Part shown: positions 1 through 64,000 of the stretch, piece by piece | Position numbering within the stretch: the first letter of the stretch is position 1 | Layout of the letters: every line of letters starts with the position of its first letter | Assembly (NCBI GenBank): GCA_020050435.1 | Contig: JAGVKQ010000011.1 | Location: 3,350-67,349, forward strand | Origin: Candidatus Caenarcanales bacterium | GTDB taxonomy: Bacteria > Cyanobacteriota > Vampirovibrionia > 2-02-FULL-35-15 | Length of the DNA stretch: 64,000 nt | Direction: 5' to 3' | Program-made: the position numbers and the translations under genes | The notes under the pieces: generated by a model | Databases searched by the model: none | What the model was told of the DNA's origin: nothing | The model's input: the letters and a program-made list of their open reading frames with translations, nothing else

Positions 1-284
<284 letters not shown>

Positions 285-623
285 TTACAAGAACTAAAAA
301 CTCTCTATATACTTATAAGATGAAATTCTTAAAATTCCCTGTCTATTCATGTTGTTTTAATCTTTTAACTTTTTTTTATTACAAAGCATCGTATTTCTTT
401 AAAAATCAATAAAGTCATTACTCTTTCTTAATCTCAATTGAGCAAATTATCTGTAATTCACTTGAAAAAGCATGTATATCAAAAACATATATTTGTAATT
501 GGATGAGAAATAAAACAAGTAACTAAGAATCATTTTCAATAAATAATTTCTAAGCAGCTTTTAGTTTATAGTTTTAAGGTTGGATTTTTTAATTGAAATA
601 AAAAAAGATACGGGAGAATTATA

Positions 624-848
624 ATGTCTTATACAATTGTAAGTGATATATGTGAAGGAAAATCAGATTGCATTCCAGTTTGTCCAGTTGATTGTATACA
701 CTGGGTTGAAGGAAAAACAAATACTAAAGGTACAAAATATCCAGCTATTGATGGTGATACTTGTATTGATTGTGGTGCTTGTTTAGCAGCATGTCCAGTA
801 GAAGGTGCCATTATTGATGAATGGAAACCAGAACTTCAAAAAATGTGA
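624..848 (+). CDS. Small dicluster [4Fe-4S]-type ferredoxin
   Basis: 74 aa with two cysteine clusters, CIDCGACLAACP (CxxCxxCxxxCP) and CEGKSDCIPVCP. A GGGAG Shine-Dalgarno sits 8 nt upstream of the ATG. Confidence 0.8.
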   Translation: MSYTIVSDICEGKSDCIPVCPVDCIHWVEGKTNTKGTKYPAIDGDTCIDCGACLAACPVEGAIIDEWKPELQKM

Positions 849-887
849 AAGCGAGGTTTGCAAACCCCGCTTTCTGAATATGACGAG

Positions 888-926
888 CGGAGGCGAGGTT
901 ATTTAATCTTGCCTCCGTTTTATTTT
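888..926 (+). terminator. Rho-independent terminator-like hairpin between the convergent ferredoxin and aroB genes
   Basis: The stem cggaggc...gcctccg has a 7-bp stem and is followed by ttttatttt. It overlaps the aroB stop codon, so it is plausibly bidirectional. Confidence 0.5.
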
Positions 927-2029
927 AATAACGATCTTACTTCTTTAAGTCCAATATTATTAACTATTTTTACTTGACCGATTGATCCATATGGCAAAAT
1001 AAATTTAAGTTTTCCATTTTCCACTTTTTTATCTAATAGCATAGAGTTTAAGATAGCGTTTAATTTTATTGGTTTTTTTACAGTGGTTGGTAGACCATAT
1101 TCTGAAATTAGATCAATAATAGAGCAAGCTTCTTTCTCGCTTATTAATTTATGTTTTGCCGCTAGTCTTGAGGCTAAACAAGTTCCTATACTTACGGCTT
1201 CTCCATGCGTGTATGCCTTATAGTTATAAGCTTGTTCAATTCCATGTGCAAAGGTATGCCCCAGATTTAATATTGCTCTTAAATTTGATTCTTTTTCATC
1301 TTTGCTGACAATATTTGCTTTTGCTAAAGCTGAGTAATAAATAATATTAGTAACAGCTTTTGTGTCTAAGCTTAAGATCTTTTCTCTGTTTAGTTTTAAG
1401 TATTTAAAGAAGGGTATTTTTGAAAATTTTGTTTTTGAAGTCTTTTCTAAAAGTGCATATTTTATTACTTCTGCCATGCCGATTAGAAATTCTTTTTCAG
1501 GAAGTGTACTTAAAAACGTAGGATCAATGAAAACTGCTTCTGGTTGATAAAATGTCCCGACTAAGTTTTTACCTTCTTTAATGTTTATGGCAGTTTTTCC
1601 ACCGATAGAAGCATCTACCATTCCTAATAGTGTGGTAGGAATGCAAATAAAATTAACACCTCTGTAATAAATGGATGCAGCAAAGCCAGTTAAATCACTA
1701 ACTACTCCGCCACCTAGAGCTATGAAAGAATCTTTTCTTTCAAATTTATTTTTAACAGCAAAATTGACAATTTTAAGAAGCGAGTCAAGATTCTTATACT
1801 GTTCTCCTGAAGGGAGAGTTAGAGTGAAAACTTTAAATCCACTTTTTAGCAAGCTTTGTTTTACCGTTTCTACAAATCTAACAGGAATTCTATTTTGAGT
1901 AACTATGAGAATTTTCTTCCCAATCTTTTTTTCTTTTAAGTGCCTACCAATTTGTGTTTGAATATTTCCTTGAATGAAAATATCACAACTTTTATCTTTT
2001 AAATTAATTTTTATTTTTTTTAAAGACAT
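920..2029 (-). CDS. aroB: 3-dehydroquinate synthase
   Basis: 369 aa with the GGGVVSDLTGFAAS nucleotide-binding motif and the metal-binding HGEAVSIG region typical of AroB. Confidence 0.9.
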   Translation of the reverse strand: MSLKKIKINLKDKSCDIFIQGNIQTQIGRHLKEKKIGKKILIVTQNRIPVRFVETVKQSLLKSGFKVFTLTLPSGEQYKNLDSLLKIVNFAVKNKFERKDSFIALGGGVVSDLTGFAASIYYRGVNFICIPTTLLGMVDASIGGKTAINIKEGKNLVGTFYQPEAVFIDPTFLSTLPEKEFLIGMAEVIKYALLEKTSKTKFSKIPFFKYLKLNREKILSLDTKAVTNIIYYSALAKANIVSKDEKESNLRAILNLGHTFAHGIEQAYNYKAYTHGEAVSIGTCLASRLAAKHKLISEKEACSIIDLISEYGLPTTVKKPIKLNAILNSMLLDKKVENGKLKFILPYGSIGQVKIVNNIGLKEVRSLLK

Positions 2030-2031
2030 TT

Positions 2032-2583
2032 TTAACTCATTCTAAAATGAATTTCTTTATTTGCGTTCAATAAACTAATTACTTCATCAGCGATTTCATT
2101 TATTTCTTTATTTTCTGTATCAACCTGAAAATGTGCCTGGGCATACATGCTTTTTCTTTCATTTGAGATTTCTTCTAGTGCTTTTACTGGGTCGTCATGA
2201 TTTGTTAGAAGCGGTCTTGCTCTTTTTCCTGCAATTCTTTTATAAAGTACTTCAGGAGAAGCATATAAAGCTACTATCCAGCCAGACTCATTTAAACATT
2301 TAAAATTCTCAGGGTCTTTTATCGCTCCACCGCCCGTAGCAATTACGATACCTACGTACTGGGAGATTTTTTTTATTATTTCTTTTTCAAAGGCTCTAAA
2401 TTTTTCTTCTCCATCCTGAGAGAAAATCTCTGGTATTGATTTGCCAGCTTTTCTTTCTATATAATGGTCTGAATCAATAAACCTTCTGCAAAGCTTTTTT
2501 GCAATTGTTCTTCCAACAGCAGATTTTCCTGAGCCCATAAGCCCAATTAATACAATATTTTTTGCTTCGTCAATTATTTCCAT
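2032..2583 (-). CDS. aroK: Shikimate kinase
   Basis: 183 aa with the Walker A motif GLMGSGKS and the expected size. It is immediately upstream of aroB in the same orientation. Confidence 0.85.
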   Translation of the reverse strand: MEIIDEAKNIVLIGLMGSGKSAVGRTIAKKLCRRFIDSDHYIERKAGKSIPEIFSQDGEEKFRAFEKEIIKKISQYVGIVIATGGGAIKDPENFKCLNESGWIVALYASPEVLYKRIAGKRARPLLTNHDDPVKALEEISNERKSMYAQAHFQVDTENKEINEIADEVISLLNANKEIHFRMS

Positions 2584-2599
2584 AAAGAAGTAGAGAGCT

Positions 2600-2661
2600 G
2601 AGGATAGAGGACTGAGGTTGGAGTCTATAATTCTAAGCTCTGTTTTCTGTCCTCTATCCTC
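2600..2661. promoter_or_regulatory. Perfect 13-bp inverted repeat (gaggatagaggac / gtcctctatcctc) with a 36-bp spacer in the divergent aroK-dnaB promoter region
   Basis: Read directly from the sequence. It sits between the divergently transcribed aroK and dnaB genes. Confidence 0.4.
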
Positions 2662-2796
2662 TATTTTCTATTCTTTATAATAGCTCAAATTAGGCTTTTA
2701 ACACAGAGTCTTACTATTTTTATAGTTTTAATAGGTTTTACTAACCTGTATCGGTAAGTTGAATGCATAACCTGATTCGATTAGAATATATAAACT

Positions 2797-4185
2797 ATGG
2801 AAAATGATTTTACTTTAAGAGCTGGCAATAAGACCTTACCTTTGAATACAGGTAATGAAGATAATTATTTGCTTTTACCTCAATCTCAAGAAGCTGAACA
2901 AGCAGTAATTGGTGCAGTGCTCGCACAAAGTGAATGTTTGAATAAGGTTATAGAGGTTCTTAAAAATTCCAGTTCATTTTATAGACCAGCACATAAGATT
3001 ATTTATGATGCTATTTTAAAACTTTATGAGAGAAGTGAGGCAATCGATCCATTAACAGTATCTGAGTATTTGCAAAGTTCTGGAAAGTTAGATGAAGTTG
3101 GGGGTAGATATTATATTGGTCTTTTACTTTCACATGCACCCCTAGCTATAAATGCTGAAAGATATGCAGAAATTGTTAAAGAAAAATCTATTCTAAGAGA
3201 AGTTATTTTTGCGGGAAATCAAATATCTAAAATAGGTTATGAAGAAAATGAGGCTTCATCTGCTCTTGAAAAATCAGAACAACTTATTTTTAACTTGTCT
3301 CAAAATAGAACTAATCAAAACCTCACTGTCATTAGTGAGCTCGTAAATGATACCTGGGAAAGATTAGAACAAAGAGAACAAAATAAAGGTTCATTGCTTG
3401 GCATTGATACGGGATATTATGACTTAAATGCTATGACGTCTGGCCTTCAAAAGTCAGATTTAATAGTTATAGCTGCAAGACCAAGTATGGGGAAAACAGC
3501 CCTTTGTTTGAATATTGCTGAGAATGTTGGCATTGGTCAGAAAAAAGTAGTTGCACTTTTTAGTTTAGAAATGTCCAAAGAACAAGTTGTTCAAAGAATG
3601 GTCTGTAGTAGAGCCAGTGTAGATGCAAATAAAGTAAGGTTTGGACAGCTCCAACAGGAAGATTGGACAAGGCTTGGTGAGGCTTTTGGTGATCTTGGTG
3701 ATGCAAAAATATTTATTGATGACACTCCTGTTATGGGTGTAATGGAAATGAAAGCAAAAGCAAGAAGGCTTAAAGCTGAGCAGGGTGAATTAGGCTTAGT
3801 GATTATAGATTACTTACAACTCATGGAAGGAAGCCGCCCAGATAACAGAGTCCAGGAAATTGCTGATATTTCTAGAGGATTAAAAGGTTTTGCTAGAGAG
3901 CTTGATGTGCCAGTCATTGCATTAAGTCAGCTTTCTCGTGCAGTTGAAGCTAGGCAAAATAAAAGACCAATGCTTTCTGATTTACGTGAAAGTGGTTCTA
4001 TTGAGCAAGATGCAGATATCGTTATGTTTATTTATAGGGATGAATACTATAATCCAGAGACTCAGAATAAAGGTGAAGCTGAATTGCTTATTGCTAAACA
4101 GCGTAACGGCCCGACTGGGAAAGTAACCTTACTCTTCCAACCCAACATTACTAAGTTTAGAAACCCTGCAAGGCAATTTGTTTAA
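2797..4185 (+). CDS. dnaB: Replicative DNA helicase DnaB
   Basis: 462 aa with the N-terminal primase-interaction domain, Walker A ARPSMGKT and the RecA-like C-terminal domain (IIDYLQLM). Confidence 0.95.
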   Translation: MENDFTLRAGNKTLPLNTGNEDNYLLLPQSQEAEQAVIGAVLAQSECLNKVIEVLKNSSSFYRPAHKIIYDAILKLYERSEAIDPLTVSEYLQSSGKLDEVGGRYYIGLLLSHAPLAINAERYAEIVKEKSILREVIFAGNQISKIGYEENEASSALEKSEQLIFNLSQNRTNQNLTVISELVNDTWERLEQREQNKGSLLGIDTGYYDLNAMTSGLQKSDLIVIAARPSMGKTALCLNIAENVGIGQKKVVALFSLEMSKEQVVQRMVCSRASVDANKVRFGQLQQEDWTRLGEAFGDLGDAKIFIDDTPVMGVMEMKAKARRLKAEQGELGLVIIDYLQLMEGSRPDNRVQEIADISRGLKGFARELDVPVIALSQLSRAVEARQNKRPMLSDLRESGSIEQDADIVMFIYRDEYYNPETQNKGEAELLIAKQRNGPTGKVTLLFQPNITKFRNPARQFV

Positions 4186-5145
4186 TTATTTGTGCAGCCT
4201 TGCACTCCTCAAAATGATTTCAACTAAATCATCATATTCAATTCCAATGTTTTTTGCCTGAGCTGGTAAATCGCTAGTATCAGTCATCCCTGGCAATGTG
4301 TTTACTTCTAACATATAAGGAGTTTCATCCTCTGAAAGGATAAAATCTACTCTGCTACATGAAGAACAACCTATCCCTGTGAATATCTTTAATGAATCTT
4401 CTTCAATTCTTTTTCTGGTACTTTCATTTAAGTTTGCTGGAAGAATAAACTCTGTCATCCCTTTTGTGTATTTTGCTTCATAGTCATAAAATTCATTTTT
4501 TGGCTTAAGTTCTAAAATTGGTAGAACTTTAAGTGTTTCATTTATATCAATTATGCTGGAGGTAAATTCCCGACCTTTGATGTATTCTTCAATAATATAA
4601 TCAGTATTATTTAAATCAGTTTCATTTATTTTTTTCGACAACTCTTCAGAAGACTTTATTTTAAAAGTGTTTACGCTAGAGCCATCACTGTTTGGTTTGA
4701 AGAAAATAGCCCCATTTTTCTCAGATAGTTCTTTCCATATTTTACTTATATCAAGATTCTTTTTATTGTTTTTTGTTAGTAAGTATGATTTTGCACAGGA
4801 TAAACCAATGCTGGTCGCTATTTGTTTTGTAATCCATTTATCCATTGAAAGAGCGCTAGCTAAAACTGATGAGCCTGTATAAGGGATCTGTAACCATTCA
4901 AGAGCCCCCTGTATGGCTCCATCTTCGCCATATTTACCATGTGTTGCAAGTAATACTGCTTCTATGTTTTTTGTTTTAAGTGAAAGCAAGTCTTCAAGAG
5001 ATTTAATATCAATTAATTCAGTATTTTCATAATTTTTTCTTTTAAGGGCAGAAAAACAATTCTTACCAGATCTAAGTGAGATTTCTCTTTCATTGGAAAT
5101 CCCCCCACAAAGTACAGCTATTTTTGATTTTTTGTCTAATAACAT
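4186..5145 (-). CDS. ddl: D-alanine--D-alanine ligase
   Basis: 319 aa with an ATP-grasp fold. The start KIAVLCGGISNEREISLRSG and the C-terminal EVNTLPGMT motif match Ddl. Confidence 0.9.
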   Translation of the reverse strand: MLLDKKSKIAVLCGGISNEREISLRSGKNCFSALKRKNYENTELIDIKSLEDLLSLKTKNIEAVLLATHGKYGEDGAIQGALEWLQIPYTGSSVLASALSMDKWITKQIATSIGLSCAKSYLLTKNNKKNLDISKIWKELSEKNGAIFFKPNSDGSSVNTFKIKSSEELSKKINETDLNNTDYIIEEYIKGREFTSSIIDINETLKVLPILELKPKNEFYDYEAKYTKGMTEFILPANLNESTRKRIEEDSLKIFTGIGCSSCSRVDFILSEDETPYMLEVNTLPGMTDTSDLPAQAKNIGIEYDDLVEIILRSARLHK

Positions 5146-5184
5146 ATAATAATTTTAACGTAATTGATAAAATATAAGTAATTT

Positions 5185-6342
5185 ATGCGCACATTTGAAG
5201 AAATTAATGAAAAAATCAAAAATTCTAAGATAAAAGTTCTAACAGCACTGGAAGCAAAAAACTATATTAAAGAAAAGGGAATTAACTCTTTTTCATCTGA
5301 TATTGATGTCGTTACCTGTGCTAGTTTTGAAATGCATACAAATGCGCTTCTCTACTTGAGTTTTGGTCAAACAGATCCAATGATTTATTTTCAGGAAGTT
5401 TCAGTTAATGGTGTTCCTGCTTACCCTACTGGTCCTACTGATATAGCCATATCATGTGTCTCTTCCTCTAAGGATGACATAAATTATAGTGGTGCAAATA
5501 TTTTGGAAGACCTTCTTTTGGGCAAGAATCTACATTTGAAAGCTGTGGGAAAACATTCAGGAGTTTTTCCAAATAGAGAATTTGAGACTTGGTTTAATTT
5601 AAAAGATGTTAATCAAAGTAGATTACTTTTAAATCAATCGCTAAATCAAAACAATATCGTGGCTTGTAATTCCAGTGATAATGACATTAATTCACATATG
5701 GGCACTTTAATAGGTAAATTAGAAAATTCAACTTTTAACTCTTCAACCTTCTTGAATCCATTAATTAATGATCCATTTTGTAAAACAATCGGTGTTGGTA
5801 CAAGTGTATGGATAGCTGGTTCTAGGGGAGTTATTGTAGGACATGGAAGTTCTCATAACCCTAATCAAAAAAGAAATGAATATGGTATCCCTGTTGGTCC
5901 TTCTATTACATTGTCTAGCATTGTAGATATCTCTTCAATGAATCCTAAGTGGGTGAAGCCAGGTCATATCCAGTCATTTGGACCTGTTCTATTTATTAGC
6001 GTTGCTATTGCTATTCCAGTTTTAAATAAAGAAATTGCAGAGTGCCTTTCAATAACTGATGATAAAATCCACACAACGATTGTGGACTTTTCTATCCCTA
6101 GAAGAACAAAACCAACTTTTGGTCAATGTACCTATGCTGAGCTTAGGACAAGTACAGTATCCATTAATAATAAACCTACATTAACAGCGCCGCTTACTAG
6201 TATGGCTTACTCTATAGAGTCATGCAATGAGCTAAAAAATGATATATTGAATAAAAAATTTATTCTATCAAAACCTACATCTGAGATTAATATGGGTGTG
6301 GAATTGAAAAAACTTGATGCAAAGCTTGGAGAGTTAGTCTAA
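5185..6342 (+). CDS. DUF39/COG1900-like protein, homologous to the L-aspartate-semialdehyde sulfurtransferase family used by methanogens for homocysteine biosynthesis. The motifs are divergent.
   Basis: The N-terminus RTFEEINEKIK..KVLTA.E......DVVT resembles the DUF39 start KTIEEINEKI..AVVVTAEE...VDVVTTG recalled from memory. GVGTSVWIAGSRGVIVGHGSSHNP resembles the DUF39 glycine-rich block. The match could not be verified computationally. Confidence 0.45.
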   Translation: MRTFEEINEKIKNSKIKVLTALEAKNYIKEKGINSFSSDIDVVTCASFEMHTNALLYLSFGQTDPMIYFQEVSVNGVPAYPTGPTDIAISCVSSSKDDINYSGANILEDLLLGKNLHLKAVGKHSGVFPNREFETWFNLKDVNQSRLLLNQSLNQNNIVACNSSDNDINSHMGTLIGKLENSTFNSSTFLNPLINDPFCKTIGVGTSVWIAGSRGVIVGHGSSHNPNQKRNEYGIPVGPSITLSSIVDISSMNPKWVKPGHIQSFGPVLFISVAIAIPVLNKEIAECLSITDDKIHTTIVDFSIPRRTKPTFGQCTYAELRTSTVSINNKPTLTAPLTSMAYSIESCNELKNDILNKKFILSKPTSEINMGVELKKLDAKLGELV

Positions 6343-7418
6343 TGCTTCTTAAATTGAAAAAATCCATTTATATGTTTTTGATATTCTGTTTTTTTTACAA
6401 TGTTGCTTATGCACAGGATCAGATTGTGTCTTCTGAAATATTAGGAATTAGAGCTGAAGATGAAATCTTGTTAATTGAGGTAGCTAAAAAATACCCACAA
6501 TTAAAATTTAATCAAGCTCATAATCCTCCTAGATTATTAATTGAAATTCCAAATACTGTTTATCATCGTGACTTTATATATGATGAAAATGTTAAGGGGA
6601 AAATACTTCTAGGACTTAATTTTATTAATAATGTTGAAGTTAAGCTTCTGGGTGATTCTGAGCCAAATAAAACTGAAATTGTTTTATATTTAAATCCTGA
6701 AGTTAGCCTTTCCCCAAAAATTATTTCTACAAAGGATAATGTTGTTAGAATTTCACTCTTGAAACCAGAAGAGAAAAAAGATGTTTTGGATAGAAGTTCG
6801 CAGGAAATTTATAATAAAGCTGTGGAGGAGCAGTCTGCTGGTCATTTAGATTCAGCAATCTCTCTCTATAATGAAGCGATTTCAAAAAATCCTAATTTCT
6901 ATTTGGCTCGTTTTAATATGGCTAAAGCTTATATAGATAAAAATAATTATAATGAGGCTATAAAGCTTCTTTTAGAACTTGTTAAAGAAATGCAAAAACT
7001 TCCTAGTGGAACGGTTGATAAGAATACAGTTTTAGTTGTAACTAATACTTTGGGGACTGCTTATTATCAAACTGGATACTATGATGATGCTAAAAAACAA
7101 TTTTTAAATGTAGTAAAGTTAGATCCTGATTTTTATCAGGCTTATTATAATATTGGCTTAGTAGATGAAAAAAAGAAAGAAATTAAACTGGCAAAGGAAA
7201 GCTTTGTAAAATTTGTATCTTTAAAGTCTGACTTGCCTGAGCCTTACTATCATATTGGTGTTTTAAGTTTAATCTTAGATACTAAAGAAGATAAAGAAGA
7301 AGCAAGAAAAGCATTTGAGAAAGTTGTGGAGCTAGCTCCTGATACTAAGGTCGCCGAACTTAGTAAAAAAGAATTAGAAAAGTTAGAAAAAAAGGGTTTT
7401 TCTTTTAAAAGAAAATAG
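6342..7418 (+). CDS. Secreted tetratricopeptide-repeat (TPR) protein
   Basis: 358 aa with an N-terminal signal peptide (MLLKLKKSIYMFLIFCFFYNVAYA) and repeated AxxxYxxAIxxNPNF-type TPR motifs. Confidence 0.65.
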   Translation: MLLKLKKSIYMFLIFCFFYNVAYAQDQIVSSEILGIRAEDEILLIEVAKKYPQLKFNQAHNPPRLLIEIPNTVYHRDFIYDENVKGKILLGLNFINNVEVKLLGDSEPNKTEIVLYLNPEVSLSPKIISTKDNVVRISLLKPEEKKDVLDRSSQEIYNKAVEEQSAGHLDSAISLYNEAISKNPNFYLARFNMAKAYIDKNNYNEAIKLLLELVKEMQKLPSGTVDKNTVLVVTNTLGTAYYQTGYYDDAKKQFLNVVKLDPDFYQAYYNIGLVDEKKKEIKLAKESFVKFVSLKSDLPEPYYHIGVLSLILDTKEDKEEARKAFEKVVELAPDTKVAELSKKELEKLEKKGFSFKRK

Positions 7419-7421
7419 AAT

Positions 7422-8123
7422 ATGCTTGCTTTTGATAAATTGTATTTTATTGATACAGGCTTGAATTCAGGGTCTTTTAATATGGACTTTGATAATGATC
7501 TATTTGAAAAATTTACTAATGATGAAATTGATTTACCGGTTTTAAGATTTTATTCATGGAACGAACCTACCTTATCTATAGGATTTAACCAGAAGAGTGA
7601 AGATGGACCTTCTAATTTTCCTATTGTAAAAAGAATTACTGGTGGGCAAGCAGTCTTTCATGATGTAAAAGAAAATGAACTTACTTATTCTATTATTCTT
7701 AAATCTTCTCTTGGACCAAAGCAAATATATTTTGAATTAGGAAAAGTCTTTATTAGATTTTTAAATAACTATGGGTTGGATGCAAGAGTTGGATATAAAA
7801 AACAAGGTGAAAAAGATAAATACAGAGATTCATTTGACTGCTTTGAGTCAAAAACAGAGGCTGACATTGTAGTAAATGACATTAAAGTCATAGGTAGTGC
7901 TCAGAGAGTAAAAAGAATATCTAATAAAAATGATAAAAATCAATATATCTTACAGCATGGTTCAATTAAATTAGATAAAATAAGACAGCTATCTGGTAAA
8001 GATATCTCTTATGATGTTTCTAGTGTTGATTTAAGAAATGCTTTTAAGCAAGAGTTTGGTGTTGATTTTATAAGTGTAGAAAATTTAAATGAGGTCTTTA
8101 ATGCAAAAAACAATATTAGATGA
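7422..8123 (+). CDS. Lipoate-protein ligase / octanoyltransferase family protein (BPL/LPL catalytic domain)
   Basis: 233 aa with LRFYSWNEPTLSIGFNQ, which matches the LipB/LplA/LipM catalytic-domain signature. A conserved Lys-containing region (SAQRVKR) lies downstream. Confidence 0.55.
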   Translation: MLAFDKLYFIDTGLNSGSFNMDFDNDLFEKFTNDEIDLPVLRFYSWNEPTLSIGFNQKSEDGPSNFPIVKRITGGQAVFHDVKENELTYSIILKSSLGPKQIYFELGKVFIRFLNNYGLDARVGYKKQGEKDKYRDSFDCFESKTEADIVVNDIKVIGSAQRVKRISNKNDKNQYILQHGSIKLDKIRQLSGKDISYDVSSVDLRNAFKQEFGVDFISVENLNEVFNAKNNIR

Positions 8124-9069
8124 AAATATAAAAAATAAGAAATTCACAAAAGAGTTTGTTTCTGAAATCTATAATCTTCCTTTGCTTGATTTAGTCTATA
8201 AAGCTCAGACTGTTCATAGAGAGTATCAGCCATTAAATAAAGTGCAGCTTTGTACCCTTGGAAATATAAAGAGTGGAAATTGTCCTGAAGATTGTAAGTA
8301 TTGCCCACAAAGTTCTAGGTATAATACTGAAATTGAAAAATATAAATTAATGCCTAAAGAAGATGTCATTAAAGAAGCTACACTTGCTAAAGAAAATGGT
8401 TCTACAAGATTTTGTATGGGAGCTGCATGGAGAAATGCTCCTGAAAATGAAGAGTTTAATCACATTCTTGAATTGGTTAAAGAAGTTAAAAATCTTGGAA
8501 TGGAAGCTTGTTGTACATTGGGTATGCTTACTCAGGAACAGGCAAATAAATTAAAAGATGCAGGGCTTACTGCTTATAATCATAATTTAGATACATCAGA
8601 AGAATTTTATAAAGAAGTGATTACTACAAGAACTTACAAGGATAGATTAGAAACCATCCAGTATGTTGCTGATGCTGGTATTCAGGTTTGTTCAGGTGGA
8701 ATTCTTGGTTTGGGTGAATCTGTTGAAGATAGAATTGAATTATTTAGGACACTTGCTAATCTGGATCCTCAGCCAGAATCAGTTCCTATAAATGTTTTAG
8801 TTAAAGTAGAGGGTACTCCTCTTTTTGGTAATGAAGAAATTGACCCATTTGATATGGTTAGAAGTATAGCTACTGCTAGGATTCTTATGCCAAAGGCTAG
8901 AGTTAGGTTATCTGCAGGCAGATTACAAATGACAGATGAACTTCAGACTCTTTGTTTTATGGGTGGTGCAAACAGTATTTTTACTGGAGAAAAATTACTA
9001 ACTACTGATAATCCATCTTTCAATGCTGATAAAAAATTATTTGAGAAATTGAAGATAGAAGCGATGTAG
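8089..9069 (+). CDS. bioB: Biotin synthase (radical SAM); the more likely start is ATG 8101 (MQKTIL...)
   Basis: GNCPEDCKYCPQSSRY is essentially identical to the E. coli BioB radical-SAM cysteine motif, and the length is about 320 aa. Confidence 0.9.
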   Translation: MRSLMQKTILDENIKNKKFTKEFVSEIYNLPLLDLVYKAQTVHREYQPLNKVQLCTLGNIKSGNCPEDCKYCPQSSRYNTEIEKYKLMPKEDVIKEATLAKENGSTRFCMGAAWRNAPENEEFNHILELVKEVKNLGMEACCTLGMLTQEQANKLKDAGLTAYNHNLDTSEEFYKEVITTRTYKDRLETIQYVADAGIQVCSGGILGLGESVEDRIELFRTLANLDPQPESVPINVLVKVEGTPLFGNEEIDPFDMVRSIATARILMPKARVRLSAGRLQMTDELQTLCFMGGANSIFTGEKLLTTDNPSFNADKKLFEKLKIEAM

Positions 9070-9093
9070 GGGCTGGGTGACCCTGCCCTTACA

Positions 9094-10245
9094 TTAAGCA
9101 ATTTGTTTCTTGAATTGTCTGATAGCAAAGTACATGATAACTATTCCATATAGTAATAGAGGAATAACATCATGAATTACATCATTAAATCCTGCACCAC
9201 GAATAATAATGCCTCTTAAAATATCTAGGAAATAAGTTAAAGGAATAAAATATCCTATAAAACTCATAATAGGTGGCATATTATCTCTGGGGAAAATAAA
9301 TCCGCTTAGTAAAATAGATGGAATAATTACTAGTTGTAATAACTGTGTCGTTTGAGCAAGATTTGCTGATTTTGTAGAGATGAAAAGACCAATAGATAAA
9401 CTGGTAAATAAGAAAAATGTAGAGAGTATTGTTAATAGAAAATAGCTTCCATGGATAGGAACCTTAAATAAAAATACCATTACGAACGTTATTAATAAAT
9501 ATTGAAAAAATCCAATTAGTCCATAAGGAATTAGTTTCCCAATAAGTAATCCTCCCTGACCTACAGGAGATACCATTAATTGTTCTAATGTGCCTTTTTC
9601 TTTTTCCTTAACTATAGCCAGTGCTGTAATAAATGCAGTGATGATTTGCATAAGTACACCTAAGAGTCCTGGAATCATAAAGTTTGCACTTTTTAAATCA
9701 GGGTTAAAAAGAACTCTTGATCTGGTTTCAATTAAATTAGGATTAAATCCAATTGTTTCCGTTAGTATCATGGAGTTGAAATTAAGAAGAATTAGACTCG
9801 CTGTGTTAGATGCTTGTTGTGCTACTGAAGATTCCGAACCATCTACTAATAGCTGAACTTGAGTAGGTCTGCTGTTTAAAATATTTGCCTGAAAATGTTT
9901 AGGTATAATAAAACCTGTTTTAACTTTTCCGCTTACTACACTACTTAGTAACTCTTCTTCACTTTCAGGATAATAATTTACCTTGAAGTATTTAGATGCC
10001 TGTAATTTTTCTATAACTACTCTTGAAGTATTTGTTTTATCAAAATCTAATACTGCTGTCTTAATATTTTTAACATCCATGTCTATGGCATAGCCGTAAA
10101 TAATTAGCTGAACTGCAGGGATTAAAAGGGTGAGGGAAAGAGTGAATCTATCATTTAATATGTGGATGAACTCTTTATATACAATTGCTTTCATTCCCCA
10201 AAAGAAAGAGTTGTTTTTCAAATTATCTATTATTTTATTAAACAT
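9094..10245 (-). CDS. ABC-2 type transporter permease
   Basis: 383 aa with an N-terminal TM helix, a large periplasmic loop and C-terminal TM helices. It is co-operonic with the upstream ABC ATPase. Confidence 0.75.
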   Translation of the reverse strand: MFNKIIDNLKNNSFFWGMKAIVYKEFIHILNDRFTLSLTLLIPAVQLIIYGYAIDMDVKNIKTAVLDFDKTNTSRVVIEKLQASKYFKVNYYPESEEELLSSVVSGKVKTGFIIPKHFQANILNSRPTQVQLLVDGSESSVAQQASNTASLILLNFNSMILTETIGFNPNLIETRSRVLFNPDLKSANFMIPGLLGVLMQIITAFITALAIVKEKEKGTLEQLMVSPVGQGGLLIGKLIPYGLIGFFQYLLITFVMVFLFKVPIHGSYFLLTILSTFFLFTSLSIGLFISTKSANLAQTTQLLQLVIIPSILLSGFIFPRDNMPPIMSFIGYFIPLTYFLDILRGIIIRGAGFNDVIHDVIPLLLYGIVIMYFAIRQFKKQIA

Positions 10246-10984
10246 TATGTGCTAGTAAATTTGTTTGCTCTTTTGTTAGGCGTACAAATAAACCCTCTAA
10301 GTTTTCTTTAGATGATGCTAAATCTGACTTTAAACCATAAGCAATTAACTTTCCATCAAAGATGTAGCCTAATTTTGTACATCTTTCTGCTTCATCCATG
10401 TAGTGAGTGGTGACAAAAAGTGTTAGTCCTTTATTTGCAAGCTCTATGAATAAATCCCATATTTCTTTTCTGGCTACTGGGTCAATACCTGCTGTGGGCT
10501 CATCTAGAAAAATAATTTTGGGATCATGAATTAGTGCACAGGCAAAAGATAGTCTTTGTTTATACCCTCCGGAAAGTTTTGATGCTTGTTTATTTTGTTC
10601 TTTAGTAAGTTGTGTAAGGTCCATAATCTGGTTTAATTTAGATTCTAGAATGTCTTCATTTACTTTATAAAGTTTGCTATAGAAAATAAGATTTTGCTTT
10701 GCAGTTAAATCATCATAAAGGCTAAATCTTTGTGACATGTATCCTATTTCTTTTCTAATTTCTTCGCCATCATTGATTATGCTTAAGTCATGTATCCATG
10801 CATTTCCTGAGGTTGGGGCAATTAGTCCACACAACATTTTAATAGTAGTCGATTTCCCTGATCCATTTGGACCTAGAAACCCAAAAATCTCTCCCTTTTT
10901 AATTTCAATATTTAAATTATTTACTACGGTTACTTCTTTAAACTTTTTAGTAAGATTTTCAGTTTTTATTATTATTTCATTCAT
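10238..10984 (-). CDS. ABC transporter ATP-binding protein
   Basis: Walker A GPNGSGKST, the ABC signature LSGGYKQRLSFA and Walker B IIFLDEP. Confidence 0.9.
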   Translation of the reverse strand: MNEIIIKTENLTKKFKEVTVVNNLNIEIKKGEIFGFLGPNGSGKSTTIKMLCGLIAPTSGNAWIHDLSIINDGEEIRKEIGYMSQRFSLYDDLTAKQNLIFYSKLYKVNEDILESKLNQIMDLTQLTKEQNKQASKLSGGYKQRLSFACALIHDPKIIFLDEPTAGIDPVARKEIWDLFIELANKGLTLFVTTHYMDEAERCTKLGYIFDGKLIAYGLKSDLASSKENLEGLFVRLTKEQTNLLAHNV

Positions 10985-10985
10985 G

Positions 10986-12011
10986 TTACAGTTCTACCGT
11001 AATATACATACCGTCTCTTAATTTATTATCTTTATTCTCGATTTGTACTTTTACTGGATAAACAAGTTTTGTTCTTTCTTCCTGCGTCTGGATATTTCTA
11101 GGAGTAAATTCTGCTTGTGCACCTATGTAACTAATAACACCATCAAAAATATCAATTGGAAAGGCATCTGCTTTTATTTTTACTTTTTCTCTGATTTTAA
11201 TTTTTCCAAGCTGTAAGCTTGAAACGTAAACTCTTACAAAAACATCACTTAAGTCTGTAACGGTAGCTAGTATTTGATTGGCTTTTATTACTTCTCCTTC
11301 TTTTAAATCAAAACTGCTAACCTCACCATCTAGAGGTGAGATGACAGTTAATTCATCAACATAATTTTTAAACTCTTTAGTTTTTGCTTTAGAGAATGAT
11401 ACATTTGCTTGTGATGCTTTTACATGGTCTTTTCGCGGACCTTCTTTTACAAGACTTTCATTTTCAATTGAGTTTATAAGGTTTTTTTCTCTACTAAAGA
11501 CTTCATTCTCGTCAAAGTTTTTTTGCATTTCAGCCTTGTCAAAGGTTTGTTTTGACACAGCACCCTCATGATAAAGCTCTGAAATTCTATTATAGTCAAG
11601 TAAAGAGTTCTTATATTTTGCTTTTGACTGATTTAGAAGTTCTTGAGCTTTTTCTTTTTCTGACTCTGCCTGAATAATCTCTTGGACTCTGGCTCCCATG
11701 ATTAGATCTTTTAATTCCATTTCAGCTTTTATTGAATTTGCAACACTTTGATCATATTGTGCTTTAATTTCTTCCCCATCTAAAATTAGTAACTTTTGTC
11801 CCTTTTTTACAATATCCCCTTCTTTTATGAGGATTGTGGATATTCGCCCACTTACTTTAGAGCTGATTTTTACATCTTTAGCTTCTAAAATGTTTGAAAG
11901 AGTAACTCTACTTGGAGAGCTTTTTAGCCAGATATCTTCAGCTGCCCATGCCACGAACGCTACTGCTATTATTGGCCAGGCTTTTAATATGTTCTTTAAA
12001 GGTTTATACAT
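10986..12011 (-). CDS. HlyD-family membrane fusion / secretion protein
   Basis: 341 aa with an N-terminal TM helix, a coiled-coil middle region and a beta-barrel C-terminus. It heads an operon with the ABC ATPase and ABC-2 permease. Confidence 0.8.
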   Translation of the reverse strand: MYKPLKNILKAWPIIAVAFVAWAAEDIWLKSSPSRVTLSNILEAKDVKISSKVSGRISTILIKEGDIVKKGQKLLILDGEEIKAQYDQSVANSIKAEMELKDLIMGARVQEIIQAESEKEKAQELLNQSKAKYKNSLLDYNRISELYHEGAVSKQTFDKAEMQKNFDENEVFSREKNLINSIENESLVKEGPRKDHVKASQANVSFSKAKTKEFKNYVDELTVISPLDGEVSSFDLKEGEVIKANQILATVTDLSDVFVRVYVSSLQLGKIKIREKVKIKADAFPIDIFDGVISYIGAQAEFTPRNIQTQEERTKLVYPVKVQIENKDNKLRDGMYITVEL

Positions 12012-12079
12012 GTTTGGATATGTTCTGTCTAGTTAATCAAACTTTGAACTTAGTCATTTGAAACTCGTCAAATCTATAG

Positions 12080-13645
12080 ATGCAAGTAAAGAAACAAGGT
12101 TTCATTTATTTATTAGTATTTCTTCTTTTACAAAGTACTACTTTGAACTTATTTTCTTTTGCAAATGAGAATGAGATTGAAAATACAATTTTACTTGATA
12201 AGCCTAAGATAAAACTTGAAGCAAGAATTGATGAACCGCTAGATATAGATCTAGAGAAGGCTCTTTCAATAGCTCTATTACAAAACCTTGATATTACTTC
12301 TGCAAGAATCAACACTGATCTTTATAAATGGAAACTCTATGAAAATTATAGTAATTACTTGCCAGATGTAAAAGGTGGTCTTTCAGGTCAAAGACTTGAT
12401 GGTACTTTTTTAATTGGTGGCGTTTTTCCTATTATGACCTTAACTAGCAGTGTAAGTGCTTTTTTAAGATTTGACTATAGATTTTTAGAAGGTGGAATGG
12501 GTTTTTTTAATACACTTGCAGCCAATAAACTCTATAAATCATCAAAAGAAAATCTTTCTATTAATATGAAAGATGTTTTACTTCAAGTAACCGATACTTA
12601 TTATCAGCTTTTAAAAGAACAAGCCCAAGCAGAAGTAGTTACTATATCTTTGAATGAAGCTAAGTCTGTTTTAGACTTAAATCAAAAATTACAAAAACAA
12701 GGAGTTGGTACAAAGTTTGATGTATTACAGTCAGAAGCACAATATGCAGAGCAAGAGCAAGCATTTATAAATCAACAGGCAAAATCTAGAGATGCATCAA
12801 TTAACCTTGCAAGACTTTTAAATTTAGAACAGGGTACTCACATAAATCCTGATTTGAAAGATTTAAAACCAAGAAAAATATTTGATACAGATAGACCAAT
12901 CCTGGAAATTATCACTTTAGCAAAAGAGAATAGATCAGAATTAAAAAAAGCACGATTAGATTATAATGCTCAAAAAAACTATATTGGAGTTGCATATTCG
13001 GGATTCTTACCAAATGCAAACTTTTATGGTCAATATGGTGGAAATGGAAGAGTCTTTTTTAACAGAACTAAAATTGCAGAAGTTATACCAGATGCAATTG
13101 CTTTAGATGGAAATGGAAATCCTGTAGTTTCAATGACTAGTAGGGTCTTGAATAGAAATGTTTCTGATGTTATTCCAAATAGCGGCAAGCCATATCTAGT
13201 GGCAACGAATGATTCGCTTATGGCAAGTAAATTTATTGGTGTTCAAGTAGACTGGGATTTTGGAAAAGGTTTAGGTACTTCTACTGTTTCACAAATTAAT
13301 CAGGCTAGATATCAGGCAATGCTAGCAAAGAATAACATTGAAATTTCAAATCAAAAAATAGAGCAAGAAGTTAGATCTTCATACTTAAAAGTTCAAACAA
13401 CAGAAAAACTTATAGATGTTTCTAAAAAGCGTTTAATTGCAGCTACTGAAGCTTTAAGATTAGCTAAGCTAAGGTTAGAAAATGGTGTAGGTTTAAACAC
13501 TGAACTTTTAAATGCTCAAAAACAATATTCATCAGCTCTTGCTGCAAGTGCAAATGCAATTATAGATTACAATACTGCTCAGGCTGAACTAGTTCATTCG
13601 CTTGGCATTATTTCTGTGGATGCCCTAATTTCTCCGCACTCTTAA
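12080..13645 (+). CDS. TolC-like outer-membrane efflux protein
   Basis: 521 aa with a signal peptide and two repeats of the outer-membrane efflux protein helical pattern. It is divergent from two efflux operons. Confidence 0.75.
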   Translation: MQVKKQGFIYLLVFLLLQSTTLNLFSFANENEIENTILLDKPKIKLEARIDEPLDIDLEKALSIALLQNLDITSARINTDLYKWKLYENYSNYLPDVKGGLSGQRLDGTFLIGGVFPIMTLTSSVSAFLRFDYRFLEGGMGFFNTLAANKLYKSSKENLSINMKDVLLQVTDTYYQLLKEQAQAEVVTISLNEAKSVLDLNQKLQKQGVGTKFDVLQSEAQYAEQEQAFINQQAKSRDASINLARLLNLEQGTHINPDLKDLKPRKIFDTDRPILEIITLAKENRSELKKARLDYNAQKNYIGVAYSGFLPNANFYGQYGGNGRVFFNRTKIAEVIPDAIALDGNGNPVVSMTSRVLNRNVSDVIPNSGKPYLVATNDSLMASKFIGVQVDWDFGKGLGTSTVSQINQARYQAMLAKNNIEISNQKIEQEVRSSYLKVQTTEKLIDVSKKRLIAATEALRLAKLRLENGVGLNTELLNAQKQYSSALAASANAIIDYNTAQAELVHSLGIISVDALISPHS

Positions 13646-16600
13646 CTATAAAAATATAAACAACAGGAATAACGAATAAAGTAAAAATAGTAGAGAATGC
13701 TAATCCACCTACGATGGCTGTTCCCATTGCAATTCTACTTTCTGCACCTGCTCCATGTGCTAATGCAAGTGGAAGACTTCCTAAAATCATTGCTAAGCTA
13801 GTCATTATGATTGGTCTAAACCTAACTTCAGATGCGTGTAAAACTGCATTTGTTAACTCATCACCATTGGCTCTGGATTGATTTGCCATTTCTACAATTA
13901 ATATTGCATTTTTTGTTACTAATCCAACAAGTAAAATAATTCCAATTGCACTGTAAAGATTTAATGTTTGATTGCAAGCAAGAAGGGTTAACAATGCACC
14001 AAGTAATGCCAATGGCACGCTTAAAAGAATAGTAAGTGGATGTATAAAACTTTCAAACAATCCAGCTAGGACTAAATAAATAAAAATAATAGATAAAATA
14101 AATGTCAATAATAAAGAAGCAGAGGTTTCCGTAAACTCTCTTGAGACTCCAGAATAAGTATATGAAAATCCTTCTTTTAACTCATCTTTTACAATTTTTG
14201 TTACTTTTTCCAGAGCAGGACCAAGTGTAAATCCAGGTAATAAGCTAGCTGTTATGGTTACAGATCTTTGTAAATCATAATGGTTAATTTGAGAAGGGGC
14301 AACTACAGGTTTAATATCTATTAGGCTATCAAGTGAAACTAGAGCACCATTTTTAGATCTCAAATAAATTTCTTTTATGTTGTCTGGAATGCTTTTATAT
14401 TTAGGGTATAGTCCTGTGATTACGTCATATTGTTTACTTCTTAAAATAAAGTCATTTGTTTTTCCCTCTGAAAGTAAGACCTGGAGACTCATTGAAATAT
14501 CTGCTACAGATATTCCTAAGTCGCTGGCTTTTTCTCTGTTGAAAACTATATTTAATTGAGGATTGCTTATTAACAAATCGCTATCTACATTTATTAATCC
14601 AGGAAGTTGTTTAATTTTTGATATAACGGAATTTGTGATTTGCTCAACTTCTTCTATATCTGCACTACTTTTTATTACAACTTCTATGTCTTTTGTAAGG
14701 GCACTTCCACCTAGTGATGGTGGATTTATTGGGAATACAAATGCTCCTGGCAATCGCATAAACTTAGGAAAAAGTTGATTAACTAAATCTTGTTGCTTTA
14801 CTTTTCTTTTATCCCAATCTATAAGTCTAGAAAAGACAAGTCCATTGCTGGGATTTGCTGGTCCACCTGCAGCTAGTCCAATAGCTGAAAAATAAACTTC
14901 TACTTCTTTAATCATTGTTATTTCTTTTTCAACTTCTATTTGTGTTCTGTTTGTATAGGCATTGGTGGATCCTTGTGGGGCTTTTACTATGGTTACAATT
15001 AATCCTCTGTCTTCAATTGGTGTAGAAGTTTTTGGGAAAGTGTAAACTAGTACTCCACTTGCAATAATATTTATAATAAGAAAGATTGAAATAACAGTTT
15101 TGTTTTTTATTGCCCATCTTAAGTTCTTTTGATATCCAATGTTAAGCCAGTTTATTGCTTTGTCAGTAATGTTTACTTTATGATTTTTTTCTTTTTTAAA
15201 CTGAAGAAATTTAGAGCAAAGAGCAGGGATTAATGTAAGTGCTACAATTCCAGAAATTGCTACTGAAGCTGCTACAGTAAGAGCAAATTCTTTAAACTGT
15301 CTTCCTACTGCACCAGTAAGGGTAGAAAGTGGTATAAAAACTGCCACGAGTGAAACAGTTGTTGCTATTACAGGAAATGCTATTTCTTTACTACCATTAA
15401 ATGCAGCTTTTAATTTATCTTCTCCCATTTCTTGCCTTCTGAAAATATTTTCCAGAACTACTATGGCATCATCTACAACAAGCCCAATAGCTAGAACTAA
15501 TCCAAGTAAAGTTAAAACATTTGCGGAGAAATCTAGGGCGTACATTGCTGCAAAGGTTCCAATGATTGAAACAGGAATAGATAGTGAAGCAATGAGAGTG
15601 GCTGTTTTAGATTTTAAGAATATTAATGTAACAAGAATTACTAGCATAAAAGCAAAAGCCAAAGAGTTAGTTACTTCGCGAAGAGATGCTTTAACAAATC
15701 TAGAGTTATCAACAGCAATAACAAGATCAATGTCTTTTGGTATAGAATTACGGATTGAAGGGAGTGATTTCTTTACCTCTTCAGCCACTTTTAATTCATT
15801 TGCTTTTGACTGTTTTATGACACCTACAGCTACTACAGACTCACCATTAAATCTAATAATTGTGTCGTAATTTGTAGAGCCGAGCTCCACACTACCTATA
15901 TCTTTTATTCTGACAATGTTTCCATTTTCTTCTTTAATAATCAAACTTTCAAATATTTTAGGATTAGAAATTTGCCCATCAGCAAGAACGTTAAATTGTC
16001 TTGTTTGACCTTTAATTTGACCTGCTGGGAGTTGAAGGTTATTGTCTAGAATAGTTTTTCTTATTTCATCAGGAGAGACATTTTTTGCTGACATTTTTTT
16101 TGGATCGAGCCAAATCCTCATGGCATATTTTCTTTGCCCACCAATTAAAATGCTCCCTACACCAGGAAGAATTTGAAGTGGAGTTTTTACCTGCCTGTCA
16201 GCAATGTCAGATAAAAGTTCAGGAGTGTATTTCTTTTTTTTATCTACTAGTACTATCCACATTAATGCTTGGGAGTTTGCTGTAGATTTAGCTATTATAG
16301 GTTTGTCTGCTGATTGAGGGATTTTACCTAAAGCACTTTGAATGACATTGTTTACGTCATTTGCAGCATCATCTATCGCTCTAGATGTTTGAAATTCTAC
16401 ATTTATACTGCTGACACCATTTGAACTGATAGATCTAATGGATCTAATATCTCTAATACCATTTAGTGCTTGTTCAAGTGGTTCAGTTATTGTATTTTCT
16501 ATGGTTTCAGGACTTGCTCCTAGGTAGGTAGTAGTTATAGATACGACTGGTGTTTCAATATCTGGATATTCCCTTACTGCTAATTTACTTAATGCTGCAA

Positions 16601-16676
16601 CCCCAATAATTATAATTAACAAATTTATTACTGTTGCTAAGACTGGACGTTTAATTGATAGGTCAGAAATAATCAT
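13608..16676 (-). CDS. RND-family multidrug efflux permease (AcrB/AcrD/AcrF family)
   Basis: 1022 aa with a 12-TM architecture, two large periplasmic loops and conserved blocks such as VVDDAIVVLENI. Confidence 0.95.
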   Translation of the reverse strand: MIISDLSIKRPVLATVINLLIIIIGVAALSKLAVREYPDIETPVVSITTTYLGASPETIENTITEPLEQALNGIRDIRSIRSISSNGVSSINVEFQTSRAIDDAANDVNNVIQSALGKIPQSADKPIIAKSTANSQALMWIVLVDKKKKYTPELLSDIADRQVKTPLQILPGVGSILIGGQRKYAMRIWLDPKKMSAKNVSPDEIRKTILDNNLQLPAGQIKGQTRQFNVLADGQISNPKIFESLIIKEENGNIVRIKDIGSVELGSTNYDTIIRFNGESVVAVGVIKQSKANELKVAEEVKKSLPSIRNSIPKDIDLVIAVDNSRFVKASLREVTNSLAFAFMLVILVTLIFLKSKTATLIASLSIPVSIIGTFAAMYALDFSANVLTLLGLVLAIGLVVDDAIVVLENIFRRQEMGEDKLKAAFNGSKEIAFPVIATTVSLVAVFIPLSTLTGAVGRQFKEFALTVAASVAISGIVALTLIPALCSKFLQFKKEKNHKVNITDKAINWLNIGYQKNLRWAIKNKTVISIFLIINIIASGVLVYTFPKTSTPIEDRGLIVTIVKAPQGSTNAYTNRTQIEVEKEITMIKEVEVYFSAIGLAAGGPANPSNGLVFSRLIDWDKRKVKQQDLVNQLFPKFMRLPGAFVFPINPPSLGGSALTKDIEVVIKSSADIEEVEQITNSVISKIKQLPGLINVDSDLLISNPQLNIVFNREKASDLGISVADISMSLQVLLSEGKTNDFILRSKQYDVITGLYPKYKSIPDNIKEIYLRSKNGALVSLDSLIDIKPVVAPSQINHYDLQRSVTITASLLPGFTLGPALEKVTKIVKDELKEGFSYTYSGVSREFTETSASLLLTFILSIIFIYLVLAGLFESFIHPLTILLSVPLALLGALLTLLACNQTLNLYSAIGIILLVGLVTKNAILIVEMANQSRANGDELTNAVLHASEVRFRPIIMTSLAMILGSLPLALAHGAGAESRIAMGTAIVGGLAFSTIFTLFVIPVVYIFIVKSAEKLGHPQK

Positions 16677-17792
16677 TTATTCTGGGTGTCCATGTTCTAT
16701 AAAGGTATTTTTTATAGGTACGTAATCGCTGGAAATGACCATTGCACCAGGAAATACTTTTTGGTGTCCGGATGTAATAACTTTTTCTCCTATCATAAGA
16801 CCATTAGTAATTTCTACAAGTCCATCTTCCCATTTCCCTAAGGTTACTTTTTTAGGAAGAGCATTATTTTGTGAGGTGACCACATAGACTGACTTTCCTG
16901 ATCCTTCATTTATTATTGCTTCTTCTGGGATTAAAATAGAGTTTCCATTGTTTTTTACTTCTAACTTTACTTTTGCAAAACCCCCTGGAAGAATATCTTG
17001 ACTTGAATTGTTTACTTCTGCTTGTATTTTTATTGCTCTTGTATCAGCATCTATATACGGATCAATAGCAGTAATTCTAGCTTTTTTTACATTATCTTTT
17101 TTATCACTTGATGAAGGGTAGAAATTAACTGTTTGATTTAATTTCAATTCTTGAAGATACTTTTCTGGGATGGAAAATACAAGATTTAAAGGACTTATCT
17201 GAGTGACTCTTACTATTTCATCACCAGGATCTACAAAAGCACCTAAGCTGACTTTCTTTAAACTCAATATTCCTTGAAAAGGTGAAGTGATAATATTTTT
17301 TAATTCAATGGACTCTGCTCTTTCCGTCTGAGCTTTAGCTGTTTCATAATCTTCTAAAGAATCATCGTATGCTTGTCTGGATATGGCTCCTTCTTTGTAT
17401 AAGCCTTCCATTCTTTTAAAGTTCTCTTTAGAGTTTTCTAATTTTGCTTTTTCTGCTTTTAATTCTGCTACGGATACACTATCTTCTATTTTTGCAATGA
17501 TATGACCTTTTTCTACTTCTCTTCCCTCAGGTATATCTAAGTATGAAACTGTACCCATTATTTCTGTAGATAAAATAGTACTTTGTGGGCTGATAAACTC
17601 CCCAATGGTATCAATTGTTTTAGAGCTATTTTGAGCTTTTATTAAATAGGTTTCTACACCAATTTCAAGCGGTCCATGCCCATGTCCACCTTCACGATGA
17701 GAAGAGCAGCCAGTTAAGAACATAATACATATTAAAAAAGGTAAAATGTTTAAATTAATAATTATAGATTTTTTCATAAATGACAACAGCAA
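16677..17792 (-). CDS. RND efflux periplasmic adaptor (AcrA-like membrane fusion protein)
   Basis: 371 aa with a lipoprotein-like signal ending in a Cys (FLTGCSS), a coiled-coil hairpin, and lipoyl and beta-barrel domains. It lies immediately upstream of the RND permease. Confidence 0.85.
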   Translation of the reverse strand: MLLSFMKKSIIINLNILPFLICIMFLTGCSSHREGGHGHGPLEIGVETYLIKAQNSSKTIDTIGEFISPQSTILSTEIMGTVSYLDIPEGREVEKGHIIAKIEDSVSVAELKAEKAKLENSKENFKRMEGLYKEGAISRQAYDDSLEDYETAKAQTERAESIELKNIITSPFQGILSLKKVSLGAFVDPGDEIVRVTQISPLNLVFSIPEKYLQELKLNQTVNFYPSSSDKKDNVKKARITAIDPYIDADTRAIKIQAEVNNSSQDILPGGFAKVKLEVKNNGNSILIPEEAIINEGSGKSVYVVTSQNNALPKKVTLGKWEDGLVEITNGLMIGEKVITSGHQKVFPGAMVISSDYVPIKNTFIEHGHPE

Positions 17793-20449
17793 TAAATTTA
17801 ACTGAGAGCCCTGAAGTAACTAATAAAAGTAATTCTACTGAATTAGGTTGGCCTCAAAACCTAGATAATTTTACACCACTAATGAGGCAATTCCTAGAGA
17901 CTAAATATAAATATGATTTAGATGTATTGCTTTTCTTTAGAGTTGGTGATTTTTATGAAACTTTCTTTGAGGATGCAAAGATAATATCCAAAGAGCTTGA
18001 ATTGACTTTAACAGGAAAAGCAGAGTCCAGTTATCCTGGTGGAAAAATCCCTATGGCTGGAGTTCCAGCTAAATCAATTACAAATTATGTTTCAAGGCTC
18101 TTAGATAAAGGATTTAAGGTCGCTATTTGTGAGCAAATGGAAGATCCTGCTTTAGCTAAAGGGTTAGTAAAAAGAGAAGTAAGTAAACTTTTAACCCCAG
18201 GGACAATTTTAGAAACAGATTGGTTGCCTAAAACTAAAAATAATTATCTGGCATCAGTCTTTAAGGATAAGAAAAAAGAAAAATATGGTTTTTCTTATGC
18301 AGATGTTTCGTGTGGGGAATTTTATTGTACAGAATTAAATTATGATGATCTTTTGTCTGAATTGAGCAGAGTGAACCCTTCAGAACTATTAGTGCCATTT
18401 ACTTTTGAGAAAAAAGAAAACTATATTGTAAAAGAAAAGATTTTAAATATTGATACTTCTATTAAAGAAAACTGGTTTTGTACAGGCTTAGATCTTGAAT
18501 TTTATTCTGATACCTATGCTACAAATAGAATAAAAGATGAGTTGAAAATTAAATCACTTGAAAGTTTAGTTCCTGAAGGAGTAAATTCTAAAGATCTAAA
18601 CCTTGGGCTTATTGCTGCTGGTTCACTTCTGGCTTATCTGGATAAAACACAATTGATAGAAAAGCCTTGTTTTGAAAGAATTACACCTTATTTCATTGGA
18701 TCATATTTAAATCTTGATAAAATCACTAGGAAGAATTTAGAGCTTACGGAGTCTGCAAAAGATAAATCTTATGAAGGATCACTCTTTTGGGCTATTGATT
18801 ATACGAAAACTCAAATGGGGAAAAGAAGACTTAGATCATGGATTGAACAACCTCTTTTAAATATTGATTTTATAAATTCCAGACTTTCCTGTGTAGAAGA
18901 ATTAATTGCAAATAAATCAATTTTTTATGATATTGCTTCTTTGTTGGAAAAAATATTTGATTTGGAAAGAATTAGCACAAGACTTAGTGCTTCAGCGGTG
19001 AATGCTAAAGAACTTATTGCTCTTAAGGATTCATTAAAAGAAATACCCAGCTTAGCTAATAAAATTAGAAACTTTAAAACACCTTTTTTTGGAAAAATCA
19101 TTAACTATCCGAAGGAAATAATTGAGGTTGTTAATCTTATTGAATCTGCTATTTTAGATAGTCCATCAAATACAATTACTGAGGGGAATTTAATTAGACC
19201 TGAATATGATCCTGCAATTAAAGAATTAAAAGAAATAATGGAGAACAGTGACAGTTGGCTTTTGTCATTTGAGGCTATAGAGAGAGAAAAGACTGGTATA
19301 AAAAATCTAAAAGTTGGATTTAATAGAGTTGCTGGATATTTTATAGAAATAAGTAAGGGAAATGCGTCTTTGGCGCCAGCTGAATATGTTTGTCGTCAGA
19401 CGATGGTAAATGCATCAAGATTCATTACTCCTGAGCTGAAAGACTTTGAACATAAAGCACTTCATGCTGAACAAAAAATCAAATCTTTAGAGTATGAAAT
19501 ATTTTGTCAAATAAGGGAAAAGGTAAAAAATTATAGTTCGCTTATAAAAGAACTTGCATTTAATATTTCTAATTTGGATGCATTGTTTTCTCTTTCTCAG
19601 GCAGCAGTTATAAATAATTATAAGAAACCAATAATTGATGATTCTGGAATAGTGGAGTTGAAAGCTTCCAGGCATCCTGTGGTTGAAAAAAAAGTTGGCT
19701 TTAACAATTTTGTATCTAATGATGTTTATCTTTCCTCTAAGTCCTCAAAAAGTCAGCAACTAATAATTCTAACGGGACCAAATATGGCTGGTAAAAGTAC
19801 TTATATGAGGCTAGTTGCATTAAATGTAATCCTGGCTCAGATTGGTTCTTACGTGCCATGTGACTATGCCAGAATAGGTGTTGTAGACCAGATCTTTACT
19901 AGAGTCGGTGCTACTGATGACATAGCTCAAGGTCAATCTACATTTATGGTAGAGATGGTAGAAACGAGCAGTATTTTAAATAGAATGACTGAAAAAAGCT
20001 TGATTCTTTTAGATGAAGTTGGGCGTGGAACGAGTACTTATGATGGTGTTGCTATTGCATGGGCATTAGCTGAATATTTAGTAAGTAACAAGCATCCTAG
20101 AACAGTTTTTGCTACTCACTTTCATGAATTAAATGGCTTAGAAGATTTGTATGAAAATATTATTAACTATCAGGTTACTGTAAAAGAAGAAGATGGACAT
20201 GTGATTTTTCTCCGGAAAGTCATTCCTGGTGGAGCAGATAAAAGCTATGGTATTGAAGTGGCTAAAATGGCTGGACTGCCTAAAGAACTTTTAAGTCGCG
20301 CTCAAACCATCATGAACACTATCTATGATAAAAATAATAAAAAAACCACAAAAGATGGTAGAGATGTTATTCATAACGTCTCAAAGAAAGAAACTATAAA
20401 AGGACAGATTGAATCAGGACAGTTGAGCTTGTTTGAATTAGGCAAATAG
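17780..20449 (+). CDS. mutS: DNA mismatch repair protein MutS; the true start is probably internal, around 17885
   Basis: TPLMRQFLETKYKYDLDVLLFFRVGDFYETFFED is the canonical MutS N-terminus, Walker A GPNMAGKST is present, and the C-terminal HTH region is there. The annotated ORF start overlaps the acrA-like start by 13 bp. Confidence 0.95.
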   Translation: MTTAINLTESPEVTNKSNSTELGWPQNLDNFTPLMRQFLETKYKYDLDVLLFFRVGDFYETFFEDAKIISKELELTLTGKAESSYPGGKIPMAGVPAKSITNYVSRLLDKGFKVAICEQMEDPALAKGLVKREVSKLLTPGTILETDWLPKTKNNYLASVFKDKKKEKYGFSYADVSCGEFYCTELNYDDLLSELSRVNPSELLVPFTFEKKENYIVKEKILNIDTSIKENWFCTGLDLEFYSDTYATNRIKDELKIKSLESLVPEGVNSKDLNLGLIAAGSLLAYLDKTQLIEKPCFERITPYFIGSYLNLDKITRKNLELTESAKDKSYEGSLFWAIDYTKTQMGKRRLRSWIEQPLLNIDFINSRLSCVEELIANKSIFYDIASLLEKIFDLERISTRLSASAVNAKELIALKDSLKEIPSLANKIRNFKTPFFGKIINYPKEIIEVVNLIESAILDSPSNTITEGNLIRPEYDPAIKELKEIMENSDSWLLSFEAIEREKTGIKNLKVGFNRVAGYFIEISKGNASLAPAEYVCRQTMVNASRFITPELKDFEHKALHAEQKIKSLEYEIFCQIREKVKNYSSLIKELAFNISNLDALFSLSQAAVINNYKKPIIDDSGIVELKASRHPVVEKKVGFNNFVSNDVYLSSKSSKSQQLIILTGPNMAGKSTYMRLVALNVILAQIGSYVPCDYARIGVVDQIFTRVGATDDIAQGQSTFMVEMVETSSILNRMTEKSLILLDEVGRGTSTYDGVAIAWALAEYLVSNKHPRTVFATHFHELNGLEDLYENIINYQVTVKEEDGHVIFLRKVIPGGADKSYGIEVAKMAGLPKELLSRAQTIMNTIYDKNNKKTTKDGRDVIHNVSKKETIKGQIESGQLSLFELGK

Positions 20450-20578
20450 TTCACTCTTAGTACGAATGTATTACACTCATACATTAAATAAAATTAATTA
20501 TAATCTTTAGATTATTTTTAGTTTTCATCTATCTTTTATACATATCTTTTATGTATATTCAAAGTATAATATTTAGGT

Positions 20579-21619
20579 TTGTTTTTAAGAAAGGTATTTA
20601 TGGCAATTAGACCCACTCATTTTTTCCCAGCTCAAAGCTACGTAAAAGGAAGACCTAGTTATTCAGTTTCATCTAAACTTAATAGAACCTTGGGTGTAGA
20701 GGTTGCTCCAGAGTTGACTATGAAAGACTTCTTGAAGACCTCTCTTCAATATTTAAATAGAGATGAAATTTTAGGTGGACGTATAGGGGACATTAATCAT
20801 GTAATTGGCTCTATAGAAGGAAAATGTAGAACTGCTGGTTCAGTTCTTTCCCCAGTTGAAGAACAAATTTTATTATCAATGGGAATCTATGAAAGAAGTA
20901 CTTATATGGATAGAGATACGACTGAACTTGTTCATAGAGTAGTACCAAAAGATGTAACTTATGATGAATGGGGAAAATTGATTGATTCAGAAAAGCCTAT
21001 TTTAGCTCATGAAGCTTTTGATTTATTTGGTTCTTATAGTAATGCTGATAAAGCAGCTATGCTAGAAGTTGTTCACCGTGAAATGACACTTACTTCAGAA
21101 GCTAAATCTACATTAGCTGACTTAAAATCAACACCTATTCCAGCACCCATTGAATTGTTAAAAGCCCATACGGTTTTTAGAGCATTACCAAATGAATCTG
21201 AAATTGCTAAATATGAAAAACTTAGTGTTAGTCTGGGTGGGCTAGTAGCAGTTTTATCACATTATGAAAGTAGACATGCTGATCATAAATATGAACACGC
21301 TTTGCAAGATGTAAATGATATTTATAGAGACTTTGAAACAATACTTTCTCATAAGGCTGATGATTTTGGTTCTAGATTTGGTGTTGAAATCCATAATTTT
21401 AGAGCTGCTAAAGTTGAAGCTCACTTTAGTACATTGAAAGAGTTGCAAGCAAATTCTTTAGATAGTAAATCTATTAATAAGGCTGCTTCTGAAGCACTTT
21501 TAGCTTTAGAAGAACTATTTCATGAGTCTAAGACTTTACCGCCAGAAAGAAGACGTTTAAATGATGTATCTTTTGAAAGAATGAGAACTGCATTAACAAA
21601 GCTTACTCTAGTAGCTTAA
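20579..21619 (+). CDS. Hypothetical protein (346 aa) with a His-rich segment and no recognisable domain
   Basis: Long ORF with a plausible start at MAIRPTHFF. It contains HYESRHADHKYEH. It is convergent with the HerA-like ATPase gene. Confidence 0.5.
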   Translation: MFLRKVFMAIRPTHFFPAQSYVKGRPSYSVSSKLNRTLGVEVAPELTMKDFLKTSLQYLNRDEILGGRIGDINHVIGSIEGKCRTAGSVLSPVEEQILLSMGIYERSTYMDRDTTELVHRVVPKDVTYDEWGKLIDSEKPILAHEAFDLFGSYSNADKAAMLEVVHREMTLTSEAKSTLADLKSTPIPAPIELLKAHTVFRALPNESEIAKYEKLSVSLGGLVAVLSHYESRHADHKYEHALQDVNDIYRDFETILSHKADDFGSRFGVEIHNFRAAKVEAHFSTLKELQANSLDSKSINKAASEALLALEELFHESKTLPPERRRLNDVSFERMRTALTKLTLVA

Positions 21620-21630
21620 AGCTCAGCAGC

Positions 21631-21764
21631 TAACTTATAGTGCTAATCCAGAAAATTGTCATTGCGAGGAGGATGAAATCCGACGAAGCAATCTTGCTTG
21701 ACCGATATTGCTTTGTGAGATTGCCACGTCGCCACTTCGTGGCTCCTCGCAATGACACAGTTCA
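21631..21764. mobile_element. MITE-like nested palindromic element (family A: gtcattgcgag...ctcgcaatgac) flanked by a 15-bp direct repeat TTAAAGCTCAGCAGC at 21616-21630 and 21765-21779
   Basis: The outer inverted repeat is tgtcattgcgaggagg / cctcctcgcaatgaca and the inner one is gaagcaatct..agattgc. The perfect 15-bp flanking duplication contains the stop codons of both convergent genes. Confidence 0.6.
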
Positions 21765-23435
21765 TTAAAGCTCAGCAGCAGCTAATTCACCACGTTTAAT
21801 AATTTCTTCTTTAGTTAGCTTTTCTTCACTAGAAACTGATTTGTAAAATTCAGAATCATATCTTCTAGTACGCACTACAATAGGCATTGGCATAGCATAG
21901 CCAAACATTAATACTTCTTGTTTAGGGTTTAGCTGGGAAAGAATAGCTTTTAATTCCTGTCCACCAGACTCCCCTACAAACACGGCATTGATATCATTCT
22001 CATCATTTAAAAGAAGAGTGGCTCTCGTTCCTATCTGAGACATTATTTCATTGTCGATTCCTGATGGTCTTTGATCTACGATTAAAAGGGTGACATTATA
22101 TTTTCTAAGTTCACGAGCTATGATGCCAAAAGTTGAAAATCTGGCTACCTGTGGAGATAAAAACTTATGTGCTTCTTCTATAGTGATAACTAATCTCTTA
22201 GGCGGCTGGTATTTATCTGGTGCTAATAAATACTTTTCAGTCATATCTACATAAGCTGCATGGATGTGTCTGGTAATAATGTTTGCAGCTAGCATATAAC
22301 TTTTTAAATTACTAAGTCTTCCAAACTGTAAAACTACACTTCTGCCACTGGTTAGAAAGCTAAGAATTTTTTTAATGCCATCAAAACTAGTGACTGATTT
22401 TAAGTATTTTACTGAATCTACTAATGTGTTTAATTTTCTTTGAAGAGCTAGTATGGAACCCTGATTAGCACCATACTGAGCACAGAACTCTTCTATGTGT
22501 CCTACTGTCATATTGCAAAGTTTATTAAACCAGTCTCTTTCATATTCTCTTTGAATCATTCGAGCATGATCTATCATAGCCTCAGATAAGCCTAGTTCGC
22601 TTTGAAGTAGTTCTAAGTCTTCTATATCTATCTGGCTAAATGCTATTTCTAATGTCTGTGCATCTTTAAATGTATAAGATTTATTGTCTGGATCTAGTGT
22701 GAAAACTTCTATCTTGTCGTTAAATAATTGCTTTAATCCTTTTGATGAGGCTTGTTTTTCATCTGTACCTTGCCAGCCGTACTCATTGTGCATGTCAAAA
22801 ATTAATACACTGGCAGCATCTTTTTTCAATATTCCTGAAAGAAGTATTCTGCTCAAGAATGATTTTCCTGTTCCAGACTTTCCAAACACAGCATTTGATC
22901 TTTCTACAAACTTTTCAAGATTTATACAAAGTGGAATGTCCATTTCAGCAGGATAGCCAATGTGAAAGTTTTTATTATTCTTTTCATCTTTCCCAAAGAT
23001 TTCTTCTATGTCATTTTCTGTGGCTTCATATACAGAGGAGAAGTGTGGTGGAATGGTTTTTACTTTAGGGACATCTTCTAAAGACTTTTTATTAGTTAAG
23101 TCGACCATTAAGAATGGAGTTAAATGTACTAATCCATATACAGAAGTACCCTTTAAAACCTCTTTAATAAAACTATCGTTAGGTGATGGAATATGATTTA
23201 AGAATTTAGCATTAGAAGATTGAAGTTCTATATCTGTAACCATTGAGAAAAATTTATTTCTTTCTCCTTGTATGACTACGAATTTCCCAATTCTTAATTT
23301 TTCAATATCATAGCTATTGTCTAATTTTAAAAGTAAGCCTTTAGTGAAGGATCCTGAGACCACCTGACCAACGAGGCTTTGTGCTAACGTGCCTACGTTC
23401 CCACGTTCCGACGAATCTGTTTTATAGTCCTTCAT
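21765..23435 (-). CDS. HerA/FtsK-like P-loop ATPase (DUF87-type, HerA-like helicase)
   Basis: 556 aa with an N-terminal beta-barrel-like region, Walker A FGKSGTGKSF, the HerA-typical ITIEEAHKF block, and Walker B/Arg-finger region LLIVDQRPSGID. Confidence 0.75.
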   Translation of the reverse strand: MKDYKTDSSERGNVGTLAQSLVGQVVSGSFTKGLLLKLDNSYDIEKLRIGKFVVIQGERNKFFSMVTDIELQSSNAKFLNHIPSPNDSFIKEVLKGTSVYGLVHLTPFLMVDLTNKKSLEDVPKVKTIPPHFSSVYEATENDIEEIFGKDEKNNKNFHIGYPAEMDIPLCINLEKFVERSNAVFGKSGTGKSFLSRILLSGILKKDAASVLIFDMHNEYGWQGTDEKQASSKGLKQLFNDKIEVFTLDPDNKSYTFKDAQTLEIAFSQIDIEDLELLQSELGLSEAMIDHARMIQREYERDWFNKLCNMTVGHIEEFCAQYGANQGSILALQRKLNTLVDSVKYLKSVTSFDGIKKILSFLTSGRSVVLQFGRLSNLKSYMLAANIITRHIHAAYVDMTEKYLLAPDKYQPPKRLVITIEEAHKFLSPQVARFSTFGIIARELRKYNVTLLIVDQRPSGIDNEIMSQIGTRATLLLNDENDINAVFVGESGGQELKAILSQLNPKQEVLMFGYAMPMPIVVRTRRYDSEFYKSVSSEEKLTKEEIIKRGELAAAEL

Positions 23436-23466
23436 AGTCCTATATTGTCCTTTATAGTCCTATAAC
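23421..23466. promoter_or_regulatory. Four helically phased 10-bp direct repeats (t-w-atagtcc; GGACTAT on the minus strand) spanning the pxpA stop, the 25-bp intergenic gap and the HerA-like start codon
   Basis: Read directly: tttatagtcc ttcatagtcc tatattgtcc tttatagtcc. The core is related to the GGACTAT cores of repeat family B. Confidence 0.3.
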
Positions 23467-24365
23467 AGAGCTGCTAAACCAGCTGCAAATTTTTCATATT
23501 TGTCAGTGTTTAGTGGTTTTGGGTTAGGGACCATAGCTTTTACCATCTGAGCAAGCTCTACTGAGTCTGAATTATCGGATGGAACGTGAATTGTTTCTAC
23601 GTTTGCTTTTATTTTACTTTTATCTTCGCATGTTATTGAACCAGTTTGAATAAGATCTCTTACTCTTTTTCCAGCTTCAACAACGAAATTTTTCCCATCA
23701 ATGCTTTGGCTAAATGGAAGGATTGTTCCATCTCTTCTATATCTTCTGGCTACTTGTACTTCTTGTGCACATTTAATATTTGCATTTGTAGTAGCAGCCT
23801 GAATAATTGGTCCACTAAGACCCACAAGAGTAATCCATTTACTATATTCGCCTATTGCTTTAGCTACAGTTTCTGCAATTAAAAGATCTGTGTAAAGTTG
23901 TTTGTATAAGAATCCATGAGCTCTTACGTGACTTATTTCAAGCCCTTTAGCATGAACTAAACCATTTAATGCTCCCAGCTGATATAAAACCAATGCTCTG
24001 ATTTCATCTACGCCTAGGTACATTTCTCTTTCCCCATTACCAGCTATGTCATTGTAACCAATGAGAGCTCCTACACTAATCTGGTGATTTTTTGCTGTAT
24101 CAATAGATCTTGCCATGGTAAGTGGATCACCAGCATGTGCTCCACATGCAATGTTTATAGATGTTACATGTGGAATTATTTTTTCTTCAAATTGATTTTG
24201 ATAAATCCCAAAGCCTTGACCGACGTTACAATTTATATCCAATGTGCGTTTTGGTGAAATTAAATCCTTGTCAGCTTGCTGAGTTGATGATGTTGGTCTG
24301 GTGCCAGGTCTACCATATTTTTTTGGACCAAATTTACCTCTATTATTGTTAAATCTTCTTTGCAT
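23460..24365 (-). CDS. pxpA: 5-oxoprolinase subunit A / LamB-YcsF family lactam utilisation protein with a ~40-aa basic N-terminal extension
   Basis: INIACGAHAGDP together with the HVRAHG and LVGLSGP blocks match PxpA (YbgL). The N-terminus MQRRFNNNRGKFGPKKYGRPGTRP is low-complexity and basic. Confidence 0.75.
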   Translation of the reverse strand: MQRRFNNNRGKFGPKKYGRPGTRPTSSTQQADKDLISPKRTLDINCNVGQGFGIYQNQFEEKIIPHVTSINIACGAHAGDPLTMARSIDTAKNHQISVGALIGYNDIAGNGEREMYLGVDEIRALVLYQLGALNGLVHAKGLEISHVRAHGFLYKQLYTDLLIAETVAKAIGEYSKWITLVGLSGPIIQAATTNANIKCAQEVQVARRYRRDGTILPFSQSIDGKNFVVEAGKRVRDLIQTGSITCEDKSKIKANVETIHVPSDNSDSVELAQMVKAMVPNPKPLNTDKYEKFAAGLAALL

Positions 24366-24379
24366 ACAATTTCCTTTTT

Positions 24380-25333
24380 TTAATGTACCGCTACTTTATC
24401 ATGTAAAGTCTCTAAATAACCTAGTGCCATTGTAGCAGCTAGTGAACCATCAGCAGCAGCAGTAACTGCTTGTTTCAATGGGGTTTCTCTAACGTCACCT
24501 GCAGCATAAACTCCAGGAACATTAGTTTCCATCTTTTCATTTGTAATGATTCTGCCACCACTGTCTAAATTAACTAGATCTTTAAAAAACACAGTATTTG
24601 GTACAAGCCCAACATAAATAAAAACACCATCACATTTGAAATCTTTCTCTTCACCAGATTTAGTATTTTTCAATGTTACTGAGGTGACACCTAAAACATC
24701 ACCGTTGATTTTAGGTACAGTAGTATCCCAAACAATATTTATTTTAGGGTTTTTAAATGCTCTGTCTTGAATAATTTTTTCTGCTCTAAATTCATTTCTT
24801 CTATGAACAATGGTGACTTTAGAAGCATATCTGGTTAGATATGTACCTTCTTCTACGGCTGCGTCTCCACCACCTATGACGACTAATTCTTTTTCTTTAA
24901 AAAATGCACCATCACAAACTGCACAGTAACTAACTCCTTTTCCTGAATATTCTATTTCTCCAGGTGCGCCAAGTTTTTTATATTCTGAACCAGTTGCAAC
25001 AATTAGTACCTTTGCTTTAAAGGTCCCTTTATCAGTTTCAATAATTTTGTAATCACTAGTAAAACTAACGGTTTTAGTTTCTACATTGTTTATAATTTCA
25101 CAACCAAACCTTTTTGTTTGTGTTTCCATTGCTTGAGCTATTTGTGGACCAGTTACATGATCCATGCCAGGATAATTTTCTACTTCAAGAGTGTTGTTTA
25201 GCTGTCCGCCTGGAATTAATTTTTCTAAAATAACAGTTTTTACATTTCCTCTAGCTGCATAAAGACCTGCTGAAAGTCCAGCTGGGCCTCCACCTAAGAT
25301 GATAATGTCGTACTCTTTTATGTCTGTTGTCAT
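24380..25333 (-). CDS. trxB: Thioredoxin-disulfide reductase
   Basis: FAD motif IILGGGPAGLSAG, the redox-active CAVCDGAFF, and the NADPH motif VIGGGDAAVEE. Confidence 0.9.
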   Translation of the reverse strand: MTTDIKEYDIIILGGGPAGLSAGLYAARGNVKTVILEKLIPGGQLNNTLEVENYPGMDHVTGPQIAQAMETQTKRFGCEIINNVETKTVSFTSDYKIIETDKGTFKAKVLIVATGSEYKKLGAPGEIEYSGKGVSYCAVCDGAFFKEKELVVIGGGDAAVEEGTYLTRYASKVTIVHRRNEFRAEKIIQDRAFKNPKINIVWDTTVPKINGDVLGVTSVTLKNTKSGEEKDFKCDGVFIYVGLVPNTVFFKDLVNLDSGGRIITNEKMETNVPGVYAAGDVRETPLKQAVTAAADGSLAATMALGYLETLHDKVAVH

Positions 25334-25376
25334 ACAATCTCTTTTCTCTGTTTATTATACTTGATGAAGATTTTTA

Positions 25377-26264
25377 TTATATATCTGAGCTTCTAATAGT
25401 AAAATGATGCGCCCCAGATAAATTAATTAATTTATCTAATTTTTCTTGTCTTTCTTTTGTCGCTTTGGCGTATGCTGCATGGATATCTTTGCTATCAGTA
25501 TTAACAGTACAATGCTCTTTTGTCTCTGGGTCAAAAATAGTTATATATCCTGCTTTTGGCAATTCATAATCAATTTCATCATAGATTTGAAATAGATAAG
25601 TGTTTTGTTTTGAAGCAGTTTCAAAAAATATTTTTTCAAAATTATACAGATTAATAAAGTCACTAATTATAAAAATAATTCCTTTCTTTGAAAAATATTG
25701 CCTGGTGAAATCAATTGCTTTAAAAATGTTTGTAGTTTCTCTTTCTCCTGTAACTTTTTGATCTAAATTAAAATAGTAATCAAGCAATGTTTCAAAGATT
25801 ATATTTGTCTGAGCACTTGAGTGAGAAAGAGGGAAATGATACTTAATATCATCCTTGAAAAATATAGCTCCTACTTTCTCGCTAAATTTCGATGTTAGGT
25901 TTAAAACAAAAGCCACCGTTTTTATAAATGTCTCAAACTTTTCTCCACAAAACATTGAATTAGAAATATCTATGAGTAAAAGAGACTTAAATTCTTTTTC
26001 ACTGAAGTATTCTTTTGTGTGTAGTTTGCCAGTTTTAGCTGTAGTGGACCAGCTTATATGCCTTAAATCATCTCCAATTTTATATTCTCTAATTTCATTA
26101 AAATCAAAACCAGGACCTGAAAGCGTGCTTTGGAAGTGTCCAGCTATAGAAGATTCAATCTTCTTTAATTTGTTTTTATTCAGATCGACTTGCCTTAAAA
26201 AATCCTTTAAGCTCAGATTTGGGTTAGAGGATTTCTCTTGCAATAACGAGCTGTTGTATTTCAT
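25377..26264 (-). CDS. DUF58 domain protein; the start is uncertain (26264-26297) and overlaps the 3' end of the upstream acyl-CoA dehydrogenase gene
   Basis: GDDLRHISWSTTAKTGKLHTKEY matches the DUF58 signature D.R.I.W...AR...L.V.E. Confidence 0.55.
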   Translation of the reverse strand: MKYNSSLLQEKSSNPNLSLKDFLRQVDLNKNKLKKIESSIAGHFQSTLSGPGFDFNEIREYKIGDDLRHISWSTTAKTGKLHTKEYFSEKEFKSLLLIDISNSMFCGEKFETFIKTVAFVLNLTSKFSEKVGAIFFKDDIKYHFPLSHSSAQTNIIFETLLDYYFNLDQKVTGERETTNIFKAIDFTRQYFSKKGIIFIISDFINLYNFEKIFFETASKQNTYLFQIYDEIDYELPKAGYITIFDPETKEHCTVNTDSKDIHAAYAKATKERQEKLDKLINLSGAHHFTIRSSDI

Positions 26265-27315
26265 TCGTTCCTTCATAAATTTCAAGAACCTTTGCATCTT
26301 TATATGCTTTTGCTACATAAGAATCTTCTATTAATCCTTTCCCTCCCAGGATTTGGACAGCATTTGATGAGTGTCTTTGTGCTGCTTTTGTACTGAAGGA
26401 TTTACTCATGCTGGAAAGTTTATTTAATTCACTGCTGTTAGTGTCTTTTGCCCATGCTGTTTTATAAAGTAAAAGTCTGGCTCCATCTAGATCTTTACTC
26501 ATATCAGCTATGTACCATTGAATAGCTTGAAAATCAGAAATTGATTTCCCAAATTGATTTCTTTTTACACTATGTTTTACAGCTTCTTCTAATACACCAT
26601 TTAAAAGCCCGATGGCTTGTGCCGAACAGAAAATTCTTCCATTGGTAATAGTAGAAAGAGCAATTTTTACCCCATCTCCAGTAGTTCCTATAATATTTTT
26701 CTCGTCAACCTCTACGTCTTTTAAAATTATTTCATTTGAAGGTGTAGTTTTTATCCCTAGTTTTGGTGTACTTTCTTTTATTTCAATTCCTTTTTGTTTT
26801 GAGTCTATTAAAAAAGCGGTAATTCCAGACTTGTCACCTTTTTCTTTAGTTTGTGCAAATAAAATAATTAAGTCACATATTGATCCGTTGCTAGCCCAGA
26901 TTTTTTTACCATTTATGAGCCACTTGTTTCCATTTCTTACTGCATTTGTTTCAATCTGGCTAATGTCAGATCCTGCATTTTCTTCTGTAAGGGAAAAGCA
27001 TGAAATCTCTTTTCCGCTAATTAGATTTTCTAAGTGCTTATTTTTTATATCTTCACTTCCAAAACTCTTAATAATTTCAATGTTTGCAAAATGTGTAAGT
27101 AAAAACAATCCTATTCCTGGATCAAGTTTGCAAATTGTCTCAGTAAGTAAAATGTTCTTTAAGAAAGAGTTAGTGTTTGCTATGTAGTTATTTTTATATA
27201 ATTCTTGCCAGAGAGATCTTAGGTTTAGTTCACCTTTCAAGCTCTTTTTTAAAAAATCTTCTAAATCTTTTTTAAAGTCAACGTTTTCTTTGGACAATTG
27301 AGTTTGCATAAGCAA
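26224..27315 (-). CDS. Acyl-CoA dehydrogenase family protein
   Basis: 363 aa with the C-terminus LEIYEGTNEIQQLVIAREIL, the canonical ACAD ending, and an FAD-binding middle domain. Confidence 0.85.
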   Translation of the reverse strand: MLMQTQLSKENVDFKKDLEDFLKKSLKGELNLRSLWQELYKNNYIANTNSFLKNILLTETICKLDPGIGLFLLTHFANIEIIKSFGSEDIKNKHLENLISGKEISCFSLTEENAGSDISQIETNAVRNGNKWLINGKKIWASNGSICDLIILFAQTKEKGDKSGITAFLIDSKQKGIEIKESTPKLGIKTTPSNEIILKDVEVDEKNIIGTTGDGVKIALSTITNGRIFCSAQAIGLLNGVLEEAVKHSVKRNQFGKSISDFQAIQWYIADMSKDLDGARLLLYKTAWAKDTNSSELNKLSSMSKSFSTKAAQRHSSNAVQILGGKGLIEDSYVAKAYKDAKVLEIYEGTNEIQQLVIAREIL

Positions 27316-27367
27316 ATTATAACTTGTCCTATAGGTATAAACTCCTATACTAAATTGTTGATGAATC

Positions 27368-27568
27368 TTATGAGAGTAATAATCTTTTTTCTAATTCTTC
27401 AGAAATCTCATATAAATCAATAAGAAGGTTTCCAGTCAATGCAAAGTCTTCTGTTTCAGGGTCTAATCTTGTAATTTTTTCTTTAACTAAAATTAATCCA
27501 CCAAGTAAAGTCTTAGTTTCTACTTCTTGCCAGCTTTGATATGTCTTTTTTTGATGATTTCTTTCCAT
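27368..27568 (-). CDS. Small hypothetical protein (66 aa)
   Basis: It is the only ORF in a 375-bp gap, and support is weak. Confidence 0.25.
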   Translation of the reverse strand: MERNHQKKTYQSWQEVETKTLLGGLILVKEKITRLDPETEDFALTGNLLIDLYEISEELEKRLLLS

Positions 27569-27690
27569 TTTTTCCTTAAAAATCCTTATTTATATTGAAA
27601 CTATTAGGGGTAATTATCTTCGTATAAGTTATCTACCCACTATTTGTTAAAAAGTGGTATATATATAATTAAATAGTCTGAAAAACTTAG

Positions 27691-28761
27691 TTGTTTAAAG
27701 GATATCCCTCAATGTCATCACTAATATATTTATCTGGTCCACAATCAAAAGTAAGTGATCCTTCTTTTCCTATTTCTACTGATTGGAAAACTTATGCAGC
27801 AAGTACTTTTATGAAATCAGGAATTAATGTTTCAAACCCAATTGAGCTCGATCTTTCAGGGTTTGTTAGTACTACTGATGATTCTGGCAATGCAATTAAA
27901 TACTCATTGAACTTAATAGATAAATCAGATTCTCTTCTAGCTAATCTTTCTCAGGTTGCAGAGTCTACTACTATGGAAATGTTTTACGCTCATAATCAAG
28001 GTAAGAGAGTTGTAGTAGTAGGTAGTGAACCATTTAGTCCTTGGGTAATGTTTCATTCTGAAGCTAGATTTCAAAGATTGAGAGATGCTCTGGATTACTT
28101 AGTAAGCAATTCTCATGGTGTAGATAATGTTATGTGGGCAAGTCAATTTGAATCTCAGTTAGTAAAAAGATCTGAACAGTTTCCACCTCATGGCGAAGCA
28201 GATTTTGAGTATTATGGGGGTGACATTCCTGTTTTAGTAATTGCTCCTCATTCCACTAGTTATTTTAGAGGTGGGAATTTATACTCTCAGGAATCATTTA
28301 CGGGCTCACTTTCAGTTTTACTTCATCGGTTGTCTGGTTGCCATAGTTTAATTAGTTCTTATTGTATGGCTGCAGACCCAGTTCTATACTTGAATTCCCC
28401 TTTTTCAAATTTCACATCTCAATTGATTAAAAAATCAAATGTAAAACTTGTTCTTGTTCTTAGAGGGCTTGAATGGTCAAATCACAACGACTTGATTTTA
28501 AATAACAGAAATAAAAACTCATTGATAAATAAAACTGAATATTTAAATCTTTTAACAAGTATGCTCAAAGTTAAAGAATTTAAAGATATTGGATTTGATT
28601 CACCAGACGTGGCTATTCATCCGTTTTTTGAAGATCTTCCTGTTCCAGTTTTAGAGATTCATGTAAATAAAAGGTATAGATTGCCTAGTTTACACCCCAC
28701 TCAATTTTCTAATCTTTATACAGCTCTTGCACAGTATTTAATGCTTGTTGGTATTGGTTAG
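27691..28761 (+). CDS. Fusion protein: an N-terminal nucleoside 2-deoxyribosyltransferase-like (NDT/Rcl-fold) domain plus a ~230-aa C-terminal domain of unknown function
   Basis: LIYLSGPQ at the N-terminus and ESTTMEMFYAHNQGKRVVVV resemble the NDT-family YLAGP and GTAFELGYAYALGKPV blocks. The C-terminal half has no recognisable motif. Confidence 0.45.
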   Translation: MFKGYPSMSSLIYLSGPQSKVSDPSFPISTDWKTYAASTFMKSGINVSNPIELDLSGFVSTTDDSGNAIKYSLNLIDKSDSLLANLSQVAESTTMEMFYAHNQGKRVVVVGSEPFSPWVMFHSEARFQRLRDALDYLVSNSHGVDNVMWASQFESQLVKRSEQFPPHGEADFEYYGGDIPVLVIAPHSTSYFRGGNLYSQESFTGSLSVLLHRLSGCHSLISSYCMAADPVLYLNSPFSNFTSQLIKKSNVKLVLVLRGLEWSNHNDLILNNRNKNSLINKTEYLNLLTSMLKVKEFKDIGFDSPDVAIHPFFEDLPVPVLEIHVNKRYRLPSLHPTQFSNLYTALAQYLMLVGIG

Positions 28762-28796
28762 AACAGTTGATGGTTTGATAGTTGATGGTTTGATGG

Positions 28797-29321
28797 TTAT
28801 TTGAACCTTCGCTTGAATTTAAATGCACTCTTGTAAATTGTTTTTAAATCTTTTTTTAAGACTGGATGAATCAATTTTTTTTCTAGTTCTAATAATGGAA
28901 TTAAAACAAAATATCTTTTTTCAATTTTTGGATGAGGAATGATCAAGTTCTTAGTTTTAACAATTTTATTTCCATAAAAAAGAATGTCTAGGTCAATTGT
29001 CCTGGAGAAATACTGACGAGATGGCGAAACGCCCCATCTTTTTTCTCTCCCCAGCTTCCTCTCAACCCCCTTGCAAACTTTTAGCAATTGCAATGGTGTC
29101 AGCGAGGTCTCTATTTTAATTGCCCCATTTAAAAAATAACCAGACTTAATCCCTTCTTGTGGTGGGTTTTTAAGCATTTTTGAAATTTGTATAATTTTTA
29201 TCTTTTTATTTTTGCTTAGTAGATCAAGAGCATTGTTAAGATTTTTCTTTCTATTGCCTTTATTTGTACCTATGCCAAGGAGGACGGTTGATGGTTTATG
29301 GTTTTTGGTTGATGATTTCAT
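28797..29321 (-). CDS. folK: 2-amino-4-hydroxy-6-hydroxymethyldihydropteridine pyrophosphokinase (HPPK)
   Basis: 174 aa. The IDLDILFYG motif and the GPRTIDLDIL-like region are typical of FolK. Confidence 0.85.
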   Translation of the reverse strand: MKSSTKNHKPSTVLLGIGTNKGNRKKNLNNALDLLSKNKKIKIIQISKMLKNPPQEGIKSGYFLNGAIKIETSLTPLQLLKVCKGVERKLGREKRWGVSPSRQYFSRTIDLDILFYGNKIVKTKNLIIPHPKIEKRYFVLIPLLELEKKLIHPVLKKDLKTIYKSAFKFKRRFK

Positions 29322-29606
29322 GATCTTATGGTTTGATAGTCTTATGGTCTCATAGCTTCATGGTTTTCTTAACCATTTAACCAAATTATGAATAATGAAC
29401 TCCATTCTTTTAACAAACAGATAAAACGTACTACGTTTTACCAAACCTTAAGTAAATTTTAATGATCTTATAAAAAATGGCCTTGACTTTAAAAGTTAAG
29501 ATTTAGTAAAGTGTAAGTATATAGTCAATGACTATAGTTCTAAAGTTCATATCTGATCTATATAAAATAAGCATATAAGATAACAATATTTAAGGAAGGC
29601 ATACAA

Positions 29607-30599
29607 ATGACAGCTATCAAAGTAGGTAATTACGACGCAAAAGTAAATATTACAGAACTTGCAAAGTTAACAAGTAAACCTTTTACTGACCAAACCCCAG
29701 TTCAAGAAGTTACCGCTGCAGTTGTTGGGTTAAGTGATGCTCAATTACAAACCCAAGGATTACTTACTAATCCTGATGATTCACAAGTAAATTTTCAAGC
29801 TTTTATTGCTCAAGTTACTAATGTTAGGCAGGCTATGGCTAAAGTCGCAGCTGCACAAAAAACGCTTGGTGCAACATTTAATATTCCAAAAGAAGGTGGA
29901 AGTCTTGATATTCCTGATGGAGTAAAACTAGAAGCTGCTTCATTAAAAGTTGATGATAGTAAAGGTTTCACATTGACGGAAACAGAAGGTAAATTAAATA
30001 TTCAAATCACAGATGCAATTAAGTTAGCTAAGGGTCAAAATCATGAGATATCTTACACCATTGATGGTGTACCGCAAAAGGCTACTATTGGAGTGACTCT
30101 TAAAGCTGAAAATGCACCAGCAGCAACAAAATTAAATGCTAATTTAGAGAAGGATGTTGAAACGCCACTAGACAAGGTCCTTCCTGGATTTTCAAATGTA
30201 ACTTTTGAAGGTTCACAAATTACTCAATCTACTAAAAAAGTAGGAGAGAAAGATGTTCCTCATATTAAGCATAGTTCTGATAAGGACTTTACCGTTAAAG
30301 GAAAAGGAACTAAGGATGGTAAACCTGATGTACCGTTTGAACTAACTATTAAAGCAAAAGCCGCAGAAACATCAAAGACTTGGTCACTTTGGGTTGGTGG
30401 AATTGCAGCAGTTCTTGGACTTGTAGGTGTAGGAGCAGCAGCTACTAGTGATGGTAGTGCTAAACCATGGGTAACATTGATAACTGGAGCATTGGCTGCA
30501 CTAGGACTTAAATGGGCTGTTGATAGCTATTTAGATAAACCAGGAGATACTAAACCAGGAACTACTCCAGCAACAAAACCAGTAACAAATCCAACATAA
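29607..30599 (+). CDS. Hypothetical membrane-anchored protein (330 aa) with two C-terminal Gly/Ala-rich TM helices and a Pro/Thr-rich tail
   Basis: There is a strong Shine-Dalgarno (AAGGAAGG). The protein has no signal peptide. C-terminal WSLWVGGIAAVLGLVGVGAAA and WVTLITGALAALGLKWAV helices are followed by KPGDTKPGTTPATKPVTNPT. Confidence 0.5.
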   Translation: MTAIKVGNYDAKVNITELAKLTSKPFTDQTPVQEVTAAVVGLSDAQLQTQGLLTNPDDSQVNFQAFIAQVTNVRQAMAKVAAAQKTLGATFNIPKEGGSLDIPDGVKLEAASLKVDDSKGFTLTETEGKLNIQITDAIKLAKGQNHEISYTIDGVPQKATIGVTLKAENAPAATKLNANLEKDVETPLDKVLPGFSNVTFEGSQITQSTKKVGEKDVPHIKHSSDKDFTVKGKGTKDGKPDVPFELTIKAKAAETSKTWSLWVGGIAAVLGLVGVGAAATSDGSAKPWVTLITGALAALGLKWAVDSYLDKPGDTKPGTTPATKPVTNPT

Positions 30600-30721
30600 A
30601 CTTTTTAAAGGAGGAAAGTCCGGGCAATTCATGAATTGCCTCTTCAGGTTAGGAAATAAATCATCGATCATTTTTTTAATTAATAATATATTTTAAGTTC
30701 TTTTTTTTATAATTTTATTTT

Positions 30722-31981
30722 ATGATTTTAATAACACTATCACCAATGCCAGCTATGTATACTACGACTAGTGGTCGTAGTAAATTAGCGACTCCACGTC
30801 AAAGCTATGTAGGAAAAGCTAATGATTTAATGGGTGATATGGCTACCCAAGGTAAAAAATTTGCTGGATATGGCTGGGGACTTTTTAATATTGTTGTTGC
30901 TACCTTAATGGGTGTAAGTAGCTCAATTAGTGCTACTTTTATGAAAGACAATACTGCCGGTGATGTAGTTGCTAAAGGTGGAATTGTCGGAGCTGTACTT
31001 TTTGCAATTGCTGGGCTTTGGAAAATTATTAAAGTAAGTTCAGAAAATACGAAAGCTGAAAAGAAACATGTAAAAACGACTCCTTGTGATGCTGAAGAGA
31101 GATTAAAAAAAGAAGCTTGGCATGCACTTGTAGAACTCAATAAAGAGGATGGGTCAGATTTACTTAAGCCTGCTTCTTCAGAAAACGATGTATTTGCTAA
31201 GACTCTATCTGGTCGAGAACTACCAAGTTCTTTACATTCTTTACACTGTGCAAGGTTTGATGTTTTACAAGACTTATGTCAAAAAGATATTTTAAGAATG
31301 GATAGAGATTATAGGAGTAATTATATTGTAAAAGGTCTTTTACCTACTGAAGAAGAGTTTATAGAGGTGTCAAAACTCAGTGATCAATATGCTTTTTCTA
31401 GAGCTATTCAGGTTGCTGTTAATAGTAGTGTTGGAACAATAAATTCTAGTGAAAGGGAATGTCTTCCTGCTGAGTTTGTACATGTTTATGAATCGATTGA
31501 ATGCTATAAAGACTATGAAAGTCAACTTGAGCAAAGAATTAAAGTGACTCAGGCTGAATTAAAAACTTTTTCTGATGCTGGTAATCATGTTAATAGTGAA
31601 AATTTAACCAAATATATAGAACAGATTACTACTATTCATAATCGTTTGAAAATACTACAACAAGCAATGGTGTTTGCTTCTAATACCACAGATCCTGCTA
31701 GTAATGAAGCAGATTTAAGAAAAGCAAGTTTATATAGATCTGCAATTGTTTCAGGCTTTGAAATTAGAGGAAATTCATTAGTTGATATTACTAATAAAAT
31801 AAATGAAGAATTAGTTAAGCCTGATGGTGTAAATGCTCGAGTAGAAGAATTAGATAAATTATTCAAATGTCTTGTAACGGATATTGCTGCTGTAAAAGAA
31901 TTTCCATATGAAATTAAACAAAGTGAAAACCCTGATTATCTAGGATTGATTTATTTTGAGAAAAAACCTATTTCTGTTTAG
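30722..31981 (+). CDS. Hypothetical membrane protein (419 aa) with two N-terminal TM helices and a large soluble domain
   Basis: [21 protein letters not shown] and [20 protein letters not shown] are TM helices. The remainder is helical and unannotatable. Confidence 0.5.
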
Positions 31982-32378
31982 ACTTTTTATAATCGACAGT
32001 AACTGAAGTGCTTATTCCACCACGAGCAGTAAAATCACCTTTTACAGTAAGCTCTCTAGGTTTTAAAACTTTTACTAAGTCATCTGAAATCTTATTTGTA
32101 ATAAATTCGTAAAAAATACCCTTATTTCTATAGTCTAAAAGATAATACTTTAAAGATTTTAATTCAATGCATAATTTATCGGGTATATAGTTAATTGTAA
32201 TTGTCCCAAAGTCTGGAAGCCCTGTTTTTGGGCATACTGATGTAAACTCAGGGCAATTAATAGAAATGCTGTAATTCCTTTTTGGATTTGGATTATTGAA
32301 TGTTTCTAAGATGTTTTTCTCTCTTTTATTCATATGATTTCTATTATATAGTGAATTATCGTATAGCGGATAGCGCAT
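31968..32378 (-). CDS. queF: NADPH-dependent 7-cyano-7-deazaguanine (preQ0) reductase
   Basis: 136 aa. [17 protein letters not shown] is the QueF catalytic-Cys motif, and the size fits the unimodular type. Confidence 0.9.
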
Positions 32379-32432
32379 ACTTTATAGAGGTGGTATCATA
32401 GAATGTTCAAGGTTTAGCATATAAAAGGTAAT

Positions 32433-33131
32433 TTGAAGTACATGTCAGACAAAGATAAAAATAAAAGTGTTGAAGATGAAAATATCACTATTAAGGATTC
32501 TGCAAATAAGCTAGATCTTTCAGAAGCGACTGTAAAAAAATATTTAAAGGATTTTGAACTCCCATTTGGTAAAGGTCCAGCAAATAAAGCATTGATTTCT
32601 AATGATACTTTTCAGGCTTTAACTGAAATTGCAAAACTTAGAGCTAATGGTTTATCTATCCAGGAAATTAAAGAATTAAAAACAGAAGAGCCATCTAAGC
32701 ACATTGCTGATGAAATTGAAGAAGTCCCAGTATTAGAACAAATTAAACCAAAAGAAGAAACAGAACTAGTAGAATCTTTAATTGCAGAAGAACTTACTGA
32801 AGTGTTAGATATTCCATCTTTAGAAGATTTATCAGCTTCTGAAAGTTCATCTGAAACAGCAGCAGATGCTGAAGAAGATGCGGCTGAAGGTACTCAAGAT
32901 GAATCTGAAGGTGAAGAAGACGAGTCTACTCAAAGACGTAGAAGAGGCTTTAACTATAGATATGTAGAAAGACAAATATCTGCAGATTCAAAAAGAGTTT
33001 CATCTATTAGAATACGATTAAAAAATCCAAATCTCTCTGTTCAAGACAGAATGTTTTTTGATGAAGCGCTTGAGAGAAGAATCTTATTTTTAAACGGTTG
33101 GAAACATATCCTTAAATGGATTGCAAAGTAA
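32433..33131 (+). CDS. Hypothetical protein with an N-terminal MerR-like helix-turn-helix and a long acidic (E/D/S-rich) linker
   Basis: The HTH-like segment is KLDLSEATVKKYLKDFELPF...GLSIQEIKEL. The acidic tract is AADAEEDAAEGTQDESEGEEDE. Confidence 0.35.
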   Translation: MKYMSDKDKNKSVEDENITIKDSANKLDLSEATVKKYLKDFELPFGKGPANKALISNDTFQALTEIAKLRANGLSIQEIKELKTEEPSKHIADEIEEVPVLEQIKPKEETELVESLIAEELTEVLDIPSLEDLSASESSSETAADAEEDAAEGTQDESEGEEDESTQRRRRGFNYRYVERQISADSKRVSSIRIRLKNPNLSVQDRMFFDEALERRILFLNGWKHILKWIAK

Positions 33132-34344
33132 ATCAATGCCTATTCGCTTTCTTACAGCAGGGGAATCGCACGGACCAGAATTAAACATTATTGTAGACGG
33201 TCTTCCTTCTAACTTGGAAATATTACCAGAGGATTTTGACATAGACCTTAAACGCAGACAAGGTGGCTATGGGCGTGGCGGAAGAATGAAGATTGAGAAA
33301 GATAAAGCTATCTTTACTGGAGGTCTTCGTCTTGGTAAAACCATGGGTGGACCAGTTTCCATCAGAATTACTAATAATGATTTTAAAAATTGGGATGTTT
33401 CAATGTCTCCTACTCCACAGGATTTAAATGATCCTTCTGTAAGAGAAAAAATTGATGCTAAGTTCATCTCTAAAGCAAGACCAGGGCATGCTGATTTAAC
33501 TGGTGCTATAAAGTACGGGCATGAAGATATAAGAAATGTGCTGGAAAGATCCAGTGCTAGAGAAACTACCAGTAGAGTGGTGGCTGGAGCTATTTGTAGA
33601 AAGCTTTTAAAGGTCATTGGAATCGATATTATTAGCTATGTTACTAGAATTGGATCAGTGTCTATTGAAGATGATGTTTTAGGACATGATTATCTAAGTC
33701 TTTATAAAAAAGCAGAATTGTCAGAGGTTAGATGCCCAGATGAAAAGACTTCAGAATTGATGAAAAAAGCAGTTGATGATGCCAGGTCTAAGGGCGACAC
33801 TATAGGCGGTGTTACTAAAATCATTGCTTTAAATCTACCCATAGGATTAGGCTCTTTTACTCACTGGGATAAGAGATTAAACGGTAGAATTGCTGGAGCT
33901 TTAATGTCAGTTCACACTGTTAAGTCAGTTGAAATTGGAATGGGAAAGAAAGTGGGAGAACTTTTTGGTTCTCAAGTACATGATCAAATTCAGATAAACC
34001 CTGAGTGGAAAAATGATAGATCTAGATATAAAAGAAAATCTAACAATGCTGGTGGCATAGAAGCTGGAATGACTAATGGTGAACCTATCGTTTGTACCGT
34101 AGCTACAAAACCTATTCCTACTCTTATTAAGCCCCTTGATTCCGTGGATATTAAAACTAAAACAAATACTCAGGCTCACTTTGAAAGATCTGATGTATGT
34201 GTTGTTCCAGCTGCTGGAGTTGTACTGGAAGCTATGCTTTCATATGTTTTAGCTGATGTTGTTTTAGAAAAATTCGGTGGTGATAGTGTAAAAGATCTTG
34301 TGGATAATTTTAAGAGATATCAGGAATATACTTGGGATAGGTAA
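33121..34344 (+). CDS. aroC: Chorismate synthase; the likely start is 33136 (MPIRFLTAGESHG)
   Basis: FLTAGESHGPEL together with the RPGHADLTG and SARETTSRV blocks are canonical AroC signatures. Confidence 0.9.
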   Translation: MQSKSMPIRFLTAGESHGPELNIIVDGLPSNLEILPEDFDIDLKRRQGGYGRGGRMKIEKDKAIFTGGLRLGKTMGGPVSIRITNNDFKNWDVSMSPTPQDLNDPSVREKIDAKFISKARPGHADLTGAIKYGHEDIRNVLERSSARETTSRVVAGAICRKLLKVIGIDIISYVTRIGSVSIEDDVLGHDYLSLYKKAELSEVRCPDEKTSELMKKAVDDARSKGDTIGGVTKIIALNLPIGLGSFTHWDKRLNGRIAGALMSVHTVKSVEIGMGKKVGELFGSQVHDQIQINPEWKNDRSRYKRKSNNAGGIEAGMTNGEPIVCTVATKPIPTLIKPLDSVDIKTKTNTQAHFERSDVCVVPAAGVVLEAMLSYVLADVVLEKFGGDSVKDLVDNFKRYQEYTWDR

Positions 34345-34463
34345 TAATTAAATTCATTTCAATTAAAGGCGAACAGACCAATTTTTTGTGCAGCCGGACA
34401 CTCGGATTGGAGGGCAAGCAAAAAATTTCGGTCTGTGAGCCAATTGAAATGATTAAAAACCGC

Positions 34464-35192
34464 CTATTTCTTTGCGATATGAATAGCCACAACACCACCA
34501 AAAATATTTTTATAAAAGCATTTAGTGAATCCTTTTTTTAATAATATTTCTTTTAATTCTTCTTGTGTATACCAGGTCTTTAATGACTCTGGTAGATAGG
34601 TGTAAGCATCTTTATCTCTAGCAAACAACTCTCCCATTTTTGGTACTAAGTTATAGAAGTATGTAAAAAATATTTTTCTCCATATGGGATTTACTGGATG
34701 ACCTAGATCTATGCACATAAAAACACCATCTTTTTTTAAGACTGAATAAATACTTTCTATGCATTTTTCTTTATTTACTAGGTTTCTTAACCCAAAACCA
34801 ATAGTTACTAAGTTAAAAGTACTTTTTGGGAAATCAATACTTTCCGAATCAATTTTTTTTACATTAATGTTTTTTAAATCATGATTGATTATCTTCTTTT
34901 CTAGGATTTGAAGCATTTCATCACAGTAGTCAGATGCAATAATTTCAGTTTTTGGGGATAATTTATTTAGTATTATGGACAGATCGCCAGTTCCAGTGCA
35001 TAAATCTAAAGCTTTATTACAATCTTTTACTTCTTTTAAGGCTAACTTTATTCCATCTTCTTTCCACTTCAAATGTCTGCCAAACGTCATTAAATTGTTT
35101 AAAAGATCATATTTTTTAGCTATTTTAGAAAATAGGTTATTTACATATGTTGATTTGCCGCTAGTATTTGATTTTTGTATTGTATCTTGCAT
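34464..35192 (-). CDS. ubiE: Demethylmenaquinone / ubiquinone C-methyltransferase (UbiE/MenG family)
   Basis: YDLLNNLMTFGRHLKWK matches the UbiE signature, and the SAM motif DLCTGTGDL is present. Confidence 0.85.
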   Translation of the reverse strand: MQDTIQKSNTSGKSTYVNNLFSKIAKKYDLLNNLMTFGRHLKWKEDGIKLALKEVKDCNKALDLCTGTGDLSIILNKLSPKTEIIASDYCDEMLQILEKKIINHDLKNINVKKIDSESIDFPKSTFNLVTIGFGLRNLVNKEKCIESIYSVLKKDGVFMCIDLGHPVNPIWRKIFFTYFYNLVPKMGELFARDKDAYTYLPESLKTWYTQEELKEILLKKGFTKCFYKNIFGGVVAIHIAKK

Positions 35193-35229
35193 TATTATCT
35201 TTTAATATGATCTGCTTTAATAATATCTT

Positions 35230-35979
35230 ATGGATGTAAACGCTGAAGTTAACAATTTAATTTCTAAAGCATTTTCTCTAGTTAATGAGGATAAAAATAA
35301 TGAAGCTTTTGAAATTGTAAATGCCATTTCTTCTGATAAATATGTAAATAACTTAAATAAAGATCATTTCCAGGCAATTGGAGATATTTGCTTGTCTTTA
35401 GGCAAGTTTGAATTAGCTAAAGATTTTTACCTGAAAGCTGAAAATCCAGAAGCAGCAAGCCTGGCTCTAATTGCTCTTGATGACTTAGATGAAGCTAGCA
35501 AGTTGCTTCTAAAGTGTCCAAAGTCCCCACCATCAACATGGTGTAATTTTCTAATTGATGTATTTAATGAAAAAGCAATTAAACAATGGCCTTCTTTTTT
35601 AGAAATCAGACACTTTATGGAATTAACTGTTTATAGTCTTTTACTGGGAAAGAGGCATTATTTTATATCACTTCTTCTGAAAAGGTTAAATCGATTATTA
35701 GATATAAATATAGATTCTGAAAAGTTAATAGGCTATGCATATTTTCATTATGGTGACTTAGACAATGCAATTAAATTTTTAAAGTCTTCTATTCGTAAGA
35801 ACCGTACGGATGGAGAAATATATTTTGTTCTTGGGCAGATAAGCTTAGAAAAAGGAGATTTAAAAGAGTCACTTTCAATGCTTGAAAATGCAAAAACATT
35901 ATTGGCTAACCATTACCCTAGTAAGAAATTATATGAAGAGGTGAAGGCTGCTTTGTCATTGCGAACCCTGAAAGGGTGA
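35230..35979 (+). CDS. Hypothetical helical, TPR-like protein (249 aa). Its last 9 codons and the stop lie inside a family A palindromic repeat.
   Basis: It is an ORF only. The C-terminal ALSLRTLKG* is encoded by the repeat gctttgtcattgcgaaccctgaaagggtga. Confidence 0.4.
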   Translation: MDVNAEVNNLISKAFSLVNEDKNNEAFEIVNAISSDKYVNNLNKDHFQAIGDICLSLGKFELAKDFYLKAENPEAASLALIALDDLDEASKLLLKCPKSPPSTWCNFLIDVFNEKAIKQWPSFLEIRHFMELTVYSLLLGKRHYFISLLLKRLNRLLDINIDSEKLIGYAYFHYGDLDNAIKFLKSSIRKNRTDGEIYFVLGQISLEKGDLKESLSMLENAKTLLANHYPSKKLYEEVKAALSLRTLKG

Positions 35980-36038
35980 AGCAATCTCACAAGCAAAATC
36001 GGTCAAGTAAGATTGCTTCGCCTTTGGCTCGCAATGAC
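35955..36038. repeat. Family A nested palindromic repeat, copy 2 (gtcattgcgaaccc...gggctcgcaatgac with inner gcaatctcac...agattgc)
   Basis: Read directly from the sequence, between convergent genes. Confidence 0.6.
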
Positions 36039-36056
36039 ATTTGCATGTTGAATCCC

Positions 36057-36641
36057 CTATCTGGTTTCACCTTTAATCTGTACCTTGTAATTTACTCTAT
36101 TATAATATTCAAGAATGTCATTCATTTTTGACTTTTGTTCTTCTAAATCAGAATAAATATACCTTGTCATTTTTATCATATGTGAAAAGCCCATAGCTAT
36201 TGTATTTGCTAAAACAGTACCGATAGTAACTGCTGCAAAAACCAATAAACTGTTTCCTAGGGCATAATTCCCATTGTATAAGCTAGTGCCTATCATGATT
36301 AATTGTAGAAGCCCAAGTACACTGCCTAATGCAACTATAAAAATACCAGCGACTTTAAATGATGTATCCAGTGAGTCTATGCTTTTTTCATTTATAATCT
36401 CTTTTGAAAGACCGCTTGATAATTCTTTTTGATTATAATTTTGATTAAATAATGTTGTTTCAATGGTTTTATCAATCTCATTATGATTATTTTGTTCTTG
36501 TGGCATTCTGTTGCCATTGGTTGGTTTATAAATTTGTTTTTTCTCTTTTAAAGAGGTTTTTAAATTTTCTGTTTTAATGTATCCATCTAATAGAGGGCTA
36601 TGTAACCTTTTAGGGTTCTGATTTTGATAATTTTGACTCAT
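36057..36641 (-). CDS. Hypothetical membrane protein (194 aa) with an N/Q-rich N-terminus and two C-terminal TM helices
   Basis: The ORF has the TM helices FIVALGSVLGLLQLIMIG and LLVFAAVTIGTVLANTIAMGF. Its start overlaps the fabD 3' end by 32 bp. Confidence 0.4.
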   Translation of the reverse strand: MSQNYQNQNPKRLHSPLLDGYIKTENLKTSLKEKKQIYKPTNGNRMPQEQNNHNEIDKTIETTLFNQNYNQKELSSGLSKEIINEKSIDSLDTSFKVAGIFIVALGSVLGLLQLIMIGTSLYNGNYALGNSLLVFAAVTIGTVLANTIAMGFSHMIKMTRYIYSDLEEQKSKMNDILEYYNRVNYKVQIKGETR

Positions 36642-37572
36642 AAATTGAAATAAATTCCTCTAATGATTGATAATCAAAAATGTTATAGCAATGTAAATCT
36701 GGATTTATTTTTTTAACCAAGCCAGTTAAAACTTTGCCCGGTCCAACTTCAATAACTGCATCAACTCTTTGTTTGACGAGGTTCGTAATAGTTTGTGTCC
36801 AAAAAACTGAAGATGTCATTTGTTTTTTTAACTTGTCCAAGATAATATTCGAGTCAGTTGATGCTTGACCATCTAGATTTTGAAAAATGGGAATAGTTGC
36901 ATTGTTTACATTGGATATCTTAGAAAGTGCTTCAGTAAAGGATTTTGAAGACTCATTCATGAGTGGTGAATGAAATGCTCCACTAACAGGCAAGATAATT
37001 GCTTTCCCGCCAAGTGCTTTTACTCTTTCTGGAATTGTTTCAAATGCAGACTTTTCACCTGATATTACAAATTGATTAGGACTGTTGTAATTAGCAATTA
37101 TTATTTTCCCTTTGAAAATCTCCTCATTTAAAAGACTTTCTATTTGGTTTAAGTCTAAATTTAATATTGCTGCCATTGCTCCACTAGGGGCATTTTGCAT
37201 AAGTTCGCCACGAAGTAATACTAAATTAATTGTATCTCCAAGACTTAAAACGTTTGAATACCATAGAGCTGTTAATTCTCCTAAGCTATGACCACAAGTG
37301 CCTACTATATCTAAAGATAATTTCTTTTCTTTTAACTTCTCATCTAATAACTGTGAAAGAGCAATTGAAACTGTAATTATAGAAGGTTGAGTATTTTTTG
37401 TTTGATTTAACTCATCTTGAGGACCATTTAAGAAAATATTAGAGAGATCTCTTTTTGCTAAATTGTCTAATATCTTAAATAGCTCTTTTGCTTTGGGTGA
37501 TTTTTCAATTAAATCTAAACCCATACCTACTTTTTGTGACCCTTGTCCAGGAAATAAAATAGCAAACTTCAT
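36610..37572 (-). CDS. fabD: Malonyl CoA-acyl carrier protein transacylase
   Basis: The active-site motif is GHSLGE, the N-terminus FPGQGSQ is present, and the size is 320 aa. Confidence 0.9.
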   Translation of the reverse strand: MKFAILFPGQGSQKVGMGLDLIEKSPKAKELFKILDNLAKRDLSNIFLNGPQDELNQTKNTQPSIITVSIALSQLLDEKLKEKKLSLDIVGTCGHSLGELTALWYSNVLSLGDTINLVLLRGELMQNAPSGAMAAILNLDLNQIESLLNEEIFKGKIIIANYNSPNQFVISGEKSAFETIPERVKALGGKAIILPVSGAFHSPLMNESSKSFTEALSKISNVNNATIPIFQNLDGQASTDSNIILDKLKKQMTSSVFWTQTITNLVKQRVDAVIEVGPGKVLTGLVKKINPDLHCYNIFDYQSLEEFISIYESKLSKSEP

Positions 37573-37597
37573 TCACGATCTCCTTTGTACGGACAAT

Positions 37598-39427
37598 TCA
37601 TGAATTGTCCCTCACTAAATCCATAATCTTTTGTAAGATGTCATTCTCTTCATCTACAGTTTTTGAGTCTTTTAATTGCTCTGTTAAAAATTTCATTTTT
37701 TGTTTGTTCTGTACCCACCACTGTATCCACTCTTTTGCTTCTTTAATAGCTCGTATTTTAAAGGATTTATCGTAATGCCCCTCATTCATTTCTAATTTTA
37801 ATGCAATATCTGAAATTATGGACATTATATTTTTAAATTCATTAAATTCTAAAATCAGTAAATCGACTATTCCTTGAGCTGAATAATCTCTTTTTTCCAT
37901 GTTGTCCAGATAATCTTTTATAAGTTTATGTTTTTCATCTACAAACTCTAAAGCTGAAAGCTCAATTTTTATCTCATCACTATAAGGAAAAGAGTTTATA
38001 TATAACGTTAATAACTCTAGCTCTGCATGTTTAAATCTTTCTATCGTATGCATTTTAAACATAGTATCTTCTGATTCTTTGCGAGGCTGTTTATATGTTC
38101 TTTTAGGTCTTGTTTTATCCCTGAGCTTCATTGATATTAGTTCTTCATCTATCTTTAAGAGATGAGATGCATAATTTACATTTTCTTTCTGCTCAATAGG
38201 ATCAGCTGTAGAGGTTATGACATCCATCAACTCTTCAAGAATTTCTTTTTTTTCAATTTCACTACCTGAATCTTTGTATTGGGTGGTGACCTTTTCGATA
38301 ACAAATTTAGAAATAGGCTTACTGTTTTCTATTTTAGTCTTAACTTTTTCATATCCCTCTGTGTTAAGAGATTCGTCTAGATCTTTTGAAATTAAATCAC
38401 TTACTACTCTTAAATCAAGAGTTACAAATTTAGATATTTCTTGTGAAATCTTAAATGTTCTTTCAGCTGCTTTCTGCCCTGCTGCATCTGTATCCAGACA
38501 CAAACATATTTTTTTTGAGTTAGTGTATTTAGCGAGTAATCTGGCTTGTTCTTTTGTAAGAGCTGTTCCCAGAGTCGCCACCGTATTTGTAAGCCCATGT
38601 TGGTGAGCTGTTATAACATCTAAATACCCCTCAGTTAAAATTACATAATCTAAATTTTTAATGGCGTCTTTTGCATAATTCAATGCATAGAGGTTGAATC
38701 CTTTGCTAAAAATTAACGTTTCTGGAGAATTAATATACTTTGCATCTTCATTCGTAAGTGTTCTGCCACCAAAACCTATAACATTATTTTTTTCATTATA
38801 AATAGGAAATATTACTCTATTTCTAAATCTGTCATAGTAAGAATTTTGATTCTCTCTTGGTATAAAAAGTCCTGAAGCTACAATTAATTCCTGTTGATAA
38901 TTTTTTTCTTTCGTTAGGTGGTGATATAGAGATTCCCAAGTGTTTTGAGCATACCCCACTTCAAATTTCTCAATGGTTTCTTTTGATAATTTTCTTTTAT
39001 TTTGAACATAGTCAAGAGCAATTTTGGCATCAGAATTATTTGAATATAAGTTTTCTTTAAAAAAATTAAGTGCAACTCTATTCAAATCATATAGTTTTGT
39101 CTTTATTTCAATTTCAGCTTTATTTTCATCGCCATATTCTACTTTTAGTCCATATTTTGTAGCTAATTCTGGAATAGCTTCTGCCCATTTTTTCTTATTA
39201 ATAAGAGCGTAAAACGTTATTAAGTCTCCACCTGTACCGCAGGAAAAGCATTTAAAAATTCCTTTTTGTGGATGTATCTGTAACGAAGGCTTATGATCAT
39301 CATGAAATGGACAGATGGATACATATCCTCTACCTGATTTCTTCACAGGTACGTATTCTGCAATCAATTCCTGTATAGGGACTTGTGTTTTTATTTGTTC
39401 AACAAGCTCTTTAAAGTTCTTTATCAT
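37598..39427 (-). CDS. dnaG: DNA primase
   Basis: The zinc finger CPFHDDHKPSLQI...CFSCGTGGD, the Toprim domain (EGYLDV, DTD) and the C-terminal helicase-interaction domain are all present. Confidence 0.9.
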   Translation of the reverse strand: MIKNFKELVEQIKTQVPIQELIAEYVPVKKSGRGYVSICPFHDDHKPSLQIHPQKGIFKCFSCGTGGDLITFYALINKKKWAEAIPELATKYGLKVEYGDENKAEIEIKTKLYDLNRVALNFFKENLYSNNSDAKIALDYVQNKRKLSKETIEKFEVGYAQNTWESLYHHLTKEKNYQQELIVASGLFIPRENQNSYYDRFRNRVIFPIYNEKNNVIGFGGRTLTNEDAKYINSPETLIFSKGFNLYALNYAKDAIKNLDYVILTEGYLDVITAHQHGLTNTVATLGTALTKEQARLLAKYTNSKKICLCLDTDAAGQKAAERTFKISQEISKFVTLDLRVVSDLISKDLDESLNTEGYEKVKTKIENSKPISKFVIEKVTTQYKDSGSEIEKKEILEELMDVITSTADPIEQKENVNYASHLLKIDEELISMKLRDKTRPKRTYKQPRKESEDTMFKMHTIERFKHAELELLTLYINSFPYSDEIKIELSALEFVDEKHKLIKDYLDNMEKRDYSAQGIVDLLILEFNEFKNIMSIISDIALKLEMNEGHYDKSFKIRAIKEAKEWIQWWVQNKQKMKFLTEQLKDSKTVDEENDILQKIMDLVRDNS

Positions 39428-39548
39428 TTTCTTAGCTCAAGACAAGCTTGAGCTTCCTATGGTCAACCTGTTCCAACTGCTCGCATTTGCCGAGTAAATC
39501 GGACAAATGCTTTCCTCGTCAATTTGGATATTTATCCCGGCTTTTATA

Positions 39549-40580
39549 TTATGGTATTTGACCGACGGTATCAAGCCCCATCTTTTCATTAAATCCAAGC
39601 ATTAAATTCATATTTTGAATAGCTTGACCAGATGCGCCCTTAACCATGTTATCAATGGAGCTTACTAGGATTAATCTATTTGTTTTTTCATCTTTCAGAG
39701 GAGTTAAATGGCAGAAATTTGTATATCTGACATTTTTAGTATTAGCATACATGTTTTCAGGTAAAACTTTAACAAAGTACTCATTTTTATAAAAAGCTTT
39801 ATATAAAGCATGAATTTCTTTTTGATTAATTTTAACTTTCAAGTCTGCATAAATTGTGCTCAATATTCCTCTGTTTATTGGTAAAAGATGTGGGGAGAAA
39901 GTAGCATTTATATTTTTTCCTGCTAATTTTGATAGCTCATTTTCAATTTCTGGTAGGTGTCTATGTTTTCCAGCTAATGCATAAGGTGAAAAAGATTCAT
40001 TTACTTCACAAAAATGTGTCTCTGGTTTTGCTTGTTTGCCGGCGCCGCTAGTACCTGACTTAGAATCAATAATAATAGAATTAAGTTTAATTAATCCACT
40101 CTTTAATGCAGGAGCTAATGCAAGGATCGCTGAAGTCGGATAGCAGCCTGGGTTTGCTATAAATTGAGATTTTTTAATTTGACTTCTGTATAGTTCTGGT
40201 AAGCCATATGTAACTTTTATTTTTTTCTTGAAAGTTGTTTCTAGTCTGAAGTCAGCACTTAAATCCACTATTTTTAATTTACTGTTTTCACTTAAAAGCT
40301 TAGGAATGTAATCTTTTGAAAAGCCATGTGGAGTAGCCATAAATACAACATCACATTCATTTGCAATTTTTTTTGCATCTGTTTTTTTACATTTGTCTTC
40401 TAGAACTCCATAAAAAGTCGGATATATATCAGAGAATTTTTTATCAGCATGTTGCTCAGATGCTAAGTATATGATTTCTATATTAGGATGATTTAATAAT
40501 AATTTTACAAGCACTACACCTGTATAACCAGTAGATCCTAAAATACCTATTTTTGTCTTTGTCCTTACCATTTGTTTCAT
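39549..40580 (-). CDS. argC: N-acetyl-gamma-glutamyl-phosphate reductase
   Basis: The N-terminal NAD motif is ILGSTGYTG. The active-site block NPGCYPTS is diagnostic for ArgC. Confidence 0.9.
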   Translation of the reverse strand: MKQMVRTKTKIGILGSTGYTGVVLVKLLLNHPNIEIIYLASEQHADKKFSDIYPTFYGVLEDKCKKTDAKKIANECDVVFMATPHGFSKDYIPKLLSENSKLKIVDLSADFRLETTFKKKIKVTYGLPELYRSQIKKSQFIANPGCYPTSAILALAPALKSGLIKLNSIIIDSKSGTSGAGKQAKPETHFCEVNESFSPYALAGKHRHLPEIENELSKLAGKNINATFSPHLLPINRGILSTIYADLKVKINQKEIHALYKAFYKNEYFVKVLPENMYANTKNVRYTNFCHLTPLKDEKTNRLILVSSIDNMVKGASGQAIQNMNLMLGFNEKMGLDTVGQIP

Positions 40581-40592
40581 TATATACCAAGC

Positions 40593-40617
40593 AGAGACGC
40601 CCCATCGGGGCGTCTCT
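40593..40617. promoter_or_regulatory. Perfect GC-rich 11-bp-stem hairpin (agagacgcccc atc ggggcgtctct) in the divergent argC/queE intergenic region
   Basis: Read directly. It is strikingly GC-rich for this genome and is not positioned as a terminator, since both flanking genes point away from it. Confidence 0.5.
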
Positions 40618-40660
40618 CCAACTTGATTTAATATACTTTTTATATTGCTACAATACTGCT

Positions 40661-41425
40661 ATGGATAATAAAAACCTCTACTTATCTGAAATTTTTTCTG
40701 CTATACAAGGGGAAGGCCCAATAGTAGGGGTAAGGCAAATATTTCTAAGATTTAGTGGTTGTGATATTCGGTGTGTTTGGTGCGATACGCCTGAAAGCCT
40801 TGTAAAAGTTAAAGGTTGTAATTGTGAAACCAAAGCAGGATCTAGAAAATTTGAAGTAGAAACAAATCCCATTTCAAATTTAAAGCTTATAAATTTAATT
40901 TCTAAACTGCAGCCAGAAATTCATCATAGTTTTTCTTTAACAGGAGGTGAGCCCCTTTTACAGAATAAAGCAATGCTTGAAATCATTCCAATTTTAAAAG
41001 AAAAATTTCTGCTTCCTATTTACCTTGAAACGGGTGGGCATAGAGATGATAAGCTTGCTAAAGTTATCCATTTGATTGATTATGTTTCAATGGATTTTAA
41101 ACTCCCTACATCAGCTAGAACAGTCTCATTCTGGGATAAGCATAAAAGATTTTTGTCCATTGCACTAAAATCAAAAAATGTAAAAAAAATATGGGTTAAG
41201 GTCGTTATTACCAGTACTACTTCAATGGTTGAACTTCAAAAAGCAGTAAATCTTGTTAAAAGTTTCAAATCAGATATTGATATTTTTATGCAGCCAGTTA
41301 GCCCTATAAATGGAATAAAACCACCTGATGAACTTTCTATACTTTCTATTCAGTCTAAGCTTTTAAAAGTTTATCCACATATTAGAGTTCTTCCACAGGT
41401 ACATAGATTGATGGGACAGAAGTAA
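40661..41425 (+). CDS. queE: 7-carboxy-7-deazaguanine synthase-like radical SAM protein
   Basis: LYLSEIFSAIQGEGPIVGVRQIFLRFSGCDIRCVWCDTPES matches the QueE N-terminal cluster motif. The ORF-track start at 40553 runs through the GC hairpin and is unlikely. Confidence 0.8.
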   Translation: MDNKNLYLSEIFSAIQGEGPIVGVRQIFLRFSGCDIRCVWCDTPESLVKVKGCNCETKAGSRKFEVETNPISNLKLINLISKLQPEIHHSFSLTGGEPLLQNKAMLEIIPILKEKFLLPIYLETGGHRDDKLAKVIHLIDYVSMDFKLPTSARTVSFWDKHKRFLSIALKSKNVKKIWVKVVITSTTSMVELQKAVNLVKSFKSDIDIFMQPVSPINGIKPPDELSILSIQSKLLKVYPHIRVLPQVHRLMGQK

Positions 41426-41433
41426 ATTAGTAA

Positions 41434-41694
41434 TTAATTCCTCGGTGTTACACTAACTTCGAATTCTGTCATTGCTCCCATTAAACCTAATAAATATGGG
41501 GACTCTTGGATTTGGACTTTTATGGTTATTGGTTTGTCATTTTTATAGTCGTCTATAAACGTAATTTTTGCTTCTTTGTTTGAAAAAGGATCAGTTAATG
41601 ATGTGGAAGAAAAATTTCCACTTATGGGAATATTCCTACTATCTTTTTTTAAAAGTGACTTTGGATCTATGTATATATTTTCTTCTTCATCCAA
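41434..41694 (-). CDS. Hypothetical 86-aa ORF with a TTG start, possibly a frameshifted C-terminal continuation of the upstream pilin-like gene
   Basis: It overlaps the 3' end of the pilin-like ORF by 28 bp in a different frame at an A-rich tract (gaagaagaaaatatata). Confidence 0.3.
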   Translation of the reverse strand: MDEEENIYIDPKSLLKKDSRNIPISGNFSSTSLTDPFSNKEAKITFIDDYKNDKPITIKVQIQESPYLLGLMGAMTEFEVSVTPRN

Positions 41695-42353
41695 GATGTT
41701 AGGTGTTGGCTCAGCTGTAGCTTCATTAGACTCTCCAGTTTCAGAACCTTCGCCAGCATATTTTTTTGAATAAATAATAGATATTCTTTATCTTCTCGAA
41801 GTGTTGATTTCTTTAATTCTAAAATTGGCGGAGGGAAAGGCCATTTCTTTTCCCCATCTTCTGTATATGATTTACTTTGATCAAGGTATTTAATACATTT
41901 TAAAATATAGTAGATTTCTTCGTTTTTAGGTTTTCTTTTCCAGTTGATTTTGTATAAGTCTTCAGTTCTTTGTTTTGGCTTAGCAAAGTAATAAAGTATG
42001 TAGTCATATCCAATAACATCTCCAGTCGGTTCATAAATCTTAGGTTTTGTGAAATAAATATATGGTGAACTTTGAATAGCATCATCTGGAAATGGTACTC
42101 CATACACAGCAGACTCATTTGTTGATATTCTGTTTTTATTTGCATCTCTTAAATCCTCTGAAATCGATCTTATTGCTAGTTTTGCCTTAACCTGAGATAG
42201 TCCTCTGCTATAACTTTGGTAAAATAGTTTCCAGCCCTGATCAGAATAACCGTATAATAGACTAGTTACAATTGCTAAAACAGCAATTACTGTCATTGTT
42301 TCAAGAAGACTATATCCTTTATTATTTCTAAATTTTATAAATGAAAGACTCAT
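41667..42353 (-). CDS. Type IV pilin / pseudopilin-like protein with a class III (prepilin) signal
   Basis: The leader MSLSFIKFRNNKG is followed by YSLLETMTVIAVLAIVTSLL. This gives a G(-1) and E(+5) prepilin peptidase motif plus a hydrophobic helix. The ORF-track start at 42431 is probably too far upstream. Confidence 0.6.
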   Translation of the reverse strand: MSLSFIKFRNNKGYSLLETMTVIAVLAIVTSLLYGYSDQGWKLFYQSYSRGLSQVKAKLAIRSISEDLRDANKNRISTNESAVYGVPFPDDAIQSSPYIYFTKPKIYEPTGDVIGYDYILYYFAKPKQRTEDLYKINWKRKPKNEEIYYILKCIKYLDQSKSYTEDGEKKWPFPPPILELKKSTLREDKEYLLFIQKNMLAKVLKLESLMKLQLSQHLTSWMKKKIYT

Positions 42354-42946
42354 TAAGAAAAAATCTAACTCCCTTGAGAAAAAGTATACTAGTTTTTTCT
42401 TTTTTAACTTTAATATATATACTTCTGCCAATTTTATCTATTAACGCTTCTACCAGTCTTGATTATCCTATTGTGCCCCAAAGACCTACACTTAGACAGC
42501 TTTATTTATCCTTGTTAAACATTCCTATATATAAGTATGAAAAATCAAAAACTATGATTAAAAAAGATGTCTCTCTTTTTGATTTAGATAAAAAAAACAA
42601 TGATAATTTTGAAGTTAATGAAATATTGATAGATAAAAACTATTTAAGTGGCTTTTTAGTAGATTCATATGAGAAAAGTTATATGTTAGGATCAGAAACT
42701 TTATTAATGAATTCGTTGGACTCTGCTTTAGAATTAAAGCTTGCTCTAAAATACCTAGATGTTGATGAAAAGAAAATTATTGTGGTAGATAATATGCAAA
42801 ACGCCCTTTTAATTAATATATTAAATGACAATAATGACACTTCATTGGTTAAAATTTTAGGTTACTCTCCTAAATCTGATAATATTTCTGTAAATGGAGT
42901 TGTAGAAAAATTGGCTACATTAATAAGTGAAAAAACGAAAAAATAA
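42341..42946 (+). CDS. Hypothetical exported protein (201 aa)
   Basis: The N-terminal hydrophobic segment is LVFSFLTLIYILLPILSINAS. There is no recognisable domain. Confidence 0.4.
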   Translation: MKDSLRKNLTPLRKSILVFSFLTLIYILLPILSINASTSLDYPIVPQRPTLRQLYLSLLNIPIYKYEKSKTMIKKDVSLFDLDKKNNDNFEVNEILIDKNYLSGFLVDSYEKSYMLGSETLLMNSLDSALELKLALKYLDVDEKKIIVVDNMQNALLINILNDNNDTSLVKILGYSPKSDNISVNGVVEKLATLISEKTKK

Positions 42947-43547
42947 AGACTTTAAACCATATTTGGTGGCTATTACCGGAAACTTTGGATCTGGTAAAAG
43001 TGCTGTAGGGAGTCTACTAAAAAATGATGGGTTCTTACTCGTTGACACAGATGAAATAGTAAATGAAATATTAAAAAATATAAATCCTGTTACGGAGAAG
43101 ATACTTGCTGAATTTGGAAGTGATATTAAAAATCTAAATAGTGACTATTTGATAAACAAAAAAAAATTAGCTTCAATTGTTTTTATTGATGAAACTAAAC
43201 GGAAAAAACTAGAGTTTATTATTCATCCTGCTGTTGAGCAAACCTTATCTACTATATTTTCTTTAAGCCAATTGGAAAAAGTCATTTTTGTTTTAGTCCC
43301 ATTACTGTTTGAATGTAATTTAGAAGGAAATTACCATGAAGTCTGGTGTGTGAAATGTGATAAGAATGTCCAGTTGTCTCGACTTGAAGGTAGAGGCTTT
43401 TCTATTGAAGAAGCTGAAAAAAGAATATCTTCTCAAATGTCTCAAGATGAAAAAGAAAGTCTTTCTGACTTTGTTATTGATAACTCAGCCCAAATAGAAA
43501 ATACTAAATCTCAAATTGATAAAAGATTAAAGAACGGGTTCAATTAA
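42927..43547 (+). CDS. coaE: Dephospho-CoA kinase
   Basis: The Walker A motif is VAITGNFGSGKS and the size is 206 aa. Confidence 0.85.
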   Translation: MKKRKNKDFKPYLVAITGNFGSGKSAVGSLLKNDGFLLVDTDEIVNEILKNINPVTEKILAEFGSDIKNLNSDYLINKKKLASIVFIDETKRKKLEFIIHPAVEQTLSTIFSLSQLEKVIFVLVPLLFECNLEGNYHEVWCVKCDKNVQLSRLEGRGFSIEEAEKRISSQMSQDEKESLSDFVIDNSAQIENTKSQIDKRLKNGFN

Positions 43548-44105
43548 CCCATAATTCCCATCTTTTCTTAGATAGAGAGTGTTTATTTGAGTTGTGCTTG
43601 CATTAATGAAAACATAAAAGTCATGATCAATCATATCTAGGTGATGTAAAGCTTCTTCAGGGGTCATAGGATGAAGTTTGAATTTTTTAGATTTGATTAT
43701 CTTGCCTTCTGAGTGATCTTTTCCATTTGAATTACCATTGACTAACGATGGACTCACTAAGTCCGTAGGTAGGTCTGGTCTGTCTGCATGTTGTAAGCTT
43801 CTATAATGTTTGGCTTTGTATCTTTGTATTTGCCTGTCTAATTTATCTACTACAGTGTCAATGCTTGCATACATATCGTCAGTAGCTTGTTCGGATCGAA
43901 TAATCTTTCCATCTAAAGATATAGTTACTTCTGTAATGTTGTTTTTTGTGATTCTAGGATTTTTTTCTACACTTAACTTCACTCTGACTTCATGGTCTTT
44001 GATTATCACATCATAATGATTTTGTAATCTTGTAAGTTTTTCTGTTATATAGTCTTTGAGTGCTTCAGTCAGTTCTATATTTTTTCCTTCAATTATTATT
44101 TTCAT
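43527..44105 (-). CDS. hpf: Ribosome hibernation promoting factor (long HPF, sigma-54 modulation protein family)
   Basis: MKIIIEGKNIELTEALKDYITEKL is the canonical HPF/YfiA N-terminus. The long form has a C-terminal dimerisation domain. The true start is probably the internal ATG at 44105. Confidence 0.85.
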   Translation of the reverse strand: MKIIIEGKNIELTEALKDYITEKLTRLQNHYDVIIKDHEVRVKLSVEKNPRITKNNITEVTISLDGKIIRSEQATDDMYASIDTVVDKLDRQIQRYKAKHYRSLQHADRPDLPTDLVSPSLVNGNSNGKDHSEGKIIKSKKFKLHPMTPEEALHHLDMIDHDFYVFINASTTQINTLYLRKDGNYGLIEPVL

Positions 44106-44228
44106 ATTTGCTCCTAATAAGATTAAACCATAAATAATTATAGTTTGCTTGCTGTTTTTAGACCATATAAGTTCATCCTTTAGCATGAATTACTTGTAAG
44201 CAAATGATTCCCACTGTAGAATTATGTT

Positions 44229-45131
44229 ATGAAAAATGAAGTCTTTATAGGTTTGACATATGGTGATCCTGCTGGTATAGGCCCTGAAATATTACTTAAA
44301 ACTTTAAGTAACTGGCGATTTAAATTTCTACCTTTAATATTTGGTAGTAATGAATTATCAATGAAAAACATTAAGCAAGGCTCCCCAAACAAAGCTTCAG
44401 GGCTTGACTCTTATAATGCATTGCTCCAAGCAGTTTCTTCTGCTAAAGAAAAGAAGATTATTGCATTAGTTACCGGACCAGTTTCCAAGTATGCTGTAAA
44501 TCTCGCTGGGAAAAAATTCGAAGGTCAGACTGATGAAATAGCAAAACAGTGTAAATTATCTAGTAGTAGTGTGATTATGCTTTTTGCTGCAGCTGATTTT
44601 AGAGTTGCATTATTCACAAGACATATTCCACTGAGAAGCGTATTTAAACATTTAACTAAATCCAAATTAGAAGATTTCATTATTTTATTAAATAAAGAAC
44701 TAAAACAAAAATTAAAAATTAAAAAGCCAAAGATAGCAATTCTTGGCTTGAATCCACATGCCAGTGAGAATGGATTATTTGGTGATGAGGAAGAGAAGAT
44801 TATAATTCCAGTTCTGAAAAAACTTAAAAAGAAAGGAATTAATGTTTTTGGTCCTCTTTCTCCTGATGCTGCATTGGCAGATGCAGGGAAGTTATATCTT
44901 TCTGAAAAATCACAGCCCTATGATGTTTATGTTTCTTTTTATCATGATCAGGCTCTTCCTGTGTTTAAAGCAGTAGCTGGATTTAAAGGTGTTAATGTAA
45001 CTTTAGGGTTGCCATTTTTAAGGGTTTCCGTAGATCATGGTACTGCTTTTGATATTGCTGGAAAAGGAATTGCTTCTAATGAAGGATTGTTGTCTGCTAT
45101 TAGGTTTGTGGAAGATATCGTAAAGCCGTAG
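44229..45131 (+). CDS. pdxA: 4-hydroxythreonine-4-phosphate dehydrogenase
   Basis: GDPAGIGPE at the N-terminus, the metal-binding region NPHASENG and the HDQ/GLPF blocks match PdxA. Confidence 0.9.
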   Translation: MKNEVFIGLTYGDPAGIGPEILLKTLSNWRFKFLPLIFGSNELSMKNIKQGSPNKASGLDSYNALLQAVSSAKEKKIIALVTGPVSKYAVNLAGKKFEGQTDEIAKQCKLSSSSVIMLFAAADFRVALFTRHIPLRSVFKHLTKSKLEDFIILLNKELKQKLKIKKPKIAILGLNPHASENGLFGDEEEKIIIPVLKKLKKKGINVFGPLSPDAALADAGKLYLSEKSQPYDVYVSFYHDQALPVFKAVAGFKGVNVTLGLPFLRVSVDHGTAFDIAGKGIASNEGLLSAIRFVEDIVKP

Positions 45132-45153
45132 AGACGTTGTATACAATGTAAAA

Positions 45154-45229
45154 TGTCATTCTGAAGGAGTGAAACGAACAAGAATCTATTTTCGTTGATG
45201 GATTCTTCGCTAACGCTCAGAATGACACT
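45154..45229. repeat. Family A-variant nested palindromic repeat (gtcattctgaagg...gctcagaatgac with inner cgaacaagaatc...gattcttcgc), abutting the folE stop codon
   Basis: Read directly. Confidence 0.5.
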
Positions 45230-45827
45230 AGCCCCTAATCAGCGATAGTACTTCTGCTCTTGTAGCCTGGTTAGTTTCAAAAATACCTTTTAAAACAGAT
45301 GTAGTTGTTTTAGCTCCTGGTTTTTTAATTCCACGCATAGTCATGCACATATGTTCAGCTTCTATGACTACGGCTACTCCCATGGGATTTAGTTTTTCAA
45401 TTATTGCATTAGCAATTTGCATTGTTAGTCTTTCTTGTACTTGTGGTCTTTTGGAAGCGGTTTCTACCACTCGGGCTAATTTGCTAAGTCCTGTAATAAT
45501 TCCATTTTTTGGTATGTATCCTACATGTGCTACTCCGAAAAATGGTACTAAATGATGCTCACACATACTATAAAAAGGAATATCTTTAACTAGAATTACT
45601 TCAGAGTGATCTTCTTTAAAGGTAATTGAGATTTCATCTTTAGGATCTTTATCTATTCCTGAAAATAATTCAAAATACATTCTGGCTACTCTGTTAGGAG
45701 TATGTAATAAACCATTTCTTTCTGGGTTTTCACCTACTGCTAGTAGGATTTGTTTCACAGCATTTTCTATGACTTCAATTTTCTCTTTTCCTGCTTTGTT
45801 TAAAATATGTTCAATATCGTTATTCAT
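45228..45827 (-). CDS. folE: GTP cyclohydrolase I
   Basis: [10 protein letters not shown] and the HVGYIP block are FolE signatures, and the size is 199 aa. Confidence 0.9.
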
Positions 45828-45885
45828 TGTTTAATTTTAACCCACTTGTATTTTTAGGTTTTCTTTAGAATTTAACCTTACTATT

Positions 45886-45984
45886 GTCATTGCGAGCCCT
45901 GAATGAAATGAAGGGCGTGGCAATCTCAGTTGACCAATATTGTATTGTGAGATTGCTTCACTCATTTCATGGGTTCGCAATGAC
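45886..45984. repeat. Family A nested palindromic repeat, copy 4 (gtcattgcgagccc...gggttcgcaatgac with inner ggcaatctca...tgagattgc)
   Basis: Read directly, in the folE-ilvH intergenic region. Confidence 0.6.
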
Positions 45985-46054
45985 TTTTATCCTTGATTTC
46001 TTCGCACATCTTTGCAAATAATGATAAACTGTAAAACACTAATTTAGAGGTCAC

Positions 46055-46588
46055 ATGCAAAGAGTATTATCAGTTTTAGTAGAAAATGAATCAGGTGTTT
46101 TAACTAGAATCGCTGGTCTTTTTTCCAGAAGAGGTTTTAACATTGAATCCTTAACGGTGGGACCTACTGAAAATCCTTCTTACGCAAGAATTACAATATC
46201 AGTTGCTGGTAGTAATCGCGCTGTTGAACAAATAACTAAACAGCTTCATAAATTAATCAACGTAATTAAAATTACAGATTTAACTGAATTAAGTTTTGTT
46301 GATAGAGAACTTGCTTTGATAAAAGTATCTTCTAATGCCACAACAAGGGCAGAAATTATTCAAATTGCAGATTTATTTAGAGGACATATTGTAGACGTTG
46401 CTGAAGATGTTTTTATTATAGAAGTTACAGGCGATCAAGGAAAAATAAATGCCATTGTTCATTTGTTAGGAAAGTTTGGAATTAAAGAAATAGCCAGAAC
46501 TGGTAGGGTAGCCCTATCTAGAGGCGTGAAGATCGACCAACAATTAGCACCTAACAGGATACCCCTGAGAATGGTTACTAGCACTTAG
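46055..46588 (+). CDS. ilvH: Acetolactate synthase small (regulatory) subunit, ACT domain protein
   Basis: MQRVLSVLVENESGVLTRIAGLFSRRGFNIESLTV is the canonical IlvH/IlvN ACT domain, and the protein is 177 aa. No large-subunit gene is adjacent. Confidence 0.8.
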   Translation: MQRVLSVLVENESGVLTRIAGLFSRRGFNIESLTVGPTENPSYARITISVAGSNRAVEQITKQLHKLINVIKITDLTELSFVDRELALIKVSSNATTRAEIIQIADLFRGHIVDVAEDVFIIEVTGDQGKINAIVHLLGKFGIKEIARTGRVALSRGVKIDQQLAPNRIPLRMVTST

Positions 46589-46690
46589 GGAAGACCATTT
46601 AAACCATAGGACTATTGAGACTATAACGTTTTAAAGTATGGTCTTATCGTCTCCATAGTCTTTATTGTCTTTCCCTTAGTCTTCCCATAA
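46589..46690. repeat. Family B palindromic repeat, copy 1 (agaccattt...ataggactattgagac...atggtcttatcgtctccatagtcttt)
   Basis: It shares about 90 bp with 50054-50140 and carries the GGACTAT / ATAGTCC inverted cores. Confidence 0.5.
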
Positions 46691-46764
46691 CAATCATTTG
46701 CTTTACTACAGATGTACAGATGTCCTACTGGGATACTATTTATTCTTTCTAAGGAATATTTTTT

Positions 46765-47289
46765 ATGGCAGTTCCTACTGCAACAACTTCAGCACCAACA
46801 CCATCATCAACTGGATCAGCTCCTGCTGTTCAACCAGTTGATCCAAATAATCCTCCAAAGCCAGCAGCACCGACTACTGGAACAGGTGTAGCCGCACCTG
46901 GAGATAAATTTGTTAAAGCTGATAATGCTGAGACTAATGACACAGGAAAAGAAGAAGAAGCAAAAGGTGCAATGGCTTCAGTAAAAGCAATTTTAAGTAG
47001 AATACATTTATTAATAACATCTACAGTAAGGATTGTTAATTCTATGGCAAGGTTTGCCATATTTGGTACTGTTGTAGGTTTATCTAGACAAGGTGTTGAT
47101 TTACTTCAAGGATTACTAGGATCTGGTGATTTTAAGAATTCTGCTTTAAAAGGTAATCTCACAGGACTCTTGAGCTTAATTAATACTGTTTTAGGATCAG
47201 CTAAGGACTCTGCTAGTTTTTGGCAAGATGACATTAAAATTGTTAGAGATTTGAAAAAAGGATTTGATGATAACTCTAAACTTGCATAA
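46765..47289 (+). CDS. Hypothetical protein (174 aa) with a Pro/Thr/Ala-rich N-terminus and a hydrophobic middle
   Basis: There is a Shine-Dalgarno (AAGGA). The N-terminus is AVPTATTSAPTPSSTGSAPAVQP. It is the first gene of the co-oriented hypothetical cluster. Confidence 0.45.
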   Translation: MAVPTATTSAPTPSSTGSAPAVQPVDPNNPPKPAAPTTGTGVAAPGDKFVKADNAETNDTGKEEEAKGAMASVKAILSRIHLLITSTVRIVNSMARFAIFGTVVGLSRQGVDLLQGLLGSGDFKNSALKGNLTGLLSLINTVLGSAKDSASFWQDDIKIVRDLKKGFDDNSKLA

Positions 47290-47300
47290 ATTCTAGGTAA

Positions 47301-47331
47301 GGGTCTTGCATTCAAGACCCTCTGTTTATCT
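47301..47331 (+). terminator. Terminator hairpin gggtcttgcattcaagaccc followed by a T-rich tract
   Basis: It has a 7-bp GC-rich stem. The loop carries the gcattca motif shared with two other terminators in this cluster. Confidence 0.5.
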
Positions 47332-47445
47332 CCATCGAATAGTTTTACGACACCCCTTTTTTCATAACTTTCCTTTAATAATCCTCTGCTTAACTACATC
47401 CACGTAGGAGAGAAGTCTCAAATTGTATTTAGAAAAGGGTGATTT

Positions 47446-48090
47446 ATGTCAGATGGATTAAATATAGTAAGTCAAAATAATAAGAACTTAAGCACAGTTC
47501 TTGCGGCCGATAGTGTTAAATCAGACTTTCAAGGTAGTGACCAAAGAAAGCTTGGTGAAGACCTTATAAAAGAAAGCCTTAAGCATGCAGGTGATTCACA
47601 AGCACAAGCAGAAAAAGCAAGAGACTATTTAAATGCAGCAGATAATTTAGAAAGAATGGCTAAGGCTGTAAGATCTCAAGCAAAAAGAATTAAAGAAAAT
47701 GATGTTAAGCCTGAAGATGCAGTAAAACAAATATCAGAAGTTTTTGGTAACCAAGTTCAAATGCCTCTTCCTAAAGATGCTACACCTGAACAATTAGAAA
47801 GTATTGCAGATGATTTAGAAGCAAAAGCAAAAGAAAATAGAAGAATTGCTGATGATCTTTTAAAAGACTCTGAACATAAAGAAGCATTATCACTTAAATT
47901 AAAAGAACAAGCTATGTTAATGGTAAAAAAAGAAACAGGAGCAGATTCTCTTAGGATGAAGTCTGTAACTGCTCACAATGAAGGACTAAGTATGGTCTTT
48001 AAAAAGTTAGGAATTTACAACGTAGATATGCAGTACAAAGAACAGGTTGCATATGCTAGTAGAAAGGCTTCAGAGAAAGGTTTAATGTAA
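47446..48090 (+). CDS. Hypothetical charged alpha-helical protein (214 aa)
   Basis: There is a Shine-Dalgarno (AAAGGGTGA). The protein is K/E/A/D-rich and predicted helical, with no motif. Confidence 0.45.
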   Translation: MSDGLNIVSQNNKNLSTVLAADSVKSDFQGSDQRKLGEDLIKESLKHAGDSQAQAEKARDYLNAADNLERMAKAVRSQAKRIKENDVKPEDAVKQISEVFGNQVQMPLPKDATPEQLESIADDLEAKAKENRRIADDLLKDSEHKEALSLKLKEQAMLMVKKETGADSLRMKSVTAHNEGLSMVFKKLGIYNVDMQYKEQVAYASRKASEKGLM

Positions 48091-48129
48091 TTTCACTTAA
48101 AGGTGGAATTTAAATAAAGGAGAAAAGTT

Positions 48130-49980
48130 ATGTTTATATTACAGATAAATAATCCAGCACAAGTACAAAAAACAGGCAAAGGAAATGGAATTACAGATTT
48201 TCCTAATGGACAGGCAGCATGGAATGGAACAACCTATGGTTCACGTAAAGAAGCTGAAGCTGCTTGGAACGCCAGCTTTAACTCTAGGGGTGGTATGAGG
48301 GCTCCCCAAAACAATGGTGGTGGTAATGCTAAGGCACAACAAAAAGTAGCTCGTGGAAACGATATGATGCAAGGTGGTCATGCAAAAATTCAAGTAGGTA
48401 ATGATGATGTCCAAGGTGGAGGAGCTAAAGTAGAAAAAGGAAATGGAAATGTTAAGTCTGGTGGAGAGAAAGTTAAAACAGGAAATGAAAAAGTTAATGG
48501 AGGAAATACTAAACTCAAGTCAGGAAATGAAAAGATTGCAACAGGAAAAGGAAAGGTAGAAACTGGTAATACTAAAATAGAAGAAGGTAGTGCAAAAATT
48601 AAAGAAGGTCAAGAGAAACTAAATGGATCTCCTGCTAATGCAGATGCTCAAACTGGAATTAAAGAAGGAGAAGCTAAAATAAACTCCGGTAATGAAAAAA
48701 TTACAGGTGGTCAAACAAAACTTACAGATGGTCAAGCAAAACTTACAGATGGTCAAGGTAAGGTAACCGCTGGACAAGGAAAAGTTACTACTGGACAAGG
48801 ACTTGTTCAAACAGGTCAAGGAAACATACAGGCTGGAGGTGCAAAAGTTCAGGCAGGTCAAGCTACCGTTGCAGCAGGACAAGCTTTAGCTGGTCAAGCT
48901 CAGGCATTAATGGCAGATCCTAAAACTGCTGCTCAAGGTCAGGCAATGATGCAGCAAGCACAAGGTCAAATTCAAAAAGGACAAGCTGAAATCCAGGAAG
49001 GTCAACAAAAAATTCAACAAGGACAAAAAGAAGTTGCTGATGGTCAGTCTCAAATTCAAACTGGTCAAGCTGAAGTAAGTCAAGGGAATGCTGATGTTCA
49101 GAAAGGTCAAGCAGATATACAAGCTGGACAAGCAGATATTCAACAAGGACAGCAAGAAGTACAAGAAGGGCAACAAAAAGTAACTGAAGGTCAAGCAAAA
49201 ACAGATGGTAGTGCTGAAGCTGGTGAAGCAAATGAACTTATTAATGCAGGTAAAGCATTACTTGATGCAGGAAAAACTGAAGTCAAAGCTGGCAATGATG
49301 ATGTCAAAGCAGGAAGTGATGAAGTTGAAGCCGGAAAGAAAGATGTAGATGTTGGAAGTAAAGAGGTTGGAGAAGGAAATAAACTTGTAGAATTAGGAAA
49401 TAAAGATGTGGGCGATGGAAATAAAGATGTAGATAAAGGTCAAAAGAATATTGGTGATGGAAATAAAGATGTCCAGGCTGGACAAGATTTGGTAAAAGAA
49501 GGTGACGCTGCAGGCGGTGGTGGTGGTCCTGGCGGAGCTGGTGCTGGTGGTGCTCAACCACAAACCCCAGATGCATCAGGTGGAGCAAGTCCTGGTGGTG
49601 GTGATGGAGGCGGTGGTGATGGTAAAGAAGCAAAATCCGGTGATGGAACTGCTAATGGATACCTTCAGGCTGCAAAAGCTTTATTAAAACAAATTGGACA
49701 AATCTCGCAAGCAATGTCTGGAAATGCAAATCCTATTATTCAGATAGCTAAAAATCTTACGAATAAAGGACTTGCTGAACAAGCAGTTGCATATCTTGAA
49801 GCTGCACAGGTAGATTCTACCATTGGTGGTCAGTCTATAAATCAAGATATTATTCTTACAAAGGCTATGGCATCTACTTGTAAAGGTGATGCAGATACAA
49901 ACATAAACTTCTGGAAAGAAACTCTTGCAGACAACAAATCTCTTGGTAAGGCCACTCATGACTTAGCGAAGATGGCGTAG
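48130..49980 (+). CDS. 616-aa repeat protein made of more than 100 tandem heptads of the form G-[QN]-x-[KD]-[VI]-x-x, a poly-Gly linker and a conserved ~110-aa C-terminal module
   Basis: There is a strong Shine-Dalgarno (AAGGAGAAAAG). Examples of the heptads are GNEKVNG, GNTKLKS, GQADIQA and GQQEVQE. The C-terminal ANGYLQAAKALLKQIGQISQAM...DLAKMA module is shared with two downstream paralogs. Confidence 0.6.
   Translation: MFILQINNPAQVQKTGKGNGITDFPNGQAAWNGTTYGSRKEAEAAWNASFNSRGGMRAPQNNGGGNAKAQQKVARGNDMMQGGHAKIQVGNDDVQGGGAKVEKGNGNVKSGGEKVKTGNEKVNGGNTKLKSGNEKIATGKGKVETGNTKIEEGSAKIKEGQEKLNGSPANADAQTGIKEGEAKINSGNEKITGGQTKLTDGQAKLTDGQGKVTAGQGKVTTGQGLVQTGQGNIQAGGAKVQAGQATVAAGQALAGQAQALMADPKTAAQGQAMMQQAQGQIQKGQAEIQEGQQKIQQGQKEVADGQSQIQTGQAEVSQGNADVQKGQADIQAGQADIQQGQQEVQEGQQKVTEGQAKTDGSAEAGEANELINAGKALLDAGKTEVKAGNDDVKAGSDEVEAGKKDVDVGSKEVGEGNKLVELGNKDVGDGNKDVDKGQKNIGDGNKDVQAGQDLVKEGDAAGGGGGPGGAGAGGAQPQTPDASGGASPGGGDGGGGDGKEAKSGDGTANGYLQAAKALLKQIGQISQAMSGNANPIIQIAKNLTNKGLAEQAVAYLEAAQVDSTIGGQSINQDIILTKAMASTCKGDADTNINFWKETLADNKSLGKATHDLAKMA
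48340..49500 (+). repeat. Coding 21-bp tandem repeat array, the heptad repeats of the 616-aa protein
   Basis: There is a clear 21-nt periodicity, for example ggtcaagcagatatacaagct / ggacaagcagatattcaacaa. Confidence 0.7.
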
Positions 49981-50006
49981 TCTAGCGATTAGATTATTAG
50001 AAATTG

Positions 50007-50040
50007 AAAAGAGAAGGCATTCATGGTCTTCTCTTTTTGT
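50007..50040 (+). terminator. Terminator-like hairpin aaagagaaggcattcatggtcttctcttt followed by ttgtttgttt
   Basis: The stem is about 9 bp with one mismatch. The loop contains gcattca. Confidence 0.45.
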
Positions 50041-50053
50041 TTGTTTATCTTTT

Positions 50054-50140
50054 AAGACCATTTGACAATAGGACTATGGAGACCATGTCGTCTCACAAAA
50101 ATGGTCTTATGGTCTCCATAGTCTTTATAGTCTACCCCTA
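50054..50140. repeat. Family B palindromic repeat, copy 2 (taggactatggagaccat ... atggtctccatagtcttta)
   Basis: Its arms form an approximately 18-bp inverted repeat, and it is a near-copy of 46589-46690. Confidence 0.5.
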
Positions 50141-50217
50141 GATAACGTTCTCTTAAATATGTCCCTGTTAAATGTCCTGTAACTAGTTCAAAACTAGTAT
50201 AGGAATTTTACATTGTT

Positions 50218-51129
50218 ATGAGACATATAAATTCAACAAACAATATTAATAAAAAACCTGATGTAAATAAGTCAGATAATGCTTCTCAGGAGTCTCCTGC
50301 CCTAAAAGCAGCTAATGCAAAACTCTTACAATCAATGCAATCACAAGCTCAATCAATAAGAAATTTGTCACAAGCCCCATCACAAAATAATCAGGATTTA
50401 AATGTAATTAAAGATAGAAATCAATCTTTATTAGACTTTGATAAAGCTAAAGTTGAATCATTAAAAGAAGATTCTACTAATACAAATAATCAATCAATAG
50501 AAACAGAGGATGCTTCTGGTGGTAGTGCTTATAGTGGTGGATTTTTATTAGGCAAAGATGATTCTACTGGATATAAGGGATATGACCAGTCTCGTGCAAA
50601 TGATTGGAAAGAAGGTAAAGGAATATATTCTACTGGTGGAGCATATTCAACATATACAGGAAATGGTGCAGAAAATCTTAGTGGTTCTGGAGGAGCTGGT
50701 TCTGGTAATGCTGGAAATCAAAATGTAGGAGCTAGTTCTGGTAATGCAAATTCTGGTGGAGGAGTTTCTACTTCTGATAGCGGAAGTGCTGCTGGAAGTG
50801 CAAACGGATACTTGCAGGCTGCAAAAGCATTATTAAAACAAATCGGACAAATCTCACAAGCAATGGCTGGAAATGCAAATCCTATTATTCAGATAGCTAA
50901 AAACCTTACTAATAAAGGGCTTTCAGAGCAGGCAGTAGCATATTTAGAAGCAGCTCAGGTAGATACTACTCTCGGTGGTCAGGCTATAAATCAAGAAATT
51001 ATTTTAACGAAAGCTCAGGCAAGTACTATTAAAGGTGATTCAGATACTAATATTAATTATTGGAAAGAAACTCTTGCAGACAATAAATCTATGGGCAAGG
51101 CTACTCATGACTTAGCTAAGATGGCGTAA
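50218..51129 (+). CDS. Hypothetical protein (303 aa), paralog family member with an MxHINS N-terminus, a G/S/N-rich middle and the conserved C-terminal module
   Basis: The N-terminus MRHINSTNNINKKPD...KAANAKLLQSMQSQAQS is shared with the 51366 gene. The C-terminal 110 aa are about 85% nucleotide-identical to the 3' end of the 616-aa gene. Confidence 0.6.
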   Translation: MRHINSTNNINKKPDVNKSDNASQESPALKAANAKLLQSMQSQAQSIRNLSQAPSQNNQDLNVIKDRNQSLLDFDKAKVESLKEDSTNTNNQSIETEDASGGSAYSGGFLLGKDDSTGYKGYDQSRANDWKEGKGIYSTGGAYSTYTGNGAENLSGSGGAGSGNAGNQNVGASSGNANSGGGVSTSDSGSAAGSANGYLQAAKALLKQIGQISQAMAGNANPIIQIAKNLTNKGLSEQAVAYLEAAQVDTTLGGQAINQEIILTKAQASTIKGDSDTNINYWKETLADNKSMGKATHDLAKMA

Positions 51130-51159
51130 CGTAGCATAAATCGTTTTGTTAATTACCCT

Positions 51160-51187
51160 GTAGGGGCATTGCATTCAATGCCCCTAC
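51160..51187 (+). terminator. Strong terminator hairpin gtaggggcattg catt caatgcccctac followed by ctcttttac
   Basis: The 12-bp stem is perfect, and it contains gcattca as well. Confidence 0.6.
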
Positions 51188-51365
51188 TCTCTTTTACACC
51201 AACATTTTTATTGGACATTGTTCTCCTTGTTCTGTTCTCCCCTAAAAGTCCTTTTTGCCTTTATTCTCCTTTGTTCTCCTTTGTTCTCCATAACTTTCCC
51301 TTAAATATTCCCCTGTTAAATACCCTTTAACTAGCTCAAAACTAGTATAGGGATATTACATTGTT

Positions 51366-52643
51366 ATGAAGCATATAAATTCAATAAATGGAATTAACCA
51401 ACAGGCCGATTTAAGTAAGCCAGGTAATAACGTTGAGGATGTTTCATCACAAAAAGCTGCTAACAGTAAATTGCTTTCTTCTCTTCAATCACAATCTCAA
51501 TCAATGCGAGCTGCAGCACAAGATAATTCACAATTAAGTTCTAGTAAAATAAATGAAAGAGCAGAGTACTCTAAAGATTTTAATAACTCAAATAAAACAT
51601 CACAAGAGTCTAGCGAAACATCAGTAAATAAAATTAAAGAATCTATTGATTTAATGAGTAGTTCATTTTTCAAAAAGACTGAATCAAGATTACTTAAAGA
51701 ACAAGCAAAAACTGAACCTGGTGAAGTTGCTCAGGAATTAAAAAGACAATCTAAAGAAAAACTAAAAGAGGCAATAGCAGATTTTAGAGGTTCATTTAAG
51801 GCTTACAATAAATCACAAGAAGAGGATATGAATGCATTTCAAGCAAGCATGGACGCTTCTAATTCTCAAGACTTAGCTTCTGGTGCACAATCTCAATCTA
51901 ATCAAGCTCAAGTTAAAGCGGTGACTTATAATAATCAGGCAAATAGAACATCAGCAGAAGCTACAACTGTACAAACCCAACAAACACAAAGTCAGTCAGT
52001 GCAACCTCAGTCATCACAAACTCAGTCAGGAGAAACTAAGGATGCTTCTGGTGGGAGTTTATTTGGACCTAATGCAGGATTATTTTCAAATCCTTCCCCT
52101 ACTGCATACAATGGGATGGATCAATCTCGTGCTAATGATTCTCGTAATAGTAAAGGAATCTTTGCTACTGGAGGCGGAGTCTCAGAAATTACAGGAAATG
52201 GTGCAGTAAATTCTAACAATAATGCTAATGCTAATGCTAATGCTAGTGCTGGTGCTTCAAATGGTGCAGATCCTTCCGTTGACACTAATGGTGCTGATGG
52301 ACTTAGCGCTGCAGGTAATGCATATTTAGATGCAGCACGTATGATGCTTAGAGTAGTTATGCAAGTAACGATTGGTGCGAGAAGTTCAAATCCAATTGTT
52401 CAAATATCAAAAAACCTAACTAATAAATCTTTGTCCGACCAAGCTATAGCATATTTAGAAGCAGCAAACGTTGACACTGCTCTTAATGGTACAGCAGTAA
52501 ATCAACAAATAATTCTTACTAAAGCTCAAGCAAGTACTATTAGTGGTGAAGCACAAACAGGTATTAATTACTGGAAACAAGTTCTTGAAGGTAACAAACA
52601 ACTTCAAAAAGAAACACATGATATGTCTAAGGCTGCAGGGTAA
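51366..52643 (+). CDS. Hypothetical protein (425 aa), the third paralog, with an MKHINS N-terminus, a Q/S/N-rich middle and a more divergent copy of the C-terminal module
   Basis: MKHINSINGINQQAD...KAANSKLLSSLQSQSQS at the N-terminus and C-terminal GNAYLDAAR...NPIVQISKNLTNKSLSDQAIAYLEAANVD...ILTKAQAST...NYWK are shared with the other paralogs. The 5' leader is near-identical to that of the 50218 gene. Confidence 0.6.
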   Translation: MKHINSINGINQQADLSKPGNNVEDVSSQKAANSKLLSSLQSQSQSMRAAAQDNSQLSSSKINERAEYSKDFNNSNKTSQESSETSVNKIKESIDLMSSSFFKKTESRLLKEQAKTEPGEVAQELKRQSKEKLKEAIADFRGSFKAYNKSQEEDMNAFQASMDASNSQDLASGAQSQSNQAQVKAVTYNNQANRTSAEATTVQTQQTQSQSVQPQSSQTQSGETKDASGGSLFGPNAGLFSNPSPTAYNGMDQSRANDSRNSKGIFATGGGVSEITGNGAVNSNNNANANANASAGASNGADPSVDTNGADGLSAAGNAYLDAARMMLRVVMQVTIGARSSNPIVQISKNLTNKSLSDQAIAYLEAANVDTALNGTAVNQQIILTKAQASTISGEAQTGINYWKQVLEGNKQLQKETHDMSKAAG

Positions 52644-52692
52644 TAGTAGATAGTATTTTTTTTGTCAAAAAATATGTTGTATACTATGAAAC

Positions 52693-53496
52693 GTGCAATC
52701 AATATCTAAGTTTGGCAAGAACCCTTTTATATGGCTAGTAGAGCTGGGTGATTCATTTAGAATTTTCACCTTTGCCATTTATTACATTCTTCGTGGGAAA
52801 TTCCCAAAAAAAGAATTTATTGAACAAGCCAGTAGATTAGGATTTGATACTTTGCCTGTGGTTGCTGTTGTTACATTTTTTATTGGATTAGCTTTAACTC
52901 TTCAGATTTCTAAACAGCTTATGGGTGTTGGAAACACTAGTACTCTTGGAACTTCAGTTGCAGTATCTATAGTCCGTGAAATTGGTCCTGTTATTGCTGG
53001 TGTAATGATAGCTGCTCGTGTAGGTGGAGCTATGGCCGCAGAGATTGCTACGATGAGTGTTACAGAACAGATTGATGCTCTCAAAATTATGAAAATTGAT
53101 CCCATTAGTTTTCTTGTTGCGCCTAGAATATTAGCTTCAATGATAATGGCTCCTTTGCTAACCGTTTATGCTATTTATATTGGTAGTCTTGGTGGAATGC
53201 TTATCGCTATTATTTATGTGCAGCTTGACCCTTATATGTTTTTTGACTCATTTAGATCTGTTGTTGGAGATAGAGATATTCTTATTGCGCTTGCAAAAGC
53301 ACTTGTTAATGGCTCTTTAGTTGCTACATTTAGCTGTGCATTTGGAATGCAAACTTCTGGTGGTGCTGCAGGTGTGGGTCAAACTACTACTAAAGCAGTT
53401 GTGTGGGCTATGCTTTGTATCTTCTTATTTAATTTCTTAATTACAAACGCTGTGTATTCTGTTGGAAAAGTTTTAGACCCATCTTTTATAAAGTAA
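52693..53496 (+). CDS. mlaE: Phospholipid ABC transporter permease MlaE family (GTG start)
   Basis: 267 aa with 5 TM helices. The conserved region LPVVAVVTFFIGLALTLQ and the MlaE-type C-terminus are present. Confidence 0.8.
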   Translation: MQSISKFGKNPFIWLVELGDSFRIFTFAIYYILRGKFPKKEFIEQASRLGFDTLPVVAVVTFFIGLALTLQISKQLMGVGNTSTLGTSVAVSIVREIGPVIAGVMIAARVGGAMAAEIATMSVTEQIDALKIMKIDPISFLVAPRILASMIMAPLLTVYAIYIGSLGGMLIAIIYVQLDPYMFFDSFRSVVGDRDILIALAKALVNGSLVATFSCAFGMQTSGGAAGVGQTTTKAVVWAMLCIFLFNFLITNAVYSVGKVLDPSFIK

Positions 53497-53506
53497 ATGA
53501 GAAGAC

Positions 53507-54220
53507 ATGAAATTAATAGAAGTAAATAATGTATTTAAAGCCTATGAAGATTTGAAAGTCTTAGAGGGTGTTTCTTTGTCCGTTAACTCTGGAGAAAGTC
53601 TTGCAGTTGTTGGTCCATCTGGAGTCGGTAAATCTACATTGTTAAAGCTGATTTGTGGGTTAGAAACTCCTGACAGTGGTGATGTGAAAGTTTTTACAGA
53701 AAAAGTTGGTATGGTGTTTCAGAGTGCAGCACTTCTAAATTCATATACAGTTTATGAAAACATTGCTCTGGCTTTGCATAATACAAAGCTAACTAACAAA
53801 GAAAAAAGAGAAAAAATTGAAGATAAACTTTCAATTGTCGGACTTGAGAAATATATTGATTATATGCCTGATCAACTATCTGGTGGACAAAGAAAACGTG
53901 TAGGATTTGCTAGGGCAATCGCTAATGATCCAGAAGTTATTTTATATGATGAGCCCACTGCAGGACTGGATCCTATTCTATGTACATTGATTGAAGATTA
54001 CATAACTAACTTAGCTAAGAAATTTAAGGTTGCAAGTATTGTAATTACTCATCAACTTACAACTATTTCAAGAACATCTGAGCATGTTTTATTGCTTTAC
54101 GCTGGTAAGGTTGTCTATGAGGGGAAACCTTCTGATTTCATGGTATCGAAAAATCCTTATGCATATCAGTTTGTAAATTCAAAAGTTGAGGGACCGATTC
54201 ATATAGGCTTGGTAGAATAG
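53507..54220 (+). CDS. mlaF: ABC transporter ATP-binding protein, MlaF-like
   Basis: Walker A GPSGVGKST, the signature LSGGQRKRVGFA and Walker B ILYDEPTAGLD. Confidence 0.85.
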   Translation: MKLIEVNNVFKAYEDLKVLEGVSLSVNSGESLAVVGPSGVGKSTLLKLICGLETPDSGDVKVFTEKVGMVFQSAALLNSYTVYENIALALHNTKLTNKEKREKIEDKLSIVGLEKYIDYMPDQLSGGQRKRVGFARAIANDPEVILYDEPTAGLDPILCTLIEDYITNLAKKFKVASIVITHQLTTISRTSEHVLLLYAGKVVYEGKPSDFMVSKNPYAYQFVNSKVEGPIHIGLVE

Positions 54221-54270
54221 ATATCTCGAGATTACTAATCCGAGATCATGGTGGAAGCAAGATATAAAAT

Positions 54271-54945
54271 ATGAAGAATGAGAATGAAATAAAAATAGGA
54301 ATCTTTGCAATGTCAGCTTTATTTCTATTGATAATTGGATGGGCCTTTTTAAGAGAATTAGCTCTTCATAAACAGACTACATTTTATGTTTCTTTTAAAG
54401 ATACAGTGGGTTTAAGTAAAGGTTCTTTTATTAAGATCAATGGTGTAAGGGTAGGTAGAGTTGATAGTTTAACCTTAGATCTAAAAACCAATAAAGTTCT
54501 TGTTAAAACTAGGATTCAATTGCCAGACATTCGTATTCCTGATGACTCGAAATTTATTATTCGAACAAGTGGATATGTAGGTGATAAGTTTTTAGATATT
54601 GCGCTTGGCATGGCATCTAGCTTTATTAAGGATGATCAGGAAATTGCTGGAGAACCTGCTGTTGATGCATTTGCTTCTTTGGAAAAAATTAGTAAAGTTT
54701 TAGATCACATAGATCCTGAACTATTAGCTATGGATATTCAGAATACAGCCTCTAGTGCTGCAACTCTTACAAAAAATGCAGATAAAGCTGTATTAGTAGC
54801 CAGCCGAGAATTCTCATCAACTAACCAAGAGTTTTCATCAGCTTTAAATCAAAGATTTTTACTTCCAAAGTTGTTATTTGGAAAAGTATTACCAAATAGT
54901 AAAATTGATAAGAAGAAAAAAAATGCTAAGGATGATAAAAATTAA
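54271..54945 (+). CDS. mlaD: MCE-domain periplasmic substrate-binding protein, MlaD-like
   Basis: An N-terminal TM anchor is followed by an MCE domain (VSFKDTVGLSKGSFIKINGVRVGRV). Confidence 0.75.
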   Translation: MKNENEIKIGIFAMSALFLLIIGWAFLRELALHKQTTFYVSFKDTVGLSKGSFIKINGVRVGRVDSLTLDLKTNKVLVKTRIQLPDIRIPDDSKFIIRTSGYVGDKFLDIALGMASSFIKDDQEIAGEPAVDAFASLEKISKVLDHIDPELLAMDIQNTASSAATLTKNADKAVLVASREFSSTNQEFSSALNQRFLLPKLLFGKVLPNSKIDKKKKNAKDDKN

Positions 54946-55018
54946 GTAAAAAATGATACTATTGAGAACTGGTAATTCTGGATTCTGATTCTATAAAATT
55001 AATTATTTCTAGTGCTGT

Positions 55019-55105
55019 GGACAGGTGTTCGAGTGGTTTATGAAGATAGTCTTGAAAACTATTGATGCCGTAAGGTATCCGGGGGTTCGAATCCCTCCCT
55101 GTCCT
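55019..55105 (+). tRNA. tRNA-Ser (anticodon UGA), class II with a long variable arm
   Basis: Manual fold: acceptor ggacagg/cctgtcc, D-arm ttc/gaa, anticodon stem atagt/actat with loop cttgaaa (anticodon TGA), a long variable arm, and T-arm ggggg-ttcgaat-ccctc. CCA is not encoded. Confidence 0.8.
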
Positions 55106-55162
55106 AATTTTAGTTTCAAGTTGTCAGTTACAAGTTGCAAGGAAAACTCAGAAAAAAATTTA

Positions 55163-55192
55163 GGTTACAAGGTTCTCCTTGTAACTTAAAAC
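55163..55192 (+). terminator. Hairpin ggttacaagg ttctc cttgtaac followed by ttaaaactt, downstream of tRNA-Ser
   Basis: It has a 9-bp stem, read directly. Additional inverted repeats (agtttcaag / cttgaaact) flank it. Confidence 0.4.
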
Positions 55193-55349
55193 TTAAGTCT
55201 TGAAACTGTCGTCATACATAATTAAAAGTTTTCTATGTAAAACACAATCTTATAAGAGTATAAAATTTAGATTTATTTATTGTATTAACGTGTAATATCT
55301 TACTGATAAAATTTATATATTTATTGCACCTATCTAAGGATATTATTTT

Positions 55350-56672
55350 GTGTTTTTATTGTTTTCATCATCACTAGCTATTGATCCAACTATTAGTCTG
55401 AGCCCAAGACTTACTGACTTGTCTAAAAAAGCAAGTGAGCTGAAATCTAAGCTTACATATAAAGCTATAAAAAAAGGGGAGCAAAATCATTTAGCTCAAA
55501 GAGTTGGGATTGAAGCCATAGGTGTAGATTTGCCTACTATTGTTTGTGAGTTTTTTCTTAGAGGGTATAAATCTGCTTTAGGTTCTGGTATAAGAATTAG
55601 TTTATTTATTCTTAACTCATTGATAATTCCTACTTTAATTGTTCCAGTGTTAAGTTTCTTTGCTAAAAGTAAATTTGACTTACCTAAACACTTTAAAAAT
55701 TCTTTTTTAAATCAATTTGAAGATTTAACTCCTGAGAAGAAAACTGATGAATCAAATGTTGAGTTTGTGGAAAGTGTTAAAAAAATAGAGAGTGAAGAAG
55801 CTGTTAAGAAAGAGTTCTATAAAAGTGATGGCAGTGTTGATCATGCTTCTGTATTAGGCTTTAAAGATAAGATATTAAAAGCTAAGTCATTTGTAATGAG
55901 GTGGGATGTTCAAGTTTCAGGACTTTTAACTTATTTAGTTCCATGGTGTCAAAATTGGTTTGAGCAAAAAACTCTAGGCTTAATAGGTTTCTCTGGAGAG
56001 GATAAATTTTTAGAAGATTCACAGAAAGATGAAAGTATGGAATTCCATAATAAATATAAAAATTGGAAGCTTGCTGCAGGTGTATTACCTACAGTTTTAG
56101 GTAGTCATTACTTTTCAAAAACAGTTCAGGATTCTGTAGGAAGTACTGATGAGGAAGTTAAGAATAAAAGTATAAAGGGGTTTGTAAAAAAACATATTAA
56201 ACAATTTGATTATCATGAAGGTATTTATGCAAACAAATTAAATCTTGCCGGAATTATATTTTTTGGTGGTGATGCTGGTATGATTCTGGCTGCCAGAACC
56301 ATTGGTGAGGCTTGTGAAAGAGTCGTAAGACTTAGTGCATTTTGGCCATCATTTGTCTATGGTATTGAATGGATGCATTCTAAATTTGCTTTAAGTAGCG
56401 ATAAAAAACAAGATACTCAGTTGATTGATCATAATGAGCATGAAGAGTTTGGTATAAAGAAAGTAAAAACTTTAGATAAGTTAGAATTAGAATTTGATAC
56501 AGCTGTTAAAGAAAATGATGAAAAGAAAGCAGGAGTTGCATTAAAGGGGATGGAAAATGGGGTGGGTGCTTTTGGGAAAGCATTCTTAGGAAACAGTGCA
56601 TTTCTTGGAGTAATACTAAATCTAATTAGTTATGTGTTTATGAGAGTAAGAATTGCAAAGGGTATTTATTAA
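55350..56672 (+). CDS. Hypothetical membrane-associated protein (440 aa, GTG start)
   Basis: Long ORF with hydrophobic segments (LFILNSLIIPTLIVPVLSFF, GIIFFGGDAGMILAA) and no recognisable domain. Confidence 0.4.
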   Translation: MFLLFSSSLAIDPTISLSPRLTDLSKKASELKSKLTYKAIKKGEQNHLAQRVGIEAIGVDLPTIVCEFFLRGYKSALGSGIRISLFILNSLIIPTLIVPVLSFFAKSKFDLPKHFKNSFLNQFEDLTPEKKTDESNVEFVESVKKIESEEAVKKEFYKSDGSVDHASVLGFKDKILKAKSFVMRWDVQVSGLLTYLVPWCQNWFEQKTLGLIGFSGEDKFLEDSQKDESMEFHNKYKNWKLAAGVLPTVLGSHYFSKTVQDSVGSTDEEVKNKSIKGFVKKHIKQFDYHEGIYANKLNLAGIIFFGGDAGMILAARTIGEACERVVRLSAFWPSFVYGIEWMHSKFALSSDKKQDTQLIDHNEHEEFGIKKVKTLDKLELEFDTAVKENDEKKAGVALKGMENGVGAFGKAFLGNSAFLGVILNLISYVFMRVRIAKGIY

Positions 56673-56750
56673 TATTATTTTTATTTGATCAATAAAACTG
56701 TTAATTCATAGTAAAATTATTTCGTTTCTTTCTAATTTAAGGAAAAATTT

Positions 56751-57485
56751 ATGTCAACAACTATAGAAAAAATACCAGCAAAATTTGGTGAAACAAAAAG
56801 AAAAGATTTATGGTGGTTAGAACCTCTTTTGTATTTTATTGGATTGGGTGGCTTTGTCGTCTATGCTACATGGGCAGCATTTCAAGGAAATCATTACGAA
56901 TATGGTCCTTATCTTTCTCCATTTTATTCTCCAGAGCTAGTTTTTGACTGGTGGAAATTTTCGCCTGCATTTTTAATTCTTTGGATTCCAGCAGGCTTTA
57001 GAACCACATGCTATTACTATAGAAAAGCATATTACCGCTCATTCTTTATGGATCCACCTGCATGTGCAGTTAGTGAGGGATGTAAAAAATATACTGGTGA
57101 AACTGGCTTCCCATTAATTTTTCAAAATATTCATAGATATTTTTTCTACTTGGCAGCTATATTTATTGTTTTTCTTTGGATAGATGCATATAAAGCATTT
57201 TTCTTTGATGGAGTCTTTGGTATAGGTATAGGATCTATTGTTTTAACTGCAAATGTATTTTTACTTTCATGTTATACCTTTTCATGCCATTCATTTAGGC
57301 ATTTAATAGGTGGTTTTAAAGATAGCTTTAAGTGTGGTATTCAGCATAAAGTCTATGAAAAAGTTAGTTGTGCTAATGAGCATCATATGCTCTGGGCATG
57401 GCTTAGTTTATTCTCAGTAGGCTTTGCAGATATTTATGTGAGACTTTGTTCGATGGGGATTTGGACAGATCTAAGGTTAATGTAA
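56751..57485 (+). CDS. sdhC: Putative succinate dehydrogenase membrane anchor / cytochrome b subunit (5 TM, Cys/His-rich)
   Basis: 244 aa with 5 predicted TM helices. It is immediately upstream of sdhA and sdhB in the same orientation. It is assigned by context and architecture only. Confidence 0.5.
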   Translation: MSTTIEKIPAKFGETKRKDLWWLEPLLYFIGLGGFVVYATWAAFQGNHYEYGPYLSPFYSPELVFDWWKFSPAFLILWIPAGFRTTCYYYRKAYYRSFFMDPPACAVSEGCKKYTGETGFPLIFQNIHRYFFYLAAIFIVFLWIDAYKAFFFDGVFGIGIGSIVLTANVFLLSCYTFSCHSFRHLIGGFKDSFKCGIQHKVYEKVSCANEHHMLWAWLSLFSVGFADIYVRLCSMGIWTDLRLM

Positions 57486-57503
57486 AGGCGTTGAGGGCGA
57501 GGT

Positions 57504-59312
57504 TTGCAAACCTCGCATTCTGAGAAACAGGAGAAAACATTGAATATACTAGATAGATTTGAAACGCATGAGCATGACGTTATTGTTATTGGTGCTGGTG
57601 GTGCTGGTTTGAGAGCTGCTATTGAAGCCTCAGCTCAGGGTGCTAAGGTTGCATTGGTTTGTAAATCACTTTTAGGAAAAGCACATACTGTTATGGCTGA
57701 AGGTGGTATTGCTGCAGCACTTGCAAATGTAGATAAAGATGATAATTGGCAAACACATTTCACCGATACTATGTTTGGTGGTAAATATGTAAACAATAAT
57801 AAAATGGCAGAACTTCATGCTAAAGAAGCGCCTGAAAGAGTTCATGAGCTTGAGCATTGGGGAGCTGTTTTTGATAGAACCCAAGAAGGCAAAATCATTC
57901 AAAGAGCATTTGGTGGACATAAATATAAAAGACTTTCACATGTAGGAGATAGAACTGGACTTGAAATGATTAGAACACTTCAGGACAAAGGTGTTCATAT
58001 GGGCATTGATGTCTACATGGAATGTACTGTAACTAAACTTTTAAAAGATGAAGGTAGAATCTCTGGAGCATTTGGTTATTGGAGAGAGACTGGAAAGTTT
58101 GTTATTTTTAAAGCTAAGTCTGTAGTTTTAGCTACAGGTGGGGTTTGTAAAATTTTTAAAATCAATTCTAATTCATGGGAATATACAGCAGATGGTCAGG
58201 CTCTTGCTTATGAAGCTGGTGCGGAAATTATTGATAGTGAGTTTATTCAGTTCCATCCTACAGGAATGATATGGCCACCAGGAGTTATTGGAATTCTTGT
58301 CACTGAAGCAGTCCGTGGGGAAGGTGGAATCCTTACAAATAGTAAGGGTGAGCGCTTTATGGAAAAGTACGATCCTAAATTAATGGAATTGTCTACTCGT
58401 GATGTGGTTGCTAGAGCGATTTATACAGAGAATAGAGAAGGCAGAGGATCTAAGCATGGTGGAGCATATTTAGATATTAGCCATAAAGGTGCTGAATATG
58501 TGAAGAAAAAGCTTCCTAGCATGTACCATCAATTTAAAGATCTTGCAGATGTAGACATTACAGCTGGTCCAATGGAAGTAGGTCCTACTGGGCACTATTC
58601 TATGGGTGGAGTAAGAGTAGAGGCTGAAACAGCTATGTCTTGTGTCCCTGGTCTTTTTGCCTGCGGAGAAGTTGCAGGTGGAATGCATGGCGCGAATAGA
58701 TTAGGTGGAAATTCACTTTCTGATTTAGTAGTATTTGGAAGAAGAGCTGGCTTGGCTGCTGCTGAGTTTGCAAAGAAAAATCCTCCAGCAAAAATTGATG
58801 AAAAAGAAATTCAAGGTGCTGAAAAAGAGATGACTACTTATTTTGAAAATACCGGTGATAATCCTTATACAGTGCATATGGAGCTTCAAGAATTAATGCA
58901 AGCAAATGTAGGAATATTTAGACTTGAAGAAGATATTCAAAAAGCAATTTCTGGACTTAATAAAATAAAAGAAAAAGCAAAAAATCTTCGTATAGAAGGA
59001 TCAAGAATGTATAATCCTGGCTGGCATATGGCTAATGATTTACAAAACATGATTATGTACGCTGAAGCTATTGCTAAGTGTGCCAGCATGAGAAAAGAAA
59101 GTAGAGGAGCTCATTCTAGATTAGATTTCCCTAATCCAAATCCAGAAGATGCTACTTGGAATAGTTTAGTTAAAAAAGGACCTAATGGTGAAATGATTGT
59201 TGAGAAAATTCCTACAATGCAAATGCCATCAGATTTAATGGGTGTATTGAAGAATGATCAAGAGAGGGTTTCAAAATATAGTAATTTATTAAACAGTTCT
59301 GTAGGGGCGTAA
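57504..59312 (+). CDS. sdhA: Succinate dehydrogenase / fumarate reductase flavoprotein subunit; the likely start is TTG at about 57540, after a GGAG Shine-Dalgarno
   Basis: The FAD motif is [17 protein letters not shown]. The FAD-attachment His sits in the RSHTVAAEGG-like block ([14 protein letters not shown]). The HYSMGG and RLGGNSL blocks are present. Confidence 0.95.
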
Positions 59313-59344
59313 TTATTACATCTCTAATTCCAAAGGAAAAATAC

Positions 59345-60079
59345 ATGAAAGAAGCAAAATTTAAGGTATATCGCGGTGATGACAAATCTGGAGAAGAAAT
59401 TGCATATACCGTTCCTGTAGAAGAAGGCATGGTTGTTCTTGATGCTATGCATCATATTCAGAGAAATGCATGTTCTGACTTGGCTGTTCGTTGGAATTGT
59501 AAGGCTGCTAAATGTGGATCATGTAGTGCTGAGGTAAATGGAAAACCTAAGCTTATGTGTAAATCTAGGCTTGATGATTATGATCTCAGTCAAGAAATTA
59601 CAGTTCGTCCTATGAAATCTTTTCCTGTAATTAAAGACCTTGTTTGTGATGTTTCCTGGAATTATGAAGTAAATAAAAAAATTGTCCCATTTACTCCTAA
59701 AGAAGGTACTGATTGGACTATGTCCCAAAGGGATGTAGAAAGATCACAAGAATTTAGAAAATGTATTGAATGTTTTGCCTGTCAAAATGTTTGTCACGTA
59801 CTTCGTGATCATGATTTAAAACCAAAATTTGCAGGACCAAGATTTTTTGTACGTGTAGCTGGATTAGAAATGCATCCTTTAGATGTAGCTAATAGACTAG
59901 AGTATATTAAAGATGATATGGGAATTGGTTTTTGTAATATAACTAAGTGTTGTACAGAGGTTTGTCCTGAAGATATCCATATCACTGATAATGCCATTAT
60001 CCCTTTGAAAGAAAGAGTAGTTGATGAATATTATGAACCAGTAAAAATGGTTTTAAAAGGGATTTTTGGAAAGAAGTAA
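59345..60079 (+). CDS. sdhB: Succinate dehydrogenase iron-sulfur subunit
   Basis: The [2Fe-2S] block CSDLAVRWNCKAAKCGSCSAEVNG and the [4Fe-4S]/[3Fe-4S] blocks CIECFACQNVC and CTEVCP are present. Confidence 0.9.
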   Translation: MKEAKFKVYRGDDKSGEEIAYTVPVEEGMVVLDAMHHIQRNACSDLAVRWNCKAAKCGSCSAEVNGKPKLMCKSRLDDYDLSQEITVRPMKSFPVIKDLVCDVSWNYEVNKKIVPFTPKEGTDWTMSQRDVERSQEFRKCIECFACQNVCHVLRDHDLKPKFAGPRFFVRVAGLEMHPLDVANRLEYIKDDMGIGFCNITKCCTEVCPEDIHITDNAIIPLKERVVDEYYEPVKMVLKGIFGKK

Positions 60080-60080
60080 A

Positions 60081-60446
60081 TTAGTTATATTTACCTAGTT
60101 CTTTAGAAGTCTCATTAAAATCATTTTGCGCAGCTCTTTGAATCTTTTGCATCTCAAAAAAGTTTTTTATATAACCAAATGGTCCAGTACTATTTGAAAT
60201 CATTGCACCATATAGATGTCCGTCTGAAGGTTGAACGTTTGGATCTACTTTCCCAAGCCTTTCATTGCTGGATATGATCGTTGATACTCTAATCATTTGA
60301 AACCCACCGTAAAGAAATAGACCGATTGCCATGATTAATCCAGCTAGTCTAATGTATGACTCCAGATCTTTTACAATATCTTGAATTGTTTTTTCTTTAT
60401 ATGGTTGAGATTGAGGTTGATCTTGATTTTCTTTTTGTTCAAACAT
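60081..60446 (-). CDS. Hypothetical small membrane protein (121 aa)
   Basis: ORF with one TM helix (LAGLIMAIGLFLYGGF). Confidence 0.35.
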   Translation of the reverse strand: MFEQKENQDQPQSQPYKEKTIQDIVKDLESYIRLAGLIMAIGLFLYGGFQMIRVSTIISSNERLGKVDPNVQPSDGHLYGAMISNSTGPFGYIKNFFEMQKIQRAAQNDFNETSKELGKYN

Positions 60447-60470
60447 AATTAATAATCCAATTGGGATTTA

Positions 60471-60647
60471 CTAAAATGCATTGGTTGCATCTTTAATTGA
60501 GTTTTGAGTATTTTGAATATTTTTTTCTACTTCTTGTTTCACAACTTCTGGATTAATATTAGGCTTGAATATTGCATATGCTCCAAGAGCAATTAATATT
60601 GATAACCCTCCGCAACCCAATCCAATAAATATACTTTTGTTTCCCAT
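60471..60647 (-). CDS. Possible 58-aa small membrane protein (below the ORF-track length cutoff)
   Basis: Manual translation gives MGNKSIFIGLGCGGLSILIALGAYAIFKPNINPEVVKQEVEKNIQNTQNSIKDATNAF. A Shine-Dalgarno AAGGAGAAAA sits upstream of the ATG. Confidence 0.3.
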   Translation of the reverse strand: MGNKSIFIGLGCGGLSILIALGAYAIFKPNINPEVVKQEVEKNIQNTQNSIKDATNAF

Positions 60648-60832
60648 AATTTTCTCCTTAACAAAATATTTTCCCTAATATGTTATTAAGTAAACTCTTA
60701 TTTTTTATAAGATTTAACTTTGTAACAATTTAAAATAATAAAAAAGCAAGTGATTAAGCTTAATACTTCTAAATACTGCTTTATGAAAATAATTTATTTG
60801 TAGGTATTTCCCGGATATTAATTAGAAAAGCT

Positions 60833-63061
60833 TTATGCTCCAAGTGCTTTACTTTTTTCATCTTCAGTAAGACCACGCATTGTGAGACTAATTCTATTCT
60901 TTTCATCAATTTCTCTGACACGAACTGCGACGATATCGCCTACTTTGACTACATCTTCTACTTTCTCAGTTCTCTTATCTTGAAGTTGTGAAATATGAAC
61001 CATGCCTTCTTTATTAGGAAGGATCTCTACAAATGCACCTATTTGAGCCACTCTAACCACACGTCCTGAGTAGACTGCACCTGGTTGAACTTTTTCTACA
61101 AGTCCTTGAACCATTTTCTTTGCTTTATAAGCTTTTTCATTGTCTGGAGATGCTATTAAAACTGTGCCATCTTCTTCAATGTCGATTTTAGCTCCAGTTT
61201 CTTCAGTAATTCTTCTAATCATCTTTCCACCAGGACCAATGATAGTTCCTATATCAGACATATCAACTTTCATTGTCAATATTCTTGGTGCCCAAGGTGA
61301 CATTTCAGTTCTTGGTTTTGGAATTGTTTCAAGCATTTTTTCAAGAATGAAAAGTCTTCCTACTCTTGCTTGTTCAAGAGCAATTTTCATTATTTCAAGT
61401 GTAATTCCTTGAATCTTAATGTCCATTTGAAGTGCTGAAATTCCTTTTTTGGAACCAGTTACTTTAAAGTCCATATCACCAAGAGAATCTTCTAATCCTT
61501 GGATGTCAGGTAGAATTGCAAACTTATCGCCTTCTTTAATTAATCCCATTGCAACACCAGCGATCGGTGCTTTTATTGGAACTCCCGCATCCATGAGTGA
61601 AAGTGTGCTTCCACATGTACTTGCCATACTGCTAGAACCATTTGATTCAAGCACTTCAGAGATAACTCTTATGGTGTAAGGAAATGCTGCTTGGTCAGGG
61701 AGTACTGGTAATAATGCACGTTCTGCAAGAGCACCATGCCCTATTTCTCTTCTGCCTGGTGTTCTGCTAGGTTTTACTTCACCTACAGAGTATCCAGGAA
61801 AATTATAATGATGTATATATCTTTTTTCTGTAGCCGGATCAATGGTGTCTAATTTCTGAGCATCACCAGTGGTTCCTAATGTACATGTAGAGAGAGCTTG
61901 AGTACCTCCTCTAGTAAAGAGTCCTGTACCGTGAGTTCTTGGAAGTAATCCTACATCACAGGTGATTAATCTTATTTCATTACATTTTCTTCCATCACCT
62001 CTAACACCCTCTTCTAAAATTTTCTTTCTCATTAATTTTTCCTCAAGAATGTTTACTTGAGTAGAAATTGCTTTATTTGGTGCTTTAAGAAGTTCTTTTA
62101 ATGGGTTCTCATCTTTTAAGGCTTCAATTACTTTTTTTACTTTTTCAATTGCAGCTTTGATGAATTTCTTATGTGTGCCTTTATCTTTTACATTGTCCAT
62201 GGATTTTAAAACATCTTCTTTAGCATGTTTTTCAACAATGGTATTTAACTCTTTGTTTGTTTCTGGCGGAGTAAATTCTTTTTTCTTTTTACCATACAGC
62301 TTTGCAAATTCAAGTTGAGCTTCTACTTGTTCTTTGATTATTGTTTGAGCAAAAGCTAGTGCATTCAATATCACTTCTTCTGTGACTAAGTCAGCTCCAG
62401 CTTCTACCATCATAATTGAATTAGCAGTCCCTGAAACAATTAAATCCAATTCACTTTTTTCACTTTCTTCAAAAGTTGGATTTGCTACAAATTTATTATG
62501 AATGTAACCTACTCTAACTGCACCGATTGGACCTTCAAATGGAATGTCAGATAAAGTTAATGCAAATGATGCACCTAGCATTGCAAGAGTGTCAGGTTGG
62601 TTTACTTGATCAACACTTAAAGTTGTTGCTACCACTTGAACATCATTGCGATAATTTTCTGGGAATAATGGGCGGAGTGGTCTATCCATTAAACGAGCTG
62701 TTAATGTAGATTTGTCAGCAGCTTTCCCTTCTCTTCTATTGTAGCTTCCAGGGACTTTCCCTACTGCACACATTCTCTCTTCAAAATCACAAAGGAGTGG
62801 AAAGAAATCTATACCATCTCTAGGTGCATCTGATGCCACAGCGACAGCTAATAAAACAGTGTCACCACATCTAATAGTTACTGAACCGCTAGCACCTTTT
62901 GCTAGTTTCCCGGTTTGAATAATAATATCTTTCCCTGAAGATTTTATTATTATTTCTTTTTCATTTTTATTTTTTTCTTTTTCTTTTTCTTTTTCTTGTG
63001 ACTTTTCTAAACTTTCTGAACCTTCTTCTTTAACTTCAACTTCGTTATTTGTAATAGACAT
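60833..63061 (-). CDS. pnp: Polyribonucleotide nucleotidyltransferase (PNPase) with an unusual ~35-aa K/E-rich N-terminal extension
   Basis: It has two RNase PH domains, a KH domain (GPGGKMIRRITEETGAKI) and a C-terminal S1 domain (GAVYSGRVVRVAQIGAFVEI). The N-terminus is MSITNNEVEVKEEGSESLEKSQEKEKEKEKNKNEKE. Confidence 0.95.
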   Translation of the reverse strand: MSITNNEVEVKEEGSESLEKSQEKEKEKEKNKNEKEIIIKSSGKDIIIQTGKLAKGASGSVTIRCGDTVLLAVAVASDAPRDGIDFFPLLCDFEERMCAVGKVPGSYNRREGKAADKSTLTARLMDRPLRPLFPENYRNDVQVVATTLSVDQVNQPDTLAMLGASFALTLSDIPFEGPIGAVRVGYIHNKFVANPTFEESEKSELDLIVSGTANSIMMVEAGADLVTEEVILNALAFAQTIIKEQVEAQLEFAKLYGKKKKEFTPPETNKELNTIVEKHAKEDVLKSMDNVKDKGTHKKFIKAAIEKVKKVIEALKDENPLKELLKAPNKAISTQVNILEEKLMRKKILEEGVRGDGRKCNEIRLITCDVGLLPRTHGTGLFTRGGTQALSTCTLGTTGDAQKLDTIDPATEKRYIHHYNFPGYSVGEVKPSRTPGRREIGHGALAERALLPVLPDQAAFPYTIRVISEVLESNGSSSMASTCGSTLSLMDAGVPIKAPIAGVAMGLIKEGDKFAILPDIQGLEDSLGDMDFKVTGSKKGISALQMDIKIQGITLEIMKIALEQARVGRLFILEKMLETIPKPRTEMSPWAPRILTMKVDMSDIGTIIGPGGKMIRRITEETGAKIDIEEDGTVLIASPDNEKAYKAKKMVQGLVEKVQPGAVYSGRVVRVAQIGAFVEILPNKEGMVHISQLQDKRTEKVEDVVKVGDIVAVRVREIDEKNRISLTMRGLTEDEKSKALGA

Positions 63062-63140
63062 TTAGGCCTCATTTCTTTGTATTGAAAACGACAGAGGTTT
63101 ATTTCTTTTTCAAGTTTCTAGACTAAATTCTTAAAGCTTC

Positions 63141-63410
63141 TTATCCTCTAATAGACAATTGGTCAATTAATTTTCTGTAAGAATCCTTATCACTTCTTTT
63201 TAAATAATTTAAGTGATTTCTTCTCTTTCCAACCATCATTACTAATCCTCTTTGACATTGATAGTCTTTAGGATTTGTACCCAAGTGACCTGTTAATAGA
63301 TTTATTTTCTCTGTAAGAATTGATACTTGTACTTCCGGTGATCCAGTATCTTTTTTGTTAACTTGAAATTGAGAAATTAACTCCTTTTTCTTTTCTTTTG
63401 TTAGTGACAT
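63141..63410 (-). CDS. rpsO: 30S ribosomal protein S15
   Basis: 89 aa. The TGSPEVQVA and HLKRHKKDHHSRRGL-like region (GHLGTNPKDYQCQRGLVMMVGKRRNHLNYL) matches S15. It is upstream of pnp as in the canonical rpsO-pnp operon. Confidence 0.95.
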   Translation of the reverse strand: MSLTKEKKKELISQFQVNKKDTGSPEVQVSILTEKINLLTGHLGTNPKDYQCQRGLVMMVGKRRNHLNYLKRSDKDSYRKLIDQLSIRG

Positions 63411-63790
63411 ATATTTTTTACCCTTTTTTCGTACTTTAATTTACCATAAATATGCATAAACTTAACATGAGTTTACGAATTTTAAATTGGATTTATACTC
63501 TTATCACCTATATTCAGTGGTATTTCCATGCAAAGCAATTATCTTACAATTTAAAAATTATTTTTTATGAGTATACGTAATCACAAATGATGTAAAAACT
63601 ATTGTTATGTAAGACCTTGCTATTATTAACCCTCCCTGTTATTATAGTTGTCCGCCAATTTTATAAACGGCAAACGGATCCTGAAAAATAAAAAAGTCAA
63701 TTACAGTAAACAAGAAAAAGGTTAATAACGGTAGAGGACTTTTCTCTACCGAAATGTAAACCTGTCAATAAATTGAGAGTTTGTTTTGAT

Positions 63791-64000
63791 AGCCATGGAG
63801 AGTTTGATCCTGGCTCAGGACGAACGCTGGCGGCATGCCTCATACATGCAAGTCGAACGCCCCGCAAGGGGAGTGGCGTAAGGGTGAGTAACGCGTAGGA
63901 ATCTGCCTTAGACTGGGGGATAACCTGGGGAAACCCGGGCTAATACCGCATATTGCCGAGAGGTGAAAGATTTATCGGTCTAAGATGAGCCTGCGTATGA
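63791..64000 (+). rRNA. rrs: 16S ribosomal RNA, 5' end only; the gene continues beyond the window
   Basis: AGAGTTTGATCCTGGCTCAG at 63799, then GACGAACGCTGGCGGCATGCCTCATACATGCAAGTCGAACG, then GAGTAACGCGTAGGAATCTGCC. Confidence 0.9.

Follow-up and report, generated by a model that had tools for sequence, protein, structure and literature searches.

Introduction

The closest described relatives of the element reported here are hairpin repeats. CGTC-tagged REPs were defined by Di Nocera, De Gregorio & Rocco (2013, BMC Genomics 14:522; PMC3733652) and include dRS3 of Neisseria and RPE-4 and RPE-6 of Rickettsia. Variants of the tag are TGTC, which is common, and CCTC. Four families, CGTC-1 to CGTC-4, have a stem of 8–9 bp with a loop of 4–5 nt and are mostly alphaproteobacterial, and bulged forms may have evaded the 2013 search (PMC3733652). 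REPs mostly sit downstream of ORFs, and those of the CGTC type do not flank RAYTs; in 2013 they were repeats without a known mobilising enzyme (PMC3733652).

In 2025, hairpin repeats were tied to a new class of site-specific single-stranded DNA nucleases (Chenal et al. 2025, Nat Commun 16:2388; PMC11893778). These Ssn proteins are small GIY-YIG nucleases, which bind and cut Ssn-related motifs (SRM) as single-stranded DNA, not as RNA, a few nucleotides 5′ of a GTC tag. The GTC 5′ and the C 3′ of the hairpin and the AT at the stem ends are critical for cleavage and binding (PMC11893778).

Results

Architecture of the element at the herA locus

The window, that is the whole stretch of DNA analysed, is 64 kb long. 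In its variable mutS-herA slot lies an ORF of 346 aa (20579–21619, forward strand; 339 aa with the ATG at 20600 as start). This is an ORFan, for which no Pfam match and no homologue other than itself was found. It converges on a HerA-like ATPase gene on the reverse strand (21765–23435; Pfam DUF87/HerA at 4e-33, plus a HAS barrel), the homologues of which assign the organism to Candidatus Melainabacteria. A sequence-only reading of this locus had placed a MITE-like palindrome between the two genes, bracketed by a perfect 15-nt repeat. Both repeat copies are exact, and TTAAAGCTCAGCAGC occurs in the 64 kb only at 21616–21630 and 21765–21779. It is not a common word in this DNA: three other sites in the window approach it with two to three mismatches, which is within shuffle expectation.

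As had been read, each repeat copy carries a stop codon. The left one holds the TAA (21617–21619) of the 346-aa ORFan and duplicates the last codons of the reverse-strand herA, and the right one is the native 3′ end of the HerA-like gene with its TAA stop. The direct repeat corresponds to the final HerA codons (...LAAAEL*), and it lengthens to 18/21 nt if a 3-nt GCT indel is allowed. A longer target duplication, GCTAATCCA against GCTAATTCA, was not significant (p 0.30), nor was one at the third copy of the element (copy C, below).

Between the repeats lie 134 nt (21631–21764), which hold a nested palindrome of 101 nt (copy A). Its left arm (21657–21694, forward strand) is a TGTC-tagged hairpin, a variant of the CGTC-REP and Ssn-related motifs (PMC3733652, PMC11893778), built in the order GTC, a 5-bp ATTGC stem, an internal loop, a GGAT-GAA-ATCC mini-hairpin, GCAAT and CT. 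The right arm (21718–21757, reverse strand) is the same hairpin motif, TGTCATTGCGAGGAGCCACGAAGTGGCGACGTGGCAATCT. The central spacer TGCTTGACCGATATTGCTTTGTG (21695–21717) is conserved between copies A, B and C and varies in the family at large, and its position is that of the ssn (GIY-YIG) gene in gene-carrying relatives. The outer arms TGTCATTGCGAGGAG (21657–21671) and CTCCTCGCAATGACA (21743–21757) are fully complementary over 15 nt. A 16th pair read earlier was a misreading, the right arm starting with gctcctcg instead of cctcctcg; the inner arms GCAATCT and AGATTGC are present as described. For one strand, folding gives a four-way junction of −52.9 kcal/mol, with z = −6.8 relative to shuffled sequences, and the stem energies on the two strands are −52.9 and −50.6 kcal/mol.

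Repeat and palindrome are not adjacent: a unique stretch of 26 nt (21631–21656) separates the repeat from the left arm, and a unique stretch of 7 nt, CAGTTCA (21758–21764), from the right arm. The 26-nt stretch shows no significant similarity to what flanks copies B and C, nor to the neighbouring target. The extra stretches of 26, 28 and 7 nt were considered as a conserved part of the element. Anchored pairwise alignments were no better than those of shuffled sequences (p 0.1–0.8), and the similarity apparent by eye was therefore rejected.

The gene ends in related strains

Homology with the sister strain L001, whose HerA is 99% identical, spans the herA gene up to window position 21766, inside the herA stop codon (21765–21767). 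In L001, the stops of herA and of its neighbour gene overlap in TTAG. This agrees with the earlier proposal that the two genes shared a stop overlap before the insertion, and judged by these sequences the overlapping convergent stops are the native arrangement at the herA end. The gene content between mutS and herA differs between relatives. Because the closest relative has another gene in the slot of the 346-aa ORF, there is no true empty site for copy A among them. The 346-aa ORF is not akin to the genes that relatives carry in this slot (tblastn E>1).

Further copies and insertion polymorphism

Two further copies in the window bear out that the element is a multi-copy, non-autonomous palindrome. 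Copy B (35954–36039) lies between convergent genes and provides the last eight codons and the stop of a TPR gene (35230–35979). Copy C (45885–45984) lies between the divergent folE and ilvH genes, the whole insertion spanning ~45876–46011 when compared with the empty site. It is missing from the orthologous ilvH-folE spacer in the sister strain (L203–L205) and in the outgroup (L206). This shows that members of the family have been inserted within this Melainabacteria lineage and that the family was recently mobile, related strains having the spacer without copy C. Of the recent mobilisation claimed for the herA locus, this part stands for the sibling copy; for copy A itself the relatives offer no such comparison. 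Insertion or empty-site data are not given by Chenal et al. for their repeats (PMC11893778), whereas the family studied here has a filled and an empty site in copy C.

The insertion at copy C measures ~133–136 nt against 134 nt for the unit at copy A, and the layout is alike (7 nt, palindrome, 26–28 nt). There is no clear target duplication, at most a possible one of 3 nt.

Arm anatomy and spread of the family

Five of the six window arms begin with TGTC and one with AGTC. All six follow the scheme GTC-AT TGC ... GCA AT-C(T), with AT at both stem ends and a C directly 3′ of the stem. The tail reads CTy, compared with a consensus of CCA, the first base being the only one in common. The 5-bp stem (ATTGC) encloses an insert of 14–26 nt with a mini-hairpin, often with a GNA loop. 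Inverted dimers are formed by all three window copies and by 85 fetched copies as well.

The pattern GTCATTGCGA..GCAATCT..AGATTGC matches more than 118 stretches in many phyla (Chloroflexota, Patescibacteria, Planctomycetota, Bacteroidota, Proteobacteria, Nitrospirota, Elusimicrobiota, Bacillota and Cyanobacteria), dispersed among unrelated housekeeping genes. The arm type can also be written as GTCATTGCGAG arms, or as TGTCATTGCGAG...GCAATCT. The published degenerate SRM pattern, HGTCWYN(0-2)YYVSBRHN(0-5)WNVSBRGN(0-2)RNCYNB, gave no regex match on either strand of the window. A literature search with sequence strings returned no match, and a concept search gave PMC3733652 and PMC11893778.

Flanking repeats that adjoin the palindrome were found in none of 84 family members; there were two outliers with offset repeats only, and in the other 82 the flank repeats were no longer than expected by chance. 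Long offset duplications are occasional, with 15 nt at copy A and 12 nt in one other member (L056). Since copy C and the 84-member family lack a target duplication, no known property of the element accounts for the 15-nt repeat. The palindrome of copy A resembles a recent insertion, and its repeat is best read as the footprint of that insertion and not as a family hallmark.

Genes associated with the repeats

Clustering of 947 ORFs near the 118 repeat loci yielded housekeeping genes and a cluster of small GIY-YIG genes. Gene families of the tnpA/tnpB type were not enriched near these loci. Rfam gave nothing relevant, neither for the whole window at the gathering threshold nor for 21500–21900 at E<=10 (omega-RNA, HEARO and IS605 models). 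The link to IS200/IS605-TnpB and omega-RNA suggested earlier is not upheld by these searches.

Among 77 metagenome GIY-YIG genes, 48 have GTCAT within 130 nt upstream together with ATGAC within 130 nt downstream, where ~1.5% would be expected. Arms of the window kind flank small single-domain GIY-YIG genes (~95 aa) at six loci, with the exact window arm type at L131, L134, L184 and L129, and the others being L126 and L152. The arm-flanked protein has a Pfam GIY-YIG match of 7e-18. Between the L131 protein and a 94-aa ORF of Neisseria gonorrhoeae that is flanked by NTS repeats, an SsnA orthologue, the identity is 52% (E 6e-37). NCBIfam gave sub-threshold name matches only for the GIY-YIG proteins, and a PDB search returned only a weak match to UPF0213. 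On sequence grounds, the window copy is recognised as the gene-less, non-autonomous form of these arm-ssn-arm elements. No ssn gene lies within the 64-kb window, so a cognate nuclease in this organism is an assumption.

Comparison with described systems

The window arms share with CGTC REPs an unpaired 5′ CGTC or TGTC tag, A-T stem ends and a short 3′ tail that begins with C. Both occur mostly as inverted dimers with spacers of 20–100 nt in many phyla, and both are intergenic, often after ORFs or between convergent genes, and sometimes enter coding sequence. They differ in the stem, which in the window has 5 bp and a 14–26-nt insert as opposed to 8–9 bp and a 4–5-nt loop, and the window arms fit none of the families CGTC-1 to -4. 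The arm type also ranges from Patescibacteria to Melainabacteria, whereas the described CGTC families are mostly alphaproteobacterial. With the NTS/SRM repeats the arms have in common the GTC just 5′ and the C just 3′ of the stem, and elsewhere this arm type flanks small GIY-YIG genes in the same arm-gene-arm layout. Unlike those repeats, the window arms miss the published degenerate pattern, and the ssn gene is not in the window. Copy A appears from these features to be a structural variant of CGTC-tagged REPs and Ssn-related motifs.

REPIN-RAYT systems, reportedly treated by Bertels and Rainey in 2011, by Nunvar in 2010 and by Ton-Hoang in 2012, resemble the window element in having two inverted hairpins with a spacer, in being non-autonomous and in their intergenic dispersal. 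As in Ssn-type elements, the cognate gene is flanked by its own repeats, and the form of the DNA that is recognised is a single-stranded hairpin. The tags differ, TGTC in the window and (C/T)GTC in the family against GTAG, and no RAYT was found near the 118 loci. The enzymes differ as well, one being an HUH tyrosine (Y1) transposase able to rejoin DNA and Ssn a hydrolytic GIY-YIG nuclease. Classical bacterial MITEs, such as Correia/NEMIS, ERIC and Nezha, are like the window family small, palindromic, multi-copy and polymorphic in insertion between strains. In contrast to them, the window family is without a fixed short abutting target-site duplication and without a cognate IS transposase, and its arms are conserved across phyla.

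Discussion

Copy A is probably a gene-less, inverted dimer of a hairpin of the CGTC-REP/SRM kind, with the tags facing outward, inserted in a TTAA stop overlap. Going by the reported activities of Ssn (PMC11893778), each arm would fold in single-stranded DNA and be bound by an Ssn encoded elsewhere in the genome, which would then cut a few nucleotides 5′ of the GTC tag. The 134-nt unit, consisting of 26 nt, the palindrome and 7 nt, would have entered the TTAA stop overlap of herA and the convergent 346-aa gene, duplicating the last 15 nt of herA (18/21 with a GCT slip). Owing to this duplication of the herA end, both genes would have retained their ends. The predicted junction of herA and the 346-aa gene without the 149-nt segment is ...GTAGCTTAAAGCTCAGCAGCAGCTAATTC...

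The sequence-only reading took the 15-nt repeat for a textbook MITE target-site duplication. In such a scheme the palindrome, a deletion derivative of an IS, is mobilised in trans by a DDE (or IS200/IS605-type) transposase that makes a staggered cut and so leaves a fixed 15-bp duplication, and the terminal inverted repeats, the several copies, the perfect 15-nt flanking repeat and the mobility seen in the polymorphism of copy C all speak for it. The repeat, however, does not lie beside the inverted repeats but 26 nt and 7 nt away from them. No such duplication exists at copy C beyond the possible 3 nt, no repeat adjoins the palindrome in any of the 84 members, and in 82 of these the flank repeats do not exceed chance. 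Beside the 118 loci no transposase family is enriched, the gene actually found between such arms encodes a GIY-YIG nuclease of ~95 aa, and the Rfam search revealed no TnpB/IscB guide RNA. A classical MITE is for these reasons very improbable. It is also unlikely, if less strikingly so, that a cassette was replaced, the 346-aa gene having been imported together with what remained of the herA 3′ end of a donor and the palindrome with its flanks lying between the resident and the imported ends. The segment from the herA stop to the start of the neighbour is wholly different in a sister strain of 91–94% identity (1166 nt against 307 nt) with breakpoints at the stop and start codons, the mutS-herA gene content is variable among relatives, and the left repeat copy is one GCT short, as a diverged allele might be. 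Homologous replacement should nevertheless leave the herA end unduplicated, the 15 nt of the repeat otherwise match perfectly, and the material between the repeats matches the independent insertion of copy C in size and layout.

The element might instead owe its retention mainly to a function as an RNA or DNA structure, such as a bidirectional terminator or an mRNA 3′-end stabiliser, the repeat being incidental. The very stable stem on both strands, the ATTTTC that follows it on the herA sense strand, and the location of copies A and B at convergent gene ends, REPs being reported mostly downstream of ORFs (PMC3733652), favour a role of this kind. No promoter or terminator consensus was found at copy A, though, and copy C is located between divergent genes, while sister strains function without the element. 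Ssn moreover targets single-stranded DNA and not RNA (PMC11893778), and the duplication would be left unexplained. As the main reason for the element we hold this to be quite improbable; as a secondary effect it is compatible with the insertion of a hairpin dimer.

For that insertion, a route of spread may be proposed in which Ssn cleavage, a few nucleotides before the GTC tag, would fix the 5′ end of a single-strand fragment, and host replication or repair would copy this fragment into a new site, sometimes filling a long stagger. The units of 134 nt at copy A and 133–136 nt at copy C would then be the first recognisable footprints of the spread of Ssn repeats, an idea that we regard as doubtful. 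If true, Ssn and its repeats would form a mobile system whose driving enzyme is a hydrolytic GIY-YIG nuclease and not a transposase. Against the main explanation count the lack of an ssn gene in the 64-kb window, the misfit of the arms to the published SRM pattern and to the stems of CGTC-1 to -4, the missing empty site for copy A and the want of a target duplication at copy C and in the family, and also that Ssn is hydrolytic and is not known to transfer strands.

The palindrome belongs to a known and very widespread family of bacterial hairpin repeats and is not a classical transposon-derived MITE. That Ssn-type repeats move, and in which manner, is still hypothesis. While nothing is overturned, copy C offers a clean filled-versus-empty site and copy A an insertion in which a duplication of 15 nt kept two overlapping gene ends intact, and both are useful raw material for the mechanism of insertion. 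Together, the locus and its sibling copy place the Ssn-type repeat system in Melainabacteria and reveal an arm type that is very widespread and escapes the published search pattern.

Anatomy of copy A

The 15-mer TTAAAGCTCAGCAGC was found at 21616–21630 and 21765–21779, with no third site in the window, and its two copies enclose 134 nt. Within these lies copy A, a palindrome of 101 nt (21657–21757) with outer arms TGTCATTGCGAGGAG and CTCCTCGCAATGACA and inner arms GCAATCT and AGATTGC. The sequence-only reading of a repeat bracketing a nested palindrome was thereby confirmed; the 16th outer-arm pair it had included was a one-base misreading, and the arms are perfect over 15 nt. Folding gives a four-way junction on both strands, at −52.9 and −50.6 kcal/mol (z about −7). 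The repeats do not abut the palindrome, with gaps of 26 nt on the left-arm side and 7 nt on the right-arm side, giving a unit of 26+101+7 = 134 nt. As had been noticed earlier, the TAA stop of the 346-aa ORF is located inside the left 15-mer copy and the stop of the HerA-like ATPase gene, on the opposite strand, inside the right copy. The HerA gene itself simply ends in this 15-mer, and the match grows to 18/21 nt if a GCT indel is allowed. Copy A may in addition act as a structure at transcript ends, an idea that found no support.

A repeat family found in many phyla

Bacterial contigs, one genome per species, were searched with the pattern GTCATTGCGA-N(8–38)-GCAATCT-N(10–40)-AGATTGC, which matched more than 118 stretches. 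The matches listed include Chloroflexota, Patescibacteria, Planctomycetota, Bacteroidota, Alpha-, Gamma- and Deltaproteobacteria, Nitrospirota, Elusimicrobiota, Bacillota and Cyanobacteria. The 85 full copies compared share a constant anatomy of outer box GTCATTGCGAG, mini-hairpin, inner box GAAGCAATCTC, centre and mirror image. The mini-hairpin is variable, often GCGNAGC or stem-GAA-stem, and the centre is fully variable. Segments between the boxes fold better than shuffled sequences, GNA loops being the most frequent, and all six arms in the window fold singly (GTC + ATTGC stem ... GCAAT + C). The genes beside the listed matches are unrelated housekeeping genes. In some genomes the outer box GTCATTGCGA (or GTCATTCTGAG) occurs several times in tandem before a complete arm (L031 2729–2849, L018 7369–7660, L209 540–620), a pattern suggestive of slippage at these repeats or of partial insertions that occurred repeatedly.

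Association with GIY-YIG genes

Among the matches listed, the sole recurring small ORF near the repeats encodes a GIY-YIG protein of about 100 aa, present at four Bacteroidota loci either between the arms or against them. Scanning metagenomes with these proteins, once aligned, gave 80 loci, 77 of them usable. GTCAT within 130 nt upstream together with ATGAC within 130 nt downstream was observed at 48 of these 77 (62%), versus about 1.5% by chance. The window's own 10-mers occur, with at most one mismatch, at about 40 metagenome GIY-YIG loci, and at L131, L134, L184, L129 and others the gene stands between a left and a right arm of precisely the type seen in the window. Sister arm types are present at other GIY-YIG loci, for example GTCATTCCCGCG..CGCGGGAATCC, and a Planktothrix homologue is bordered by complete dimers whose arms are of a closely related type. 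Between the L131 protein and a 94-aa ORF of N. gonorrhoeae flanked by NTS repeats, identity reaches 52% over 92 residues (E 6e-37). No gene of this Ssn family (small single-domain GIY-YIG nucleases of single-stranded DNA) was found within the 64-kb window.

Copies B and C and the empty site

The core CATTGCGAG occurs four times in the window, compared to 0.16 expected. Copy B (35954–36039) lies between convergent genes; a TPR gene (ORF 35230–35979) takes its last eight codons (...SLRTLKG) and its stop from it, which recalls the in-frame Rickettsia palindromic elements of the same CGTC superfamily. Copy C (45885–45984) is situated between the divergent folE and ilvH. In the sister strain (L203–L205, FolE 93% identical) the ilvH-folE spacer, 94 nt long, does not contain the element, and neither does that of the outgroup L206 (GCA_964602915.1), which shows that copy C was inserted in the lineage of the window. 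The window's spacer is 133–136 nt longer than that of the sister strain; the surplus comprises 7 nt, the 100-nt palindrome and 28 nt, and agrees in size and layout with the copy A unit. Compared with the empty site, a possible CTT is all that copy C has by way of target duplication.

In contrast to the rest of the family, the three window copies have a conserved central spacer, TTGACCRATATTG..TTGTG (21695–21717, 35985–36008 and 45925–45947). On the + strand that of copy B is inverted relative to copies A and C, which may reflect either the orientation of the whole element or a flip of the spacer between the inverted arms. Read with the short stretch 5′, a short T-run (ATTTTC / TTTTAT) follows the palindrome on the 26-nt (21631–21656) and 28-nt (45985–46012) sides. 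The gene content near ilvH differs between the window and L203 or L206, where small toxin-antitoxin-like genes are neighbours of ilvH (a PIN-domain pair and ParE/RelB; L203 8640–9320, L206 260–726).

The mutS-herA slot and the origin of the direct repeat

Judged by its HerA homologues, the host is a member of Candidatus Melainabacteria. The window further contains a single tRNA-Ser(TGA) (55019–55105) and the start of a bacterial 16S rRNA gene (63792–64000, first ~240 nt). No Pfam domain was found in the 346-aa ORF, whose sole match among 5.8 billion proteins was itself.

At this site the sister-strain contig L001 has a HerA protein 99% identical to that of the window, and flanks of 91–94% nucleotide identity. 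Homology covers HerA to its stop codon, ending at window position 21766, and starts again some 5 nt ahead of the start codon of the neighbouring gene. Between these limits the window has 1166 nt (palindrome, repeat and ORFan) and L001 307 nt with an unrelated 101-aa gene. An empty site matching the insertion of copy A was thus not present among the relatives compared, the L001 slot holding a different gene; the comparison with related strains proposed earlier gave an empty site for copy C. In L001 the stops of HerA and of the convergent gene overlap in TTAG, so that a shared stop region is native to this end of HerA. The region between mutS and herA is a variable ORF slot (window 20456–21766, L001 5637–6088): its edges, the promoter/5′ region and the herA end, are 91–94% identical between the strains, whereas the stretch from start codon to herA stop is wholly different, with a 339/346-aa ORFan in the window and an unrelated 101-aa ORF in L001. 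L001 has an additional 213-aa gene adjacent to mutS; in the relative L002 there are three other genes.

The 45-nt flanks of 84 family members were compared with shuffled pairs as control. In 82 of 84 the longest words shared between flanks were at control level, so a fixed adjacent target-site duplication is not a property of the family. One exception is copy A, whose 15-nt repeat is separated from the GTCAT and ATGAC ends by 27 nt and 8 nt. The other is L056 6151–6289 (Anaerolineales bacterium, CAKKQG010000450.1), with a 12-nt direct repeat GTAACCTGTTTT set off from the palindrome by 19 nt on one side and 8 nt on the other, in the same short-side/long-side geometry. A textbook target-site duplication at copy A is not supported, in view of this result and of the 26-nt and 7-nt offsets of its repeat. 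The 26–28-nt and 7-nt stretches are unique sequences that showed no significant similarity between copies or to the adjacent target.

The duplicated HerA end could also have arisen as a by-product of cassette replacement, in a slot which holds different genes in the two strains. We consider this unlikely. On the most economical reading of copy A, a 134-nt unit entered the stop overlap and the end of HerA was duplicated; only an event duplicating the overlap would keep both genes intact. Of the recent non-autonomous mobile element described earlier, mobility, based on the polymorphism of copy C, and non-autonomy stand, and insertion at the stop overlap is probable; its description as a textbook MITE does not.

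Relation to known repeat systems

In the definition of Di Nocera et al. (2013; PMC3733652), CGTC-tagged REPs carry a CGTC/TGTC tag, AT at the stem ends and a short tail, occur mainly as inverted dimers, and include Neisseria dRS3 and Rickettsia RPE-4/-6; the conclusion of that study was that they ‘apparently lack a dedicated transposase’. A link to IS200/IS605 or TnpB, suggested before, was not found here, nor was any transposase enriched beside the repeats among the matches listed. In Neisseria, the NTS (CGTCATTCCCGCGMAVGCGGGAATCYRG) is bound only as single-stranded DNA, and SsnA, a 94-aa single-domain GIY-YIG nuclease, cuts it a few nucleotides upstream (Chenal et al. 2025; PMC11893778). In the same study 71% of ssnA homologues had such motifs nearby and 42% on both sides, with which we regard our 62% as agreeing; the NTS-ssnA-NTS layout is IS-like, its mobility being just a hypothesis of those authors. 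By analogy with this literature, each arm of the window copies would be recognised as a single-stranded hairpin by an Ssn nuclease, a hydrolytic enzyme, and cut 5′ of the GTC tag.

The window arms do not match the published degenerate pattern of the SRM, the hairpin motif of these nucleases, nor do their stem and loop sizes fit the four described CGTC families, which makes them a structural variant within a known superfamily. What is added to this superfamily is modest: a variant arm type, its presence in a further lineage, and a documented filled/empty pair whose footprints are unusual.

Follow-up and report, generated by a model that had tools for sequence, protein, structure and literature searches.

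Members of the nucleoside 2-deoxyribosyltransferase (NDT)/DNPH1 superfamily carry out covalent glycosyl-enzyme chemistry with a Tyr and Glu pair. The described systems closest to the N-terminal half of the protein analyzed here are DNPH1/Rcl, the bacterial NDTs (PF05014; PDB: 7o62, 6evs, 1f8x, 8os9), and the MilB/BlsM CMP hydrolases. In LlNDT and DNPH1, Asp72 and Asp80, respectively, are the residues that contact the sugar 3'-OH. The described systems closest to its C-terminal half are the N-formylglutamate amidohydrolases (FGase; PF05013; PDB: 2q7s, 2odf) and the poly-gamma-glutamate hydrolases PghP/PghL (PF05908, MEROPS M86; PDB: 3a9l, 5onj). In PghP/PghL, the zinc ligands are His40/41, Glu45/46, and His103/102, and Glu165, the equivalent of carboxypeptidase A Glu270, is essential (PMC6506827).

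The protein under study joins a divergent relative of each group in a single chain, and it is encoded in the window, that is, the whole 64,000-nucleotide stretch of a Candidatus Caenarcanales bacterium contig that was analyzed. If the assignments given below are correct, an N-glycosidase-type domain is joined in an undescribed architecture to an FGase/PghP-type domain in which canonical zinc-hydrolase residues are gone and a Cys has become invariant. The searchable literature holds no description of an NDT-like plus FGase-like combination or of the degenerate active site seen here, and nothing relevant was found in the literature on PF15891 or on FGase, GGACT (gamma-glutamyl cyclotransferase), and amidoligases; the combination thus appears undescribed, while both folds are well known.

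The open reading frame 27691..28761 (+) that had been listed in a first-pass annotation of this DNA is present and opens with TTG at 27691, although its start was moved. In an alignment of 63 homologues, every sequence starts with the Met whose codon lies at 27712 (MSSLIYLSGP), for which reason we place the coding sequence of the two-domain protein at 27712..28761 (+; 349 aa plus the stop codon). The motif AAAGGA is found 9-14 nt upstream of the ATG at 27712. Residue numbers follow the 356-residue reading frame that opens at 27691. The NDT/DNPH1-fold domain spans residues 8-140 (27712..28110, +), and the FGase/PghP-like alpha/beta domain, counted together with the Glu154-bearing helix at its N-terminus, spans 28111..28758 (+). 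The gene is monocistronic in the window. The 143 bp divergent intergenic region upstream of it (27569..27711) is the expected seat of both promoters; a consensus scan disclosed no promoter-like site in this region, and a promoter and terminator scan of 27300-29400 gave sites no more numerous than in shuffled sequence.

From 5.8 billion proteins, 63 homologues were recovered with E values of 6e-222 to 2e-60, which is far beyond chance. They measure approximately 350-380 aa unless truncated, and the two-domain architecture of ~356 aa is common to all 63. The family as a whole is small, with about 144 distinct sequences of one architecture throughout, and within the searches made it is confined to genomes and metagenomes of Melainabacteria/Vampirovibrionia. 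Few of the homologues carry names, of the kind 'hypothetical protein [Candidatus Melainabacteria]'.

When one genome per species was scanned, 100 genomes proved to carry a relative, and the 80 best loci were kept. Their labels are mostly Melainabacteria, Obscuribacterales, or Cyanobacteria; a few metagenome-assembled genomes labeled Gammaproteobacteria, Flavobacterium, or Planktothrix are probably mislabelled bins, because these labels clash with the shared synteny. The 80 loci fall into two groups, a low-GC group of eight (L001-L008) with 56-68% identity and a GC content of ~32-35%, like that of the window, and a large Obscuribacterales-type group with 35-42% identity. The fusion is a genuine gene maintained by selection, and the searches, as far as they reach, place it in Vampirovibrionia only. 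Should our reading of the protein hold, it belongs to the conserved core of non-photosynthetic cyanobacterial relatives in at least two orders.

The sequence similarity of the N-terminal domain to DNPH1/Rcl, the bacterial NDTs, and the MilB/BlsM hydrolases is below threshold, and sequence profiles gave no significant match to solved NDT structures. The window protein itself matched PF15891 with 20.4 bits (cut-off 30) and PF05014 with 20.1 bits (cut-off 28.8), both with E ~7e-4 and under the gathering cut-offs. When 22 diverse family members were scanned, PF05014 matched 22/22 and PF15891 matched 21/22, with a best E of 2.8e-8. The domain displays the flavodoxin-like alpha/beta NDT fold. Its profile also recovered standalone ~125-aa PF05014/PF15891 proteins with E values of 1e-12 to 1e-4, several of them named 'nucleoside 2-deoxyribosyltransferase'.

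To place individual residues, we aligned the N-terminal domains of the window protein and one Obscuribacterales member with 16 standalone proteins and human DNPH1, whose sequence was verified against PDB chains beforehand. Only three columns are invariant in this alignment: Tyr13, Gly16, and Glu96, which correspond to Tyr24, Gly27, and Glu104 in DNPH1, respectively. When hhalign compared the N-domain profile with DNPH1 alone, the alignment agreed with this placement, but its probability was just 4%. The Tyr-x-x-Gly motif (LlNDT Tyr7, DNPH1 Tyr24) is thus present, with Tyr13 (27727-27729, +) in 142/144 non-identical fusion members and Gly16 in 134/144, and so is the Glu that acts as catalytic nucleophile in LlNDT (Glu98) and DNPH1 (Glu104), represented by the predicted nucleophile Glu96 (27976-27978, +) in 141/144. 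Lys105 is retained in 143/144 members, Asp80 and Asn85 in 144 each, Trp118 in 144, and His122 in 141; these residues, together with Gly16 and Asp77, are encoded within 27712..28110 (+). The 'YLSGP' and 'ME..YA...GK' blocks, on which the first-pass annotation had based its proposal of an NDT-like N-terminus, were recovered and are invariant or nearly so, and with both the NDT-like profile matches and Glu96 found, that proposal stands. Judged by its sequence, the N-terminal domain is a divergent member of the NDT/DNPH1 N-glycosidase superfamily with a strictly conserved Tyr/Glu pair.

Several features set the domain apart from DNPH1, the NDTs, MilB, and BlsM. The column of the 3'-OH-binding Asp (Asp80 in DNPH1) is occupied by Ser72 in the window protein and by Ser in 70 and Ala in 72 of the 144 fusion members, within a loop whose alignment is of modest confidence. 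The fusion proteins have a 12-residue insert after Gly-Pro, they add the invariant residues Asp31-Trp32, Asn49-Pro50, Trp118, and His122, and they alone carry the 215-aa C-terminal domain.

The closest relatives of the N-terminal domain are uncharacterised standalone proteins of ~125 aa that belong to PF15891/PF05014 (P0244-P0277; 27-33% identity over ~90% of the length), here called 'SPW-motif' proteins. They share with the fusion the blocks D-W-(K/R), (D/N)-P, CD-x-(V/L)-LAN, GTAME-x-FYAH-x-x-GK, and SPW-x-x-H, so that the N-terminal domain is part of an uncharacterised 'SPW-motif' branch of PF05014/PF15891. In contrast to the fusion, these proteins are single-domain and contain a basic DPMRRDxR block and the Asp, both of which are missing from the fusion; the sequence NP(I/L)ELD stands in place of the basic block. 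Since the 3'-OH Asp column holds Ser or Ala and the basic block has been replaced, the chemistry or the substrate of the domain may differ from those of known NDTs, and neither substrate nor sugar specificity of the fusion is to be read across from characterised enzymes by analogy.

The C-terminal domain had been described in the first-pass annotation as lacking any match by eye. No direct Pfam, NCBIfam, or PDB-sequence match was obtained for the domain of the window protein, which in this respect differs from FGase and PghP; relatives are nevertheless detectable. An AF2 model of the domain alone (pLDDT 85.6, pTM 0.86) has a carboxypeptidase-like alpha/beta fold, nearest to FGase and PghP, with Foldseek ranking 2q7s at the top (E 3.6e-6) and the M20, M28, M14, and Amidase_3 zinc hydrolases next after the closest matches. 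Searched exhaustively with HMMER, the C-domain profile yielded 733 cluster representatives, 372 of them at E <= 1e-10, and most are standalone proteins of ~220 aa. Among the best 149 of the 733, PF05013 (FGase) was found in 67 and PF05908 (PghP) in 5; fusion partners in the same set were GGACT (7), CDC48_N (8), SLH, and SH3, and the NDT-like N-terminal domain occurred in just 5. The link of the window domain to PF05013 and PF05908 is transitive, running through this wider family, and hhalign joined the fusion C-domain to the wider family with a probability of 100% (E 5e-47). On the strength of this profile-profile match, we assign the domain, by the transitive route, to the FGase/PghP-like superfamily. 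Its sequence relationships place its descent within the FGase/PghP-like zinc amidohydrolase family, of which it represents an uncharacterised FGase-like branch.

The nearest relatives of the C-terminal domain outside the NDT fusions are uncharacterised proteins in which GGACT precedes an FGase-like domain (P0068, P0077, P0089, and others; E 1e-36 to 1e-17). They follow the same layout, namely an N-terminal catalytic domain of ~125 aa, the Glu154 helix, and the FGase-like domain. They differ in that GGACT takes the place of the NDT-like domain and in that the catalytic signature of the C-terminal domain is complete.

To evaluate the active site, the PghP sequence (from AB091475.1) was aligned with the wider family by hhalign, a global alignment included. 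The PghP segments 'SPHAGGIEVGT', 'VSFHG' (His103), and 'VQLEIS' (Glu165) correspond to 'APHA...(D/E)xYTG', 'DLHG', and 'QxEI' in the wider family, respectively. Carried over to the window protein, PghP His40 corresponds to His187 (28249-28251, +), Glu45 to Glu201 (28291-28293, +), His103 to position 258, and Glu165 to position 324. The first two zinc ligand positions are retained in the fusions, with His187 in 141/144 and Glu/Asp201 in 142/144 members. Conservation is lost, in contrast, at the third His ligand and at the general-base Glu. In the window protein, Arg258 (28462-28464, +) stands at the position of the third ligand and His324 (28660-28662, +) at that of the general base, and among the 144 fusions position 258 is H50/L40/M18/V13/R11/S4 and position 324 is R52/E40/K24/D15/G5. 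A full H-E-H-E set remains in 34/144 members. The fusions also retain His218 (139/144), Asp229 (144/144), and Arg330 (141/144), all encoded within 28111..28758 (+), where the window protein also has Val256 instead of Asp.

The extent of the loss is evident from 137 relatives without the NDT-like domain, in which H187, R193, K198, D/E201, T204, D229, N231, K239, D256, H258, G271, Q322, and E324 are each 83-98% conserved. Seven of these residues (K198, N231, K239, D256, H258, Q322, and E324; 83-96%) are present in 14/14 of the GGACT-fusion and standalone relatives that were tabulated. In the NDT fusions inspected, N231, D256, G271, and Q322 are absent from every member, and K198 and K239 are replaced with one or two exceptions each. 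What the fusions have gained relative to FGase and PghP is Cys225 (28363-28365, +), a family-specific residue found in 144/144 members; none of the tabulated relatives has Cys at this position, nor is it among the common residues of the wider-family column. Cys225 lies in a loop of what was once the active site, and by global hhalign this loop corresponds to the substrate-binding loop of PghP. We had also considered an equivalence of His218 and PghP His78, which was dropped because the global alignment puts the His78 loop of PghP at the DPN loop of the family.

These residue patterns demonstrate that selection on the NDT fusions does not act on the canonical third ligand or the general base. 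The domain as a whole is conserved on par with its partner, with identities between the two main clades of 35-37% for the C-terminal domain and 39-43% for the N-terminal domain, which argues that it is maintained by selection, though not as a canonical zinc amidohydrolase. A functional metal site could be made up of His187, Glu201, His218, Cys225, and Asp229, and because 34/144 members retain H-E-H-E, hydrolase activity may persist in domain 2 of some lineages.

The interpretation we prefer, to which we give an even chance of being correct, is a nucleoside or nucleotide N-glycosidase with a repurposed, non-canonical amidohydrolase-like module and a housekeeping role. The protein would be a cytoplasmic two-domain protein specific to Melainabacteria/Vampirovibrionia, in which Glu96, by analogy with NDT/DNPH1, would attack C1' of a nucleoside or nucleotide, with the base being released or exchanged. 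Domain 2 would no longer be a canonical zinc amidohydrolase and would probably serve as a ligand-binding, oligomerisation, or regulatory module; alternatively, it would hold a re-tooled site around His187, Glu201, His218, Cys225, and Asp229. The cellular role would likely be nucleotide salvage or sanitation, not one related to conflict.

A different possibility is that both domains are catalytic and act on one nucleoside-amino-acid conjugate, from which the amidohydrolase-like domain removes an acyl, peptidyl, or gamma-glutamyl group while the NDT-like domain cleaves the glycosidic bond. The amidase site would then be re-shaped, consisting of His187 and Glu201 together with Cys225, His218, or Asp229, and the 97-100% conservation of His187, Glu/Asp201, His218, Cys225, and Asp229 (n=144) is in agreement with a bifunctional enzyme, as are the position of Cys225 in the loop matching the substrate-binding loop of PghP and the H-E-H-E set of the 34 members noted above. 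The sister GGACT plus FGase-like architecture has an intact hydrolase site, a hint that two chemical steps are coupled in the wider family. However, the third zinc ligand and the general base vary freely in the NDT fusions (H/L/M/V/R/S at 258 and R/E/K/D/G at 324), Lys198, Asn231, Lys239, Asp256, and Gln322 are near-invariant in the active-looking relatives and lost here apart from rare exceptions at Lys198 and Lys239, and the window protein carries Arg258 and His324. We therefore consider a bifunctional enzyme unlikely.

The eroded C-terminal site would also suit a pair of pseudoenzymes, that is, a mostly non-catalytic protein that binds a nucleotide or another ligand and has a regulatory or structural function. 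In a third, divergent clade (P0066, P0069, P0078), Glu96 is replaced by Pro or Lys, so that the core role of the family might be non-catalytic. The gene directly following in Obscuribacterales encodes CutA1 (PF03091), which points the same way, CutA1 being a PII-like small-molecule-binding protein. In the two main clades, on the other hand, Glu96, Tyr13, Asp80, Asn85, and Lys105 are essentially invariant over ~36-97% identity, the pattern expected of a working active site, and a pair of pseudoenzymes accordingly seems to us quite improbable.

If the N-glycosidase with a repurposed second domain is the correct reading, the family shows cleanly, in nature, how an active site can erode and be put to new use once two domains have fused, since the sister GGACT fusions keep the site intact. 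It would likewise provide work on nucleotide salvage with a concrete enzyme to target in a phylum that has been little studied. No long-standing question is opened by it, no new defence or toxin system is indicated, and a finding of this kind is unsurprising.

The genomic context was compared across the two groups of loci. Upstream of the gene and divergent from it lie a 66-aa gene with no family assignment (27368..27568, -) and an acyl-CoA dehydrogenase (ACAD) gene, and folK lies downstream and convergent, 36 bp off. The 66-aa frame had been regarded as an orphan; it occupies the same position with 60-89% identity in 8/8 low-GC relatives, so we take it to be a real small gene, a neighbour and not demonstrably a functional partner. 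The low-GC relatives keep the order LamB/YcsF, thioredoxin reductase (TrxR), DUF58, ACAD, the 66-aa gene, the fusion gene, folK, and further on queF, which is 3.2 kb from the gene across the window's clade. A functional link to folK was rejected, given that folK has shifted away from the gene in L006 and L007 and is absent nearby in all Obscuribacterales-type loci. In the latter loci, none of the window's neighbour genes is linked to the gene. There, CutA1 follows directly 3' in 69/72 loci and is probably co-transcribed with it, an acyl-CoA synthetase gene lies ~350 bp beyond CutA1, and a DUF3465 gene lies divergent upstream.

This neighbourhood also bears on the suggestion of the first-pass annotation that the gene sits in a non-housekeeping gap and might encode a nucleotide-depleting toxin, an anti-phage immune effector, or a nucleoside-antibiotic tailoring enzyme, roles in which the fold does recur. 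The surroundings instead proved to be housekeeping and syntenic in relatives, with LamB/TrxR/DUF58/ACAD and folK in the window's clade and CutA1 and acyl-CoA synthetase in Obscuribacterales, and no immunity-like or biosynthetic genes are adjacent, nor was an immunity-like partner found. Neither the protein nor its neighbours gave a PADLOC match above noise or any match in PHROGs, the fusion was not found in 2.9 million viral contigs or in 72,556 plasmids, and the sole match in the phage collection was to a C-domain relative only, with 26% identity. Base composition at the gene is unremarkable relative to the rest of the window. The housekeeping synteny, the lack of defence, phage, and plasmid matches, and the ordinary composition together identify a vertically inherited chromosomal gene and not a conflict system, and we hold a toxin, immune, or antibiotic-tailoring role to be extremely improbable.

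A narrower form of the housekeeping view would make the protein an N-glycosidase peculiar to Vampirovibrionia and devoted to the salvage or sanitation of a modified nucleotide or nucleoside, with its C-terminal domain re-tooled around Cys225, His187, Glu201, and Asp229. We regard this as a long shot. One candidate substrate class would be the 7-deazaguanine (preQ0/preQ1/queuosine) nucleosides or nucleotides, faintly hinted at by the proximity of queF in the window's clade and by the QueF adjacency of standalone relatives. The queF link is absent in Obscuribacterales, and the papers found on QueF and deoxyribosyltransferase concern DpdA, another fold. The genes of the standalone SPW-motif proteins neighbour QueF in one lineage or lie on phage-like contigs; the QueF arrangement, in which the two genes are divergent and 18-20 bp apart, was seen in five loci that represent two related proteins and one common QueF-NDT-SufBD synteny.

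As a final observation on annotation, source databases label the fusion protein either hypothetical or 'nucleoside 2-deoxyribosyltransferase domain-containing'.

The small neighbor of the NDT fusion gene, a 66-aa ORF on the minus strand (window 27368-27568), had been called an orphan in the first-pass annotation; this description did not hold, since both its position and its sequence are retained in 8/8 of the low-GC close relatives carrying the fusion gene, with amino acid identities of 60-89%. A near-invariant motif, DFALTGNLLIDLYEISEELEKRLL, is located at its C-terminus, and no family match was detected in Pfam, NCBIfam, PADLOC, or PHROGs.

A different gene adjoins the fusion gene in the Obscuribacterales-type loci (L009-L080). 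In 69 of the 72, a CutA1 gene (PF03091, ~108 aa; for example, L015 at about 9090-9420) starts ~1 nt past the fusion gene stop, and this minimal gap suggests that the two genes are co-transcribed there. The 64-kb window itself has no CutA1 gene.

Comparison of the ±8-kb loci around the fusion gene in the eight close relatives disclosed a small variable island (window 29607-31981) within otherwise conserved synteny, with folK (28797-29321, minus strand) and queF (31968-32378, minus strand) conserved on either side. The island encodes two lineage-specific proteins of 330 and 419 aa on the plus strand; no homologue of the former was found in these loci, and the latter has only weak homologues (24-26% identity) in two of them, L004 and L008. 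This queF, a queE-like radical-SAM gene (40553-41425, plus strand), and folE (45228-45827, minus strand) were recognized from motifs by eye only; in addition, queF is ~40% identical to a gene of L086/L087 that belongs to PF14489 (QueF). These three genes and folK are dispersed across the window and form no cluster.

A QueF gene also adjoins P0264 and P0245, the standalone proteins most closely related to the N-domain; the two genes are divergent with 18-20 bp between them, and SufBD lies downstream. This arrangement is seen at L086/L087 4588-5381, L090/L092 3601-4381, and L091 2208-2988. Two other standalone relatives, P0275 and P0248, are located on phage-like contigs, one with a portal gene.

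P0066 (L081 1358-2473), P0069, and P0078 also combine NDT and FGase-like domains but form a divergent clade of their own, the third, in which Pro or Lys replaces the N-domain catalytic Glu and the C-domain is likewise devoid of its catalytic residues. The second gene upstream of P0066 in L081 belongs to the MazG family. Seven proteins (P0068, P0077, P0089, P0097, P0102, P0130, and P0199) instead join GGACT (gamma-glutamyl cyclotransferase) to an FGase-like domain. Their layout is identical to that of the NDT fusion, but their catalytic signature is intact. This uncharacterized family may process gamma-glutamyl compounds. Amidohydro_1 and DAP-epimerase genes precede its representative in L082 (5424-6479).

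Six loci, L001, L025, L029, L069, L070, and L077, carry the titles Gammaproteobacteria, Proteobacteria, Flavobacterium psychrophilum, Planktothrix, Actinobacteria, and Drouetiella. Because their gene content and identity agree with Melainabacteria/Obscuribacterales loci, errors in binning or labelling of these MAG contigs are likely.

Elsewhere in the window, the DUF58 ORF (25377-26297) and the acyl-CoA dehydrogenase ORF (26224-27315), both on the minus strand, overlap by 74 nt as listed (26224-26297); translation of DUF58 probably begins at an ATG further downstream. Three tandem paralogues (48130-52643, plus strand) share a ~130-aa C-terminal domain (identities of 80% and 50%) following low-complexity, G/A/Q/S/N-rich N-terminal parts. 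GC (0.39-0.41) and AT skew (+0.24 to +0.33) reach their window maxima at 48-50 kb. The plus strand further carries tRNA-Ser(TGA) (55019-55105) and a 16S rRNA gene that is cut off by the window end, leaving its 5' part (63792-64000).

Follow-up and report, generated by a model that had tools for sequence, protein, structure and literature searches.

Hairpin-anchored, hypervariable protein pair between folK and queF in a clade of Melainabacteria/Vampirovibrionia: core locus or acquired islet?

The window analyzed here (the whole stretch of DNA, 64 kb in length) carries two genes of the same orientation, ORF-A and ORF-B, with folK and queF on either side. The initial annotation took them for an islet of paired, lineage-specific membrane proteins, and for candidates for a toxin-immunity or effector-chaperone pair or for host-interaction proteins. 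The question that the locus raises is whether the two genes are a recent arrival or belong to the resident gene content, and what kind of selection has shaped the two proteins, A and B. We see about an even chance that selection arising from conflict or specificity has shaped A and B as a hypervariable core pair with hairpin anchors, as opposed to an islet or a toxin-immunity cassette.

Locus and protein architecture

The description of two co-oriented, uncharacterized membrane proteins between folK and queF agrees with the ORF coordinates, with the Pfam matches of the neighbors to HPPK and QueF, and with hydropathy (Table 1). They are not, as had been stated, the only plus-strand genes in a minus-strand run, for the plus strand is also used at 27691-28761, 32433-33131, and 33121-34344. 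The composition of the A-B region is ordinary (GC 0.33-0.39 vs 0.27-0.38 in the flanks), and no integrase, tRNA, or flanking direct repeat was found beside A and B, the sole tRNA of the window being located at 55019-55105. The 64-kb window encodes functions of a diderm envelope (OEP/TolC, AcrB, HlyD, MlaEFD) together with biosynthetic functions (folate, queuosine, chorismate, acetolactate synthase). Secretion-system genes, T3SS included, are absent from the window and from the related loci that were fetched.

Table 1. Coordinates of the features of the folK-A-B-queF region, numbered along the window
Feature	Coordinates	Strand	Description
folK (HPPK)	28797..29321	-	Gene at the upstream edge of the conserved locus; Pfam HPPK E=1.6e-32
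Degenerate short tandem array	29286..29367	.	Units ATRGTCY / ATGGTTT; overlaps folK 5' end and folK-A spacer; TRF rows 29286-29366
folK/A intergenic region, divergent	29322..29606	+	Shine-Dalgarno-like AAGGAAGG at 29592-29599, 7 nt upstream of the A start codon (read directly)
ORF-A	29607..30599	+	330 aa: soluble variable N-terminal part (aa 1-257), predicted C-terminal membrane hairpin, low-complexity tail
A membrane hairpin	30378..30530	+	Predicted from hydropathy: TM1 aa 258-280, acidic/Gly loop TSDGSAKPW (~9 aa), TM2 aa 287-308
A tail KPGDTKPGTTPATKPVTNPT	30537..30596	+	Imperfect 12-15-nt repeats
A-B spacer	30600..30721	+	122 nt; palindrome 30622-30641; AT-rich 30662-30721
ORF-B	30722..31981	+	419 aa: disordered N-tail, predicted N-terminal membrane hairpin, helical soluble domain, small C-terminal beta element (FPY motif)
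B N-tail, hypervariable	30722..30847	+	Window vs L001: dN 1.36, dS 1.42
B hairpin module	30848..31036	+	Codons 43-105: TM1 aa 50-72, ~11-aa loop with near-invariant Asp81, TM2 aa 84-105
B hypervariable soluble domain	31037..31962	+	Window vs L001: dN 0.87, dS 1.09; aa identity ~25%
queF	31968..32378	-	Downstream boundary gene; Pfam QueF E=8e-31; convergent with B, 14-nt overlap of the B 3' end

The "family B" repeat fragments reported on the folK side were recovered as a TRF array (29286-29366), a member of a repeat family dispersed over intergenic regions, with 6 clusters in the window against 0.02 expected from shuffles; clusters of the pattern include 23424-61, 29328-67, 46592-46662, and 50055-50134. 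The folK-side repeat is missing from the orthologous loci and, being species-specific and on one side only, was rejected as the boundary of an island. Matches to a consensus sigma-70 promoter in the folK/A intergenic region are no more frequent than expected by chance. In some relatives, PIN or PemK TA modules are inserted in the folK-A spacer as genes separate from A and B. Within the A-B spacer, the palindrome sits in a 40-nt segment that is missing from the closest relative (alignment with L001), and a 21-codon sORF starting at 30631 is likewise absent there, while the AT-rich part is kept at 94% up to the B start codon (L001 alignment, blastn). The fold of this spacer is no better than that of shuffles (z=0.25), and both a structured RNA and an intrinsic terminator were rejected here. 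In the other loci the two genes are separated by 16-109 nt on the same strand, and A and B are therefore probably co-transcribed.

The ORF call and hydropathy support the earlier picture of A as a protein of 330 aa without a signal peptide, with two C-terminal Gly/Ala-rich TM helices and a Pro/Thr-rich tail. No hydrophobic N-terminus was seen by hydropathy, and the only hydrophobic segments lie at approximately residues 258-280 and 287-308, both Gly/Ala-rich and followed by the tail KPGDTKPGTTPATKPVTNPT; the tails of other A alleles are also rich in G, K, T, A, P, and S. The positional homologues of A in 13 loci range from 205 to 547 aa, with similarity confined to the C-terminal anchor. The pattern kept in the hairpin alleles is (G)FW..W - TM1 - S[DE][DE]..GK - TM2, and a single-TM type of anchor is common to loci L005 and L090. 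Charge bias leaves the topology of A undecided.

For B, the proposed layout of two N-terminal TM helices and a large soluble domain within 419 aa is borne out by hydropathy and AlphaFold; the hydrophobic helices, at approximately residues 50-72 and 84-105, are followed by a mostly helical soluble domain of ~310 aa, vs ~330 aa in the initial annotation. The hairpin is among the best-conserved regions of B in the conservation profile, with G60, D81, and G98 near-invariant. Among 49 relatives of B, two hydrophobic segments were found in most and at least one in all, with a median loop of 11 residues; K+R counts in this set are 2.1 for the N-flank and 3.3 for the C-flank, and the loop is net acidic. 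The N-tail includes ~28 disordered residues (pLDDT below 50) and begins with a semi-conserved MT(A/T)(I/L)A. The AlphaFold model of B is confident with the 49-sequence input (pLDDT 80.5) and poor with a 5-sequence input (pLDDT 51), and no specific structural neighbor of the model was found. The soluble domain keeps one fold across alleles, as seen from the confident model and from the motifs LPxEF..VY, NxLKxL, R..LRxAL, and FP[YF], which persist from allele to allele. None of the catalytic-type residues in this domain is near-invariant in the family alignment. Homology between the hairpins of A and B was rejected (hhalign probability 3%).

Distribution, synteny, and allele replacement

A and B are two new protein families. 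A profile search of 1.84 billion representative proteins identified ~50 full-length relatives of B, while a 5-sequence B profile retrieved 5 proteins only and word-indexed searches retrieved the window proteins themselves and one relative only; for A, neither word-indexed search nor BLAST detected a relative. Searches of Pfam, NCBIfam, PADLOC, and PHROGs with the window proteins and their homologues gave chance-level matches only. The sole match in PADLOC-DB 2.0 is CorA-like and at chance level (E=0.012, 13.7 bits), the only similarity among PDB sequence profiles was to sialin, in TM composition, and a literature search returned nothing on A or B proteins. A scan of GTDB genomes with B patterns produced no match, and with queF added it retrieved the three MAGs that show synteny, along with 77 phyla of no relevance. 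Metagenome loci were sought via the conserved MerR-like neighbor, the 49-sequence B alignment being without a conserved stretch. A phage origin was rejected, as no viral loci or relatives were found and L109, the lone hit by tblastn, did not pass the HMM of the family. A holin/antiholin pair was also ruled out: such proteins are small (under ~150 aa) and endolysin-adjacent, whereas A and B have 330 and 419 aa, folK and queF as neighbors, and no PHROG or viral relative.

An A-like gene followed by a B-like gene is present between folK and queF in 14/14 distinct related loci, all of them from Melainabacteria/Vampirovibrionia MAGs and metagenomes, and MAGs of Candidatus Melainabacteria are the nearest genomes in which the synteny is complete. 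The syntenic block is composed of DUF58-ACAD-orf66-NDT-like-folK-A-B-queF-MerR-aroC-ubiE-TPR. The folK gene adjoins the A-like gene in the window and in L003, L004, L005, L083, L086, L089, L090, L094, and L097, and queF adjoins B in every locus with the downstream side present. The term islet does not survive these observations, the pair being syntenic in all relatives, of ordinary GC, and part of a conserved housekeeping block. The terms paired, lineage-specific, and uncharacterized do, given the joint occurrence of A and B in all 14 loci and the scarcity of relatives in the searches above. The phyletic distribution is limited to one clade rather than extending over many phyla with a known function, and the pair is best read from these sequences as fixed in, and restricted to, a single clade (Melainabacteria/Vampirovibrionia) of non-photosynthetic relatives of cyanobacteria.

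Across the clade, flanking genes share 50-78% amino acid identity, B shares 23% or less, and A is without a BLAST match. In graded pairs, a flank identity of 92% goes with 10% for A and 86% for B, one of 81% with 14% and 53%, and one of 73% with 38% and 49%. The key comparisons are limited to three close pairs, with 63-316 codons per segment. The ~92%-ANI relative of the window (L001/L002, the same contig from two independent assemblies) is 93.8% identical over the 65 nt upstream of B, 82.8% in the B hairpin, outside which the gene does not align, and 92.8% at the queF end, while the B N-tail and soluble domain have dS of 1.1-1.4 and dN of 0.9-1.4 against a dS of 0.09-0.34 in flanking genes; nucleotide identity resumes at 31963. 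L001 is 1.5 kb long, and the A allele of that relative is visible only as a 44-aa tail. L093, a further locus of this relative, is 91.8% identical to the window over 3098 nt. The samples JGI 3300009777 and ERZ27245622 contain L001, L002, and L093, and SRR22387838 contains L089. Between L005 and L089 (flank dS 0.16-0.31), the coding sequence of A is unalignable, although the DNA is 97% identical up to 5 nt from the A start and again from the A stop onward, and B has a diverged patch (codons 201-284) alongside the swap of A.

In total, A or B is replaced in two of the three close pairs, and among the flanks a raised rate is seen only for folK (omega 0.31, L005/L089). The A anchor of L089 matches that of L086 (E=3e-9, flank ~66%) and not that of L005 (flank 92%); taken with the anchor type shared by L005 and L090, this means that allele and flank histories disagree. 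The B hairpin is 78-100% identical within close pairs vs 25-88% for the soluble part, and omega for the pair is 0.28-0.42 in L005/L089 and L086/L094 vs 0.03-0.18 in most flanking genes. L083 and L106, which carry the same alleles, give an omega of 0.13 for A and of 0.15 for B, values that indicate purifying selection on A and B within shared alleles. Such selection, together with positional homologues in 14 distinct loci, indicates that A and B are real genes.

Possible explanations for the pair

The idea of a recently acquired islet, or of spurious ORFs, is hardly credible. It could appeal to a word-indexed search near-empty of homologues, to a repeat array on one side, and to the strand switch relative to folK and queF, but it is refuted because of the synteny and selection data: positional homologues in every one of the related loci, full-length B relatives in the profile search, and purifying selection, besides ordinary GC and the lack of the mobility hallmarks listed above. 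It is unlikely, though the idea keeps appreciable weight, that A and B are a structural or morphogenetic scaffold in the cytoplasm, anchored to the inner membrane and serving, for instance, division, shape, or membrane organization, that evolves under low constraint with occasional neutral recombination and no conflict, its helical and low-complexity domains accepting nearly any substitution. A scaffold would suit a pair that occurs once and invariably in a housekeeping block throughout the clade, a B soluble domain that is a helical bundle without conserved catalytic-type residues, an A with low-complexity stretches and variable length, and selection that is purifying within alleles; helical scaffold proteins are also able to evolve fast without conflict, which counts against the conflict reading. 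However, neutral change in situ cannot give the dS of the B segments at the flank dS of the window and L001, nor can it render A unalignable where the flank dS is ~0.2 and the breakpoints lie at the coding-sequence ends. The replacement of A or B in most of the close pairs, with only folK raised among flanking genes, and the disagreement of allele and flank histories likewise speak against a scaffold.

With respect to the functions suggested in the initial annotation, the mode of evolution (allele replacement, saturated dS, raised omega) fits conflict or host interaction, but no toxin, immunity, chaperone, or defense family is detectable. A toxin-immunity or cognate specificity pair, in which one protein would be a membrane-active toxin or identity determinant, the other its partner, and the variable regions would co-evolve for allele-specific binding as at pherotype-type or polymorphic toxin/immunity loci, is very doubtful, and its classic form is not supported. 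Two adjacent genes, both hypervariable between conserved flanks, would be in line with it, as would the polymorphic-toxin-like layout of B (a C-terminal domain that varies behind an N-terminal module that is conserved, although the N-tail varies too), the joint change of A and B in L005/L089, and the attraction of real TA modules to the folK-A spacer in relatives. Yet the co-variation comes from one pair, Pfam, NCBIfam, and PADLOC contain no toxin, immunity, or TA family match, and the variable domain of B retains its fold and motifs whereas toxin domains swap between unrelated folds. There is also no small immunity-type gene after B, which queF abuts in all loci, the window and loci lack an export signal and a delivery system, and a core block carries one copy of the pair in every locus, with both proteins large. 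We also find it quite unlikely that A and B are exported Inc-like effectors, with the disordered N-terminus as signal, the hairpins inserted into a prey or host membrane, and the variable domains engaged in an arms race in the victim cytosol. Inc proteins are defined by a pair of TM helices and an intervening loop of less than 30 aa, and their soluble parts are often helix-rich (PMC3048545); the architecture of the pair, with loops of ~9 aa (A) and ~11 aa (B), fits this definition. According to two reports (PMC3048545, PMC3656976), the resemblance extends to the bilobed hydrophobic domain with a short loop (A and B), helix-rich soluble domains, a short unstructured N-terminus ahead of the hairpin (B, where the start is semi-conserved), genes that are often adjacent, and little conservation outside the hairpin, and fast divergence at fixed positions is typical of Inc genes too (PMC3290821). 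The class also includes Vampirovibrio chlorellavorus, an obligate predator with predicted type IV secretion (PMC4451040). On the other hand, the organism is not a chlamydia: Inc proteins are Chlamydiae-specific, reach the host-derived inclusion membrane by type III secretion, and have dozens of paralogues, whereas the pair belongs to Melainabacteria, is single copy per locus, and comes without T3SS or any other secretion-system gene in the window or fetched loci. The functions in the window are those of an ordinary diderm envelope and biosynthesis, and the samples are from groundwater and wastewater, without a known host. Here the hairpin is the best-conserved part, that of A is C-terminal, behind 205-480 residues, and a bilobed domain alone is no guarantee of translocation, even in Chlamydia (PMC3048545).

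Other systems resemble the pair in part. Phytoplasma Imp, IdpA, and Amp are, according to PMC12114192, PMC10003417, and bioRxiv 10.1101/2020.06.01.128413, highly variable anchored proteins between conserved genes that are under positive selection, with anchors kept while the hydrophilic domains diverge. This is an analogy only, with no homology to A and B, and phytoplasmas are wall-less with host-exposed proteins whereas the organism here is diderm and its variable domains are predicted to be cytoplasmic. The pherotype regions of agr and com and the hsdS genes of type I R-M systems are sharp-edged hypervariable segments inside near-identical flanks, where old alleles cross species boundaries by homologous recombination and adjacent variable genes may need matching. 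The A-B segments are likewise sharp-edged, recombining, and enclosed in near-identical flanks, but the signal peptide, kinase, peptidase, and methylase components of those systems are absent, and in agr the membrane part varies whereas the A-B hairpins are conserved. PF20712 (CyanoTRADDas_TM) and SLATT-type effectors also combine a Gly/Ala-rich two-helix hairpin with a variable soluble module, as do the 2-TM effectors of CBASS and Pycsar. The scores against PF20712 are sub-threshold (A E=0.099, 13.2 bits; 1/49 B relatives E=0.016; gathering cut-off 24.3 bits) and probably compositional. Such 2-TM conflict effectors are sporadic whereas A and B are core and universal without a PADLOC match, and no nucleotide-signaling, TRADD-N, or other conflict-system genes were found associated with them.

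We return to the reading of A and B as a core pair at a conflict or specificity interface. Old diverged alleles, recombination, and purifying selection within an allele point to diversifying or balancing selection at such an interface, and swapped non-membrane parts between close relatives are usually the pattern of proteins in biological conflict. Each protein would be anchored in the cytoplasmic membrane by its two-helix hairpin, A at the C-terminus and B at the N-terminus, with the soluble parts and both termini on one membrane side. This side is most likely the cytoplasm, as inferred from the missing signal peptides and a modest positive-inside bias. The hairpins, above all that of B, in which the loop Asp and the glycines of the helices are near-invariant, would constitute a constrained functional membrane core, and the hairpins of A and B may, we infer, pack together as a hetero-oligomer. 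The soluble parts would form a polymorphic recognition surface of one fold in old, strongly diverged alleles, swapped by homologous recombination with breakpoints at coding-sequence ends or domain borders. The mechanism we prefer is put forward tentatively, as possible rather than probable: the cytoplasmic variable domains would recognize, or be targeted by, a phage or plasmid, and the hairpins would act on the membrane by exclusion or permeabilization. For a link to phage defense, no homology was found for either protein in PADLOC or PHROGs, and there are no viral relatives. Defense genes are usually patchy rather than fixed in a core block, which also counts against the conflict reading.

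Implications for the clade

To our knowledge, a predator is the only one of the non-photosynthetic relatives of cyanobacteria in culture, and hardly anything is known of the cell biology of these relatives or of their ecological interactions. A clade-wide pair that is the fastest-evolving in its neighborhood and swaps domains between species points to contact with an antagonist or partner, such as phage, prey, or kin. The two new families offer a design in which a constrained membrane hairpin is joined to an interchangeable soluble domain, and the locus illustrates how extreme divergence can make a core locus look like an "orphan islet" when one genome is viewed alone. A bolder reading, rather unlikely in our judgment, is that of a core-encoded, allelically diversified membrane module of a kind not recognized before, representing either Inc-like effectors outside Chlamydiae or a chromosomal exclusion/abortive-infection device, with alleles kept by balancing selection across species. 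If the Inc-like form were true, these would be the first such hairpin effectors outside Chlamydiae, delivered by the Vampirovibrionia clade into prey or host membranes. If the exclusion/abortive-infection form were true, the hairpin would be the membrane effector and the recombining cytoplasmic domains its interchangeable sensors.

Architecture and homologues of the pair

The two co-oriented genes between folK and queF, ORF-A and ORF-B (A and B), had been described in the initial annotation as membrane proteins of complementary topology; hydropathy analysis places a helix pair at the C-terminus of A and at the N-terminus of B. The N-terminus of A has no hydrophobic segment by hydropathy; its two Gly/Ala-rich helices lie at about residues 258-280 and 287-308, with the tail KPGDTKPGTTPATKPVTNPT after the second, and AAGGAAGG is found 7 nt 5′ of its ATG in the sequence as read. 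In B, helices at about residues 50-72 and 84-105 are linked by an 11-residue loop and followed by ~310 soluble residues. Each protein has a two-helix hairpin anchor.

Features of the pair, its neighbours and the rest of the window (window coordinates)
Feature	Position	Strand	Remark
ATRGTCY clusters, among others	23424-23461, 29328-29367, 46592-46662, 50055-50134
356-aa protein gene (NDT-like)	27691-28761	+
folK	28797-29321	-	Pfam HPPK, E=1.6e-32
Degenerate ATRGTCY-type array	29286-29367		folK side
ORF-A	29607-30599	+	330 aa
SD-like AAAGGAGGAAAG plus palindrome	30607-30641		just 3′ of A stop
Palindrome	30622-30641		8-bp stem
Possible sORF start	30631		21 codons
ORF-B	30722-31981	+	419 aa
B/queF overlap	31968-31981		convergent 3′ ends, 14 nt
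queF	31968-32378	-	Pfam QueF, E=8e-31
MerR-type HTH protein gene	32433-33131	+
Further gene	33121-34344	+
Five-ORF cluster	46765-52643	+
tRNA gene	55019-55105		only one in window
16S rRNA gene, 5′ end	63792-64000		runs off window end

Word-indexed searches returned only the window proteins themselves and one 32%-identical relative of B, whose 1.5-kb contig carries an A-like C-terminal tail, B and a convergent queF. When 1.84 billion representative proteins were searched exhaustively with a profile of B, 54 matched, ~50 of them over the full length (408-477 aa). Most of the 49 aligned members have two N-terminal hydrophobic segments and all 49 have at least one; among 80 queF loci from many phyla, relatives of B are confined to Melainabacteria-type loci. 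A, B and their homologues gave chance-level matches only against Pfam, NCBIfam, PADLOC and PHROGs, and the sole match among PDB sequence profiles reflects the transmembrane composition of a transporter.

The AlphaFold2 model of B, built from 49 sequences, is confident (pLDDT 80.5, pTM 0.73). A disordered N-terminal tail of ~28 residues leads into a long antiparallel helical hairpin (H29-73 and H79-116), and the rest is a helical bundle plus a small beta element, to which the C-terminal FPY motif belongs. B retains this one fold, with G60, D81 in the loop, G98, F252, A341 and L342 near-invariant and no conserved pattern of catalytic-type residues. The alleles of A have only the anchor in common, namely (G)FW..W followed by TM1, an acidic loop with GK at its end, then TM2, which is Gly-rich, and a tail rich in G/K/T/A/P/S. 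A minority type, at L005 11810-12508 (-) and L090 3442-4338 among the related loci, has a single C-terminal TM helix and the motif NWNK..G..YA..I....F.GR; the L005 allele also has a long (A/G)-rich low-complexity run. Homology between the hairpins of A and B was not detected (hhalign 3%).

A fixed position between folK and queF

The pair had been read as an islet and as the only forward-strand genes of a reverse-strand run. Three nearby genes also lie on the forward strand (Table), and the GC content of the pair (0.33-0.39) is unremarkable beside its surroundings (0.27-0.38). A queF-based scan of species-representative genomes yielded three syntenic MAGs, and further loci came from looking up contigs and from scanning metagenomes with the conserved MerR-like neighbour as seed. 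In 14 of 14 distinct loci having the region, an A-like gene and a B homologue sit between folK and queF, and in all 14 the A-like gene has a C-terminal membrane anchor and lies directly 5′ of B, on the same strand and 16-122 nt away. The block reads DUF58-ACAD-orf66-NDT-like-folK-A-B-queF-MerR-aroC-ubiE-TPR-fabD-dnaG. The feature is real and was accurately described, but the islet framing is wrong, and we regard an acquired islet or an artefact as highly improbable.

Two of the three MAGs are labelled Candidatus Melainabacteria; the third (CAZRTB010000003.1) is labelled "uncultured Gammaproteobacteria bacterium". Its full synteny with the Melainabacteria loci and 58-89% identity in every block gene but A and B indicate that this label is probably wrong.

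Toxin-antitoxin modules, pairing a 79-aa gene with PIN and a 61-aa gene with PemK, have entered the folK-A spacer of relatives (L089 5583-6236, L090 2625-3127), which marks the spacer as an insertion hot spot while A-B stays put. Such insertions are also seen in L091, L092 and L102.

The repeat fragments reported on the folK side do exist, as a degenerate array of the dispersed intergenic ATRGTCY family (six clusters observed against 0.02 expected from shuffles). At two sites, 5′ of uncharacterised genes at 46765 and 50218, the units form inverted double arrays, and another site is 5′ of A. Orthologous loci of relatives have no such repeat, so it is read as a species-specific intergenic element and the array was rejected as an island boundary; the family may be a small repeat private to the species or an operator that several genes share. 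The palindrome 3′ of A does not fold significantly, and since it and the sORF start fall within a 40-nt segment absent from the closest relative, both are probably non-functional.

Among the neighbours, the MerR-type protein is lineage-conserved and its gene always adjoins queF; the middle of the protein is acidic and of low complexity, and its C-terminus (RRRGFNYRYVERQI...LERRILFLNGWKHILKWI) is invariant. The 356-aa product, probably an uncharacterised enzyme, has weak, sub-threshold nucleoside 2-deoxyribosyltransferase matches and is the most strongly conserved of the block (99% amino acid identity, omega, that is dN/dS, 0.03, L005 vs L089). The five-ORF cluster has no Pfam family match except a weak, repeat-driven antifreeze beta-roll match in the 616-aa ORF, which has long 7-aa (21-nt) repeat runs; three paralogues (616, 303 and 425 aa) have low-complexity N-terminal parts and a common ~100-aa C-terminal domain (ANGYLQAAKALLKQIGQISQAM...INYWKETLADNK...THDLAKMA).

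Allele replacement within a conserved block

Across the clade, flanking genes are 50-78% identical to those of the window, B at most 23%, and A gives no BLAST match. Identities for flank, A and B in graded pairs are 92, 10 and 86%; 81, 14 and 53%; and 73, 38 and 49%. Three close comparisons are decisive, and they reveal sharp-edged allele replacement with purifying selection within alleles.

Between L005 and L089, the flanks have dS of 0.16-0.31 and omega mostly of 0.03-0.18 (folK 0.31). The DNA is 97% identical until 5 nt 5′ of the A start and again from the A stop onward, and the A coding sequences (232 and 322 aa) are unalignable (BLASTP E=0.11). B is 84% identical (omega 0.39), with a patch at codons 201-244 of dS 0.98.

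The second comparison is with a ~92%-ANI relative of the window, whose flank contig is 91.8% identical to 32130-35191 over 3098 nt (flank dS 0.09-0.34) and whose 1.5-kb B contig, from the same sample, is identical in two assemblies. Identity is 93.8% over the 65 nt that run up to the ATG of B. Codons 1-42 of B then have dN 1.36 and dS 1.42, the hairpin is 82.8% identical (dN 0.14, dS 0.49), dN is 0.87 and dS 1.09 in the soluble domain, and the queF overlap is 92.8% identical. Identity returns at 31963, where constraint from the queF coding sequence begins. Synonymous divergence in B several-fold above that of the flanks could not have arisen in place; these are old alleles, introduced by recombination or maintained by balancing selection.

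In the third, L083 and L106 carry the same alleles; A has an omega of 0.13 and B one of 0.15, so both encode functional proteins. Allele histories conflict with flank histories: the A anchor of L089 matches that of L086 (E=3e-9, flank ~66%) and not that of L005, and L005 has the single-TM type in common with L090. Both hairpins are constrained, and that of B is the best-kept part of the protein in close and intermediate pairs (78-100% vs 25-88% for the soluble domain).

Possible roles of the pair

The short same-strand gaps suggest that A and B are co-transcribed. The lack of signal peptides, together with charge counts, suggests that both ends of each protein and the soluble domains would be cytoplasmic; in B (n=49) the loop is net acidic and the K+R count is 2.1 ahead of TM1 and 3.3 beyond TM2, and the counts for A are indecisive. 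The two may associate through their hairpins, and the soluble domains would serve as a polymorphic surface for recognition that is subject to diversifying or balancing selection and is carried by a constrained membrane module. We give about an even chance that conflict or specificity selection has shaped A-B as a core hypervariable pair; as a tentative version of that, the pair may sense or exclude invading phage or plasmids, the hairpins acting on the membrane.

A low-constraint scaffold appears rather unlikely. The toxin-immunity pair proposed initially, or a cognate specificity pair, is improbable; membership of A or B in toxin, immunity, holin or defence families was not supported. Allelic specificity cassettes such as agr and hsdS resemble A-B in evolutionary pattern. 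Phytoplasma immunodominant membrane proteins evolve in a like pattern, but the present organism is diderm (TolC/AcrB, MlaEFD). Exported Inc-like effectors are unlikely, if less so than a toxin-immunity pair. A and B have the bilobed hydrophobic domain that formally defines Inc proteins (PMC3048545); the organism that encodes them lies outside the Chlamydiae, the phylum to which the family is described as specific. The clear, quantified allele-replacement signal raises the pair above generic hypothetical membrane proteins.

Follow-up and report, generated by a model that had tools for sequence, protein, structure and literature searches.

Nested-palindrome repeats in a Candidatus Caenarcanales genome: probable REPIN-like mobile dimers of the CGTC-tagged REP superfamily

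Four inverted dimers in a 64,000-nt stretch of the genome of a Candidatus Caenarcanales bacterium (GCA_020050435.1; the whole stretch is referred to below as the window) are probably REPIN-like elements, in which inverted REP-type units surround a short spacer and form a non-autonomous mobile dimer, with a RAYT-type enzyme as the best candidate for moving it. The family belongs within the CGTC-tagged REP superfamily, as kin of Neisseria dRS3 and of the Rickettsia repeats RPE-4 and RPE-6, and the copies in the window are a clear, if fairly ordinary, example of the widespread REP and Rickettsia-RPE hairpin mobile repeats.

Element copies and the repeat unit

The four copies comprise three members of the family and one member of a sister family:

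21657-21758, plus strand: copy 1, a 102-nt inverted dimer, TGTCATTGCGAGG...CCTCGCAATGACA
35954-36039, minus strand: copy 2, an 86-nt inverted dimer
45885-45985, plus strand: copy 3, a 101-nt inverted dimer in the folE/ilvN intergenic region
45154-45227, no strand assigned: variant copy (sister family), an inverted dimer, TGTCATTCTGA...TCAGAATGACA

The two-level palindrome that a sequence-only reading had described for the copies and the variant is present in all four, which fold as long nested hairpins of -50.7, -41.7 and -49.3 kcal/mol for copies 1 to 3 (z-scores -7.3, -7.3 and -7.5) and -28.9 kcal/mol for the variant (z-score -5.7). Copies 1 to 3 have the exact ends (T)GTCATTGCGA…TCGCAATGAC(A) in common. 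Exact matches to GTCATTGCGA occur six times in the window, as three inverted pairs (21658/21756, 35955/36038 and 45886/45984), and with at most one mismatch there are seven matches against 1.7 expected, a number reached in 0 of 100 shuffles. Additionally, a profile HMM trained on 171 arms, all of them from other organisms, recovers in the 64-kb window the six arms of copies 1 to 3 only (E 2e-7 to 1e-4) and finds zero arms in about 122 kb of relatives. All four copies are dimers, no solo arms were found in the window, and the G+C content of the elements is 39-51%, compared with 33% for the window. The ends of copy 1 are complementary at 15 of 15 positions, and its apical hairpins are GGAT-GAA-ATCC in the left arm and GCCAC-GAA-GTGGC in the right. 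In the variant, the foot ATTCT:AGAAT takes the place of ATTGC:GCAAT, and its right arm, GTCATTCTGAGCGTTAGCGAAGAATCC, has matching arms in Mucilaginibacter (L034) and in locus L181.

Each unit is composed of an unpaired YGTC tag, a 5-bp foot (ATTGC:GCAAT), a conserved internal loop with GAG on one side and GAA or GTG on the other, a variable apical hairpin that often carries a GAA/GNA triloop (for example GCGAAGC) and a 3-nt tail. The tags of copies 1 to 3 are TGTC in five arms and AGTC in one, both arms of the variant have TGTC, and the tails of the window arms are CTC or CTT. The wider set of elements was gathered with a dimer pattern, and is thus uninformative on the share of solo units. Within it, ATTGC followed by 7-43 nt and GCAAT occurs in 236 of 268 arms (134 elements), and 12 and 18 nt are the modal lengths of these interiors. 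The tails are most often CCA (117), CTC (50) or CTT (19), and GTC is preceded by C in 67% and by T in 29% of 264 arm ends. GAA (65), GCA (37) and GTA (14) serve as apical loops, the stems are of 61 different kinds, and stems of at least 5 bp are found in 23 arms versus 2 in shuffled controls. Two different arms are present in 92 of 105 dimers, each arm keeping its own hairpin, and across sister families the foot changes on both sides at once (ATTGC:GCAAT, ATTCT:AGAAT, ATTCCC...GGGAAT). Nearest-neighbour folding lends only modest support to arms folding alone, with a mean of -4.3 kcal/mol against -3.5 for shuffled interiors, and only 65 of 122 arms beating their own shuffles.

The spacers of the three window copies are about 85% alike (GCTTGACCGATATTGCTTTGT, AGTTGACCAATATTGTATTGT and the reverse complement of ACAAGCAAAATCGGTCAAGT) and they set the orientation of the elements: copy 1, with GCTTGACCGATATTGCTTTGT, is read as plus, and copy 2 as minus because its spacer is the reverse complement of those of copies 1 and 3. 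None of about 270 elements from other organisms contains these spacers. Since the spacer is conserved in the window and is lineage-specific, the dimer is what is amplified.

Empty sites in relatives and altered gene ends

Orthologous gene ends were compared with those of element-free relatives, as the sequence-only reading had proposed, and empty sites were found at the three loci compared. Copy 2 is absent at the orthologous site in L121 and L124, copy 3 from the same intergenic region in L125/L126 and L128, and the variant in L125/L127, L128 and L124; the FolE of L125/L126/L127 is 93% identical to that of the window. Because they are absent from syntenic relatives, both close and more distant and including the one with the 93% identical FolE, copy 2, copy 3 and the variant are recent insertions, which implies that three of the four copies were gained in the lineage of the window after its split from that relative. 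At the element-free sites the convergent genes of the relatives overlap, and the four relatives with empty sites provide a clean natural experiment, in a class of repeats that is poorly understood, that shows dimers entering overlapping convergent genes.

The inserted DNA exceeds the palindrome by 18-28 nt at every site compared. Three features adjoin the dimers:

45986-46012, no strand assigned: a stretch of about 28 nt that was inserted along with copy 3, TTTTATCCTTGATTTCTTCGCACATCTT, missing at the L125 empty site
21616-21633, no strand assigned: direct repeat TTAAAGCTCAGCAGCTAA at copy 1, with its partner TTAAAGCTCAGCAGCAGCTAA at 21765-21785
36040-36081, minus strand: non-palindromic DNA adjoining copy 2, which encodes the extended tail ...YKVQIKGETR, with its stop, of ORF 36057-36641

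The segment next to copy 3 may be a decayed extra half unit, as GATTTCTTCGC and GATTGCTTCGC of the inner arm are alike by eye. At copy 1, a 131-nt insert (21634-21764) that contains the element lies between direct repeats of 18-21 nt, the second of which encodes the native C-terminus (L)AAAEL and stop of the HerA-like gene, whose orthologues end in GELAAAEL; such a long flanking repeat is unique among 131 elements. Given the extra inserted DNA and the duplication at copy 1, a simple cut-and-insert of the dimer fails to explain either.

Copy 2 is the only one of the four copies that supplies coding sequence. In the TPR ORF at 35230-35979, its bases 35954-35979 account for part of a Leu codon, the codons for S-L-R-T-L-K-G and the terminating TGA, so that the tail and stop of this 249-aa ORF are indeed encoded by the element, as had been claimed, with 7-8 residues instead of the 9 proposed. 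A second contribution of this kind had been expected from the variant. It does directly adjoin the folE stop (TAG, 45228-45230), but this stop is native: the same TAG follows the same ...LIRG in element-free relatives, and the variant therefore supplies nothing to folE. On the other side of copy 2, the downstream gene (36057-36641, minus strand, 194 aa) has a tail six residues longer than its orthologues; these have ...YKAR or ...YKTK at their ends, and there is an 8-nt overlap between them and the TPR gene. This changed tail did not figure in the earlier account. The insertion thus parted formerly overlapping or abutting convergent genes and replaced two protein tails; these were rewritten, yet no conserved sequence was destroyed. 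Copy 1 lies between a 346-aa ORF and the HerA-like gene, which converge on it, and the earlier placement of the copies between convergent or tandem gene ends applies to three of them, which are at gene 3' ends, but not to copy 3, which is flanked by the start codons of two divergent genes, folE (45827, minus strand) and ilvN (46055, plus strand).

Distribution and placement among known repeats

Copies beyond this genome exist across bacteria, with at least 120 matches in each of two collections. The unit, with C/T-GTC as tag and CCA as tail, is found in many bacterial phyla among at least 120 listed loci, and its framework is retained almost to the base in Alphaproteobacteria, Gammaproteobacteria, Bacteroidota, Cyanobacteria/Melainabacteria and others, as well as in Chloroflexota, Planctomycetota, Nitrospirota and Patescibacteria. 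The family is mainly chromosomal, with matches in 1 of 50,697 GenBank phages and 9 of 72,556 plasmids. The element also occurs in at least 120 IMG/VR viral contigs, a presence that fits poorly with strictly vertical inheritance.

From the perspective of known repeats, the closest counterparts are the CGTC-tagged REPs, which include Neisseria dRS3 and the Rickettsia conorii repeats RPE-6 (CGTC-1) and RPE-4 (CGTC-4), and which are characterized by a CGTC or TGTC tag, a stem that starts with A-T pairs, a CCA tail, mostly inverted dimers and conserved spacers (Di Nocera, De Gregorio and Rocco 2013; PMC3733652). They have in common with the window family the unpaired tag, the ATT...AAT stem start, the 3-nt tail, the inverted dimers with outward tags, often heterodimers and with spacers conserved per genome, an occurrence in several phyla that peaks in Alphaproteobacteria, and the occasional translation within proteins. 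The families published there have an unbroken stem of 8-9 bp and a loop of 4-5 nt, whereas units of the window family measure 30-45 nt and have the 5-bp foot, the conserved internal loop and, beyond it, another hairpin that is hypervariable; the ATTGCGAG...GAAGCAAT units may nevertheless be among the repeats covered there. Classical CGTC-1 dimers and the ATTGC-foot family are found together in loci L005, L083 and L095, the last of which belongs to the Rickettsiaceae genome Ca. Tisiphia. The peptides SFPRKRES and VIPAKAGI of R. conorii CGTC-1 back-translate, in our reading, to GTCATTCCCGCGAAAGCGGGAATC.

Within Rickettsia, RPE-7 (99 nt, 223 copies in R. conorii) carries the ATGAC end motif common to RPE-4 and RPE-6. 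Copies 1 and 3 measure 99 nt from GTC to GAC, and from length and end motif the window family is suspected to be RPE-7. When seven open translations of the window copies were searched, NCBIfam returned nothing at E<=10 and Pfam nothing meaningful; the RPE domain models are presumed to be present in the NCBIfam/TIGRFAM release searched.

The REPIN-RAYT systems (Bertels and Rainey; E. coli TnpA-REP) share with the family an inverted REP pair that forms one long hairpin, amplification of the dimer together with its spacer and with no target duplication, a mostly chromosomal location and a tag 5' of the foot. Insertion polymorphism between relatives, typical of these systems, is seen here as empty sites in L121, L124 and L125-L128. 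Differences are also evident: the guide of all experimentally studied RAYT substrates is GT[AG]G and not the YGTC tag of the window family, and REPs are described as species-specific, in contrast to an arm sequence conserved across phyla. The Neisseria REPIN master sequence, ATTCCCGCGCAGGCGGGAATC, has been published with a Group 2 RAYT.

The earlier comparison with REP and Rickettsia RPE elements is borne out by the tag, the A-T foot, the 3-nt tail, the inverted dimers, the empty sites and one element-encoded protein tail, and it fails for Correia elements. Correia/NEMIS and Coxiella QMITE2 are likewise small palindromic repeats at gene ends that can add residues or stops and may affect transcripts. 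Correia elements have a TA duplication. The likeness to them was rejected, as 120 of 132 elements of the family have no flanking duplication (the few matches are of 1-3 nt) and the arms are hairpin units, not plain terminal inverted repeats. QMITE2 has direct repeats of 7-11 nt and a GTAG-type REP, unlike the window family with its YGTC tag.

Mobility of the dimers

Under the reading as a REPIN-like element, the dimer would pass through a hairpin of single-stranded DNA while being copied, and the enzyme responsible would act in trans and recognise both tag and foot. The best candidate for this role is a transposase of the RAYT (HUH/Y1) type. After insertion and transcription, the strong hairpins would probably act as barriers or stabilisers of 3' ends, an effect secondary to spread. 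ORFs with an H-x-H ... Y-x(1-3)-NP arrangement, sought with a crude regular expression, are present neither in the 64-kb window nor in 120 listed loci, which is a weak search because RAYTs are single-copy and the window covers only 64 kb of the genome. The literature states that CGTC repeats "apparently lack a dedicated transposase", and TnpA-Y1 genes are reportedly few or lacking in Alphaproteobacteria, which are rich in the ATTGC-foot family. Both the cross-phylum conservation of the family and its abundance in reportedly Y1-poor lineages would be explained if, in place of lineage-specific RAYTs, a widely conserved enzyme propagated it by recognising its tag, foot and GNA mini-hairpin in single-stranded DNA. 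We consider this unlikely, but if true, the family would be a handle for finding that enzyme through phylogenetic profiling.

It is also unlikely that the elements are spread or maintained by a non-RAYT agent, be it a conserved host single-strand-DNA enzyme, an IS110/IS1111-type recombinase that uses the palindromes as sites, or hairpin template switching during replication or repair. Filamentous phages target REP-type palindromes, as in Neisseria dRS3, and IS1111 is described in the literature as doing so too. The lack of a known dedicated transposase, the scarcity of Y1 genes in family-rich Alphaproteobacteria, an arm framework that is near-identical across very distant phyla, in contrast to the species specificity described for known RAYT/REP pairs, and the untidy junctions with their extra DNA and the 18-21-nt duplication at copy 1 also point in this direction. 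There is, however, no positive evidence for any specific alternative enzyme, and the single association published for a sister family, that of Neisseria dRS3, involves a Group 2 RAYT.

A functional cis-acting element (a terminator, an mRNA 3'-end stabiliser or a protein-binding site) kept by selection, whose repetition would reflect function rather than mobility, is very unlikely. Three of the four copies are directly at gene 3' ends, all four form highly stable hairpins (-29 to -51 kcal/mol), and each window copy is followed on one side by short T runs. Roles in mRNA stabilisation, transcription termination and the binding of gyrase and IHF have been reported for REPs. Nevertheless, the orthologous sites in four relatives work element-free, with genes that even overlap; adjoining T runs are not enriched family-wide (34 of 129 versus 29 of 129 control sites); a terminator scan makes no call on the window copies; copy 3 lies between gene starts; and the element is almost strand-symmetric. 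In the window, no Rfam family reaches its gathering score over the elements, and in five element-bearing loci there is nothing at E<=1 beyond chance-level hits.

Least probable of all is a classical Correia/NEMIS-type MITE, a deletion derivative of a DDE-type IS with GTCATTGCGAG terminal inverted repeats moving by cut-and-paste or copy-paste on double-stranded DNA: a size of about 85-100 nt, inverted ends perfect over 11-15 nt, presence/absence differences between relatives and the precedent of QMITE2, which contains a REP and has relatives in Bradyrhizobium, all agree with it, but the family shows no fixed-length target-site duplication, has a conserved unpaired tag base outside the palindrome and covarying apical stems with compensatory foot changes that plain terminal inverted repeats would not need, and no full-length IS with such ends was noticed in an unsystematic look through 120 + 120 listed loci.

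For annotation, caution is advised with protein tails such as ...SLRTLKG followed by a stop and with small ORFs such as CHCE.., VIA.., ..LAMT and ..RND.., as these are repeat-derived. For the family as a whole, the copies sharpen the question of what moves the CGTC/YGTC REPs, whose arms are shared across phyla, whose spacers are lineage-specific and for which no dedicated transposase is known; the well-defined motif now allows a genome-wide co-occurrence screen for their mover.

Repeats of the window and their architecture

Four dimeric repeats are present in the window, together with three inverted repeats that are unrelated to the element family:

21657..21758 (+): copy 1, inverted dimer of two REP-like units
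35954..36039 (-): copy 2, inverted dimer of two REP-like units
45885..45985 (+): copy 3, inverted dimer of two REP-like units
45154..45227: the variant, a sister-family dimer
2591-2670: unrelated inverted repeat, 25-nt arms at 2591/2646
50072-50123: unrelated inverted repeat, perfect 15-nt arms at 50072/50109
55112-55207: unrelated inverted repeat, 36-nt arms, 78% complementary, just past the tRNA at 55019-55105

The dimeric repeats are genuine and far beyond chance expectation, in agreement with the sequence-only reading, because of the excess of the decamer GTCATTGCGA over shuffled sequences and of the strong nested folds. The window contains exactly six occurrences of this decamer, which form three inverted pairs (21658/21756, 35955/36038 and 45886/45984); with one mismatch allowed there are 7 matches against 1.7 expected, a number attained in 0 of 100 shuffles of the window. 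The same pairs were returned by an inverted-repeat scan, along with the inner palindrome of copy 2. Folding of copies 1, 2 and 3 and the variant gives long nested hairpins, with energies of -50.7, -41.7, -49.3 and -28.9 kcal/mol (z scores of -7.3, -7.3, -7.5 and -5.7, respectively), and the G+C content of the elements is 39-51%, versus 33% for the window. With a profile HMM built from 171 arms of other organisms, all six window arms are recovered (E 2e-7 to 1e-4); mismatch scans and profile HMM search detected no further copies, and no solo or degenerate arms, in the 64-kb window.

The element is a tagged, two-hairpin dimer bearing a spacer. Inward from either end of each copy, the unit reads (T)GTC, ATTGC, GAG/GA, a short hairpin, GAA/GTG, GCAAT and CTC/CTT. 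ATTGC and GCAAT are complementary inside one arm, which makes every arm a stem-loop in its own right, where a 5-bp foot is followed by an internal loop and capped by an apical hairpin; alternatively, arm may pair with arm to give a long hairpin of the whole dimer. The short hairpin is unlike in every window arm (GGAT-GAA-ATCC, GCCAC-GAA-GTGGC, ACCCT-GAA-AGGGT, GCC-AAA-GGC, GCCCT...AGGGC and ACCCA...TGAGT). The variant is laid out alike, except for two foot pairs changed on both sides (ATTCT:AGAAT). Copies 1-3 have in common a 20-21-nt non-palindromic spacer, TTGACCGAT(A/T)TTGC..., which copies 1 and 3 carry in one orientation and copy 2 in the other; the spacer motif of the window dimers is TTGACCGATATTGC.

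Empty sites and effects on neighbouring genes

The following syntenic relatives were compared with the window:

L125, L126 and L127: FolE 93% identical
L121 and L128 (assembly GCA_964602915.1): FolE 82% identical
L124: FolE 80% identical

FolE homologues that are 72-77% identical bear the label Candidatus Melainabacteria, and at its end the window runs into the beginning of a 16S gene. Judging by homologue names, the source is probably a melainabacterium, a cyanobacterial relative that does not photosynthesise, with about 33% G+C. Comparison of orthologous gene ends, which the sequence-only reading had proposed, shows the sites of copy 2, copy 3 and the variant to be empty in the relatives examined. 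Copy 3, placed by that reading between gene ends, actually lies in the intergenic region between the divergent starts of folE and ilvN, which aligns collinearly on both sides of an approximately 133-nt block missing in L125/L126 and L128; this block is made up of the 101-nt dimer, with about 28 nt to one side of it and about 6 nt to the other. In L125/L127 the folE stop (…GGGGCTAG) runs directly into the pdxA 3' end with a 21-nt gene overlap, in L124 the overlap is 4 nt and in L128 the genes are 24 nt apart, while the window carries the 74-nt variant plus some 18-22 more nt. At the copy 2 site, the TPR gene of L121 and L124 overlaps a convergent 183-186-aa gene by 8 nt; in the window 77 nt separate the two stops, with the dimer inside. 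Since the inserts are missing from the closest relative and from the two more distant ones, a single gain at each site in the window lineage is more parsimonious than repeated exact losses, and these alignments show that three of the copies were recently gained. No target duplication is visible at the three compared junctions, and family-wide, among the matches listed, flanking duplication is absent in 120 of 132 elements.

The TPR protein of the window (ORF 35230-35979) ends in ...EEVKAALSLRTLKG*, and 12 homologues end 2-11 residues past a conserved VK, with unrelated tails. Copy 2 does supply the tail and stop of this ORF, as had been claimed, but the element-derived part amounts to the final 7-8 residues, and not nine. 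A close TPR homologue (P0005) was discarded as a witness of the ancestral tail, being an N-terminal fragment whose tail is not displayed. The convergent 194-aa ORF (36057-36641, minus strand) ends in ...YKVQIKGETR*, versus ...YKAR* or ...YKTK* in its orthologues, the six additional residues being encoded by DNA beside the element. The folE gene retains its native ...LIRG* and TAG stop, so that the variant, although it abuts this stop, supplies nothing to the gene, contrary to the sequence-only reading. The PdxA tail is DIVKP* in the window versus TLAPNQR* in L125, a change that our reading of the alignment attributes to the end of reading through the folE overlap. Separately from the variant insertion, the pdxA 3' end (window 45103-45131 versus L125 10580-10620) has an apparent 20-nt indel, GGCTTTACGATATCTTCCAC (minus strand), by which the PdxA tail is made to differ; alignment of this stretch is ambiguous.

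At copy 1, the HerA-like gene keeps the tail GELAAAEL*, common to orthologues 78-80% identical. The insert containing this copy is 131 nt long and is flanked by a direct repeat:

21616-21633 and 21765-21785: direct repeat, 18/21 nt (TTAAAGCTCAGCAGC[AGC]TAA)

It is the gene-proximal repeat copy that codes for the native C-terminus of the HerA-like gene; the distal one (21616-21633), slightly shorter, overlaps the stop of a convergent 346-aa ORF and looks like a relic of the same HerA-like gene end. A flanking repeat this long was found only at copy 1 among the 131 elements examined from the matches listed, and a long target duplication as a family trait, suggested by this copy, was discarded.

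Upstream of ilvN, a promoter-like arrangement (45993-46022: TTGATT, 18 nt, AATAAT) is a consensus match only; its -35-like hexamer falls within the 28 nt that came in together with copy 3, and its -10-like hexamer belongs to native sequence that is conserved in L125. Insertion of copy 3 may have rebuilt the ilvN promoter region and displaced that of folE.

Between ilvN and the next conserved gene, L125 (8640-9320) has a PIN-domain gene and a 66-aa ORF, L128 (8760-9226) a ParE/RelB-like pair, and the window (46589-46764) no ORF of at least 60 aa; this position is apparently a variable site for toxin-antitoxin genes.

Distribution and family placement

A scan with GTCATTGCGA-N55-85-TCGCAATGAC over one genome per bacterial species, in which only the 20 end bases were fixed, matched at least 120 stretches. 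The matches listed include Alphaproteobacteria (Bradyrhizobium, other Hyphomicrobiales, sphingomonads, Rhodospirillales, Micavibrio and Rickettsiales, including Ca. Tisiphia), Coxiellaceae, Solimonas and other Gammaproteobacteria, Burkholderiales, Bacteroidota (Mucilaginibacter, Pedobacter, Flavobacterium and Sediminibacterium), Desulfobacterota, Ignavibacteriaceae, Nostoc, Rivularia, Chloroflexota, Planctomycetota, Nitrospirota, Patescibacteria, Berkelbacteria, Zixibacteria, Margulisbacteria and one Clostridiaceae bin.

Although the scan demanded the ends alone, the unit interior is also conserved among the matches listed. In these, the inner GCAAT lies 7-43 nt past ATTGC in 236 of 268 arms and is followed by CCA (117), CTC (50) or CTT (19), and the base 5' of GTC is C (67%) or T (29%). 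Their arm interiors read GAGCG-N-AGCGAA, GAGGAGCGAAGCGACGAA or longer, with GAA/GCA/GTA triloops; 61 distinct apical stems were counted, stems of at least 5 bp occur in 23 arms versus 2 in shuffled controls, and in 92 of 105 dimers the two arms differ. Sequence comparison shows a lineage-specific spacer on a near-universal arm framework. Single-arm folding receives only modest thermodynamic support from nearest-neighbour DNA parameters, which miss the exceptional stability of d(GCGAAGC)-type mini-hairpins as DNA. Classical GTCATTCCCGCGAAAGCGGGAATCCAG dimers and GTCATTCTGAGCG.AGCGAAGAATC units, the latter resembling the window variant, are also present in the same loci. Composite, BIME-like arrays of adjacent sister-family (ATTCC.., ATTCT.., ATTGC..) or partial units were observed in retrieved loci of other organisms:

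L181/L182, 1013-1123: composite array
L071, 2747-2882: composite array
L095, 2681-2798: composite array

Residence is mainly chromosomal. The consensus element was found in 1 of 50,697 GenBank phage records and in 9 of 72,556 plasmids, mostly large replicons (Novosphingobium, Methylosinus, Methylocystis; also Calothrix and Legionella). Phage-borne spread appears unlikely, curated phages being essentially free of the element and plasmids rarely carrying it; the end pattern does match at least 120 IMG/VR viral contigs (L210-L329), which would represent either host DNA within many contigs or uncultivated viruses carrying the element.

Rfam returned no family, at gathering thresholds on the window or at permissive thresholds on five element-bearing loci; the translated copies had no match in NCBIfam or Pfam, and a full-text literature search with end and arm strings gave unrelated primer matches only. 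The likeness to REP and RPE elements noticed from the sequence is borne out, and that to Correia elements is not. In Di Nocera et al. 2013 (PMC3733652), CGTC-tagged REPs have an unpaired CGTC tag, often TGTC, stems that open with A-T pairs and a CCA tail; they are mostly inverted dimers with conserved spacers, are sometimes translated, and occur chiefly in Alphaproteobacteria but also in other phyla. There, CGTC-1 is equated with Neisseria dRS3 and R. conorii RPE-6, and CGTC-4 with RPE-4; the CGTC-1 peptides SFPRKRES and VIPAKAGI back-translate, on one reading, to GTCATTCCCGCGAAAGCGGGAATC. The window element agrees with this overall design in tag, A-T-initial stems, inverted dimers and conserved spacers; however, stems of 8-9 bp and loops of 4-5 nt characterise the published families, whereas in the window unit the foot is short and is followed by a further, variable hairpin. 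By the published description, the window unit is a family related to, and structurally distinct from, CGTC REPs. The ATGAC end motif is common to RPE-4 and RPE-6 as well as RPE-7; judging from descriptions rather than sequence, we suspect that the family is RPE-7 (99 nt, 223 copies in R. conorii).

Mobilisation and possible functions

By analogy with the scheme established for IS200/IS605 and RAYT/REP systems, the dimer would be copied as one unit via single-stranded hairpin DNA, and an enzyme acting in trans would read the tag and foot. Individual copies may also act as terminators or RNA stabilisers; this is not the defining trait of the family, given that T runs beside the element show no family-wide enrichment among the matches listed and that the window copies were not called by a terminator scan.

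The literature is at odds over what mobilises CGTC repeats. Di Nocera et al. 2013 (PMC3733652) found no dedicated transposase; Quentin et al. described Alphaproteobacteria with few or no Y1 genes, and RAYT-linked REPs with GT[AG]G guides; Bertels and Rainey considered the Neisseria dRS3 dimer to be a REPIN that depends on a RAYT of Group 2. RAYT-like ORFs were not detected by regex in the window and 120 matched loci, and ORF listings between element pairs 1-3 kb apart (L017, L018, L027, L043 and L114) contained long ORFs only, with no obvious transposase. A non-RAYT mechanism, for which the YGTC tag, the low number of Y1 genes in those host clades that are richest in the element and the untidy junctions leave room, is in our view improbable beside copying according to the IS200/IS605 and RAYT/REP scheme. 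The element is a new family member of a known, under-studied repeat kind in an unusual host, and its remaining interest lies in the conservation of the unit across phyla and in which enzyme mobilises it.
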